From: Thalia democratica
Taxonomy: Eukaryota
Length of the DNA: 64,000 bases
Assembly: GCA_965202585.1 (NCBI GenBank)
Contig: OZ241834.1
Span: 29,822,001-29,886,000, forward strand
Direction: 5' to 3'
The notes below the pieces were generated by a model. It made no database searches, had not been told where the DNA came from, and worked only from the letters and a program-made list of their open reading frames with translations. The position numbers were made by a program, and so were the translations under genes. Positions 1 to 64,000 of this stretch are shown here, piece after piece (position 1 is the first letter of the stretch; every line of letters starts with the position of its first letter).

Positions 1-1588
1 TAAATAAAAGACGTGATATTTCAAACAACTGTGTACACAACCGACGGTTCTTCTTCAAATAACACCTTGGCGCCTTCTCACCTTTCATACTTTTCATTCA
101 CCTTCCACATACACACACACATTCACTTAACATATATTAATATAATTATATATCCTAAGTAACATATAGTTTTATTCATTTATTATTTATATCTATTTCA
201 CACAAGTCACTTTCTATTCTCTGAAATTTCATATATTCACTTTACCCTCCGACTATAATTCTTCACACCTTTATATGTTAAGTTCCAAGTTTAATTGGAA
301 GCCTGTATTCAAATCACAGATAAACCGTGCTTTTTTACCTACTACGCCCAAGAGAGCTAGTAGGTTTTTTACTGCAGGTTTATACTTAGCATATGACTAC
401 CTTGTTGTTTTACATTTTAACTTTCACATATAACACAATTTACTTATTAAATATATAAAATATCTGTAAGGGATATTTTAATTAAACAGCCGACTCCTAC
501 TTTACCAATTAATTATTTTATTAATTATAAAATACAATATATATTTAATTCAGGTCACTATGATTTTATGTATGTCGCTGTAAATTAATTATCGGTCAGT
601 ACATTGTAAGCCTAGTAATAATTATTTTTTTTGTGCTTTGTTTTTCCTTAAAGTTTAATTTTTTTCCTTAAAGTTTAATTTTTTCACTCTTTGATTTTTA
701 CATTTGAACTAAATCTGCTTCCTAATTCTATATAACTTTGATTCAATCATTACTAACATTCAATATATAATATACATGTTACACCGAGTTTCTGTGACTT
801 TTATTGCCTTCAGCGCCGTTAAGTTTTATTGAATTTTATTGATTTACTAACTGATGGTTAATGTTTTATTTTTGTTCAGAATGGATTACATAAAAACAAA
901 ATTAATGTTCTTGCAGTACAAATTGAATAGTTTAGGTGGCCTCATTTACATTGTGACGTAATTATTAGTTGTAAAAATGTATTTTTTTCGTTAGTTAACA
1001 ACCGTAAATTTTGATTTAGTTATCTTTCCTATTAACGTAAGTTGTTTGTCTATATTATATTTTGTTGTGTAATTTAGCTTACTTATTTATTTTAGACTTA
1101 ATAATTACAAATATCATATAATTTTATAACAGTCGGATTTAATGTTAAGTATTTCACCTATTAATAACTATTATCTGTAGAATATATCTTATTTTAATGA
1201 AAACATATATACACCTACTTTATTCTATGCTTCTATTCTCTCATTACAGTAATTATTTTTTTACAGAACCCAGTTGAAGTGTGTTGATTCGTTGACACAC
1301 AGAAACATATGTTGGTAGAATAAAGGAAGATTACTGTATAATTTGTTTTGATTATACAGTACGTAATTACAAGTGCTTTGATAGTGATAATTTTATCAAG
1401 TTTTTGTTTAGAACAATATTTATTGACTGATTACTGAAACTATTTTTTTTTAAACTGCGACCCGCGAACAACTTTATTGGAAAAGTTGTCAAGAACTTAT
1501 AAAAGACTACTGGTTTAATCTAACTTTAAAAAGTTGTAGTTTATTCGAACATTAGACAATAAGTTTATTAAACTTAATATTTATAATC

Positions 1589-2284
1589 TACCACAGATGT
1601 TCTTGTGCTAAAACTTTATTTCAACTAACGGCGTTTCACTGCTCTCAAATAAATTTAAGAACAGATCTACGGAGTCTATAGAATATTAACACACATTAGA
1701 AAAAAAGCAGAAAAAGCATGTGAAATTATGTATAGTATTTATGTATGTAGTAACTATAAATGAACTTTATGGTTTAAAAACAAAGTTTGGGATAAAAACA
1801 TAAAATTATAAAATTGTCTACAAAAAATTCAAATTTAATAAAAGTAGGCACTAACCTCAAAAAGCTCTAAGAATAGGCAAGTTTTTAAAATGAAAGTTAA
1901 ATTGAGTTGTGCAGAAATATTACGTCATAATAAATTTAACAAATTGGTCAATAATTTATACAGCTTAAAAACATGAAGTATTAAGCTAAAACTTGCCTAA
2001 TCTTAGAGCTTTTTGAGGTTAGTGCCTACTTTTATTAAATTTGAATTTTTTGTAGACAATTTTATAATTTTATGTTTTTATCCCAAAATTTGTTTTTAAA
2101 CCATAAAGTTCATTTATAGTTACTACCTACATAAGCACTATACATAATTTCACATGCTTTTTCTGCTTTTTTTCTAATGTGTGTTAATATTCTATAGACT
2201 CCGTAGATCTGTTCTTAAATTTATTTGAGAGCAGTGAAACGCCGTTAGTTGAAATAAAGTTTTAGCACAAGAACATCTGTGGTA
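1589..2284. mobile_element. Foldback/MITE-like element: ~297-bp inverted arms (1589-1885 and 1988-2284) around a ~100-bp spacer
   Basis: Left arm taccacagatgttcttgtgctaaaac...gaataggcaagtttt is the near-perfect reverse complement of the right arm aaaacttgcctaatc...gcacaagaacatctgtggta. The outermost TA on each side could be a TA target duplication (Tc1/mariner-type), but this cannot be distinguished from the arms. No ORF. Confidence 0.8.
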
Positions 2285-2894
2285 TTTATTCCGATAAGCT
2301 TAGCTTATCAGGATCTCCAGGATTTAACGCCTTTTAAAGTTACATCTTATAGTTATAATCTATTAAAAATTACGTCTTTAAGTAAACGTGGCTTATCGAT
2401 TATTACGTCACTATAAAAATTTATGTTCAGAACATTTTGTTTGCAACTTTTGTTTGGTTTCATTTAACTATGCAAAGTTTTTTACGAAATTTGCTTACTC
2501 CTTATCATTTTTTATTTAATTCATTTTAGCTTTAAATGTTCACATATTTCACTTTTATCTTTTCATTTCTTGATTCTTATAAGCAGTTTAAAAACTGACT
2601 CCTTGTTGTATAAAATTACAAATGTTTAACAAAAAGTCTGTTTTACAATGTTTCTTAATAATAGACTTAAACAAAACCAGTCCGTGGAAATGCAATATAA
2701 ACAGTTTTAAATATACTTAGTTTATTAAAACTAAGGACGTTTCTCTACTTGATAAATAGCACAGTTCTACAGATTTTAAATAAAAGAAATCAAAGTATAA
2801 ACTTCCATCATTTTTAATGGGTGACATATAAACTATTATCTTCTTTGTCAAAACCACATTTCGAAAGTAAACTTAATTAAGTTCTTCTCGAATA

Positions 2895-3485
2895 CAAAGG
2901 TTTGGTGTTGTAAAAGGTGTTTTTAAAATTGAAAAGAATTGAAATAATATAGACAAAACTTTAAAAAAACGACACATATCTCAAATACAGAATATATTCT
3001 TATCATAAACTGTACACAACCCTCATTACAGTTCTACTCTTTGTTGATGTAATAAACCAAACGTTATTTGCCTTTTACTGTGGCGTTTCGGAGGTTTCAG
3101 TTTTGTATACTTCGTTCATTTTTTAGTAGTTGAAAGAATGTTAAATGCGACTCTTTATTTTCTCGTTGTGCAAAACAACTTTGTTTTTTATCGGTTCTTC
3201 CTCAGTTGATTTTTGATTCTGTCCTTGATAATTTTTTGTTGGAGCAATTTTCTGGAAGCTTCAATTTCTTTAGATGATTTTATTAATTTTTAATTTTTTT
3301 GCAGCTAATACGATATTTTTGATCTTTGATTTTTGTATTAAAAATCAAGGTTAAATGAAAAATTAAGGTTAAATTAAAAATCAAGGTCAACAAAGGTTTG
3401 GTGTTGTAAAAAGTGTTTTTAAAATTGAAGAGAATTGAAATAATATAGACAAACCTAAAAAAAAAAACGACACATACCTCAAATA
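2895..3485. repeat. ~93-bp dispersed direct repeat (2895-2987 and 3391-3485)
   Basis: caaaggtttggtgttgtaaaa(g/a)gtgtttttaaaattgaa(a/g)agaattgaaataatatagacaaa...aaaaaaacgacacata(t/c)ctcaaata occurs twice. Confidence 0.85.
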
Positions 3486-6400
3486 TTTTCAGTTTGTTTG
3501 ATTTGATTATTTTCAGTTTGGGTCGTACCTTTCGTTCGTTGTTTTTAGTAATCCGACATTAGGCTCACCTGCTGTTTTTTAAGCAAGTTTTTTTTAATTT
3601 TTTTCAGCCAGAATTTTACCGGAATTAATTCAATAGATGTTTGCAGGCTTTTAAAAAACTTGTTTCAGTTAGCAAACTTGAAAGTTTTGAGCTTTTATCT
3701 CAAAACCAAACAGAGTTTTAAGAGATATGTTGGTGTCAATGTCATTAAGATGATCTTAATTAAGAGAGCTTTTAATTGCTCTCTTAGTTCAGTATTTTGA
3801 AGTTTTTATGACCGTATGTGGACTGCTTAAAACCTGCAGTGTTAGAAGTGATTTTTTTGAGTCTGACAAAGCAATTTTATTTGTTCTGTAACGGAAGACT
3901 CGAGTAGGTTTCAGTTAATATTTATTGTAATGCCTAAGAAGCTTCATTTTCTGACATAGATTCCATTGTATACTTACTTCTTTTACAGTTCGAAGTTAAC
4001 TAAATACTTTTATTTCTCGGCTTAACCAAGCTGAATTTTCACACATTTCGAAAAGTCACCACAACTTTGATTCTTGACAAGATCTATAAAAAAGTTCTTT
4101 TATCAGTCCAGGACACAGTCAATTTTTTAATTGTAATTTTTCTTCTGTATCTTTAATTATAAAAAATCAAATGATAGTTTTGAAAAGTCTACAAATTTAT
4201 TGCATATAACATAAGTTCAAAACGTTTTCAGATAAAATCCGTCTTCAGTAAACTTTTGATAAACTAATTTCAAGAAACTTTGGTTCTTGAAATTAAGTTC
4301 TTTTAGTTTTTAATGAAACTTTGATAATTGTTTAATTTTCGTAATATCATTCATTAAGGTACAGTTAAAGTTTAAACTAACAGACACGTAGATTAAAAAA
4401 CTGTTGTTTATTGAGCTTTTTTAGTTTCTCAAAAATGACTACTTGATGAGCTAATGTTGTGTTCAATTATAATGTGAGTAACGATTATAAATTAGCTTTA
4501 TGCTAGGTTTATTATTTGACTTTAATAAAAGGTATGTAAAAATTTATAAACTTTGTATTTTGTTCTATTAGTTTACTTTTATTGATAATTGTTTTCAAAT
4601 ATCGGTCTAGCGCTCCATTTCAAGTAAGCACTGTTCAAACTTTAATATCCTCAGTTGTATTTTACATCAATATTTTAACTTCATATTGTAAAAACAAACG
4701 TCATTGGAGCTTAAAGTTTTTTTCAGCTCAATTCTAGTGATGCGCATTTCTAGCGGTGAAATATTCTTCTGAGTGGCTTCACAGTCTGAAGAAGAACGTG
4801 TTTAGATCTGTTTTTTTCATACTTGTTTATTAAAAAAAAAAATTAAACGTAACACGTATCTGAATAACAAGAAATTTTCTTAAAAGAAATTGAAACATAA
4901 CAATTTTGCTCTTTGTTCATGCAGTAAACTAAATGTGTATTGCCTTTTTGATATGGCGCTTTGTACGATTCAGTTTTATATACTTCTTTCTTTTTCAATG
5001 GTTGACAGCATGTCAAACACAGCTCTTACTTTTTGTGTTTAAGCAGAATTCTTTTTTATTGGCTCTTTTTTGGTTTTTGTTTTTACTGTTAATGAAAATT
5101 TCATTGATGTAAAGACTTTAAAGCATCAGCTTTTTAGACAAACTTATTTTTTTTAAAGCTGATTTAACAACTTTCTTCCATATTTTTTCGTATAAATATC
5201 ATTCTTTTTACATGCAGTTTAGATAGTAGCTTCCGCTATTTTTTTTCTTTTCGGAAACTTTTAATGCTATTGCTTGATTAAGGCTCATTTAATTTTCTAT
5301 TAAGAATTTGTACTCTAAAGTGGTTATGACCGTATGTGGACTTTTCCATCCCTAGAAGTAGAGTCAACCGTAAGGTAGTTTTGTTTTAGCGCTTTGGAAG
5401 CTACAGCTTCTCTAAAACAGGTTTTTAGGAAACTTAATTCTTACCTTATAGACCTCGTCGGTTGATAGTTTCAATTTTTTGGCTGATCGAAATTATTTTT
5501 TATACTTTTGAAAATCATTACAACTATGACCTATATAGTTTACTGGTCGTTGGCGTTTTGAGCAGTTTTGTTCTTTCTTTTTAATACACTTACCCCACTT
5601 GTTTACTAAGTACAAGGTGATACTTTTTAAACATAGCCAAGGAAACACACTACTAAAACATTTAAAAAGGTTCTTAACAAAAATTTGAGCAAAAATGTCT
5701 TTTTAGCTCAGCTCATTGTCTTTCGAGTTTATGAAAAGCAACTCTTTTTTCTACTTTAATAACTTATCTCCAAACAATTCTTTTTTTTCTGTTGCTGGTG
5801 TTTATTTGTTGTTAAAAGTCTTAAAGCTTTATTTTAAGTTTATTTAAAAATGAAAATTCTGAAACTTTATTTTCTTCATCAAAGGTTTCAAGATGGTTTC
5901 TTAAAATCTTTTGTGTACAACTCACTCTTTTTTCTTTAATTACTTCCAGTTTGGGCTCTACTTACCACCTTTTCTTTTTGGACGTTTGATTTTTTAGATT
6001 GGTTGATCGACTCTTAGAGTTTAAATTGGTTTATTTAAAACTTTAGCCAGTTTACAAATTGCAGCTATTCGACTTTTGTACTTGTCTTATAAGTTTTACG
6101 CAAGCACGTTTAAACTTTTATAATGATTGACGCTCATAATTAAGACCAAAGGACTTGATTTCTATATTAAATAACAAATCAGTTCTTTAAACATTAGCTA
6201 ATGAAAATTACAATCTATTTTAATTTTTTGTTGTGACGTTTCAGCTTCTTTGGACTTTGTTTTTTTGTGCGACTTGAACTTCTTGCAAGAAAATTTCCAC
6301 CTAATTAAATTGTTGATCGGGTATTTTTAATTTTCGAATTTAGTTCTTCACAGCCGCGGCTCTCAGCACTTCAAAGATTTTGCACTTAGACCGCTAAAAA

Positions 6401-7812
6401 CGAACTCAGTGACGAAGATATTAATCTACTCTTATATACTAAAAAGAAGAAAATTATGGTGTAATTGTTATTTTTGGTATATGGAATTTGTTGATGACTA
6501 TTAAAAACAGATTTTAAAACAATTCTGACACAAAATTCACATTATATTGGAATAAGTCAACAAAAAACTTTTCCTTAACCTCCTAACGGTTTTCTTCTTT
6601 TGTAAACTTTCTCAATGAGCTAGTTTTGAAGTCTGACAAATAGTTTTATTTGCAAAGTGGTTCATTTATTTCAAAGTTTGGATACACATGATAAGTTTTA
6701 TTGATCTGAAATATCTTCAGTATTTTGGTTTGATCTTACTAAAAGTTAAACTTTTTTAGACTTATCTATAAAAAATATTATATAGATTCTAAGCAGGTTA
6801 TAGCTGATTAAAATTTATACTACTAGTAATTGTTGATTTATTTTTGCTTATCAATGATTAAACATGATACGTTAAGTGTAAAACTAAAAAATAAAACACT
6901 GATTTCTTACTTAGTCAATTATTGAAAAATAACTGAATGATTTTAATTGAAAAAGTATATACTGTCAAAATGAGTATATAACTTAAATACAACACTTTAT
7001 CTAATATCAAAAACAAAAAGGACTTTTTTCTAAACAATACTAATTTTTCTTATTAGTTAAAATTACGTTAAATATGTTTTATACATTTCAGTATTTAGTT
7101 CTTTTAACATTCAGTTTTTATTGCAGTAAATATTTTATACTTTATTTATAACACTTTATGTTTCGCAGTGTCTTTAATTTTTTTATTAGTTATTTTTTAC
7201 AAGATTCTTCCTAACTTGTTACTTCATTACATTTTCATACAAATATGCATACAAACGCAGTTTTAAGCGTTTGTTAAAATATGTCATAAATTTAACTTAA
7301 CAGTTATAGTAAATAACGGCATTAAAAGTTTAAAATTTTAGCAAAATTATAAACAGTTTTCGTTTTTTGTTGTTTTTATTTAAGTTTTATTATTACACTA
7401 TTAAAGGCGACCAAAAGTTAAAATATAAAACAAAACTAAAAATTTGAAAACAACAAAAAAAACTATTTGCAATAACCTAAGTTTTTATGTAGTTTTTAAA
7501 ACTACTAATGTAAACGCTCTGTAAAACCAAAACTTTTTTTTTCGCCATAACTATAATACCAAAGTGGTAACAAAACTTACAGTCAGTTACTTTTTCATAT
7601 TAAGTAATTGTTTGCTTAAAATTTTTTTAAATTCTTTTACATAAAAGTAAATAGTTTCCAGTAAAATAGTTCAATACAAAAAAATTCACAAAATTACATT
7701 TAAAACTTCGACTTCAAGCTTAATATTTAACAAATTTTATCAGTAAGAACAGTAGAAAAATATTAGAAAATTTTTAATAAAACTTTTAGTTTTATTGTAA
7801 AAGTAATTATCA

Positions 7813-10800
7813 CTAGAACTGGGCCACACTGTCGTAACTAGGGACCTCGTTGTTGTAACTAGGGACCTCGTTGTCAACATACCCTGGGTTGTTGTGGAAC
7901 TCTGACATCCGGGTCTTGTCCACAAAAGCCCCCAACTGGGAGTCGTACGCGACCTTCTTGTCCGACGGTCCCCATTTCAAACTCGGTGTGAAAAGCTGTG
8001 AAGTTTATTTGAGTTCAAGAAGAATTAAAAACTGTACAGTCAGACAGTCTTTAAGAAAGTTTTTAAGTTTACTTGGTTGTTTGTCGGGTTATGTACAACT
8101 GTAACTTTATAAGTCTGTACGCATACACAGTCTAAGTATTATGTTATAAGTAAATTCGTATGAAATTAGACGATTACGTTTAAGGTTTCAGTGTAATTTG
8201 TGTAAAACTTAAGAATTTGTGCTTTCATGTCTTGTTTTTATCAGTTGTAAAAATAAGGTATTCACTTTCTTGTATTTACAAGAACCTATGTATAACCTTC
8301 TTACTGTTAAGCGCGTTTTACGCTTTAAATCTTTCAAACTAACTTGTTTACAAACTTTATTTACTATTATTTTTTTAACTTTTTTTTAGAAATAATAATA
8401 CCCGCTCTGTAACAAATACACAAAAATAATTGTGCCAAATAACTTACGGGGCCGAGAGGTTGTTTTTTGTAGTACTTTGTGTAAATGATGATTCCGATCG
8501 CGTACAACGGAACAGCGACCCCTGGTGTTACGCTCATCAGAAGGGCCAGGGTGTTTCCCCACGACTGATACTTCTCGCCGAAGTCGCTCGCGCTGTAACC
8601 AACTCCACCGGCTATCACAAGTAGCTGGTAATGTTTTTACTTAATAAAACAAATTAAAACGTATTGATGGTATTGTATTATTTTAGTCTTTAACAACTTT
8701 AACTTGTAAACATTTGCATAAAAAGGTAAAAGCTAATAAGAAAATGATAATACTATTTTGTCAGGCAGACGCAAAACAAAAACTAAGTTATTTTATAGTT
8801 GTAAAGTTTTTCATTTATATAAAATGTATTGCACATAAATTGAAACAATCTTCAAAAAACAGTTTAATTCTTGTTGACCTTTAGGCGTTTTTAACAGAAA
8901 AATTCTTACTAAAACAATATCTATTTATAGAGCTATGCAGCTTATTAGCTTTATAGCTTTATAGCTACGTAGGTTTTAAACCAAAAACAAAGAAACTTCT
9001 TCTTTAAACGCACATGGAGATTGAAAAAAAAATACAATTTTTTTAACTTTAAACAAAAAATTAGTTAATAAAAAGCTACAGTAATTTTTCAAACTTTGGA
9101 AGTGAATGATAAAAAATGGCAAATTCAATTCATATTATATAAAACTTTAAAATTAACTAACCAATAAAGCGATTGGAGTGAGTACCATCCATGTTGCTTT
9201 GAAATAAATATTAGGTTCAAAACCCAGCATAAGTTTGATGTCTTTGTTGAACCGCCATCTTTGCGTGAAGAAAAATCCTTTTTTAATTTTTGCATAAGTT
9301 AAAAACAAGTTGAACTTAATGTACTAAAACATTCTGTCAAAAAGTTATTGTAAATATTCTTGTATATTTCGTTGCGTTAAGACTAGAAATATTTTTACAG
9401 CTTCTACATGAAAACATTTAAATCTTTTTATATAAAAGCATTTTAACAATTTTAAAAGAGTTTTTTATAGTTTTTACTGTTTTGATTACGTTCTTTCAGT
9501 TTTGATATTGTGTAATTAATCATATAAATTGCTTTAAATAGTATTTAGCGCATACAAACTATAAATTATGATAAAGTGTTTATTTTATTAAAACGACGGA
9601 CTTTATAAACAAAGGTTAAGCCAAGTCACGTAAATGCCAGGCTAATCCGTTTAAGTAATAAATCAAATGCTAAATACAAAATTTTTTGAAAAAACAAACA
9701 ACAAAACAAAACTTTATTGAAAAAACAACAATAATGCGTTAAAAAGTTTTTGTTTGTTTGAAAAGTTGTTTGTGTTAGGTTAGTCGGTTTAAAACTAATT
9801 TCAAATAATCCGTTATAGCTTAACAAAACTCAAACACTATTTGTTGCCACTTTGCAAATTATATGTATTATTAATGTGTAGAAAACTTGGTATTTGCTTG
9901 TTTAAGGTTAGTCCTTGATAAATATCAAAATCACGCAGTTGCTACATAGTTTAAAAGGTGAAAGTGTATAATCAAAGATTAATTGTCTAATATCACATTT
10001 AAAACAGTAATTATATATTTAATATATACAGAACTTTATACTTACCATACCCCCAGTTAATACCAACCACCATGAAAAATGCCAGCAAGAGCAACCCAAA
10101 CCAAGCTGAGTAGTCGTTGTAAAAGTTGAACCAATACATACCTCCCTTTTTAATAAAAAAATTAACTTTTATTGCATACTTTTAAATTGATTATCAAAAT
10201 ACAAGGTCTAACGGTACAATTTTTTGTGGTGTGTAACAAAAATATTTTCTGATATTTAAGTTAATTTGAGTAATATTTTTGCGTTTTAATAAACAAAAAC
10301 ATCAAGTTTAAAATCATTATAACTTAGAAATTGACCTAACACAAGTATGAATGAATTAAGCAGTTTTACATAAAAGTTTTAATTACAAAGTTAGGAACTA
10401 AAAAAACGATAAACCAACTGACCTGTGTTACGAGCAACAGACCGAGCAGGAACGAAACAATGGAAATGCCCAGAGTGAGCCAGATCTTCCTACCCCTGAA
10501 AAATGAGGGGAACTCGTCCAAGAACCCGGTCACTACAGTTTCCAGCATGGCGAACTGTTTGTTTATAACTTAAATAAGTCTATTTAATTTAAACTTATAT
10601 GTTCATAGTTTCATTTAACAAATAATATATAATGTTTATAAAAGTTTCCAGTAATTAAGTTACATTTTAATGGAGTAAATATGATAGGTTTTTTTCTAAT
10701 GTTTCACTTTAAATACAACTTTGATTCTATAACATTTGTAATCTTATGCAGCTAAAATGTATAAAATCTTCTGTCACTCACCTGACTGTCGAGACCGAGT

Positions 10801-13800
10801 GTGAGCAGCATGAAAAAGAATAGTATGGACCACAACTGAGGTACTGGAAGTAAGGACACCGCCTCAGGGTAGGCGACAAAAGCCAGTCCTGGTCCTGAAT
10901 TAGTAGAAGTTGTTTTACAATATTGTGTACAACTATTTTAAACAAATGGTTTCAAAAAACTAAGTTTTTCCTATAAAAAACTTGATATACAATATGTTGT
11001 TTATTTTTAACGTTTTGTTTAGTAAAGGCGCTTTTAGGCGGTTAGTATAAAAATCTATATTTTAGAATTAAATTTTAACAGTAGAATTTCATCACGCGCG
11101 CCTTATTAGATGAGTCAGATGCCAAGTGCATGTAAAGAAGTGAGAAAATAATTGATGAAAATAAAATTGTAATTTAGATTTTTTATAAAGTTTCTTAAAC
11201 ATTATAAAAAAGTGCAGAACCTTCAATTTAAATTTATTGAAGTCAACAAAAAAGCTCACTTGGCGGTATTTTAAACTTTAACACCTATAAATAAGCTGAC
11301 TGAAAAGAATTATCGAGCTATAAACATTAACATAAGTATAAATAAGTATTTAGCATATATAAAACTTAATCATCTAACACTATACTTAAAGTAATTTACG
11401 AGTACATTTAAAAAATTTCTGAATATCTTTGTATATTTACCTAAGTTATTAAAGTTGTTTAAAAACTTTCTTTTTGTTAAACACAAAGAAAATAACTCAA
11501 CTGAGAAAGCGAGCTAAACAACAAAGCATTTTTTAGGTCTATGAAAAACAAAAACAGTTCTAGCTAAAAAATTTAAAACACTTTAAATTGCAAACGAACC
11601 GGAAGCAATGACTTCTTCTACTTTGACACCGAGTCTCTTGGCCATGTGACCGATGACTGAAAATATTACGAAACCGGCGAACACGCTCGTAAGACAATTT
11701 CCCAACGACACTATCATCGTGTCTCTGTGGGAAATATAGTGTTTGAAAAATAACATTCAGTTTATATTCATCAAATAGTATTTTGATGGTGTTAAAGATA
11801 TTTAAACTGATGGTATTTTGTTATCAAATACACATTTCACCTGAAAATATTGTTGTTGAATTTGTTGTAAGATGCGAATGTTAGAAGACCGCCGAAAGAG
11901 ACACCTAGCGAAAAGAAAATCTGAGTCGCGGCGGCTATCCACACCTATGTTTATTTATTAAATTAAAACAAGTTATAATATCAAAAACATATCTTTCTGA
12001 CAACGTAGGTTTTTCTAGATAAGTTTGCTTCGAATAAACTTAAGCTTTTTACATATTAGAACTAACACGGCTGATTTAATTTTTTTAATAGAAAATTTTT
12101 CAATTCCCTAATTAAAACTTTTACGAACAAACTTTACACGCTTGAATATTTTATCAACGAATCAAACTAACGTCGGTGTTTTTCAGTTTCGCCCAAACGG
12201 GTTTCACGTAGAACACGATCCCGTCAGCGGCGCCCTCCAGTGTGCAACCCCTGATCAGTAGGATGATGAGAACTACGTAAGGGAACGTCGCCGTGAAGTA
12301 GACTACCTGGAATGTGAGTAAATATATTTTGTCGTTTGATTTACACATGTATCAAAAAAAAATTTGAAAATAGAATTGCTAAAAGTTATTAACATGCTTT
12401 TGTAATGAAGTTTTAAAAGACAGATCGCATTTTGGCTTTAGTTTTAAGAATAATTTTTTAAATTTAACCATTCAGTCAGATACGCAGTGCGAGAAAATAA
12501 AAGTTTATAGTAAAAACGTCACATAAAAATGTAACATTTAACACGTAATGACACAAGTTATTTAGATAAGTTTATACGATTAAGAACAAAATTATTGTAA
12601 CAAACAGTATTACTTCTACTGTGTTCGACCTGAATAAATGCACGTTTTTTATTTCACAAGAACTTTATATAAATTGTATTATAAACTGAGTTTATACGAT
12701 TAAAGTGTTTTGTTTATTTTTTCCAACCTTTCCGGTCCCTTTGACGCCTTTGGCCAAGCACAGGAAAACGATGATCCACGCTAGGAGGAGGCAGAGAGTC
12801 ATGTCCCAGAGGACCTCGCCAGGGTCGCCAAGACCCTCGCTCTGGTCCACACGAAGAACTCGGTAACTGTGCGAAAAATATAAATTTGTGAAAAAAATAT
12901 ATATAATGTCAACTGTACTAGTATTATTAATCTTTCCACCACTCTGTAACTGTGTGAAAAATATTTGAAAGTTTCAGAGTGATTTTGATCTTTCGGAAAA
13001 AATTAATGAATTGAAAGTGAAAATGTATGTTTAAACAGCTAGCTGTAGGTGAAAAATTAATTAACGACTTACTTCCAGTATTCCTCCGAAGTGCTAATTT
13101 TTGTGTCGGGAAAAAGTGCAGTACCGTTTTCATCCTGGAAAAATGATAAAGTTTGAGCATTAAGGAGGCACATTCCAGTAACCGTGGTATTTACGATTAC
13201 AAATAATGAAGTAAAGAGTGAAGTTAGTTACAAGTTAAAAGAAAATTTCAGAGTTAATTAATTTATTATGAGCAGAAAAATCGGTAGGTAGAAGAAGCCA
13301 TAAAGGCTCACATCTGCTCACAACGTGAGCTTTGATTTTGTCATAGAAGATAACTAATTGTAACATTTTTATTTTTAACATAAGTTTTAAAATTTGTATC
13401 AAGATTTCAATCAACGCACTCAGTGATAAACTAAAAAAATAAAGTTTACAAACACATTTCCATCAATAACTATACTGACTAAAAAAGCGGAAAGTTAATC
13501 AAATATTATAGAAAAAATAAACTAAAAAATAATTTTCTTATTAAGCCGACTCGCGAAATTAGAGATTTTTTATACAAATTTAAGATTAAGTTGCTTAATA
13601 GGTAATAAAAAATTTTCAGAGGTTTATTTTTACCTCATAAAACAAGCATTTTTGTTTTAATAAAAACTAAATTGTAGTAACACATGATATCTTGAACTTG
13701 TAATTTAAAAAAGTTTCTAAAGCATTTAATAAGTTAATAAAATAAGCTTTGGTGTTGTTTTGATAAACTTAATTAATGTCATGAAACTATGTTCTTAATT

Positions 13801-16800
13801 TGTTGTAAAAGTTATATTGTGATTCCAACTAACACATTAAGTGACCAAACAAAGCTTTTTATTTTATTTAATAAGTACACTGACTAAAACAGTGACAAAG
13901 TCAACGCATACCAAGTTATGAAAAAAAACTTATTTTTTGATAATAAACACAAATTTTTAAATGAAACTCACGCAGTTAGTCACTTTGTTTACAAAAAATA
14001 TCAAGAGCTATAACAAAAATCAAGTTTTTAAAAAAGTTTCTTTTTTCTAAACTAATATTGAATTTAGAATCACAATTTTGAATCACAAAACACCAAGTAA
14101 TGTACAATATGTAGTTTCTAAATTTAGTTAAGTTTAAACTTTGAAGTATAAAAAAACTAATTGAACTAATTTCAATTAACTCACAGCAAACATAATATTT
14201 TCAACTTGTAGTAAATGCATATTCGATTCAACTAATTTCAACTAACTCACAGCAAACATAATATTTTCAACTTGTAGTAAATGCATATTCGATTCAACTA
14301 ATTTCAACTAACTCATGGCAAACATTATATTTTCAACTTGTAGTAAATGCATATTCGAATACTCTAGCATAAATTAATTTTCATTAATACATTTACACTA
14401 ATTTTCTTTTAATACTCACGCATTTGGTGAGCTTGTTCCACCACTGGTCGCACCTGGTCCACGGTAGCACGGACTGGAACGAAGCGAACAGGTAGTACAG
14501 GGACCACGCTATTATGACGTTGTAGTAGACGCACACGAAGAACGACACTATCACCATTCCAAACCCGATGCCTGCGTAAATAAGTATTATGACGTTATAA
14601 TTTAAATATTATGACGTTATAATTTAAATATTATGACGTTGTAGTAGACGCACACGAAGAACGACACTATCACCATTCCAAACCCGATGCCTATGCGTGG
14701 TTATAAGCACTTTTAGCCAAGTTTCAGTTATAGTGTTTTTTTATACATACAGTGATAATTATGTAAAAATTAAAGTCATAAGTAAAAAGTGGTTTTTGTG
14801 TACCAAACTAATTCTTTGCACAGTTATATGTTAAAAATTTTGACTTTTTTTAAGTAGTTCTTAATTAAATTTAAATATATTTTATAAGTTTTTTTCACAA
14901 TAACTTCTTGTGTGATTGAAAACTAAAGTTTAATTTTAATTTTTTTAACTCAGCTAACTTGTGGTTATACAAAAGTTTTTATACATAAAATGACAGTTTT
15001 AGAAAAATAAAAATCATAATTAAAAAAGGTGATAAGTATTGTTAACTAGCTTTATAACCTTATTTTTTAAGCTTGAACTTTTTCTGAAGTAGTTTAACTT
15101 CTATTAAGAGTCTCTTTTTCATACTGTTTTCGTTAAACTTGAACTATTTCTTACAATATATATTCTTTATTGCACGACAAAAAAAGTGTTCAAAATATCG
15201 GTCATAGGACCTGGTGCGCGAAGAACCTTTCGGTTATTGAGCCGCACACCACTCGATTACCTTTTAAAGTCTCGTCAAGGACAGTGTTATTTTAAACAAC
15301 ATCAAACCTTTCAGTACGGGAACGGCTCTCCACGCCGTGATGGGTCCGGCTCCGCAAAACTGACCGAAAGAGAGCTCCATGAAGAAGATTGGGATCCCGC
15401 AAATCAGCAACATGATCAGGTATGGGATCAAGAAGGCTCCTGAAAAAAAAGTTGGAATTTGTGGAAGTTGAAATATTAGTTTTACTTATTGGTGAATATG
15501 CTAAATATAAAAGTACACAAAGATAAAATCAGAAGTAGTTAAAACTTATTTTTCTACCTTATTGTGCCACATAGTGATATTTGAAAGCTACCGAAACAAC
15601 TTGTAAAGTTCAGAACTTTTTCGAATCTTTTTATGTTTGACTCAACAGTGCGTACAGAATTACCAAAATCAAACAGGGTCATAGTAGTTGTTTAAATTTA
15701 AAAAAACGTCAAATAAAATAAGTTTATGCCGAAATTAACTTTATTTCTTAAGTGTCATAACTTTATTTTATCTTAACAGAAAACTTACATCGAACAGCAA
15801 CTGAAACATGTTTTAAAATGAAAAAATAAAAAAAAGAACCTCCTCCGTTGTCGTAGGCGAGGTAGGGGAACCTCCACACGTTTCCCAACCCGACGCAGTA
15901 GCCGATGCACGAGAGGAGAAACTCAATCTGCGATCCCCACATCTCCCTCTCCTCCCCCTCCGATGACGTGTCTGTGACGTCATAATTGTAAAATGTTTGA
16001 TGCGAAAACAAAATAACAAACTTTATTACGACAAAGCTAATTTTAATAATTTTGTTGCGAAGTAGAAACCTTTTAAGTTTAAAATATTAAAACTTTTTGC
16101 AGTTTTTAAATGAGTTCACTATAGTCGTTTTAAACGTTTAAATAGTCAGTTAGTACATGTGAACTTTTAAATTTACACTTTTTTTAACATTGTATAAAGT
16201 AAAGTAATTTTCAATACAATTTTTAATATAATTTGAAAAAATAGATTTAAGTTTTTGATTTTCTATCTTGAAACAAATATTTTAAGAACTTTTCAAACGA
16301 AATACCTGAGGCATCTAATTTCTTACCCTTCTCCCCGGAAGTGACAGCAACCTGTTGAAAATAGTTTTATATCAAAATAAATTTTTATATCTAATTTTTA
16401 CAAGTTGAATAAAATTTATTTTTATTCAAATAAACCACTTTTTTTTTTGTTTTTATCAAGAAAACTTTGTAACTAATACCTATGCTTAAACGAAAAGTTA
16501 AATAACTTTTTCAACTCAATAAAATTTATGAGAAAAAATTTAAAATCTTTTTAACTTCTTACCATTGAATTAAATGTGGTTATACAAACTCATATGTTTA
16601 AACATATACTTTTGAAAAAATATAAATAAAGTAAGCTGAAAATAGCAACTACTTTATGTAACTTTGTATAGCTTATTATGATACATAATACTTATGACTC
16701 ATGTTTCTGTTTACTACTTGGCAAATTTTTTCTTATAAAAATTGTGATAGACAGTTGTTGTCTACTAAAAAATTAAGTTTTTATAAATAAGTTATAAATA

Positions 16801-18386
16801 GTTAAGTTTTACAGCAGTATGTTAGAACAAAAAAAATATTAACAAAAGAATAACGCCGTTTGGTTCATAAACTCTTGCTAAATATCAAACAATAAAAAAA
16901 TATGGATAGTCCTAAATTTAAGTATACTAACTTAATATTCTTATTCAATTAAAAGAACGTTTTATAAATAAACAATTTAAAATGAAAATACTATTGTTCT
17001 CGTGTTTTTTAGCTATGTATATTGACGAAGTTTAAACAAATTTAATTAATATTAAACATATTTAAACTTGGTTAGTTATCGTATTACACATTAAAAGAAT
17101 CTTAAAACTATAAAATCGTATAAATACTTATGTTAATACTTGTTACAATTACATACTAACTTAGTAATAAAAAGTTTTAAATCTTTTTTTTTTTTGGAAA
17201 CTATTTCAAAATATTATCATATTGTTTCTGGTTTTATTAATTTTTTGTTAGACAAGATGCGCCCAAAATAAAATGAGCTAAAGAACAAAAAAGTACTTTT
17301 AATAACTTTTATCTTGGTTTATACTCATTAGTTTTATTAATTACTGTAAAGTTTTATGGTTTACAAAATATTCAGTGGTACAAACAAATAAATTTGTTTG
17401 CAAAATACTTTCAATTTAGTTTTTATTTTTTAACATTCTTAAAAGAACCACTTAACATAAACACAGAAAAAACACAGCATACACGCTTTAGGCTTTTTAA
17501 GGCGTGCTGTTTTCAAAAAAATATTTTTACTTAAGTTTTTTATTTCAGACTTCGCTTTTATTATTTCCAATATCTTAGTAAAGCCTTGTTTGAACAAAAC
17601 GTATTTATATAAAGTTTGTAAAATAAATTTATATGTATAGACTAAAAAAACCAAATTTTTTTGTTAGAATTAAAAAAAAAAAATTTCTTAATTAACTTGG
17701 CTCCCACTAAGTCATACACCAAAAGTATTTTATCTCTAAAACTTGTAATCACTTATTTTCCAATGTTGTTGACATTGCACAGAATATACTAACAAATATG
17801 TGAGCAATTATGTTAATTTTATAGTCAACCTAAATAACTAATAAGTATGTAAGCAAATCAAGAAAAATTCTAAAACTCAATTAAACTAAGATTTTTTTGT
17901 TACTCATACCTTTATTTTTTTGGTAAACTAGTTTTGTTGTAAGCAATAGTTTATCATATTCTAATTTTTTATACTTGTGTACAGTCATTTTCCAAAGTTC
18001 TTTATTTGTTAGAATTTTAAAAATTACACTACTTAAACAAGTGTACTATAAAGAGTTTAAAAACCAAAACCTTTTGAAGCAGCAAATTTAGTAAAAAGTA
18101 TTACATAAGTTAAATACGAAAAAATAAAATTAAGTTCGCAATGTTTTAAGTTTTATAAATTTTCAATAAATAATTTCAAACTAATAAATAATAGCATTTT
18201 TGACTACTATATATACTTTCAAAAAAGTTTACTGTTAGTAATACCTGACAAACAGTAGATTGAAAATAGACCAGAATTAATTCAATATACAAATTTGACT
18301 AATGTTTACGATAAAAAAGATTTTAATTGAAATATGGTTGAAAATAATAAAAATATACTTACTTCTTGTGCGACTTTTTCATGCAT
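7813..18386 (-). CDS. SLC6A7-like: SLC6 Na+/Cl- dependent amino-acid transporter, SLC6A7 (proline transporter)-like, 616 aa, 16 coding exons
   Basis: Exons: 18386-18363, 16351-16327, 15971-15840, 15439-15308, 14571-14420, 13134-13073, 12866-12728, 12306-12172, 11944-11841, 11724-11600, 10894-10782, 10554-10423, 10145-10046, 9277-9162, 8624-8448, 7995-7813. All introns GT-AG, phases consistent, total 1851 nt. Motifs: [87 protein letters not shown]1 has G where monoamine transporters have D, so it is an amino-acid type; SCIGYCVG and the short EL2 resemble PROT. Orthology not tested; the first two micro-exons are the least certain. Confidence 0.93.
14164..14358. repeat. Intronic minisatellite, 66-nt unit x ~3
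   Basis: aactaatttcaa(c/t)taactcacagcaaacataatattttcaacttgtagtaaatgcatattcgattc starts at 14164, 14230 and 14296. Confidence 0.9.
14585..14692 (-). repeat. Exact 64-nt duplicate of the 5' end of SLC6 exon 5 plus a 22-nt tandem repeat, in the upstream intron
   Basis: 14629-14692 is identical to 14510-14573. tattatgacgttataatttaaa repeats at 14585-14606 and 14607-14628. Confidence 0.92.
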
Positions 18387-20377
18387 TTTGCTTAAATTTT
18401 TATTCAATTTAAATAACTCGTTATAATTGCTGTAATAGATTTTTAGTTAACAGCAGTTTAAACTCACAACAAAGCTTATGAAAAAGAGAAACCTATAACT
18501 ATTCATAATAATATGATATAAAAAATACTACGAAAAGTTAAATATATCTATCAAAAAATAACAGTTCTTTGACAATTGCATAACTTTAAATATCTATCTT
18601 TAGTTTTTTTTTCTATTATTTGATGTATTTTTGTAATGTTTACGGCTAAAATGTATCAGTAAATGTTCTTAGAGTATTTAAAGTTAAACTTAATATTTGC
18701 TCATTTCTATAATTATTTTAAATTTGTTTTTACATTAAGTTATACCTTATTTTAACCTAGGTTTTTTTTTTCTATTACACTTAAAAAACTAGAAACTTAT
18801 AGCTAATCTGAAAAAAATTTTAATTTTCTTATACAGCCTAGTACAATGAAAACAACAGCAGACCTTGTAAACGTAATTCTGACTAAGTAAGTTAAATTTA
18901 TGGTTTTAAGTGTAAGTTATTATCTAAAAAAAACTAAAGTGCATAACTGTTACAAAGCTTTTCTGGTAGAATGACAAGTATAAGATTTATTTCTTAAACA
19001 TAGTAGTTTGTAGAAGTTTTTTGAAATATAAACATGTATGGTTTACGGTATAAACCGCCGAAAAAAAAAACTTACAATCTTTATAGCTCGTAAAAGCTAG
19101 GCGTAATTTCTTAAACTTTTTGGTAACCCACTTAATAATCTCACGTTTTATAGTTTATTCTTTAGATTAGTTTTATTTATAACTTTTTTTTAAAACATTG
19201 AGAAATACCAAAAATCTTCTGATTTACAAAAACATATTAGTTGTACTTTTTAACTTATTTCAAGTTGTTATCTCTATTGAAACTTTTAAAAGTTTTTCAA
19301 TGCTACTTCAAGCACTACGTTGTGTTGACAATAAAAAATTGTTTTTGTTAAACTTTTAAATAAGAATTGTTAAGTTGTCGTATTTTCAACGCCTTTTTTC
19401 TCTCATTTCAACTTTATTTTTATTTAATTTGCTCACTGCCTTAAACGTGTTGTAGAGACTTTTTTCTTTTTATTATTTTTTCTTTAGAATATCTTATTCA
19501 AAAAATAATGCAGTAAATGTGGAAACTTTTATTTAAATAAAATCTTTAACAGACAATAGAATAAAACATTTTACATTTTATAAGCTCCAGAAAATGATTG
19601 AAAAGTTTAAAACTGTTAACCTTAATTTTCAAGTGATAAAATAACAAGTTAGTTTAACCTAAATCTAATTTCTTTTACTATATCTTAAACACTAACAAAT
19701 AATATAAAACTTTTCCTTCCCTTTTATTACAATAAATCGTAGTCTAAATCGTATTTTATTTATAAATAAAAACCTTTTTACTTAATAAAATTTAAATAAA
19801 TCATGACTGATAAAAACAATCAACAAATACTATAACGCTGACATAAAAAAATGTTATGATTTTAGCGAGCAAAAAAATGCACAAAATTGTTAAAAAAACG
19901 GAAGCTCAAAAAACTTAAAAAGTAGAAAAGTGTCGCGACAGAAATGTTAACTCAAACAACACTTGAACTTTTCGTATATGACGCTATATTTAATTTTGTT
20001 TACAAAAAGTTTGCGAACAAATATGCTGAATGAATATAAATAAAATAAAACAATAAAACAAAAATGCTTCTTTTGAAAGTTCTCCGCGGGACAACCATTG
20101 TTTGCCGCTGGCTTAATTTTTGGAAGTTTTTCACAAGTTTCTTGTAGTTTTTGTGAATTCTTGGGAAAGTTTTTGTTTACAATTTAAAAGCTTCTACTTC
20201 CATTCTCCTGAACTGAAAAGTATTAAGAATATTAGAAATTGGACAAAAAACTATAAAACTTTACACAACTAGACTTAAAAGAAGCAAAAATATAAAACAA
20301 ATTTTCAATTGCTAATAAATATTTATACTTTAATGTATTAAGTATAGCACAATTGTATAAAAAAAACTGTAAAGGTG

Positions 20378-23300
20378 TTAAATTTCATACTTTAGTAGTA
20401 AATAGTCTCTCATGAAGGAGGGCAGAAAAGTAAAGTTCGAAATATATTTCAGTCTTTTTCTACCTAAAACACTCCTGATCTTGATTCTACACAGCTGTGT
20501 CAGCTTTAACGGGTTTTCTGTAGAAGATTTGGGTTTAAAAAATAATTTACATTGTTACATTGATTTCGTATCCATTTGAAAATTTTATTAAATTAAAATT
20601 ACAATCATTAAAATACATCGTAAACGTAGGTTGACTAAAAGGTTGTTATAGCATTAAAGTTTTTGTTTTATTTTTTTCATAAAAACTTTGAAACAAAACA
20701 GTTATGTTAAGAATATGTTCGTAATAAAAGTTTAATTGCACATTTTTCTCAGGAAATTCGAACATAAAAAAACTTTAATTACTATAGGAAATAAATGCTT
20801 TTAGAAAAGAGTAACTAATGTTTTTTTAGTGGAAACTTTAATTAAATAATTTGAAATGAGAAATAAGCATAGTTAAGTAAGCACAGGTTGACTTTTTATA
20901 ACAATAATTTTTCATAAAGTTAAGCAAAATGTTAAAGAACTTGATTGTTGTTATTATAAGTTTAAAAAACTTCGTCGTAATTCTTTGATTATGTTTATAG
21001 TAGACTTTTAATTAGGTGATACATCGAAAAAATTCTTACAGTCTAAACTTTTATTCAATTAAGAAACCTCATGTTTTAAATTTAGGAGTAATTAATAAAA
21101 TACTTTCTCATAACAAAAGTTTTTTTTTCTTATTTATGTTGCTTTTATTATGAATATCTACTTTGTGCTTGTTTCTAATTACGAAACTTTCTCAATTATG
21201 AACCTCTTCATCAAAATATATTTTTGAGAAAGAAAGTAATTGCTATTAAAATTTTCATAATTAAAAACAAGCACAGTATTATTAGTCATAGCAAAAACCA
21301 CAAAAGTAAAAAAAAAACTTTTGTTATGAGAAAGCACTTTAGTAATTACTCTTAAATTAAAAATATGAGGTTTTATATTTTAATAATGAAAGTTCAGAAT
21401 ATTAGGCGAAAACCACAAAAGTAAGAAAAAAAAACTTCTCAAAAACCGTAAGCTTTATGTATACAAAAAATAAAAATAATGAGAAACCATCAAGTCGCGT
21501 TATGACGTCACAGACGCAAACTCGCCTGACCTAGCTGTTGCCGCAAGTAGCCCAAGCAGCGACTTCTGTCTCCCGTCACGTGACTCAGTCCTTCCTTTGT
21601 GACGTCACACCGGTTTTGAACAAGACCGCCGCACGTCACAAACAGCTTGGCGTAGTTGACGTGGGTCGCGTACTTTAGCAGGGTGGTCGCGATTTGCAGG
21701 TCACTTTTCTGGTTGCCTTGGACTCTGAGGTCGGCGCCAGCCTTGATGATGGTTTTGAAGCACTCGAAGTGGTCGTAAACTGTTGGAAGAGTTTTTATAT
21801 TTTGAATAAATAAAGCTTTAGCCAATGACATTTAAAACTTTTTTTTGCTATAAAGGAGTAAAAATTTTACTTGTTTGTTTTAAAAACAATTAAATAATTT
21901 TAAAAAAAGTAAAAACTAAAGTTTTATAAATTATAGATTTATTAAAATACTGTTTTTTTTTGCAGCTAGTTTTGATGTGCATTCAACAGTGCCAAGTTTT
22001 TAAATACTCACAACTCTACATACTGTAGTCATTCTTTTAACAAAGATTTTTGTATGAAATATTTAAAAGGTGATCAAAGTATTAGTTTCATCATAAACAT
22101 AATCACTACTAAAAGTGATTGTTTAATTAAAAACTAAACACTGGTCATTGTGTTAGATAACTTATTTATTTTTGAATTTGAGCGATAAACTTTAAACTTG
22201 TTTTAGAATTCGGATTACTTCAAAAAAAAAATTCCTGTAATTGATTAGAAAACTTAAAAGATGTTAAAACGTTTGAGAAAGCCTGTAATGTGTTTTTTGA
22301 GCTCGTAGCACAAAAGGAAACTAAAACTTTGTAGAACTTGATTAAACTGAAATTTCAAGAGCACTTAACACCACTCAAGGTTAAATACACCTGCGGAGTA
22401 CATTTTATGCGGGAGAAATGTATGTGTTTGTATGTGCTTATTCTCATGTTAACACCGTGTTTTGGACTGCCTTTTAAATATTTTTTTAGCAAACCTTTTT
22501 TTAAATTGATTTTTGAGTTCAATCTTTTTACGAATGTATATTAATTAAGTACATAAAAAGTGAAAAAAATATGTTTATGATAAAATAAAACCTCTTAACA
22601 ATGTTTTTTTTAGAAGCTGCTAAAAAAAAAAAACTTTCAAAACTATTAAAAAAAACAGCAAAAAGTAGAAAGTGCTAAAAACCTCCCTCAGCACATAAGT
22701 AAATGATTTATTATAAAACTTAAACTTTTTTAAACAAAATACCTAAGCACATGTGCAGAGGTCTGACGCTCCTCGCCAAACCAACTTGCGCTTCCCTTCC
22801 GTCCACATTCGCGCTATATTCAACCAATAACTTCACGATATCCACAAAGTCCTCCCTTATGGCGACGTGCAGCGGCGAGGAAAGGTTTTCAACCGACCCG
22901 TCGGGATCGGCTCCCGATTGGAGGAGGACATTCACGGCTTCTAATTGGTTGGATTTGACGGCTGCGAACAACGGGGTCTGGCCTTTCACGTCTGACGCTT
23001 CTAAACTGTTTGGAAAATTTTGAAAGTTTAGATGATTTGAAATAAGCTTGTTTTATGTTTAGTTTATTTGTTTAAAAAGTTTTGTTCGAGCTATTAGTTT
23101 TTTTTATTTCTTTTTTAAAGTTCATGCACAAAATTTAAAGTAATACTATTAAGCGTTGTTAAATTTTACGAAGGTTTGAGATATCTGAGGTCTTTTCAAA
23201 GAATGTTTATAAAATTTTTGAACACTGCTTACAAATTATACTGGAAATGTTTAGAAAAATGTAAAACAACAAATGATGAAAGTTTACTTTCACCATTTGT

Positions 23301-26300
23301 TCATAAAAGTATAAATGAAAGTTATTTACGGATCGTTATCAATGAACGAGCTAGACAAATATTTCATAGAAGAAATACTTGTAAGCTTAAGTGTTTTATG
23401 AAAATAAAAATTAATGAAAGTTTTTTTTTCATCTTTTCGTTGAACGTTAACAAAGATATAAATGAAAGTGATTTACGGATTGTTATCAATGAACAAACAA
23501 GACAAAATTTTATAGAAGAAATAATTGTAAGCTTCAGTGCTTTATAAACTTACAGATAAGAGCTTAATTTCTACGATTGTCTAAAAAACATGTTGTTGAG
23601 TAATAAATAAATTACTTCTAAGTAAAAAAATAAATGAATCTTAATTAAATTCATTAACGCATTAACCTTAAAAATGTTGAATAAATAAATGTTGTATAAA
23701 AAAGCTAGTAATTTTTTAAAACCAACTGTTTTTAAAATGATGTATGCCGAATATAAAGCATTGAATATTTAGGTACAGCGCATTTTTTATCGAGTTCTAA
23801 TGTTCGAACCTAGTTGCTATTTAAAAACTAGCTTATAGTGTAAGAATTAATTCTTAGAAGTATTCAGACCAGGTACAAATTAAAAGTTATCCAATTTAAA
23901 ATACATAGATACAACAAAACGCATATTTAAAAGAAAAATGTGTATATGTTCATACAAATTTTAAATAACAAATTTGTACTAGGTACAGACTTCGAATATC
24001 GAAAAACAAATAACTACAAAGTATACAAAGTGATCGTCTCATACCCTATCTTATAAACAAGGTTTTTAAAAGTTTATTTTAATTCATAAAAACAATGTAA
24101 TGTTTACAATAACTTCTCAAAAGTTTTAAGGCTTAAATAAGTTTTTGTTTAAATTTTATCTTTTAGTCAAAATTTTGATAGAGGAATAAAGATAAAAGCA
24201 ACATATATACTTGATGTCTTAATCTAAATTAATTCTGTATTCGATTTTTTTATTTAATAAGTAAAAGAAAACTTTGAAACTGTACAAAACGAGCTAATTC
24301 AATGCGTTTTGTATTCAAATACACGCTTGTTTTTGAATATTTAGAAAAATAAAAAATATTTGCAAACCGTAAAGCTTCCCAGTGTTTGCCGTAAACTTTA
24401 CACCTTTTTGTTTTTATGATTGATGACAAGAATGTAAGGCAAAAGTTTTCTGTGAATTTAAACGAAATGCCCGCATACAAAAGTTTTCCATTGTTATGGT
24501 GATTTATTTTATAGTACTTTGTTAACCTTGAAATATATTTTCTCTGCTTTCAACAAGGGTGGGTCAGTCTATACATTTTTACGTAAGTATTGTGCTGTTT
24601 ATTTCCGTTGTGTTGTTTTTTGTTCGTTTATAATACTGTTTCGCAAATGTTTTAAATTTCGCAATACTTTAGTTAGGAAACGCTAATAAATTTCTAATTA
24701 AAGGCATTTTTGTTTTGTTTATGAAATATTTTGAGTTGAAATTAATCGCAGTTTGTTTCCGTTTTTACCAAATTTTTTGGAAGCAGGTTAAATTGTTTTT
24801 TTTTGTCAAAATAAAAAATGTTTTGAACTAAGTGTTTAAAAGTAAAATATAAGTACCGCAGTCAAATAAAAATTTTGGTAGTTGATAAAAAATTTCCAAA
24901 TTTACTACAGACTTAAAATCTAAAATTTGAATTTTTAGATAACTATTTAAACTAAAAAAGGCATTGAAATATATGTTTATGTGTTTTTTATTTTGTTTTA
25001 CATAATTGCTTAATACGACTCTTCTTTAAGAGTATTAAAACAAGTTAATTGAAAATAAGTACTGAAGTTTAAGTAACACTATGCATTAGAAAAAAAAAGT
25101 TTTTAGTTTTCTACAATAAAAGTTCCAATTATAAAAATGTTTTTCTGCTCATAAAGCGTTGATTTATGTTTGATAAATGTACTTTGATTGATTTTGTAAT
25201 TATTTAAGAAAAAACCTCTAGGAAAACTTTCATAACTGTCTCTAATTGGGTATAATCACCTTAATTTGATCAGTTTGTAGCTAAACTCTTTGTAGATTTA
25301 TATTGTACTTTTGTACACAGTCTGCATAAAAATATTATAGATTATTTTATAATTTAGAGCTGATTACGTTACAGCGTTTAACTAAGTCTTAGTAGACTGC
25401 TATCTCTAAAATAAGCTTTGGTAAAAAGCAAAAAATACTACTGGCTTAAAGTAATTTTTAAGTAAGTATCGTTGCGAGACTGTGGAAATCCATTTGGTAG
25501 TAAGTTCTTAAAATATTTTTATAGAATACATGACTTTCTTGAAAATATTATATATTGTTTTTTTTACAGAAATTTTTTTTAAAGAAAGCTTATTGTTCAA
25601 ATAGCCTATTTTTACTGCTTAGGTTCGGTTGACCCGAATTTGCAAAAGTGAAACTATTTGCAAAATCACGGCAACAGATTACTTAACACAAAATGGGTTT
25701 TTAAGCACGAAGTAGCATCAATTAAGCAGATAAGAATTCGTTGCGAAATTGTTTGGAAACTTTGCAGACGTAAGCTGCATCTTTTCAGCAAGTCTACAAA
25801 AATATTATTATTGATGTTGCCTCCCTAGCATGACATTCACAGTTGTTAAGTTTTTAAGGGTTAATTTGAGCTGTAAAAACAATTTGAACAATAGCATGAC
25901 TATGGAGTATTTATTGTTGGACTTTACACCTAGTTTTTGTCTTTAGGTGTAATTCATTTAAGTTTATCAAAATATTTAAGATTATTTTTTTAAATTGTTT
26001 AATGATTTATTTTATGCATAAAACCACAAGTTTAAAGTAAGCATGAGTATGTGAATTTTGTGAAACATAAAGTTTTTTTTAAATCTCATTGCATACACTA
26101 AGTTACATATCAGTAAAAGTACAATTTATTTCCTTTGACATTAAACAGTACAATAAATCAGTTTTGTGTTCATTTATTGCTAAGATTATTACTAAACCTA
26201 AAAATGATTAATTAACTAGGACTAAAAAGTTTTGACCTAAGTACGTGTTAATTAATTTTTTTTAAAGAGGTAAATAAACACTTGCACAAAAACCCGACTT

Positions 26301-29300
26301 TTTTCAAAGTTTCGTTTAGTAAATAAAAACCAATGTAATTTATATAAAAAAAACTTTATAAAAATGAATATAGTGTTTTAATTTTAAGTTATAAAGCTTT
26401 TTAGGTTAGAAGTTGTAATTTTATTTTATTTTTCTGTCACAATTTAAATTTTTATACAATAATATTTTTCAAAGCTTTATTAAAACGTAAAAGTGTGAAC
26501 TAAGTCAAAATATGATCAGTTATAGCGTGAGTTTAAAATAGTGTGCACGATTTCTTTTTGACTAATTTTTAGACTTTTAGGAATACATATAAAGCAAATA
26601 TGTATTTGATTACTTTCAAAATGTTTGTATAACCTTAATATGCTTTGACAATGTACAAACAAAACTTATTGAGTTATTAGGATTTTTATCATTTATCATT
26701 AGACTAAGAAAACATCTAAAATAATTTTCTTGTAGCAGGCTTATTATCAAATTTAAACTTATTTTTATAACAAGTGCGTACTTTAAGATGATGTTTTATA
26801 TTAGTTGAATATTATTTTACTAACTAGTTTTATAAACTATTAATATTTGTAAAAAGAAACATTACATTAAAAATGTTCTTATACAACATTTTGTGTGAAA
26901 CTTTTGAACGCTTAAGTACAATAATGTAAGGATGTACAATTATGTAGTAAGGTGTTTGGTTGCTTATATGTAACGGATTAAAATAGTATTGTGAATCTAG
27001 TTTTTTTAGTTTCTAAAAAATCCACTGTTTAAAAAAGTATATACATTTTATTCTTAAAATTACGTTGTTGTTTTGTTTAGTCTCAGTCTCAAAAACCTAT
27101 GTTATTAAAGTTAGAAGTGATATTCACAAACGAATATATTTTGTATGAAAAATATCTTTAAAGTATATTTTAAGCAAAAACAATTCAAAAAACTTATTTT
27201 TCAAATATTTAATAAGAACTTTAGCAAAAACGTTGAAGCTTATTTTACAAACGTGTCAAATTAGGCAATAAACGGCCGAATTAGGCAAGAAAAATGTTAA
27301 AAGCATTAGTTATCTTCTCATTTTCAGTTGTTTTCAATACCGTTTAAGTAGTTAGAAGATTTAGTAGTTTATATAGTAAATTTATTAAACAAGAAAATGT
27401 AATCTTCTAGAAACTTTAAAAGAATTTTGTTATATTTTTTTTTATAAATTTTTGTATTTTAATAAAATTTTTGGCTGCGTCTTCAGAAAAAAGTATACAT
27501 AGAGTTTTGTTTAACTTTTTATTCTTGTTAGGTTATTAAATTATTTAAGTTGTTTTATATACATGTCTACTAAAAAACGTTGGCTAAATACAGTTATTCA
27601 AGTTTTTTATCAGAGACAGACTAAAGGGTTTAAAGAAATTGTTATTTTTAAATAAGATAAGTATTAAGATTTTTACGACATTCTTAGTGGTAATACTTTT
27701 AACTTGAATTTTAAACGTCAAATGAAGTTTCTAAACTGGTAGAATTAGTTATCCTTACAATATTTTTCTAAAAAAAACTTTGGTTTACAATCATTTGTAA
27801 GTTTAAAAATGAAAAATAAAAAAGATTTATGAAATCGTTAAAAAGTTAACTTAAAGCTTAACGTTTTAAAGTTTAATTAGTGTTTTGTTTGCTACTACTC
27901 ATGAACAATAATCAGGTATGATAAACATAAGAAACTTTTTTTTTAATTTAAACAGAAGTTGTCTAAAAAAAAAAGATCAAAAAAAATCAAGAATAATGAC
28001 AAAAAAGGTCACACAACAAACATTACTTAAGAATTTGTATTTTTTGTATTAAATCAAGAATATAACAAATATCTATAATATTTTTTAATTCACTCTTTTG
28101 CAAATCAATTAGCTTGTTTAATGTAAAATTCTATGCATACTATTTATGTTTTTTTAATCACTAGCGAAAACTTTTAATTATTTAACTATTGTAAACTTAG
28201 TTTGATTCATAAAAAGCTTTTAAGACAAAGTAAAAATTATAGTAGTATACTGTGAAAAAAAAGTGTATCTGTTTGTTTTTAAGAAAAGTTCGGTAAAATT
28301 TCTTTACTTTTTTGAAATAAAACAGTAATTGTCTTAATAGTATACTAAAGTACTCTTTTGGATACTTAAAAAACTGTTTTTTTTTGATTTTATAAACTAA
28401 AAGTTTTCTTTTTTTTTTATTACGGCTATTTATCATTAGTAAAACCATTAATAGCTTTTTCATACACCTCATAAATTTTTTTTTTTTATTTTGTCATACT
28501 TTTAAACCAAAAAAACAAGATACTCTTTCTTTAAGTACTTTTACGAGCATGCGGAATGCAACTTGGTCGTATAACTGTTAAATTTTCACTGTTTGACATA
28601 AACAAATGTAAAGTATTCACATGAGTTAACTTTATTCAATATTCAACACAAACAAACCAAGATCCTCGTTCAATGAGGATCTTCACGCAGTCCACGTGAC
28701 CTTCAGAAGCAGCCAACCACAAGCAAGTTCGCCCGCATCTGTTCCTCGCGTCTATTATGACGTCATTATTCGTGACGTCAACGCTATCGTTACTATCGTC
28801 GAAAAGGGCGAAAAGAGGAAAGTCGCCATTGAGAATCTTCACCAGCTGAAAATATTAGTTAAAAGCAAGATTAAAACATAAAAATGTTAAAAGTAAAAGA
28901 AACTTAAATCGTAAGTGATCAAGTTTTAAACAGTCTTGTTTTTTGTTTTGGTTAATTTTTTAGACTAAAAGTACACTTTTAAAGAACTGAAACGCTAACT
29001 TAATAAAGACCATTTTATTTTTTTGAAAATGATAAGCTGTAGAAAAGTACATAATAATAGTAAAGTAATAGTAATACACAGGCACATAATAGTAACTATA
29101 ACCTTTGTAACTTTTAAGAATAGAAACAGTTCGAAATAAAATTTTGGTCAAACGTAAGTTTTTTAAAACGTTTTGTAATAGATTGCTTGACTTTAAGTCT
29201 TGTATAGCAAATAAATTAATAAATTTTTGAGGTTTAACTGTTATTATAGATAAAAATTACATTCATAAGCTTTTTTATTAAGTTTAAATTTTTCATTTAA

Positions 29301-30471
29301 AGGTATCAAAACATCATTAAAAAGTATATTTTAACTAAGCGAAACATAAATGCTTTTTAAAAGCTAAAACTTTGGAATTGTTCTTAATGTTTTAGCAAAC
29401 TTTGCTGTCTTTTCAATTTTTTTCTAATTATGTACAGTAAACGACAAATTTAAAGATTTTAAATTATTTGATTTAAAACTAAAAAAATTAATAAAAAAAT
29501 ACTTAAATACCGTAATAGATGTCTTGTATATAAGTGTTTAAATGTAAAATAAATTTAGTAGTTTTATAAACTTATAGATTTTAGTTTACAAAAACTGTTT
29601 AATGATACCACTAACATTTAACATTTTATAAGCTTTGGCATAAATTTAATATATATTATTTTGTTTTAATTAAAATAAACTATGTTTATAAAATAAAAAC
29701 CTGAACGTCTTTGTCTTACAATTAAAACGTCTTTTATTTCATTTAAACACTCTTATTTGTTAACAACTTGACAGTAATGATTCGTCTTTTTCTGTAAAAT
29801 ATTGGGACACGTTCAAAATCCAGCCGCGATTAAAATCCACCCGCGTTCAAAATCCACCCAGTCGAATTCGAGAACCGCTTACCGAACGAGGGTAAGGGTT
29901 AGGGGTAACAGTGATAGTGAAAAATAAATAAAAAATAAAGGTAAAGAAATTCAAAAAATATATAAAATAAATCAGTAAATCAAGAAATGTAAAAAAAATG
30001 TGTGGATTTTGAACGCGGGTGGATTTTGATAGTATACCAAAATATTAAACACTAATGTATTATTTTCTTTTTACAACAACGGATTTTTCTTATTTTAGGT
30101 ATTTAAGTTAATTTTACTTTGACTTCAAATTGTTTTTTCCTTTTTAAAGAATGCACTCATAGAAAGAACTCAAAAATGCTAGATAAACTTTAGCAATTTT
30201 ATAAAATATTTGTAAGTTTTCATCGATTTAAAACTAAGTTTTTAATTTACTTTGGTTTCAGTTTTTTTTTTTCATTTTTCTCGAAACTCTACACATAATG
30301 TCGGATAAACTTTAACAAACTTCAATAACTTTTCTTATATTTTTAAATTGACGTCAAATAAGAACTAACAGTATCAGTATCTCCGCATCTGGCCGCCCTG
30401 TGTAAGTTATTTTCCGAAGAGAGGTTTTTGAAGGAGCTTGCGAATGCAGAAACAACGTCAAACTTCTTCAT
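20378..30471 (-). CDS. Ankyrin-repeat and SOCS-box protein (ASB1/ASB12-like), 313 aa, 5 coding exons
   Basis: Exons 30471-30370, 28845-28658, 23005-22743, 21779-21531, 20517-20378; GT-AG, phases 0/2/1/1, total 942 nt. Ankyrin repeats LHRAARCGD, CLWLAASEGHVDCVKILIERG, DVKGQTPLFAAV, SSPLHVAI, PLHMCL. C-terminal SOCS box NPLKLTQLCRIKIRSVLG...LPSFMRDYL. DVKGQT/GADPDGS recalls ASB1 and ASB12 (from memory, not searched). Confidence 0.9.
21064..21373. mobile_element. Degenerate foldback/MITE in the last ASB intron (~124-bp inverted arms, ~60-bp loop)
   Basis: aaacctcatgttttaaatttaggagtaatta...tttctcataacaaaag (from 21064) pairs with cttttgttatgagaaagc...taattactcttaaattaaaaatatgaggttt (to 21373). 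The inner tgtgcttgttt/aaacaagcaca also pair. Confidence 0.65.
23311..23534. repeat. ~78-bp direct repeat, period 147 nt
   Basis: ataaatgaaagt(t/g)atttacggat(c/t)gttatcaatgaac...atagaagaaata(c/a)ttgtaagctt at 23311-23388 and 23458-23534. Confidence 0.8.
29804..30038. mobile_element. 235-bp MITE with GG...CC termini and an 8-bp TSD (Merlin-like)
   Basis: TSD aaaatatt at 29796-29803 and 30039-30046. Terminal 18-mers match at 14/18. Subterminal inverted repeat aaaatccacccgcgttcaaaatccac / gtggattttgaacgcgggtggatttt. Internal gggtaagggttagggg. Lies in ASB intron 1. Superfamily is inferred from termini and TSD length only. Confidence 0.75.
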
Positions 30472-30547
30472 TTGTTTTCAAATTATTTTCAGGCTTTCTA
30501 AAATCTATCTCTAAATATCAAAGTTATGTAAGAACACAATTTTAAGC

Positions 30548-30576
30548 TAGTGATGGGCAATGTACGGCCAGCGGGC
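30548..30576 (+). mobile_element. Possible 5'-end relic of a hAT/Charlie-type MITE
   Basis: tagtgatgggcaatgtacggccagcgggc resembles the cagtgatgggcaacc..cggcccgcgggcc ends of hAT MITEs. No matching right end or TSD found. Confidence 0.3.
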
Positions 30577-33500
30577 TGGCCTGAAACGTAATTTCTAGCT
30601 TAAAAATAACTTCTGCAAAACTTGAGCTGTTTTTTAAGAAACAACTTTAAATATCCTCATTATTTGATTTTCTTTACGCATAATTCACTGTTAAATGACT
30701 ATTCTATTTAAATTTTCTTTTTAAATAGTCTGTTTTATACTTCAAATTTTCAAATTTACGCTGTCTACAAAAAAGCTTTCTAAAACGTCCTGCCTGCGAA
30801 ATACTTTAGCTTATAATTTTTTTTTAAGCTGCTAACCCTTATCTTAAAAGCAGTTTATAACTGTAGAGTTAGTTCTTTAATTTTTAATGACCTTTAGAAG
30901 CATATTATTATGAATTTTTTTAATGTTAATTTTACCAATATGTAAGAATGAAATACAATTACTACTTATGTTACTTTTGACGTAAAATTTTTAAAAGAAA
31001 AATGTTATACTAAAAATGTCTAAAAATTGAAAAACTACCACTATTTTAAAAACTACTTAATTTTTTTCATATTGGAACTTTTATCAACTATTACAACTTA
31101 ATTTTCTGACTAACAAAAATTACTAAAAAACAAAAAACTATATAAATTTAGACAAATTTTAGAATAAATTGCAACTTAAGAAAACTTTTGTCTCAAACTC
31201 TATATTGCTTATACGGTATAAAAAAAAAAAATTATATAAGTTGCAGTTTTTTCATACCTTTTCAATAAAAAAAAGTCAACTTGATTCATACGTGTTGACT
31301 AGTTGATTTGTTTGACATCGTTTTAAACTGACAAACTTATAGCTTAAAGTTTTTATAATTTTAATCTTTCAGTGGTACTGCTTAAAATCTGTTTCACATC
31401 ACGTATGCTATCACACCGGTGAGATAGCTAAACAGCTGATGATAACTCTCTAGAGAGATACGAGTAGTAGTTGTGTTTGAATAAACTTGAATTTATATAT
31501 TATCTTTCAGTGTTGGATCACTACTGTTTTTATAAATGCACTATATATTCGTTTGATTGATAGAATTTTCAAAACGGTAAAAATCCCATTGAACACATAA
31601 TATTTCAAACTTAATCAAGTAGATACAAAATACATTGTTGGTTTTAAAACTTTTCTACTCTTATAGTTATCTTAAAGGCCCTGATAGTAATTACAATACA
31701 AATTATAAATTTTAGTTGTGTTTAACTAAGCTCGAGTTAACTAAAGTGATCAATAAAGTAGTAAACTGAAAAAAAGCATATTTTTAAAAATTATGATTCA
31801 TAATAAAACTGAACAGAACTTCATTGGAAGTATAAAGTTGTTGATCATTATAAAATGAATGTTTTTACAAGATACATTGCTAAATAGAAAAATTTTCATA
31901 AGATTTTCTATAGACGTTGGTATAATTTAGTTGCACTTTATCATACTTAACTTGAATAACAAATAAAAAATTGTTTGCCAAAAGTGATAGTGAAAATTTT
32001 TATACATAACCTACAAAAACGTTTGTTTATATTATCAGTGATATTCATTTTAATTATTATTTAACAACGTTTATAAATAAAAAAAAACTATACAAATAGT
32101 AATATTAAGATGTACTGCTATACTGTTTTACTTTTTTTTTAGGTGTTTTAATATAACTCAAAAACTGTGCTTGTATACATACTCTTAGCTCTTTAAAAGT
32201 TATGTAGTAAGAATTGATAAAATGAAGTAATAACTTTGTAAGAAAATAATAAATAGCTTGTAAAAAATCAAAAAAACCTGCATAAAAAATGTCATACATA
32301 AAGGTTTAAGTTATACACTGTAAAATTAATATAGATTTAAAGTTAATAGTGATAAAGACTAAAAAATATGAAACAAGTTTAATACATTTTAACCCGTTTC
32401 AAAATTAGTATTCTTTTTTAAGTTAACTTTTAGAAAATTATTTTAGGTAAAATGTAGTAACTAAACTATATACTTATTTACTCAGTATACTTTTTTATCA
32501 ATAAAACGAATGAGTTCTTATTTACTTTATTCAACTAAATAGTAATAACTCAACACTTTTAGTTAATAAAGAAGTAAATTGTGTTAATGGATATAATGGT
32601 TAGGTACAACACTTTATCTAAAATAAAAGTTGTAGTAAGTTAATAACTGTTTAAGTTCTTAGTAAATAGCTAACTTAGATAATTTTTGAGTAGATGCAGA
32701 TTTAAAAAACATTTTTTAATTGAAAACTACTCAAAAACTATATAAATAATATGTTATGATAAGTAATGCATTTAAAAGCACGTTAACGTATTTAGTACAT
32801 TATAAAGCACAATAAAATATCGATACACGTTTGAAATTGTTTTAACATTTATTGTAACCCTACATAATTATGTTAATTATATTTCTAATTTAGTGCATCA
32901 GTACTTTTGTACTGCCCACAACCTTTTGACAATACTATTAAAACTGACGACTTTGAAAGTAAAGCAGTTGTTATTTACTATAAATATAATAAATATTTGT
33001 AGTAAGTTTACATTTATAAATTTATAAGTACTATAAATTAAGATACCGACGATTAGTGTTCATGATAAGCTCTAATTAACATTTGACTTTACTTTTGTTT
33101 TGAAGTAATTGAATATGTCAGGTTTACTTATCATTTATCAGCAACCATTATCAGATATTTCTATGTTTTTAGAAGAGTTTTAGAAAACTAAGCTAATCAA
33201 GGAACGCCTCTTCAGTTCCTTATATTTAAATGCTTATGAAATAAGGTATCTTTAATTGCAAGAACATTAAATAATTAAAACTTAGATTAGATATCAAACA
33301 CTTTTAGTTATTTTTTAGGAATAGGCTAAACCCATGGTAATAGTTTGAATTTTTTGAAACAAATATGGGAACTGAAAAGTACTTTTAGTCTTCAAACAAA
33401 AGCTCTGAACTAGTTAATGCTTAATGAATATAACTCTAAACACTTTATATATATATATTTAAAACTTTTGAAATAACCTAAAAATTAAATGAAAAGAAAA

Positions 33501-33816
33501 TGTTTTTAGAAACAAAATTTATGTATTTTAATTTTGTATTTTAACAGTAGTTCTTTTTAAAAACATAATAGGTATAGTAAAAAGATTATTATAATTTACT
33601 TTTTTTGAATAATTTAAGCATATTCCCTATATAACAAAAAATTAATACACTTAGTTTTGACTATATTTTATAAGTTTTAGCAAAAATCTCAGGTAGCATA
33701 AAGTTTTACAAACAGTGCTGTTCTAGTTTTTATTGTTAATCATATAGTTTTAAACAACACAAAATACTTTAACTTTAAAACAGGATTCTAATATTTCTAA
33801 TTTTCATCACACATGG

Positions 33817-34671
33817 ATGGATATGTGGAATTGCTCTGAATCAGACGACGACATTTCTCGCCCCTCAAGCGCCGAAACGGATGAGTATCGCGAAAATTTG
33901 CCCGACGTCTGGAAAAGCGTCTCGCACGCGTCCGGCATGATACTGTAGGTGCACGAAGCGAATAAAGTTGCCACTTTGTCGCGCCCGTACTCTTACCACA
34001 GCTCGGCACGCTCGGAAGGAATTCCGTCGGCACGCTCGGAAGATATGCGGCGGCCAGCTAGGCGAAAGTCTAAACCATCAACGAGTTGCCGACGATCGTA
34101 GGCTCGAGCGAGCCCGAAGAAATGACACATGGTGACAAAAGCTGCTCTCCGCTAAACTTCACTGATGACGGTTCAACGGCTCCGCGCGGTGAACCCGAGG
34201 CTGACGACATTCCTCCAAAACGTTTCGCTCCGGAAACATCGAGCGTTGAAGTGTCGACAGTGCTGGGTTCTAGTTTGAACGAGCTTAATAAAATGTCATC
34301 TGATGACGACATTTCAAACGAGTTTAATTTCACCGGTGACGTTATTTGCTGATACCGCGGCTGGTGGCAGCTCGTCAACAGAAACTGGTCCAGTTGAAGT
34401 GTCAAATGGGAGAAACGCAATCCAACTGGAAAAAAATGGCAGAGGCTTTCCGCTTTACATCAAACACCGAGATTTTCGTGTCGAGACTGCGACGGAGCCG
34501 GAAACGAGGCGGAACCGTCGGAATAGAAATGTCACGGGAATTGTTGAAAGACGCGGTAATGACGACGTTCCAAAACGGCCGTCAAAGAGAGGCGGCAAAC
34601 CGGGCGAAGAAGCTTTTGATGGGGAACAAAAGCAACGGAAGTTCGGCTTCGAATGTCAAAATGGAAAGTAA
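33817..34671 (+). pseudogene. GC/CpG-rich broken single-exon ORF for a low-complexity acidic/basic protein
   Basis: ATG at 33817 (MDMWNCSESDDDISRPSS...), one TAG, then two frame changes link the track ORFs 34086-34352 and 34303-34671. Recurrent gacgacatt/DDI motifs and a 24-nt tandem duplication near 34003-34042. No recognisable domain. Confidence 0.4.
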
Positions 34672-35190
34672 GAACCAAGCCGCATTAGAAAACTGTGAAA
34701 ATTCTCCTGCCCGGTTTTGATGTGGTTTGTTAAAACGCTTTTGCGCTTGATGGGGAATAACTCAATATAATTAATTTGTGTTCATTTGTTTAAAAAAATA
34801 TTGCTTAAAAGTTATATTGTGGAAGCTTTGTTGTTCATATTTTTTACAAGGGACGCGTGTAAAAGTTTGTTGCGTTTTTTAGCTGACATTTTAACTTTCT
34901 CTTAGAAATTAAGTGTAGGAAAATGTTTAATACTTTTTTTTCTTTTTAGTTGTAGCGCTGCTATTTAAAACTTTTACAAATTTTGTATGTTGGGCTTACT
35001 TGCTAGGCTTTAAGGAATGTTTGTATTGTTTGCTTCTTAATTTAGTATGAATAAACACAGATGTAGATACTAACAAATAAGCTTAAACCTAACTAATCCG
35101 AATTAAAAACGAGATAAGTATAAAATATGAGTTATTTGTGATAAGGTTTTTGTTTAATGATTAATTTTCTGTGTTACTAATATATACTAA

Positions 35191-35717
35191 CAAAGGCGTC
35201 GCGTGGGGTGTTGCACTGCCGCAATTGCACCACCTTAAAATTTTTAAAGAAAAAATTAAGTATTTATAACGTTTTAGAAATTTTTTAGAACAAAAACTCT
35301 TTTAAAACTCCAATTTAGACAACGACCATTTTGCTCACTTCACTGCCGCAAACTCTTAGCTTGCGGTAAGTAAGCAAAGTTGAAAATTCCCTGAAACAGT
35401 ACAGGTTTATGTATCATTCACAGGTTATTGTATACAAAAAATGAAAACAAAGCTAAGCAGAGCAGAGGTAACTCGAGTAGACGCAACACAAGCAGAGGCG
35501 ATTCGAGCAAAAGAAACTCGTGTAGAGGCAACTCGAGTAGAAGCAACACAAGCAGAGGAGATTCGAGCAGAAGCAACTCGAAGAAAGGCAACTCGAGCAG
35601 AGGCAACTCGAGGAGAAGCAACACATGCAGAGGCGATTCGAGCACCGGCAAATCGAGCACCGGCAACTCGATTTTTTTTTCTGCACTACCTAGGAAAAAT
35701 ACCACGCGACGCCACTG
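35191..35717 (+). mobile_element. Complete 527-bp non-autonomous hAT-like element with an internal 15-nt minisatellite
   Basis: 16-bp TIRs caaaggcgtcgcgtgg / ccacgcgacgccactg (2 mismatches). 8-bp TSD tatactaa at 35183-35190 and 35718-35725. Internal (gcaactcgagcagag)n at ~35460-35670. Absent from the equivalent point of the right arm. Confidence 0.9.
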
Positions 35718-38138
35718 TATACTAATACTACTAACATTAAAGTCTTTTAAACCAAAATCAGTTAGAATTTCTCCAAGGAAATTTATTTATATATTTCAGT
35801 TTTAAAATAGTTTTTTAAACCTAAACAAGCTTTTCGTAATTTTATCAAACGTAAACTAAAGATCTGCACTGCTTAACAAACAAGTCAATTTTCTCTTAAC
35901 ATGTATTTTTGACTTATGAAGCGTTTTACATCTTATATACTCTACTAAGTTGTAATACTCTTTTCAACAAGGTTATTGTTGATAAAATAATATTTTAATG
36001 TGCGCTTTTTTTTTCAATTTTTACAAAAATAATATTTTAGTCATCAGAAAACAAAAATGAAGCTGAAACGTGCAATAGTAATATTGTTTGATAAAAGGTT
36101 ACAGAAATAAAACGAAGAAAAATAAAAGTCTTTAAAGAATTACAGTTGTAGTAAATAAGTAAAACATTAAAACATTTATCAAAAATCTTGAGTTTTTGTT
36201 ATTTTGAATGTTTTTAGACCAAGTCGTCAGTATATCAATTTAATTGCTTTATATGTTTACAAGCTCTTCTTAAAAGCAAATAGAGAACCTTCTTAAAATT
36301 CAACAAGCTCATATTAATAAAACAAACACGAACTGCCAAGTAGTGTTTACTGAAAAAAGTTATCAATTACGCTTAACGATTTTAATAGTTTGCTTCTCTA
36401 AAATTAGGTTTATGTTTTTCGTTCACAGCTAACATATATAATGTTTGTTTAAACAGATGACAGTTTATTTAAGTGTCAATAAGAAGCAACCTTTAGTCTT
36501 GAAATTAGAAATGTAGTTGTTTGCTAAAGAAAAAGTAGCGGCTTACTCTTTGGTGCTTCAAATAGATGTTTTACAAAGATTGTTTTATAACATGTACCAC
36601 TATAAGTTTATTATTTTTCTAAAAAAATGTTGAGGTTCTTTGTTTGTTTTAGTTGGAAAATATATTAGTTGTGTGGTTTACTACAGTTTATAAATTAGCG
36701 CAAAATTTTTTTTTTATTTCAGAAAAAAAATAGTTACAAAAAGACGAGCTTAAAAATGGTCCCTAAGAAAAAGTTACACAAAAAACAGAACTAAATTAAT
36801 AAAATGTTCGTTTTCACCAGAACAGTAGTTAAAAATTTTTACAGAAGTTCACTTCCTTACTTTTTTACTCTTAGGTTTTTACTTTATATTAAAAAGAATC
36901 TTATGCGTTTTCACAGTATTGTTTTATAACATTATACTCAAGCTTTATAATAAAATAATTCTATGCTTTAAAAATGTATATGTCCTACTTAAAATTTTCC
37001 ATAAAAATGTTTTTAAGGGTATTTACGTTTATATATATATACGTTTATATAAAGTATAGTTTTTTATATGTTCCTAAAATGTTAACAATTTTGTATGTGT
37101 GTTTAGTTTCAAGATAAAGTTAAAACCTGAGAAAAAATTGTTAACAGTAAAATTTTATATTTTAGGTTTGTTAGTTTTTTCTTTGAATAAAAACCAACAA
37201 AAACAATTTGACAATAAATTTTTTTCAAGTAATTATCTTAAAGTTAAGAATAAATACAAAGTAACGCTCTTGTACTATGATTAAGCGGTTCTAAAAGTAG
37301 TTAAGTTATTTTACAACTTTTAGTTTAAAGATATGCAAGCTTAGAAGTAATAAGTTTTTGATTTTATAACAGCTTTAGAATTTTGATTGCTCGTTTATAT
37401 TTTTTAGTTTGTTTAGTTAGATGCTTTAAGTAAAATAGATAGAAATAACTATTTAAATGTAAACATTATATTTTTTAGTCATTATCTTTATTTTCTTATC
37501 CAAAATAATATAACTTAGTGTATAGTAATTAAGTACAATTTTACAATACTATTTTAAAACTAAATTTTATGCTTTTATACATTTCAGCTTTAAATGTTAT
37601 ACAAAACTACATTACTAAACAACTTTTTATCGTTACAACCTAAATTTTATCGTATTTTTAATTCTCTGTTATTTTTCTCTCTAGTAACTCTTAATTTTTT
37701 TTATTACAATTATACTTACAAAACAGCTTTAACGTTCCAAAACCTAAAAGATTTTATTTGACATATTATTAACTGCATAAAATTAATACAAGTTAAAAAT
37801 TAAATAATTATTGTTTAAATCATGTTGTAGTCAACCATATATAATTGTTATATTTATGATAGAGTAAAGTTTCATAGCTTAGCTATGTATAAAAATGTTG
37901 ACTCAAAATGTTAAGAAAAAGAACTAAAAGTTTAATTTATAAAGCATTTAGTATAAGCTTACTTTAAATATAAACAATATGAATACAAATACTGGAAGCT
38001 AAGTTTTAAGCTAAAACAAAATCCGAATAGCACATAATCATTTGCTTTATTTATTAAATCAGCGGTATTTAGTTTAATATTATAAACCTTACAGTAAAAT
38101 TTTAAACGTTTACAATTTTTGCTCTTAAGTCTTGGTAG

Positions 38139-38845
38139 ATGCGCTTGCCGAATCAACCAGTATATCGTCAGCGATCAACTTAGTAGCGCACCTTCCAAAC
38201 GGGAGTTAATTAGCAACGGTATTTTCATTCCGCACGTGACAAGACAATCAGCCGATGCGGAATCCATTTCAGACGTTGAGGAAAGTTCAAGCGATCCATC
38301 AGACACAAAAAGTTTTTTTTTTCAGATCTACAAACTAAAACGCCACTAGTTCAGCAAAGGGATTACCAAATCTACCAGTGAATAAAAAACAACCAGATAC
38401 TAACGGTACACACCAGTTGTTGTTCAACCAGTAAACAAAAAACAACCAGCTACTAATGTTCACCAACCAGGCGATTCGAAACCAGTGAATAAAATGCAAC
38501 CAGCTACTAATGTTCATCAACCAGATGATTCGAAACCATTGAATAAAAAGCAACCAGCTACTAATGTTCACCAACCAGATGATTCGAAACCAGTGAACAA
38601 AAAAACAACTACCAGCTACTAATGTTCACCAACCAGATGATTCGAAACCAGTGAACAAAAAGCAACTAGGTACTAATGTTCACCAACCAGGCTATTCGAA
38701 ACCAGTTAATGATCAGCAACCCAACGACCCTCCAAGTGAAACTAATTCCACCGGATGTTTGCGGAAATATCTTGTTACTTTCTTTAGTTTGAAAAACTTT
38801 TCAAGCTTCATCTCATCACACGATGGTTTCTGTACAAAACTTTAA
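38139..38845 (+). pseudogene. Cassette gene A, left copy: Q/P/N-rich repeat protein, disrupted
   Basis: ATG 38139, TAG at codon 15 (38181), T10 run versus T8 in the right copy, A7 frameshift at 38599-38605. Five 54-nt repeat units (38446-38719). Tail STGCLRKYLVTFFSL...CTKL*. Confidence 0.75.
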
Positions 38846-39158
38846 ATGCTCAATTGTTTATGTTTGGTGTTTTTTAATTTGTTACAGTTAATTTTTCATT
38901 ATAGGATTGTTTTGTACTAGTCTTAAAATTGAATTTAAAAGACAGTTATTATAGTTTTTAGTTAAAATTTACAAGTATACTGGTCTTCAAACAATATTAT
39001 TATTATACACTTTCTATTTCCAAACATGCTAAAATTGTCAATAGTTTTGTCATGTTCTTTTCACAAAATCTAAGTAAGACTTTCATTAAAAGTACTACAT
39101 AATTAAAAAATTATACGCATAAATAATTTTGAACAGACTTATAATAAACTTTTGAAAG

Positions 39159-39830
39159 ATGTCACTAGAAAAAGAGACACTAGGTGACTCTGCAGAGCAA
39201 CAAACTTCGTACACCAAAAGCACAACTAACCCCAGTTTCAGTGGTCAGCCACCTGGTGTACAGCAAAACTTGCCAAATCAACCAGTATATCAGCAGCAAC
39301 CAACTTTTAATGGTCCACAACCTGTTTTTTATAACTCACAGCCAACTTTTTATGGTTATCAACCAATTTTTAATGGTCCGCCGCCAGTTGTTTACCACCA
39401 ACCTTCCAACCAAGTAAGCAACAACATCAACATTTCAGTACCAATGGCAACCGAAAACGCAACCAACTCAGCTGGTGATTCCCCAAATCAACCAGTAAAT
39501 AACCAGCAACCAGCTACTAATGGTCCACAACAAGATGACTCAGTAAGAGAACAACCCGACGATTTTACAAATGATGCAAATCCCAGTGAGAGTAATCAGC
39601 CATCTGACGCACAACCTAACCTGCCAAATCAGCCAGTATACAGTCACAAACCAGCTTTAAATGGTCCACAACCAGTTGCTAACCAACAACCTTCTAACCA
39701 ATTAACCAATAACGTCGATATTTCGGTACCACCAGCCACCGGACCGACCAGCAATGGCGCCACCATCCAAGACGTGGCAGAAGATCAAGGCGCCGGATGT
39801 TTACGGGAACTTATTTGTTTTTTCCTTTAG
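39159..39830 (+). CDS. Cassette gene B, left copy: intact 223-aa Q/P/N-rich protein with a short Cys-containing hydrophobic tail; related to the LITAF N-terminal region but lacking the LITAF domain
   Basis: Uninterrupted ATG-to-TAG ORF preceded by an AG. Internally duplicated module (NLPNQPVY...NGPQP...NN.DISVP.AT) shared with the LITAF gene. Ends GAGCLRELICFFL*. An internal CAA|gtaagc at 39413 could allow alternative splicing. Confidence 0.65.
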   Translation: MSLEKETLGDSAEQQTSYTKSTTNPSFSGQPPGVQQNLPNQPVYQQQPTFNGPQPVFYNSQPTFYGYQPIFNGPPPVVYHQPSNQVSNNINISVPMATENATNSAGDSPNQPVNNQQPATNGPQQDDSVREQPDDFTNDANPSESNQPSDAQPNLPNQPVYSHKPALNGPQPVANQQPSNQLTNNVDISVPPATGPTSNGATIQDVAEDQGAGCLRELICFFL

Positions 39831-40240
39831 TTTTAAGATTTTTTACGAACTGTTTTGACTTGCCAAATAATGGCTCCAATAAGTTTAATTTAATGTCTAC
39901 TGCCTCTCAACAATCGGTGCTTTTGATTTGTTGCAGTTAGTTAAGTTTTGTGTACAAGGGTTTTATTTTGTTTTAGCTTAAAAAGACAACAATTGCAAAA
40001 CAGCTATAGTAGTTTTTATTTGACGTGGATAAGCTTTTTAGTCTCTAAAATCTAAATGACTTTTAAAATATTATACACTAAACTTTTAAATGCGTTAAAC
40101 TTGTCATTTTGATGATGTCTCGTGTTTTTTTCAATAATTAGTTTAAATTACTTTTATGAAAACAACTTTAACTATAATGCTTTTAAGTTCTATAAGTAAT
40201 CAAAAAAACTAAACAGATTTATACTAAAAGCTTTTGAAGA

Positions 40241-42067
40241 ATGTCGAATGAAAAGAAAGGTCTGCCACCAGATGGTGCTGTATCGCCGCAACCCCCAGCC
40301 TACGCCCCTGCAGCTGAAACGAAAACCCCCAGCAGTGAGAGCAGCAAATCATCTAACAATGAAAAAAGCTTGCCGAATCAACCAGTGAATCAGCAACCAG
40401 TTTTTAATGGTTCGCAACCAACTCTTTACTCGCAACCATCTTTTGTCGGTCAGCCTCCAGTTCTAAATCAGCAGCCAACTTTTGTAGGCCCACAACTAGT
40501 TCATAATGGTCATCAACCAGTTTTAAACCAGCAACCAGTTGTTGGTCCACATCCAGCTTACAATGTCCAGCAACCAGCTTTTGCCGGTCAGCCACCGGTA
40601 GCTTTCCAGCAACCAGCGAGCAACAACTTGACCAACAACATCAAGATTTCGGTGCCGATAACGACCCAAGCTCCTGACAACAGCGCCACCGGCACCAATG
40701 TGGTGGCAGACCTGCAGCGTTCGAACGCCCCGACCAACGTAGAGTGCCCCAACTGCAAACAGAACGTGGTCACGGTGGTCAATCACGTGAACAGTAAGTT
40801 TGTTGTCAATGAGAAAAAGTGGCTTCATGGTATTTTTATACTTTTAAAAGCAAGTTTTTTCGATTACGACTGGCCGACGAGTTTTTTTTTTGGTAAGAAG
40901 GAAACCTAGGTTTCGGTCTAGCGAGAGCTTGTGATGTAATAATCTAATAACGTATGATCAAAACTTCTTTTCATCAATACTTTTTTTTTCAATCTAGCGT
41001 CAAAAACTTGTTTGATTAAATAATAACTTTTATGATTTGAGGAAATTTTGACTTTTATTTGGTCACGAAACAAAAACAGAAGAAAAATGTAATAACTAAA
41101 ATAAAGTTCTAAACTTGAGGTTAAGAACTGTCAAAAAACAAATTTACTTTTTTTTCAGTACTTTGAAATTTTAGTAAATAGGGTCAAATTTTTTATGTAA
41201 CTTGATAAAAATAGCAAATACTTATTCAGATATGTTTACTAACCTTCGCTATTTTGTAACTAGTTGACAAATAAATCCTTAAAATATATAAAAAAAAGTA
41301 AATTTTATTTGTAGAGCGCACGAATGATTAGTGTGATATTTTGATTTATTTGTTTTGTATAAAATTCAAATAAAAACTATTCCTTTTCTAAAACAATCCA
41401 GTCCTAACAAGCTCAAGTTATTTGCTAAGCGCTAAATATTTACACTACAAACAATTGTGGTGATAATTTTTTTACTATTGTTTTTTAGTAAAAAGGTTTT
41501 TTTTCATATTTTTTAACAAACGTAACCACTTTTACATTATTTCTGGTGATAAACTTTTTGTAGTTTAATAATTGTACACAGGCAACTTTTTTTTTGAACA
41601 AACAACGTTTCACCTTACATTGTAGTTTTAGTTTATTTTGCTTGTAGTAATTTTTTTAGTAATTTTGTGTTTTTGTATAAACTATACGGTTATCAAATTA
41701 TCAAAATTATTTTTTTTTTTTGGCACAAACTTATCTTTTAATACATTACGAGACTTACAGGCAGCGATACCTGGATAATTATAAATATTTTTAAATTTGA
41801 CACAAACTTACTTTTTTTATAACATCATAATCGAAAACACTATCGAGTGTATTGTTTGACTTATAACAAATGCTCAGAAATTATAAAACCGGTTATTTTG
41901 CAGGCAGCACTACCTGGATAGCGTCCGGGATGATCTGCTTCTTCGGAGGATGCGCATGCTGCTTGTGTCTCATTCCTTTCTGCATAAACAGCATGAAAGA
42001 CGCGCAGCACACATGCCCTCACTGCAAGTTTCACATCGCCACCTGCCGCGACAAAACTTTTAAGTAA
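40241..42067 (+). CDS. LITAF-like: LITAF-domain protein (LITAF/CDIP1 family), 238 aa, 2 exons; intact copy
   Basis: Exons 40241-40793 (donor A|gtaagt) and 41904-42067 (acceptor ttttgcag|GC); 717 nt in frame. PPAY motif, Q/P-rich N-terminus, CPNC...hydrophobic stretch WIASGMICFFGGCACCLCLIPFC...HTCPHC: the LITAF zinc-ribbon signature. Confidence 0.92.
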
Positions 42068-42805
42068 AGTTTGTAAACTTTTCTCGAAAAATTCAACTTG
42101 TGTCAATGTTACTCCGTAAGAAAACTTTGTGTAAAATACATTTTAAAGGTAAAAAACTTTTGAATGAAGTTAATTTTTTTGTTTAAAAAAAATGCAGTTT
42201 GCGGAAATTTTGTTTCCGTTTGAAAACTTTTTTTTAAAAGAATCGTTAAAATTTTGATAGTTTTTTTTAAATTTTAGCACTTGTCTTTCAAAGGCTGCCT
42301 ATTTGATAAAAATTTAAAAGTTTTTTAATAATAAGTATTTTTGTTGACTTGAATACCTAGATATTCGTTTGAAGCCGTTTCTGTTTAAAGGTTTTCTTTA
42401 GTAACTTGTTTAACTTTATTTTGTTCCGAGTTTTTACTAAAAACTTTTTATAGAAAAGTTTTCATACTTTTGTGAAACTTTAGTGAACAAAAGCTTTTTT
42501 TTTCCACTTATGTACATAGTTTTATTTTAATGAAATAACTATTAATCCTCTTTGGTTGGACAGCGTTCAGTTTCTTTGAAATAAAATGCTTTCACTTGTT
42601 AAGTACTGAGACTTTTTTCTAGCTAAAAAAGTACAAGACTTTTTATAAATTTTTACTGCATTATTAATTAAGGTCCATAAATTTAAATTTGGAAAACTAC
42701 TAAATAAAAAGATTTTTTTTACTCCAAATATTTCACCTTTAGTAAATAATTAAAAAACTAAATTTAAAATAAGTTTGTGATTTTTTATTTGTATGTAGTC
42801 AATAC

Positions 42806-43762
42806 CAGGGGCGTCGCGTGGGGTGTTGCACTGCCACCTTAAAATTTTTTAAGAAAAATTTAGGTATCTATAACGTTTAATTTATTTTTTAGAATAAAAT
42901 CTCTTATAAAACTCCAATTTAGATAACGACTATTTTGCTCACTACACTGCCGCAAACGAACTCAAAACAGCAAAATTTCTTCAAGAAATACCGCAAAATC
43001 AATGTCTTGCGGTAAGTAAGCTAAGTTAAAAATTCCCTGAAATAGTACAGGCTTAAGTATCATTCCACAAGCTGTTGTAAAAAAAATCAAAAACAAAGCT
43101 AAGCAGAGCAGAGGCAACTCGAGCAGGGACAATGTCGAGATATTCACGCGATAAATTTATTTCAAAGCGGATGTTGTAAACTGTTTTACGCAGATTTCGT
43201 GACGTGCTTCCAGTATTGAAAAAACAAACATTTTTTATTATTAGGAGTTAATTTATTTTTAATGAATACGTAAGAAAAAAGAAGTTTTCTTTGCTTGATA
43301 TAAAATAAACAACATTTTGAAAGTTATGAACATTCGGTAGTTATTGGTGTGCTTTAAGTTAAGGTGCATTTCAAACATGTTAAATTTAAGATTCTTTCTT
43401 GATTAAGTTATAAGATACTTATTATATAATTGTATTATCATTTTTGTTTAAATGTAGTTTTAGTATAGAGTGATGTAATTGTATCTTTGGGTTGTTTAGT
43501 TTATGTAAATAAAATATAAGTCTTGTTTTGACTGTTGTACTAATCTACTTTACTTATCCCTATTACCCCTTAATAACATCTTTGTAACGGGATAACAACT
43601 CGAGCAGAGGCAACTTGAGCTGAGGCGACTCTAGCAGAAGCAACTAAAGCACCGACAACTCGAGAAGAAGCAATTAGAGCACCGACAACTCGAGCACAGG
43701 CTTCTCGGCAATTTTTTTTTTAATTTTGCACCACCTAAGAAAAATACCACGCAATGTTACTG
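42806..43762 (+). mobile_element. Second hAT-like copy at the inner end of the left arm; interrupted by an insertion, TSDs do not match
   Basis: 5' TIR caggggcgtcgcgtgg at 42806; degenerate 3' TIR ccacgcaatgttactg ending at 43762. Left flank gtcaatac versus right flank atagctag. Confidence 0.8.
43127..43595. mobile_element. 469-bp insertion within the hAT minisatellite, possibly a LINE 3' fragment
   Basis: Bounded by caactcgagcag at 43115-43126 and 43596-43607 (a TSD or simply the repeat unit). Absent from the other two hAT copies. LINE identity is a guess. Confidence 0.45.
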
Positions 43763-43849
43763 ATAGCTAGTAAACGTTTCAAAACTACGACTAAACACGC
43801 CTTTTTTTGCTGATAATTCTGAGTATACATTGCAAGTTTTAAATCATGA

Positions 43850-43955
43850 CCTCATGGTCCACCTGTGGCCCCTTTACTGCTCATGGCCTTCTAAATTTCT
43901 GTAGTTGACCCCAAGGGGGCCACTTGGCTTAGTTTTGTAAACCCTTCCCATATAC
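43850..43955. mobile_element. Probable hAT-MITE fragment in the palindrome spacer
   Basis: GC-rich ggtccacctgtggcccc...gggggccacttggc...aaaccct motifs of the kind seen in Charlie-like MITEs. Ends not defined. Confidence 0.3.
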
Positions 43956-45502
43956 CCTTAATTTATACCAAGATAGTTCAGCTTTCACGTTTTAAAAAAG
44001 CTATCATAAGTCTTAAGATGATAGTAAGGCTTTTTGATGTCGTGAGGGTCCCACTGACAAATCTTTGAGTTGAAAATAACAATCCAGTGGTTGACGCATA
44101 CACAAAACAAAAATTTGAAAAAAGTAAGTTGTTACATTTTAATTGTGTTATCAACTTTACTTGTTGTAGTATTTGTTCAGAAATGGGTAGGTCAATCCTA
44201 ATTTCTAAAATCTGATCTTGTTTTGCGGGATTTTATCAGAAACTATTAACAGCCATAGTTAGTTAAATTGATCAAAAACACAATCTTTTTTAAGATATAC
44301 AAGGTCACATTGTAAATCAAGAGCTGTCAATGATTAACTAAAGTTAAAAATGAGAAGTAAAATCTACACACTTATAGTTCAAACAAAAAGTTTCAAAACA
44401 AACTAAAAAAAACGATGTTACTAAAACTTTTTTTTCATAATAAAGTAAGCTTTTGTCCTTGCTGCAACACGCTCATCTACATTTTAAATATTACTACAAG
44501 TTCTATGTTTTAATAAATAAGTACAATTGACATAGTTGCATAAATGTTAGTAATTATAAACAAAGCTTTTCATGTTTTAACATTGACAAATAAAGTGCAA
44601 ACAATTACAACTGCTAGATTTAAGAAAGTGCTATTTATAACTGCTCTGCATAAAACATCTAAACTTGAATACTCAGACATTAAAAATATACCTTTTATAC
44701 CTTTCAAAAGGAAAATAAATATATTTTTTTGACTTTTAACAGTTACTGAAAGATTTTTTTTTTAAATAACTAAGTTTAAAGTATAACGGAATATTTTACT
44801 TGATACTCAACGCAAATTGTATGTTATCATAGCATATTTAGTAATCTAGCATAAATTGTTCAACTGTCAGTATGATTATACCACAATCCTACTAATAAAA
44901 ATTCCTCCTTAAAGTTACAACGTTTCAGTTTACATGTAACTTATTTTTAAAACTAATCTGTAGTTTTACCAGCATTGTTTAAAAGGGTATTATTTTGCAG
45001 GGGCTTGTGTGTTGCTTTAATTTGCTTCCTTAATGCTTTTAAAATTTTTGTCTAATAAAAACGGTGTTAGGTTTTTTGTTGCACAAACACGAGTCAATTT
45101 GCGTTCTAAAAGACAAAAGTTCCCGTTTAAATTTTTCTTACTCAAATTTAAACATGAACGTTAAAAAACAAAAAGCTAAAACAAGGTAATGAACTAGAAA
45201 ACCAAAAACACAATACATACAATGACTTTAGTTATTTTATTTACTTTTTTTCTTAAATATTAACATTTGCTTCCATGTTTAAACCAATGTTTTTACTGAA
45301 AAACTACTTTAAAGCTCATTTCTTTTTACTTTCCGGCTTTCGCTGCGCGTTTTCTGCCTTTTACTCGCAGCATGTTCAGGTGACAATTTTCTCTTTTTGA
45401 CCGCATTTTCCGTTTCGCACTTTCTATTAATCCGCTCGCCTGCTCCCGCCATTTCAACAGTCTTTTGGCATTCAAGAATCCAGTCGGAATAGTCGCGAGC
45501 GA

Positions 45503-45965
45503 TGCCTTTTCTTGAGTTGCTTCTTCTCGAGTTGCCTCTTCTCGAGTTGCTTCTTCTCGAATTGCTTCTTCTCAAGTTGCCTCTCCTTGAGATGCTTTTG
45601 TTCAAGTTGCCTCTGCTTGAATCGCCTGTGCTCTGCTTAGCTTTGTTTTCATTTTTTGTTTATAATAACTTGTTGAATAATACTTAAATCTGTACTGTTT
45701 CAGGGAATTTTCAACTTAGCTAACTTACCGCAAGATATTGATTTTGCGGTAATTTTAAAGAAATTATGCTGTTTTGAGAACATTTGCGGCTGTCAGCTAA
45801 GAGTTTGCGGCAGTGAAGTGAGCAAAATGGTCGTTTTCTAAATTGGAGTTTTATAAGAGATTTTCTTCTAAAAAATAACGAAAACGTAACAGATACTTAA
45901 TTTTTTCTTACAAAATTTTAAGGTGGTCCAATTGCGGCAGTGCAACACCCCACGCGACGCCCCTG
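45503..45965 (-). mobile_element. Third hAT-like copy at the inner end of the right arm; truncated in the minisatellite
   Basis: 5' TIR at 45965 on the minus strand with the same flank (gtcaatac) as the 42806 copy. No 3' TIR; joined at ~45503 to unrelated exon-like sequence. Confidence 0.85.
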
Positions 45966-46698
45966 GTATTGACTACATACAAATAAAAAAAACTTAAAGT
46001 TATTTTAAATTTAGTTTTTAAATATTTGTTAGAGTTGAAATGTGGAGTAAAAAAATTCTTTTTATTTAGTTGTTTTCCAAATTAAAGTTTATAGAACTTA
46101 ATTAAAAATGCAGTAAAAAGTTATAAAAAGTCTTGTACTTTTTTAGCTAGAAAAAAGTTTCAGTACTTAACAAGTGAAAGCATTTTATTTCAAAGAAACT
46201 GAACGCTGTCCAACCAAAGAGGATTAATAGTTATTTCATTAAAATAAAACTATGTACATAAGTGAGAAAATTACTTTTGTTCACTAAAGTTTTACAAAAG
46301 CATGAACACTTTTCTATAAAAGGTTTGTAGTAAAATCTCGGAACAAAATAAAGTTAAAAAAGTTACAAAAGAAAACCTTTAAACAGAAACGGCTTCAAAC
46401 GAATATCTAGGTATTCAAGTCAACAAAATACTTATTATTAAAAAAACTTTTAATTTTTTATCAAATAGGCAGCCTTTGAAAGACAAGTGCTAAAATTCTA
46501 AAAATAAGATCAAAAATTTAACGATTCTTTTAAATAAAAGTTTTCAAACGGAAACAACATTTCAGCAAATTGTTTTTTTTTAAACGAAAAACATAACTTT
46601 ACTTAAAATTTTTTTTCTATAAAAATGTTTTTACACAAAGTTTTCTTACGGAAATAACATAGACACAAATTTAATTTTTCGAGAAAAGTTTGTAAACT

Positions 46699-48477
46699 TT
46701 ACTTAAAAGTTTTGTCGCGGCAGGTGGCGATGTGAAACTTGCAGTGAGGGCATGTGTGCTGCGCGTCTTTCATGCTGTTTATGCAGAAAGGAATGAGACA
46801 CAAGCAGCATGCGCATCCTCCGAAGAAGCAGACCAACCCGGACGCTATCCAGGTAGTGCTGCCTGCAAAATAACCGGTTTTATAATTTCTGAGCATTTGT
46901 TATAAGTCAAACAATACACTCGATAGTGTTTTCGATTATGATGTTATAGAAAAGGTAAGTTTTTGTCAAATTTAACAATATTTAAAATTATTCAATTAGT
47001 GCTGCCTGGAAATTTTGTAATGTTTAGAAAAAATAAGTTTGTGCCAAATTAAAAAAATTATAACTTTGATATTTTAATAATCGTAGAGTTTATATGGAAA
47101 CACAAAGTTACTGAAGAAATTACTACAAATAAGTTAAATCAAAATTACAATGTATAGATAATTTTTTTTTTAAAGAAACAAGTTACCTATATACGATTAT
47201 TTATCTATAAAATTTTTATCATCAGAAATAATGTAAAAGTGGTTACGTTTGTTGAAAAATATGAAAAAAAAGCTCCCTGTGTACTAAAAAACAATTTTAA
47301 CAAATTTGTCACAACAAATTGTTTGTAGTGTAAATATTTAGCGCTTAGCAAATAACTTGAGCTTGTTAGGACTGGATTGTTTTAAAAAAGGAATAATTTT
47401 TATTTGAATTTTGTACAAAACAAATAAATCAAAATATCACACTAATCATTCGTGCGCTTTGTAAATAAAATTTACTTTTTTATATATTTTAAGAATTTTT
47501 TTCTCAAATAGTTACAAAATAGCGAAGGTAAGTAAGTATATTTGAATAAGTATTTGCTTTTTCAACCAACTTAAATAAAAACTTTGACCCTTTTTATTGA
47601 AATTTTAAAAAACTTAAATAAAAAGTAAATTTGTTTTTTGACACTTGTTAACCTCAAGTTATGAACTTTCATAGAGTTATTTACTCTTTTCTTCTGTTTT
47701 TGTTTCGTGACCAAATAAAAGTCAAAATTTTCACAAACCTTAAAAGTTATTACTTAATAAAACAAGTTTTTGACGCTAGATTGAAAAAAAAAGTATTGAT
47801 GAAAAAAACTTTTTATCACACGTTATTAGATTATTACATCACAAGCTTGAAACCTAGGTTTCGTTCTTACCAAAAAAAAACTCGTCGGCCAGTCGCAACC
47901 GAAAAAACTTGCTCTTAAAAGTATAAAAATACCATGAAGCCACTTTCTAATTGACAACAAACTCACTGTTCACGTGTTTGACCACCGTGACCACGTTCTG
48001 TTTGCAGTTGGTGCACTCTACGTTGGTGGGGGGCGTTTGAACGCTGCAGGTCTGCCGCTACGTTGGTCACGTGCGGAATAAAAATGCCGCTTTCGATTAA
48101 CTCTCGTTCGGAAGGTAAGCCACTGGCCGTGGTGTTGCTCGTTGCTGTTGGAAAGCTACCGGAGGCTGACCGACAAAAGTTGGTTGCTAGTTTAAAGCTG
48201 GTTGCTGACCATTATGAACTGGTTGTGGGCCAACAAAAGTTGGCTGCTGATTTAGAACTGGAGGCTGACCGACAAAAGATGGTTGAGAATAAAAAGTTGG
48301 TTGCGAACCATTAAAAAATGGTTGCTGATCCACTGGTTGGTTTGGCAAGTTATTTTCATTGTTAGATGATATGCTGCTCTCACTGCTGGGGGTTTTCGTT
48401 TCAGCTGCAGGGGCGTAGGCTGGGGGTATCGGCGATATAGCACCATCTAGTGGCAGACCTTTCTTTTCATTCGACAT
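46699..48477 (-). pseudogene. LITAF-like: LITAF-like, right copy; inactivated
   Basis: Exons 48477-47967 and 46862-46699 with intact splice sites. CAG>TAG at 48189-48187, a -1 indel, a second stop in the shifted frame, a +1 indel (C6) and CPNC>CTNC. Exon 2 is still open with only MI>LV changes. Confidence 0.85.
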
Positions 48478-48772
48478 TCTTCAAAACTTTTAGTATAAAT
48501 CTGTTTAGTTTTTTTGTTTACTTGTAGAACTTAAAAGCATGAATCTTTTCATAAAAGTAACTTAAACTAATTATTTAAAAAACACGTGACATCATCAAAA
48601 TGACAATTTGAAAGCATTTAAAAGTTTAGTGTATAATATTTTAAAAGTTGGTTAGGCTTTAGAGACTAACAAGCTTATCCACACTAAATAAAAACTACTA
48701 CAGCTGTTTTTCAATTGTTGTCTTTAAGATAAAACAAAATAAATCCTTATACACAAAATTTAACTAACTGCA

Positions 48773-49501
48773 TCAAATCAAAAACACCGATTGTTGATAG
48801 GCAGTAAACATTAAATTAAACATGTTTAAACCATTATTTGACAAGTCAAAATAGTTTGTAAAAATCTTAAACTGAAGGAAAAAACAAATAAGTTCCCGTA
48901 AACATCCGGCGTCTTGATCTTTTGCCACGTCTTGGATGGTGGCGCCATTGCTGGTCGATCCGGTGGCTGATGGTACCGAAATGTCGACGTTATTGGTTAA
49001 TTGGTTCAAAGGTTGTTTGTTTAAAACTGGTTGTGGACCATTTAAAGCTGGTTTGTGACTATGCACAGACTGATTTGGCAGGCTAGGTTGTGCGTCGGAT
49101 GGTTGACCACTCTCATTTGGGTTTGTTTTACATGTAGGGTCGTTGGGGTGTTCTCTTACTGAGTCATCTTGTTGTGGACCGTTAGTATATGGTTGCTGGT
49201 TATTTACTGGTTGATTTGGAGTATCATCAACTGAATTGGTTGAGTTTTCGGTCGCTATTGGTACCGAAATGTTGTTGTTGCTTACTTGGTTGGAAGGTTG
49301 CAGGTAGATAATTGGTTGCGGACTATTAAAAACTGGTTGATAACTATAAAAAATTTGTTGCTGCTGATATACTGGTTAATTTGGCAAGTTTTGCTGTACA
49401 CCAGGTGGCAGATCAATACTGGGGTTCGTTTTTCTTTTGTTGTACGACGTTCGTTGCTTTGCAGCGTCATTTGGTGTTCGGATCTCTTTTTCTCGTGACA
49501 T
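48773..49501 (-). pseudogene. Cassette gene B, right copy; single nonsense codon and lost terminal stop
   Basis: ATG 49501; CAA>TAA at 49378-49376; otherwise open. The left copy's TAG is CAG here (48874-48872), so the frame runs on to 48773. Confidence 0.8.
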
Positions 49502-49821
49502 CTTTAAAAAGTTTGGTATAAGTCTGTTTAAAATTGTTTATACGTGTAATTTTTTAATTATGAATTATTTTTAGTAAAAGTCTTGCTTACAGGTTGCGAT
49601 AAGAACATAACAAAACTATTGAAAATTTTAGCATATTTGGAAATAGAAAGTGTGTATGTAATAATGTTGTTTGAAGACAAGTATACTTGTAAATTTTAAC
49701 TCAAAACTATAATAATTATCTTTTAAATTTAATTTTAAGACTAGTACAAAACAATCATATAATGAAAAATTAACTGTAACAAATTAAAAAACACCAAACA
49801 TAAACAATTGAACACTAAAAG

Positions 49822-51136
49822 TTATGTGTCGAAACCATCGTGTGATGAGATGAAGCTTGAAAAGTTTTTCAAACTAAAGAAAGTAACAAAACATTTCCGC
49901 AAGCTTCCATTGGAATTAGTTTCACTTGGAGCGTCGTTGGGTTGCTGATTTTTCTCTGGTTTCGAATCACCTGGTTGGTGAACATTAGTAGCTGGTTGCA
50001 TTTTATTCACTGGTTTCAAATCATCTGGTTGGTGAACATTAGTAGCTGGTTGCTTTTTATTCACTGGTTTCAAATCATCTGGTTGGTGAACATTAGTAGC
50101 TGGTAGTTGTTTTTTATTCAATGGTTTCGAATCATCTGGTTGATGAACATTAGTAGCTGGTTGCATTTTATTCACTGGTTTCAAATCATCTGGTTGGTGA
50201 ACATTAGTAGCTGGTTGCTGATTTTTCTCTGGTTTCGAATCACCTGGTTGGTGAACATTAGTAGCTGGTTGCATTTTATTCACTGGTTTCAAATCATCTG
50301 GTTGGTGAACATTAGTAGCTGGTTGCTTTTTATTCACTGGTTTCAAATCATCTGGTTGGTGAACATTAGTAGCTGGTTGCTTTTTATTCACTGGTTTCAA
50401 ATCATCTGGTTGGTGAACATTAGTAGCTGGTTGCTGATTTTTCTCTGGTTTCGAATCACCTGGTTGGTGAACATTAGTAGCTGGTTGCATTTTATTCACT
50501 GGTTTCAAATCATCTGGTTGGTGAACATTAGTAGCTGGTTGCTGATTTTTCTCTGGTTTCGAATCACCTGGTTGGTGAACATTAGTAGCTGGTTGCATTT
50601 TATTCACTGGTTTCAAATCATCTGGTTGGTGAACATTAGTAGCTGGTTGCTTTTTATTCACTGGTTTCAAATCATCTGGTTGGTGAACATTAGTAGCTGG
50701 TTGCTTTTTATTCACTGGTTTCAAATCATCTGGTTGGTGAACATTAGTAGCTGGTTGCTGATTTTTCTCTGGTTTCGAATCACCTGGTTGGTGAACATTA
50801 GTAGCTGGTTGCATTTTATTCACTGGTTTCAAATCGCCTGGTTGGTGAACATTAGTAGCTGGTAGTTGTTTTTTTGTTTACTGGTTGATTTGGTGAGTCC
50901 CTTTGCTGAATTGATGGCGTTTTCGTTTGTAGATCTGAAAAAAAACTTTTCGTGTCCGATGGGTCGCTTGAACTTTCCTCAACGTCTGAAATGGATTCCG
51001 CATCGGCTGATTGTCTTGTCGCGTGCGGAATGAAAATGCCGTTGCTAATTAGCTCTCGTTTGGAAGGTGCGCACATTACATGTTCGACATTTTCAGGTCG
51101 TCGCTGTCGATATATTGGTTGATTTTGCAAGCTCAT
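49822..51136 (-). pseudogene. Cassette gene A, right copy: would encode 437 aa but for one extra A in an A7 run
   Basis: ATG 51136 (MSLQNQPIY...). The T7 run at 50869-50875 shifts the frame; downstream is the 336-aa open repeat ORF ending SNGSLRKCFVTFFSL...FDT*. Span 1315 nt = 438 codons + 1. Confidence 0.65.
49942..50863 (-). repeat. Coding-frame VNTR, 54-nt (18-aa) unit x17 with higher-order structure
   Basis: PATNVHQP(DDL/GDS)KP(VNKK/VNKM/EKNQ)Q units; 17 here versus 5 in the left arm. Confidence 0.95.
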
Positions 51137-54100
51137 CTCGCAAGACTTAAGAGCAAAAATTGTAAACGTTTAAAATTTTACTGTAAGGTTTATAATATCT
51201 AACTAAACACCGCTGATTTAATAAATAAAGCAAATAATTATGTGCTATTCGGTTTTTGTTTTAGCTTAAAACTTAGCTTCCAGTATTTGTGTTAATATTG
51301 TTTACACTAAAGTAAGCTTATACTAAATGCTTTATAAACTAAACTTTTATCTCTTTTTCTTAACATTTTGAGTCAACATTTTTATTCATAGCTAAGCTAT
51401 GAAACTTTACTCTATCATAAATATAACAACTATATATGGTTGACAACAACATAAGTTAAAAAATATTTATTAAAGTTTAATTTATATTAATTTTGTGTAG
51501 TTAAAAATATGTCAAATTAAAACTTTTAGTTTTTGGAACTTGGACGTTTTAAGCTGTTTTGTAATTTTAGGAAAGAAAATTAAGAGTTACTAGAGAAAAA
51601 ATAAGAGAATCAAAATTACGACAACATTTAATCATAAAAAGTTGTTTAGTAATGTAGTTTTGTATAACATTTAAAGCTGAGATGTAAAAATGCATGAAAT
51701 TTAGTTTTAAAATAGGAAGTATTATACAATTGTACTTATTTACTACACACTAAGTTATATTATTTTGATAAGAAATTAAAGTAATGACTAAACAATATCA
51801 TGATTACATTAAAATAACTTTGTCTATTTATTTTACTTGAAGTTTCTAAACAAAGTAAAGAATTTAAACGAGCAAGCAAAGTTCAACAATTGTTATAAAA
51901 TCTAAAACTTAGTATTTCAACGCTTGCATATCTGTAAACTATGTAAAATAACTTGATCACTTTTAGAACCGCTTAATCATAGTACGAGAGCGTTTTAGAC
52001 TTTGTATTTATTTCTAACTTTTAGATAATAACTTGAAAAAAAATCTATTGTCAAATTGTTTTTGTTGGTTTTATTTAAAATAAAACTAACAAAACTAAAA
52101 CATAAAACTTTACTGTTAAATTTTTTTTCTCAGGTTTTAACTTTATCTTAAAACTGGATACGCATACAAATTTATTAATAACTTAAGAACATATAAAAAA
52201 ACTATATATTGTATATAGTATATGAATGTAGATACACTTAAAAGCATTTTAATGGAAAATTTTAAGTAGGACGTATACATTTTTAAAGTATAGAATTATT
52301 TTATTACAAAGTTTTTGTGTAATGTTATTTAATGATACTGTGAAAACGCATAAGATTCTTTTTAATATAAAGTAAAAACCTAAGAGTAAAAAAGTAAGGA
52401 AGTGAACTTTGGTAAAAAAGTTTAACTATTGTTTTGGTGAAAACGAACATTTTATTAAGTTAGTTCTGTTTTTTGCGTAACTTTTTCTTAGGGATCATTT
52501 TTAAGCTCGCTTTTTTGTTTTTAAAGAACCACTTTATTATTTTTTAAGAATTAAAAATTAAATAATTGTTAAGCTAAAATGTAAGTTTCAGTAAAGCACA
52601 CAGCTAATATATTTTCCAACTGAAATAAACAAAGAACCTTAATATTATTTTAGAAAAATAATAAACTTATAGTGGTACATGTTATAAAACAATCTTTGTA
52701 AAACATCTTTTTGAAGCACCAAAGAGTAAGGTGCTACTTTTTCTTTAGCAAACAACTACATTTCTAATTTTAAGATTTAAATTTGCTTCTTATTGACACT
52801 TAAATAAACTGCTATTTGTTTAAACAAACATTATACTTGTTAGCTGTGAATGAAAAACATTAACCTAATTTCAGAAAAGCAAACTATTAAAATCTTTAAG
52901 CATAATTGATAACTTTTTTCAGTAAACACTACTTGGCAGTTTATGTTTGTTTTATTAATCTACGGTTATTATCTTTTTTAATTTAAAGAAAGTTCTCTAT
53001 TTACTTTTAAGAAGAGCTTACAACAGATAAAGCAAACAATTGATACATTGACAACTTGTTTTAATAAAAGATAAAATAAGAAACTTTAAACATTTATAAA
53101 ACTTTTTTTTTACGTCAACTATACTATTATAATCATTTTTAATTTCTTAATAGCTTTATTTCGGTAACCTTTTACTAAATTATATTTTTCATTGCACGTT
53201 AGAAGCTCCATTTTTATTTTAATTAAACAAAAATATTCATTTTTTGTAAAAACTAAAATATAAATCTTAAAATAAATTTCACACATAAAAATATTATTTT
53301 TCTACAATAAACTTATTGAAAGGAGTATTAAAACTTGGTAAAATGTATAAAGTATAAAGCGCTTTATAAGTCAAAATTACATATTAAGACAAAGTTATTT
53401 TGTGTGTTAAGTAAGTTAAAACATAAGCAGTACAATGGTCAGTTTACGTTTTATTAAGTTACGAGAATCATTTTTAGGTTTAAATAAACGATTGTAAAAG
53501 TTTGATATAAATTTAAAAACAATATTTGTTTTTTAAGACACTTGAACTGATTTTAATAGAAAAAAAACTTTTAATCTAAAACAATTAAGTAAAACTTTAT
53601 AACATATAACTTATCTTTTAGATTTATTTGGTTTTTATTCAAATTAAAAGTAAAGTTTAGGCATCTTTATTAGTTTACTGTTAAACATAACACTTATCTA
53701 CAACTGTATTTTGTTTTTATATGTTTTTATGAAGTAAAGAAAATGCGGCCGATGTTAACTAGGTATGAATAATTTTGATACTTTATAGTAATCTTTAATG
53801 ATAAATACCAGCTAGACGCAAAACTGAAATATCAAAGTTTTAAATGTAAACATTTTAATACTTAGCTTTTTCTTTGCAAACAATAGTTTATACATTAACT
53901 TACCATAACTTGTTTAGTCAAACAAAAATAACAAAAAAAAATTAGTCTAAGCTCGAAAACAATAAAAAAAAATTGATCATCCATTTTAAAAAAAGGCATT
54001 AAATACTGAGTCTATGAAAATAAATTTTACCCGGTTGATCTGTAGTCACTGTAACATATCCCATTCACCATATAATGATAGATTGGTTAAACTTGGATCG

Positions 54101-56766
54101 AGGTCTCTAGGTATAGAAGATGGGAGTTTGGTTTATTTATGCTTTATGAAATTATCAATGGCATATATAAGGCTTTTTTCAGTCAATTTTTTAGTTTTTC
54201 CCATAATAGATATCAATTAAGAGGAAATTACGATAAAAAAAAATATAAAAATAACTTTATGAACAGTCAGTGGCAAGGTTAATTTTTTTAAAGAGCAAAG
54301 ACTATGAAGTTACCACAGGATCATATAACGTTTCTGTGTCATTTTAATTTTCTTTTAATACTCAAAGTAACAATACTGTATAACTTCAGTATTTTTATAC
54401 TACTTAAGACAGTCTTTATACTAAAATAAACCGAAAAAGTTGTATTTTTAAAAACCTGGAAAAAAATCCCTATTAACCTTTGGCAATCCTGTATACAAGA
54501 CTTTAAAGTATAAATATTATTCAGTTTTAGAAACTAAAAAGAATTAAGTTTATGTATCACATGACATAGAAACTTTTGTAAAATTTTCCTTTAAAAAGTG
54601 TGTGTGGACCCAAGTTTTTTCATGTTTAATTTACTCAGAAATTTAAAATTTCCTAAAAAACTTATCTTCTTCTTCATTATATAAGGTATTTACTTCAAAA
54701 TTTCTGGAAATGTTTTTTGCATTATAAGAATAACTTTTTACTGCATTTGTAAGTTTTAATTAAGAAAACTACTAAAATCTCTTTTTTTATAAATCTTATA
54801 AAAAATAAAAAATTAATTTAACATAATTTTATGGTTTTTAATTTGTATGTAGTCAATGCTATTATACTAAAACAAGCTGAACTAAAAAAACTATCTTTAA
54901 AATATGGTTTGTTATTTCAAAAGTTTTATTTTAAATTTAACTAATTTTTATACTACCATAAGGAAAAAAAAAAATGTCTTAAGTTTTAGTATTCTTAACA
55001 AATTTCAGAAATCAGTTTAAAACTTTTGCTGAATATGTTTTTACCGAAAATATGACTGTGATTAGAATTGAAACTGTACTCTAATGTTTTTAGATAGTGT
55101 TTTTAACTCTTTAAAACGTTGTTTAAAAGAAGTTTAATTGATTTTTAAAATATTGTTGTATTTTTTTTTTAGTATAAATACTTTGTTTACTGTGCTTTTA
55201 TTTAGTTGATGATCGTTCATTATGAAAGGTTTCTGGAACGTCAGTTTAAAATAAAACTTTTGAAAACTCACTTTACATATGGTTTTAGTTTATTATTAAA
55301 CTAATAAATAACAAGTCATTGGAAAATTAAATAAATGCAATTTTTTAGTTTATAGTTAGATGTTTAAGTTAAAGTATAATTTTTGCTTTTTTCTTTTATA
55401 AAATAGCGTTTGGTGTTAACATTGTTAGGTATATATTTCATCGAGTAATTAAAATTATATTATGCAGCAACTTACAAACTTTAATTTACTTTGACAACTA
55501 ACGACACGAAAATAGCACTATCGAGCGCCAACCAACAGTCGTAGTGAAACTACGCGTTATGACGTCATAGAATATTGTCTTCATACAAGTTAATACTGAT
55601 TTGCAGCCACTGCAGCTAGTTCAAACCGTGTCGCGTTTGAAGTTTGTTTTTCGAACTGACGCGCTGCAGATAGGCTGCTTGAGTGTAAAGCTGTTTTTGC
55701 ATTTTGATTTAATAACTCAGACTCGTATTTTTAGATTTGTTTTTGTATTCATCTATAAAGAGTAAGTTTTTATTATGGCTAAGTGGCTGTATTCATAAAG
55801 CAAGGGTTTAATACAGTTTTACTATGTGAACTAGTATGTTTTTACTGATGACACTTTAAGTTGTAACTTTCTTATTTGAACATAAGATTCAGTTCCTTAT
55901 CAGATTAACTTTCGACTACCATTATAGACTTGCTTTTAAATGCTAGTACCGCTTGTTAGTTTTATATGGTGAAAAATAAGAACTAATACTAAAAAAGTGT
56001 AAAAACTTAAATTTTCAAATTATACAGTGCTAGCAATTTGATAATAGTAGGAGTTTTAATAATATACAATTCAAGTGTTTGAAAAAAATGGTAAGTTTTA
56101 AAAACTTCAGTTAAAAACCATATCTATTCAAAATATCTTTTTTATAAAATTAACTATGTAGTGATAAAAAAAACAACAATTGTGTTGTACAACACAAAGA
56201 ACAATACTGAATCGATATAAACTAAATAAAGACTTAGCTTTATTTTTAAAACATTAGATTTAGTCCAAAGCGTAACTTACGCTCGATAACAAAAACTTGA
56301 AAAAAACAAATTATAAAACTAAAATTGAGTAACTTTTGAGAAAAATGTTAGCTCGTGAAAAATTTAGTCAAACAAAGTTGATTACGATTCAAACCAAATC
56401 GATTTCTACGCTCTACGACTGTAAGCTAATCAATTAAATCATTAATTGCATTTATAATTACACTTTGTTAGCTCAAAGTCAGTGCATTCAAATAATTATA
56501 AGTTTACTACCCAACTACTTTTGAAATTATTTTTATATTTACTGATGATCAGACAAGCAAAAAAAAAAATTCTGTTTAGAAACAAAATGTACTGTTAATG
56601 GTAGAGAGATATGCATATGTTTGTTAGTTTAGTTCAGGTTTCCTCCAGGAGGTTTTTTGTTATCAGGTGGAATTAGTTTGCGAGGCGGAAACAAAGTAAA
56701 CAGGTGGCTGACTGGTGCAGGGGCGATATCTGACGAATGCGGGCGGAGTCCTTTTGTTGATGAGAC

Positions 56767-56983
56767 GGAAACTCCCCAATATTTGCTGAGTCAGCATAAA
56801 TAATTACAAAAATTTTATGTTTTAATTATTTTTTAATATGTTTGGGTATGGTGAGGTAGGTTTAAGGGTATAATAAAAAAAATAAAAATATTTTGGGTAA
56901 GGTTGGCTAGGGTAAAGGGTATAAATATTTTTAAAAATTAAAAAAAAATTATTGATTACTTAGCAAATACTAGGGGAAACACC
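56767..56983. mobile_element. Degenerate MITE-like element
   Basis: ggaaactccccaatatttgctgagt and tacttagcaaatactaggggaaacacc are imperfect inverted repeats. Internal gggtaagg/agggtaaaggg motifs as in the 29804 element. No TSD found. Confidence 0.4.
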
Positions 56984-58037
56984 TTTGCTTTAAAACCGGA
57001 CCCAACGCGGGCGATAACTAATATGGTTTGTGCCAAAGTCGAAGTTTACGAAACTGAGTTTGGGAAACTTTGGTTTGTTTATAGAACGTAGAAACAGTTA
57101 CCATGACGGTGAGAGTGAAAGTTTAGGATATTAGTTTTTTTTGAATAGGTTAAGCACATTTTTGAATACCATGTTTTTTTCTATTACGTTTATTTTGATA
57201 TCCTATATTAAGACTGTTTATAGCAAACTACGTTGAAAATACTAATTGTAACTTTCATTTGCTTGCAGTTTAAAAATCATTAAAAAGTATGATTAGTTTT
57301 GATATTTTTCAGTTTAATAAACTGTTTTTCGAAACTAAGGTATAATTTAAATGTACTGCTGTTTCGTAGTAGATGAAACTAAAAGTATCTACTCTAACTA
57401 TTAATTTATTACAATTTACAGGTCACAATTATAATTTTAAACACATCAGTTTTGACGTGTATGATAAATTAGTTTTATATGCAAATACTTATAAATGGAA
57501 AAAACTGCTATAAAAAGCAGTGGGGAAAGCGCGAAAAATTTTAAAGATTCGAAACAAGATAAGAAAATGTCAAACGCATTAGTGAGAGCCAATTGTGTTT
57601 TGTAAACTTTTAGATTTCAGTAAAAAATTAGTTTTGTTTCAGACTAGTCAAATAGTAAACTTGGTTTCGTTTTTATATTTATTATAATAAATTGCAATAT
57701 TTTTTTTTTTCAATCAATGTTTGCATATTTAATATCTTAATTGGTAAGTTGCAATCAAAAAAGCTCAACATGACATTTTCAATCACGTTTAAAGTTCTAT
57801 CATTCAATAATTTTTGCTATTTAACATTTTTTAATAAATAACGTTTTTAGCAACAAAAAATTTAATTTTAAAAGCTTTTTTTTCAAACAAACTTTTCAGC
57901 TTCCTGCGAAAAAAGCACACAACTTGTGCTTATTCTCGTTGGTCTCTTTTTTTTCGTTGCTCGGTCATAAATATTTAATTCACGGGTGCCTGCAAAAGCT
58001 CGCGTCAAAACAAACTTTGTTGTTTCAGAGCGAAGAA

Positions 58038-61000
58038 ATGACTTGTTTGGTGGAAAAGCGTCACGAGAATCCGAAAATATTCGGGACAAATCAACTGATC
58101 AGCGGTGACAGCTTGCTGGAAGAGTACGCCTGCTTCAAAACTGACAGTGAAAAGGTTAACGAAGTTTTTTAATTAAAAATAATTTGTTTTTTCAGTTTTC
58201 AACAGTTCAGTTAAAAGATGAATTTACATTTCTGGTGTTAAGATTTTCTGTTATCATTTTTTACTCGTTATATATGTAATTAATTTTGGAGTAATTGCAT
58301 TTATTGAGTCTAATTTTTTGGCAAAGTAGTGTTTTTTGTAAGTAGAGCAGTTATAAATGAGGCTTCATTTCACAAAGCAGTATTTTTTTCCCTTTAGTTC
58401 CTTAATACTAGCCGCACGATGATCCAAGTGTGAATAACGTTTGTATTTAGTACCTCTAAAATAAATAGAAAAATAATGTATTTGATAGTTATTTTGCATG
58501 CAAGTAAATCGAAAAGTTTATGCAAAATAATGAAATATGTATTGCACTGTTGATCAATTTAAAGATTTGTTTTACAGTACTATGACAGGTTGAAATAACA
58601 AAAACAAGACAAGACGTGACGTTTTACTTATATTTGAAAAAGTTTATAAACATTTAAAAGTCAAACAGTTAATTAATACAATTTTAATAAAAATGAAACT
58701 AAACTAAAATTTAGTATAAAAAAACTGTATGTAAAACATGAAAATAGATTCTACTAAGGTTAAAAATTAGAACGACATCATGTTTATAAACTGTTGGCAC
58801 AATATCAAAGTTCTTACTTCTATAATTTATTTTAAATATGTAGGAGCGACAAAACTCCAGGCTGGAAAATTTTATTGAAAGTTCCTTCTCCGATTACAGT
58901 GAAGACATAGAAAGCGAGGAAGACCAAAATGAAGAGGTTGAAATAAAAATATATTGGCTTATGACTGTGTCTAAGTTAGCTAATACTTATTAACTTTTGT
59001 TGCCTCAGTGTGTTTAATACAAGTTTCAAAGTAAGTAAGAATATTCGTTATTTGCTGATTGAAAATATACCTGGTAATTTATTTATTATTAAATAACGTT
59101 AGTTGTTTGTTTGATCATTATAAAATCATGTTTGCTTAAACAGTAAATCTAAGTGTCAATCTAATTATAACACAAGCTAACTTGAAAATTGCTATACTTT
59201 TGATTACTGAAAAAAAGAAACTTAGTAAGTTTTGTGTGTTTTTTATTGATTATATTAAACAACAACGATTTAGTAGATCAAAACTGAAAAGGCTTTTTCA
59301 ATTTTCAATTTTGTACCAGAAGACAGCTCCGCGGAAACTTCGCAAACCAATGGTTCTCTGTTAAACACAAAAGAAAAAGACAAAAAAGTTAGTCTACAGA
59401 TATCTCGAACTATCACTTTACAAAACTACACCATTAAAATATTGAAAATATAAGCTTGATAAAAGTTAGATATGTCAAATTATTAACTTTCATAGGTTGA
59501 AAAAAGTGGTAATGAAGAAGAGATATTTGATAGTGTCGTCGGAAAAAGCAAAAACTATTTATCTGCTATCGTCGAAGAAAGTTTTATCGACAATGAGGTA
59601 TAATAAATATAAACTTGTGTATTTTTTATTTAATAATGTTGATAACTTGTGTAAGTAAATAAAAGCAATTATTTTTTTTTTAGAAAAATTTGCAAAGATG
59701 TTTGGTTCATGTTTTTAAACATCTATAATTACTCATTATATATTAGTTTCGACACCTCTAAGACTACTTTAACTTAATTTTTTTTCTATAGTTATAAAAT
59801 ACTAATTAAACCATTATAAACAGGAAGATGTAACTGAAAGCAAAATTGACAATGAGTACGAAAAGCTCTTGGACAGATTGAGGCAAGAAAGATCGAAGTC
59901 GATTGGAAGCATAACCTTAAATCACAATGTGAGTTTCTAGTATTATCAAAATACTCTGAAATTTTATTTATTTATCTGTTGTATGTATTAGTATAAAAAT
60001 AACTTTCGATGTTTTAATGGTCTTATTTATTTTTTTTCCATAAAACAACTTGTGAAAATAAACGGCCAAAACTTATTTCAAAAATTCGAAAAATAAAAAT
60101 GTGCAAGTTTGATATTTTTACTACCAGGTTTCGGTTTTTAATTAAACTCTTTACATTTCAGTAAATCGAGCATTTTTTTATTTAAGACAAATAACAATAC
60201 AGTAACTAGTTTTGAAATAAAATTAATGAAATCCGTCGACCTATCAGTTTATGACATTTATGAATTTTAAACTTTAAGAACCTAGAGAACCCAGTACAAA
60301 TCAATAACATTTTCTATTCTTTAATATCTTTAAGAACCTGGAGACGACAATGAAGAACAGCCATAGTTCCCTGAACCTCGAAAGTTTGTCTCGAAGGAAC
60401 AGCGAACCGGCTGGCTTGTTCAGCGAACCGGAAAACAACAACTACCAGGTTTGTAGCTGGTTGTTGCAGTATAAATGGATATATAGTTAAATTACCACAC
60501 AAGTAAAAAAGTACCATTTGCTAATAAAATGGTTAATAAATTGATTTTTTATTTTAATTTTTTGTGAAACTTTAAAATAAGTTTTGTTCATTTTCAAACA
60601 AACTGTTAACAATTTTATTCATTTATAATACAAGTTTTATTATTAATCTAACAACACATAGTCGAAATTATTTATCAGTTTATAAAACAGTGTTCATTTT
60701 CTCTTAAACTAATATTATTAAGATATCCGATAAAGTTGATGATATATCACTGAATTCAGAAGATGATGCAAAGTTTTGCGAGAGCTTAGACAATGATGAC
60801 AATGCTTTATTTGAGAAAAATATCAGAAAAAACAAAAGAGTTTCCGAAGTTTCAATCACAGAATTTAACGAAGTCGGTTTTAAAACTTTAATTGTTTCTG
60901 GTCACATAAACAATTTATGCTTTTTTAATAATGTTAGTTAATATTAAAAGTTTCTTTTATCAACAGTTTAGAAATTAAAAAAAAAATGTATTACTATAAA

Positions 61001-63609
61001 ATCTTACTTTTTATGTGCTTAATTGTTTTAGTATTAGTCATATTAGCTCATTATCACCGTAAAGTATTTTATTAATATACATAAATCAACTTAGTTAGTC
61101 AACTACAAAGAAATAAAAAGTAAGATAACTTAATTTTTCATAGTCACATCTGTTTTACTTGGATGATTTAAACAATTTATTTAGGACTTAAAATAGTAAA
61201 GATATATAATGTAAAGCTTAATTGAAAAAATAAGGCTACTGACAATTAAACTTCGTCACTATGAAAATAAGCATGGCAATCTACTTCACATAAAACATAA
61301 CCACAAAAACTATTGCTTTAATTTCGTCGAGGTTAAACCAATTAAAATAAAACGCAAATTATTACGACATATATGTTCTAAAAGTATTCAAGTTATTTAT
61401 GATCATAATTGTCGACTGTGTGTTTTAGAACACTATTCTGAGCAAAATAAACGTTTTTTTTTGTTTTAAAGAAAAACTACTTCTTTAACTAGGTGTTTGT
61501 TTACAAGTTTTATTTTAAACTTGAAACTTTTATAAATGTCTTGAAGTTTTAATACAAATAGTATTATTATAATTTCTAAGCTAAAATTAGTAACATGCAA
61601 AAAGCATGAAAACATTTAATAATGTTAATACCTACTACGCAAATTATCAAAAACATTTTTTTAGTAGTTTTTACATTTTTGATTTTTTTTAATTCCACTA
61701 GATTTACTAATAGTAATTGTTTTTCAAAACTTTTGTCGAGATATAATACCGTTATTCAACTAAGATATGAATTAAAACAAAGCTACTAAATTGATGATTT
61801 TTCTTAAAATTACTTATGTTTATGTTCATTGAGAGTTTTAGTAAAATAACCGTCTGTTAAAAAAAATTTACATAATTTATTTTCTAACTTCACTGACTAA
61901 AAGCTACGAATTTTTTTGACATTGGTAGCATAAAAAGCTTGAAGTAGCCTCAACATTTCAGCAACTTTAAGAGTTTTTCTTAAATTTTTTTAATTTGCTA
62001 CTTAACTTATACTTAGTATATGAACAATAAAAAGTCAAAGTCTTAAAGCTTTTAAACTTCAAAAGCTGTTACAAGCTTTAAGCTTGAGTTTGTATTGATG
62101 CTGTTAAAGGTTTAAAAGATTTTTTTTAAATGTAGCTTTTATTATGCACCTTTTATATATCTTTGATTTGACTAAAACAGGCTCGTTGCTTGTATATATA
62201 AACTAATTATAATTAGTTTTTATAATGTTTATTGGGGAACTTAAATAAACACTGCACAAATATTGTTGTTATAATCAAAGTTAAACCTTGTTTTATAGAT
62301 AACTATTTTCAGAAACAAAGCAGTAAAAAGATAGTGTACACGTCATCAGATTACGAAAATACGAGCGAATCAGAAGCGAGCACACAATTTGTCTACATGG
62401 TTTGTTTTATTATTATTATTTGTGTAACTTGTTCTTTCAAGACTTTAATAAGTAAACTATAGAATTTATATCTACTTGAATAAGATTTTATTGTAAGTAT
62501 TGACGAGGTCTTTAACCAAAATTTAGTTTACTAACTAAAGTCTTGAAAAAATAAACTATACTTTTCTCTAGAAGTATAGATCTCTGTATTACACTACAAA
62601 GAATCTAAAAGTATGATATTATTTATATGTGTAATTTTGGGACTTACTAAAATTTTCTATTAAATTATGTTACGTCTAAAAAAGAATTATTTCTAAAGGT
62701 TTTTACAACGACATTGTTACTAGTTGTTTAGTGACGATAAACATACGTTATAAACTATTTACTTGGGAGCAAAAACAGAAGAATGCAAAATATTTTTGAA
62801 TCCTGTATTTATGCTTAATTCTTATAAATTTATCTTGTAAGTTTATAAAACAACTTATTCTTTAGTCAAACACTGATTTTAGGTATAATTAATTAACTGT
62901 ATACGTATTAGAACTAATCAACTTGTTATTTGTAATGGTACAGTTTGAAATGTTTTTATAGCTTAACCGCGAAACAGTTTAGAACAGTGTGTGTCAACTA
63001 AACATGATAATTTATAGAAACTGATTTTGAATGCTAAGAAATATATACTTTCCAAGGACTTTAACTTCTGTACAGCAAAATTTTCTTCTTTGCAAATATA
63101 AAATTGCTATCAAAAACTAGCGAGTATGATAAATAATTTATTTTAACGACATAATGGTCGAAATAAAGCTTGTTGACAAATGAAAAGTAAGCGTCTTTTG
63201 TGCAGAGTTCGAAAAGTAATAAAGTTTAAAATTTGTGCCTGTTTTGTAGGTTTTTGAAAAGCTAAAGTAGTAACAATTTTAAAAATATTTAGTTTGCAAA
63301 AGTTTTTTTACAAAAGAACTACAACTACAAGATAGATATAAACTGCCAAAAAAATGTTGATACTTGTCACTTGTGTACCGTACATTAGTTTGTTTTTATT
63401 AGTTTTATAGATCGTTGAAGAAAAACGTTTATCTTCAAACTATTTTCTATGAAGAAATCAGTTCATAATTTATTCACAATAAAAAAATAAATATTATAAA
63501 ATTGATTTTAATACAAAATATTTTATTTTGAATATAATTTAAACAGGAGCGGGCTACAGGGTGCTTTGAAAGACTGGTCAACCGATTGAGAGCAATGTTC
63601 AATTTCTAA
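58038..63609 (+). CDS. Orphan multi-exon gene, ~310-aa acidic Ser/Glu/Asp/Asn-rich protein, no recognisable domain
   Basis: Exons 58038-58154, 58844-58936, [59040-59073 uncertain], 59320-59387, 59496-59597, 59824-59928, 60335-60448, 60723-60872, 62313-62399, 63547-63609 (TAA). AG/GT boundaries and open frames throughout. The junction before 59320 needs phase 1 and is only tentatively resolved; the true start may lie further upstream. Confidence 0.7.
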
Positions 63610-64000
63610 TTTTAACAATTTATTTGTAAGCTTTTGTTCGAATCCAATAATGAACACACTTTGAATGAATACTTGAATCTAGAATGGATACAAAATATTT
63701 TTTTGCCAGTTAACCATAAAATTATTTTTAACTTAACTTTTTATGTTTTAACTTTTACGTGTTGCTGTGCAATTTAAAAATAAATAATCAAATAATCAAA
63801 TTTATTAGATACATGTTTTTGGTTGTTGCTTTTTTAGTAATACTTTCCTCTTGAGAACTAACGTCAAATCTTAGTACTAGTATTATTTGATCATTTAACG
63901 TTAGTTTTTACTTAACTATAAAACGTTTTTTATGTCTCGTTAAAATGAAAATGTGCTTTAAAAATTTTATACTGGCAAAAACTAAAGCTGCAAAATAAAA

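Follow-up and report, generated by a model that had tools for sequence, protein, structure and literature searches.

The window analysed here, 64,000 nucleotides of Thalia democratica DNA, contains an inverted repeat of about 19 kb in which two sets of three genes, each in the order A-B-LITAF, point toward a unique spacer. A sequence-only reading had placed this palindrome at 35030-53730, and both its gene order and its bounds were borne out, blastn and the outward reach of arm homology fitting the latter. The features discussed below are listed by window position.

35069..43132, + strand: left arm of the inverted duplication, about 8 kb; MITE-internal homology runs on to about 43763
35191..35717, + strand: complete hAT-type MITE of 527 bp with terminal inverted repeats and the 8-bp target-site duplication TATACTAA; left arm only
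38139..38845, + strand: gene A, left copy, with 6.4 repeat units; a pseudogene that carries several stops, a 17-nt deletion and further indels that break the frame
39159..39830, + strand: gene B, left copy; PQ-rich ORF of 223 aa, intact and without a LITAF domain
40241..40793, + strand: LITAF left, exon 1; PPAY motif, PQ-rich region and CPNC zinc knuckle, with a GT donor at 40794
41818..42072, no strand: arm-to-arm gene-conversion tract, 253/255 bases identical with right-arm 46694-46948
41904..42069, + strand: LITAF left, exon 2; hydrophobic segment, HTCPHC knuckle and stop codon; PF10601 at 46.1 bits
42806..43763, + strand: hAT MITE bounding the left arm on its inner side; has both termini, interior broken by about 470 bp (43126-43595)
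43764..45499, no strand: unique spacer, about 1.7 kb
45500..45965, - strand: the same hAT MITE bounding the right arm on its inner side; 5' terminus and flank identical to the left copy, 3'-truncated within a 15-nt repeat array
45607..53674, - strand: right arm of the inverted duplication, about 8 kb
46697..46862, - strand: LITAF right, exon 2; open, with 2 amino-acid differences from the left copy
47967..48477, - strand: LITAF right, exon 1; pseudogene that has acquired a TAG and an A-like patch, lost 39 nt and changed CPNC to CTNC
48773..49501, - strand: gene B, right copy; pseudogene with a nonsense codon and a lost stop
49822..51136, - strand: gene A, right copy; 94-codon N-terminal ORF and 336-codon repeat/C-terminal ORF, split by a +1 frameshift

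By blastn, 38374-43132 aligns with 50287-45607 at 85.9% including gaps and 35782-38721 with 53517-50537 at 82.9%; once the later MITE insertion at 35191-35717 is removed, arm homology reaches outward to 35069-35150 and 53674-53591. A MAFFT alignment of the arms gives a substitution identity of 88.5% (6369 matches, 826 mismatches; divergence 11.5%) and 83 indel events, which points to an old segmental duplication, neither a young palindrome nor a haplotype mis-join. In three-way alignments with a relative, outgroup-only changes far outnumber arm-only changes, so that the duplication is younger than the split from that relative. Pfam profile searches gave no match for the spacer ORF or for the GC-rich block at 33800-34720. 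We consider it likely that this locus of an AT-rich marine animal genome arose by inverted segmental duplication long ago and that redundant copies have since been lost by ordinary non-functionalisation.

The LITAF relationship proposed earlier for the cassettes was upheld. Against the zf-LITAF-like profile PF10601 (70 positions, curated cut-off 23.8), left LITAF exon 2 scores 46.1 bits over positions 26-69 and the end of exon 1 scores 17.7 bits over positions 2-22, gene B matches the LITAF exon-1 protein of the relative (P0002, E=2.9e-11), and A and B share modules of the LPNQPV type and a C-terminal tail. The PPAY motif, at residues 18-21 of left LITAF, is kept in the right copy and in P0001/P0002; PPxY in a proline-rich N-terminus is a motif for WW-domain ligases. 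The CPNC of exon 1 and the HTCPHC of exon 2 flank WIASGMICFFGGCACCLCLIPFCI, a hydrophobic segment about 22 residues long, and in this combination of CxxC, hydrophobic stretch and HxCPxC the left gene resembles the LITAF/SIMPLE/CDIP1 family (PF10601), whose biochemistry comprises zinc binding and monotopic membrane insertion (PMC5095921, PMC5142333). Unlike the layout of that family, the N-terminal region of the left gene is long and Q/P/N-rich, and the neighboring paralogues A and B keep the N-terminal type only, with a short Cys-containing hydrophobic tail. The GT..AG intron of LITAF is matched by a correctly spliced contig in the RNA-like run X4, which probably derives from the left copy; X4 contigs over exon 2 and the 3'UTR bear left-arm alleles. 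The relative has an intact two-exon LITAF orthologue (L001), and between the species the LITAF domain shows 24 synonymous versus 7 non-synonymous changes. From its motifs, the left LITAF protein is expected to be a zinc-binding monotopic endosomal membrane adaptor with PPxY.

Left B and left LITAF have open reading frames and left A is wrecked, as the sequence-only reading had stated, and the nonsense codons that it assigned to right B and right LITAF are present. In right B, a CAA codon has turned into TAA (49378-49376), and the usual stop has disappeared, TAG having become CAG at 48874-48872. In right LITAF exon 1, CAG has become TAG at 48189-48187, and three further stops lie in the out-of-frame A-like patch at about 48145-48033. 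The same TAG occurs in an independent X1 contig (record 5), which has three other differences and none at the TAG. Two ways around these stops were considered and rejected: by inspection, no GT..AG combination yields an intron that restores the frame of right LITAF exon 1, and a reassignment of TAA/TAG to glutamine was not adopted, since the intact genes use TAG or TAA as their terminal codon at sites that the relative conserves, and since the genome is that of an animal, with genes for SLC6 and ankyrin proteins.

The status of A and B themselves bears on how these losses are to be read. The two genes might be non-functional, exon-1-only relics of older tandem partial LITAF duplications that are transcribed via a retained promoter, which would leave the question of complementarity empty; we regard this as possible but rather unlikely. 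It accords with the modules shared by A, B and LITAF exon 1 and with the similar 5' leader of B and LITAF. Pfam searches found neither a LITAF domain nor any other match in B and right A, and the CxxC/HxCxxC pair was not found in 38100-40240. No homologues beyond one close relative emerged from the searches run; B and LITAF exon 1 had no matches among JGI metagenome contigs. The dN/dS of gene B is 0.75, nearly neutral, and in gene A the C-terminal tail lies outside the reading frame of the relative's copy and is shifted in both arm copies. Set against these points, all four indels between right and left B are multiples of 3, compared with 12% in non-coding DNA, and B of this locus ends in the same tail, GCLxELxCxF and then a stop codon, as A of the relative, from which two samples yielded an open 109-aa A orthologue. 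Furthermore, with the outgroup, left A has 13 lineage-specific substitutions and right A 4, and compensating -4/+1 indels keep the N-terminal frame of right A whereas that of left A is broken; these comparisons show that right A was under constraint while left A decayed. The function of B is not proven by its indels, given the dN/dS and the possibility that triplet or 21-nt repeat slippage, rather than selection, produced them. An X4 contig holds the left-B sequence, including the CAA allele.

Two other views of A and B fared less well. Were A, B and LITAF exon 1 alternative first exons to a common LITAF exon 2, A and B would need to splice onto it, but their ends have neither a usable donor nor a CxxC knuckle. 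CYSTM tail-anchored proteins (PF12734) show a weak feature-space resemblance to gene B (0.55), but there is no Pfam match and the tail of B, at 11 residues, is not long enough to cross a membrane. The locus documents a small lineage-specific set of genes that resemble the LITAF N-terminus and are without a LITAF domain.

Non-functionalisation and reciprocal gene loss are known fates of redundant copies after duplication. The sequence-only reading favored the second, with about one working copy of each gene left and the palindrome as a possible generator of diversity for an endosomal/immune gene cluster, a combination that we find improbable. The part that stands is the complementary tendency: left A has decayed faster, right A has held its N-terminal frame, and of B and LITAF only the right copies are damaged. 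The part that falls is the intact A. Right A was described as one base from intact with an expanded repeat, and rightly so, since a single extra A in the A7 run at 50875-50869 shifts an otherwise open frame. The same A7 run is, however, found gap-free in a non-reference X5 contig (record 31), and with the frameshift in both the window and this haplotype no intact A remains. The 58-nt unit that carries A7 in right A also occurs in left A. An intron that would cancel the frameshift was sought by inspection and rejected, no GT..AG combination restoring the frame; right A could yet yield protein from an internal ATG.

The recent change in repeat length of right A, which might be taken for diversification, carries little weight. 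The 54-bp array at 49940-50886 holds 17.1 copies, versus 6.4 in left A, and is built from three types of unit, all copies of a type being 100% identical. Such identity marks a very recent product of slippage or unequal exchange, and the long repeat ORF is therefore uninformative on function or selection; it had no homologue in a set of 5.8 billion proteins. X4 depth over right A is nil, a weak indication of transcript absence from the right arm, as X4 is one small RNA-like run with a depth of 2-3.

Nor does the distribution of losses call for a special explanation. The surviving copies do not lie on different arms: LITAF and B are both intact on the left, and neither arm has an unbroken A. If three losses fall independently on two arms, a 2:1 split is the commonest outcome, with a chance of 3/4, and the complementarity seen here does not exceed what chance would produce. 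The locus resembles cases of reciprocal gene loss in that each arm has lost redundant copies and exactly one B and one LITAF survive; it differs in that neither copy of A is intact as sequenced. The sequence of events that we propose under ordinary non-functionalisation would begin with the early degradation of left A. Right LITAF would have been lost through its nonsense codon together with the out-of-frame patch that an A-like donor supplied ectopically, and right B through one nonsense codon and the lost stop, with right A lost most recently through a one-base slip in its A7 run. At present the left arm would then supply a single working LITAF and a single B, and no A would be intact. The decay of most of one copy into pseudogenes is an ordinary fate after gene duplication and involves no special diversity-making device, and by itself the locus raises no new question.

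Exchange between copies does exist, as the notion of a diversity generator would have it, but in forms that lend that notion no support. The 255-bp conversion tract spans LITAF exon 2 and 86 nt of intron, between flanks that are 80-89% identical. Selection on right LITAF exon 2 was considered as its cause and set aside, because the near-identity reaches into the intron. Between paralogues, the sole exchange seen is the A-like patch in right LITAF, which destroyed the frame. Among right-arm variants in other individuals, 21 of the 37 that can be mapped to the left arm match the left base (3 more listed variants lie in the spacer); ongoing conversion was not adopted as an explanation, since still-polymorphic alleles derived from the right arm fit these numbers equally well. 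In the ampliconic palindromes of primate sex chromosomes, gene-bearing arms are kept alike by arm-to-arm gene conversion. The present locus shares with them its inverted arms, short unique spacer, genes on both sides and at least one conversion tract, but its arms are 88.5% rather than about 100% identical and most genes of one arm are pseudogenes. With arms this diverged, homogenisation is not sustained here. Exchange has been sporadic, and conversion, whether arm to arm or paralogue to paralogue, is an occasional by-product. What the locus shows is the ageing of an inverted segmental duplication within 19 kb, by the early loss of one gene copy and the late loss of others, a destructive patch, a short conversion tract and a very recent repeat expansion.

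Two more speculative roles may be mentioned, both of which we hold to be very improbable: the pseudogene arm as a source of small RNAs that tune intact LITAF and B, or recurrent exchange among A, B and LITAF that shuffles the N-terminal modules of domain-less LITAF-like adaptors. Between the arms there are 67 perfectly matching runs of 21 nt or more, one of which, in LITAF exon 2, is 139 nt long, and since the genes converge on the spacer, read-through would give a long imperfect hairpin RNA.

As to how the duplication arose, a hAT end lies at both inner junctions. Transposition of hAT (Ac) elements involving sister chromatids yields inverted duplications (bioRxiv 10.1101/2020.01.07.897926), and the locus resembles the products of alternative transposition of maize Ac/Ds (bioRxiv 10.1101/2020.01.07.897926; PMC3744419) in these hAT ends, in the inverted repeat formed by the facing 5'-terminal parts and in that neither inner copy has an ordinary pair of target-site duplications. 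No matching duplication was found around the copy at 42806-43763, and none of 8 bp around the composite insertion at the locus. The 5' termini of the inner copies abut both arms, and their flanks, GTCAATAC and ATAGCTAG, do not match. Unlike the maize case, the element is a non-autonomous MITE, one copy of which breaks off inside the 15-nt array; a template switch within that array during replication accounts for the structure just as well. We accordingly picture an ancestral block of about 8 kb with tandem A, B and two-exon LITAF and a hAT MITE at its inner end, a copy of which would have been inserted in reverse some 1.7 kb away, with its breakpoint within the 15-nt repeat array of the MITE, by either hAT alternative transposition or replication template switching. 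The complete MITE at 35191-35717 entered the left arm after the duplication.

That the palindrome is an assembly error, in which a single-copy locus was represented by two divergent haplotypes fused head to head, is scarcely credible: although inverted haplotype joins are a known error of long-read assembly and no short-read contig bridges the spacer/MITE junction near 45500, the arms are 11.5% apart with 83 indels, compared with about 1.3% between independent-run contigs and the right arm of the window, a MITE with its own target-site duplication sits in one arm only, the unique spacer separates the arms, and both arms are found in three separate samples (X1, X3, X5). In the same independent runs, 77-82% of left-arm words are present. 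The X1 and X5 contigs diverge from the window at about 45496-45504, the spacer/MITE junction, as is expected at a repeat of 1e5 copies; the MITE belongs to a very high-copy family, with a word depth of about 1e5 versus about 1e2. The earlier reading had named half depth as a sign of mis-assembly, and in the comparison of right arm with spacer none is indicated, the depth of the right arm being at least that of the spacer.

The locus is an inverted segmental duplication that is old and in which pseudogenisation is under way. Seed-and-extend repeat finding and self-BLAST recovered two long inverted alignments (38374-43132 / 50287-45607 and 35782-38721 / 53517-50537), and homology reaches outward to 35069-35150 / 53674-53591 once a hAT-type non-autonomous element (MITE) in the left arm is taken out, so the palindrome limits proposed in the sequence-only reading (35030-53730) were right. 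The palindrome is present as that reading described it, with A, B, and LITAF in both arms: the three genes of each arm are transcribed toward the spacer, with LITAF innermost. In a global alignment, the arms show 6369 matches and 826 mismatches (88.5% identity, or 11.5% substitution divergence) with 83 indel events, and identity per 300-column window ranges from 74% to 94%. The window contains no N runs.

Features of the duplicated locus
35191-35717, left arm: complete MITE of 527 bp, with terminal inverted repeats and an 8-bp target-site duplication, TATACTAA
Left A: stops directly after the start, a 17-nt deletion, and more frame-breaking indels
Left B: open, 223 codons
40241-40793, left LITAF exon 1: open; PPAY motif, long P/Q/N-rich region, CPNC knuckle
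41904-42069, left LITAF exon 2: open; hydrophobic segment and HTCPHC, after a GT..AG intron
42806-43763, left inner MITE: both termini, interrupted by ~470 bp
45500-45965, right inner MITE: cut off within the element's 15-nt repeat array at ~45500
Right LITAF exon 1: CAG>TAG at 48189-48187, a 39-nt in-frame deletion, and a replaced segment at ~48145-48033
Right LITAF exon 2: open
Right B: one frame throughout; CAA>TAA at 49378-49376; stop lost by TAG>CAG at 48874-48872
Right A: a 94-codon N-terminal ORF and a 336-codon ORF; the only break is one extra A in the A7 run at 50875-50869

We considered whether the inverted arms could be an assembly artefact rather than a true duplication. On the right arm, contigs from two independent public sequencing runs differ from the window at 17 of 1327 bases (X1) and at 30 of 2293 bases (X5), or ~1.3% in each, whereas the arms differ by 11.5%; 77-82% of the left-arm words sampled are present in these same runs, and both arms were also found in a marine metagenome, X3. 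Right-arm word depth in X1 was ~45-280, not lower than that of the unique spacer (84). Furthermore, one of the MITE insertions occurs in a single arm, and the gene lesions differ from arm to arm; both observations argue for paralogy. Short-read contigs do depart from the window sequence at ~45496-45504, the start of the high-copy MITE, and so do not bridge this junction, as expected at such a repeat.

The innermost gene of each arm is a true LITAF gene. Exon 2 matches Pfam PF10601 at 46.1 bits (cut-off 23.8), and the end of exon 1 matches positions 2-22 of the profile. A 151-nt contig from the small run X4 fuses both exons exactly at the predicted splice sites, the joint being 46861/47966 (CT..AC on the + strand). 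On a 2-kb metagenome contig of a related species (L001, ~78% DNA identity), a gene with this structure is intact; between species, the LITAF domain shows 24 synonymous versus 7 non-synonymous changes. The nonsense codons reported for right B and right LITAF are both present, and the LITAF TAG is also carried by a non-reference haplotype, since X1 record 5 spans it with three differences that fall elsewhere. The replaced segment in right exon 1 is 85-88% identical to the APSKRELISNGIFIPHVT region of gene A, is accompanied by -1 and +1 indels at its sides, and contains three stops in the LITAF frame. Exon 2 of this dead copy differs from the left copy at 2 of 166 bases; the near-identity extends over 255 bp (253/255) between flanks of 80-89%, and is a gene-conversion tract. 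Selection on right exon 2 was rejected as an explanation because the near-identity also covers 86 nt of intron. Of note, about half of the X5 depth at 48029 is without one base of a C6 run, where the A-like patch of right exon 1 has its distal frameshift; this shortfall is either a polymorphism or the result of left-copy contigs placed on the right arm.

X4 behaves like an RNA run, based on its spliced contig and on coverage limited to exons and the MITE. Words of left B and LITAF exon 1 are present in X4 in 46% of the cases. An X4 contig lying partly on right B has a loose end that matches left B exactly (39208-39245), and the left CAA allele is found in the X4 contig on B. The X4 exon 2/3'UTR contig shows seven differences from the right arm, in a stretch where seven differences, one an indel, separate the arms, and it has the left-arm base at all three differences among those listed. 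These results support the view that the left copies of B and LITAF are expressed. Right A had no depth in X4, where depths are only 2-3, which weakly suggests that it is unexpressed.

Neither Pfam nor a search for CxxC/HxCxxC knuckles found a LITAF domain in A or B. By sequence, A and B are related to the N-terminal region of LITAF, in agreement with the earlier assignment: B matches the LITAF exon-1 protein of a relative (E=2.9e-11), and there are short DNA alignments at 70-87% among A, B, and LITAF exon 1. A B-like SPNQPVNNQQPATNG module gave rise to the 54-bp repeat unit of A. B and a relative's A have in common a GCLxELxCxF tail followed by a stop (39797-39830 in B; ~560-600 on the relative's contig L003, there out of the called ORF's frame), and a one-base difference shifts this tail in both T. 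democratica A copies. The tail could serve as an anchor, either lipidated or hydrophobic; in feature space it weakly resembles CYSTM tail-anchored proteins, with a negative Pfam result.

All four indels between the B copies are multiples of three (6, 3, 42, and 3), compared with 12% of indels in the non-coding sequence of the arms. This suggests that both copies long stayed coding, bearing in mind that such lengths are also favoured by 21-nt and triplet repeats; the two copies have a dN/dS of 0.75. For A, an orthologue in a relative (P0003, 109 aa, 45% identity) is found on two short contigs from different samples. With P0003 as the outgroup, the N-terminal region of A carries 13 left-only versus 4 right-only substitutions, and the right copy is in the ancestral frame via compensating -4 and +1 indels whereas the left copy is out of frame; right A was therefore constrained while left A decayed. 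The proposal of complementary loss thus holds for the order of decay, and the left arm does combine a wrecked A with open B and LITAF, but no working A exists today. One working copy of each gene cannot be claimed, as right A is frameshifted at the A7 run, also on a non-reference haplotype, since X5 record 31 crosses the run with five substitutions and no gap. The lesion either dates back a long way or has recurred at the site most prone to slippage, because left A has the same unusual 58-nt unit with A7 (38588-38645). Right A is, as proposed, one base from intact with an expanded repeat, but the array is built from three types of unit, and within each type the copies do not differ by a single base; its expansion is therefore very recent, and the long ORF is uninformative about selection. 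The protein collection searched held no homologue of this repeat part. Since three genes each losing one random copy split 2:1 between arms 3 times in 4, the loss pattern needs no special explanation, and no role of the palindrome as a diversity generator was shown.

Both arms end inward in one shared MITE copy (~91% identity), with a common flank, GTCAATAC, beside the 5' terminus; no matching target-site duplication was found for the inner copies. In maize, sister-chromatid transposition of a hAT element (Ac) yields inverted duplications with facing 5' element ends (bioRxiv 10.1101/2020.01.07.897926). The duplication could have arisen by such hAT sister-chromatid transposition, or by a replication template switch inside the MITE repeat array, which would be expected to leave the same picture. 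The family, represented at 35191-35717, 42806-43763, and 45500-45965, is hAT-type: its termini are CAGGGGCGTCGCGTGG-like, its target-site duplication is 8 bp long, and 15-nt repeats form an array inside the element. Family word depth is ~1e5 versus ~1e2 for neighbouring single-copy DNA in two DNA-like runs, which implies a genomic copy number on the order of a thousand. X1 and X5 contigs diverge from the window at the spacer/MITE junction (45201-45504), and in each run one contig connects 45254 with 45840 through 35 other letters, which reflects either a different locus next to a MITE or structural variation in the spacer.

Two genes have exons upstream of the palindrome, both on the - strand: an SLC6 sodium:neurotransmitter symporter at 7700-16100 (PF00209; GNVWRFPYL motif at 15766-16086) and an ankyrin-repeat gene at 21500-23050. 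Just outside the left arm, a block of ~50% G+C in a 26% G+C region (33800-34720) carries, on both strands, overlapping ORFs 90-130 codons long, none with a Pfam match, and has no right-side duplicate. Short tandem or dispersed direct repeats outside the palindrome, at 14160-14700, 23263-23548, and 2894-3485, have units of 64-140 nt with identity up to 100%.
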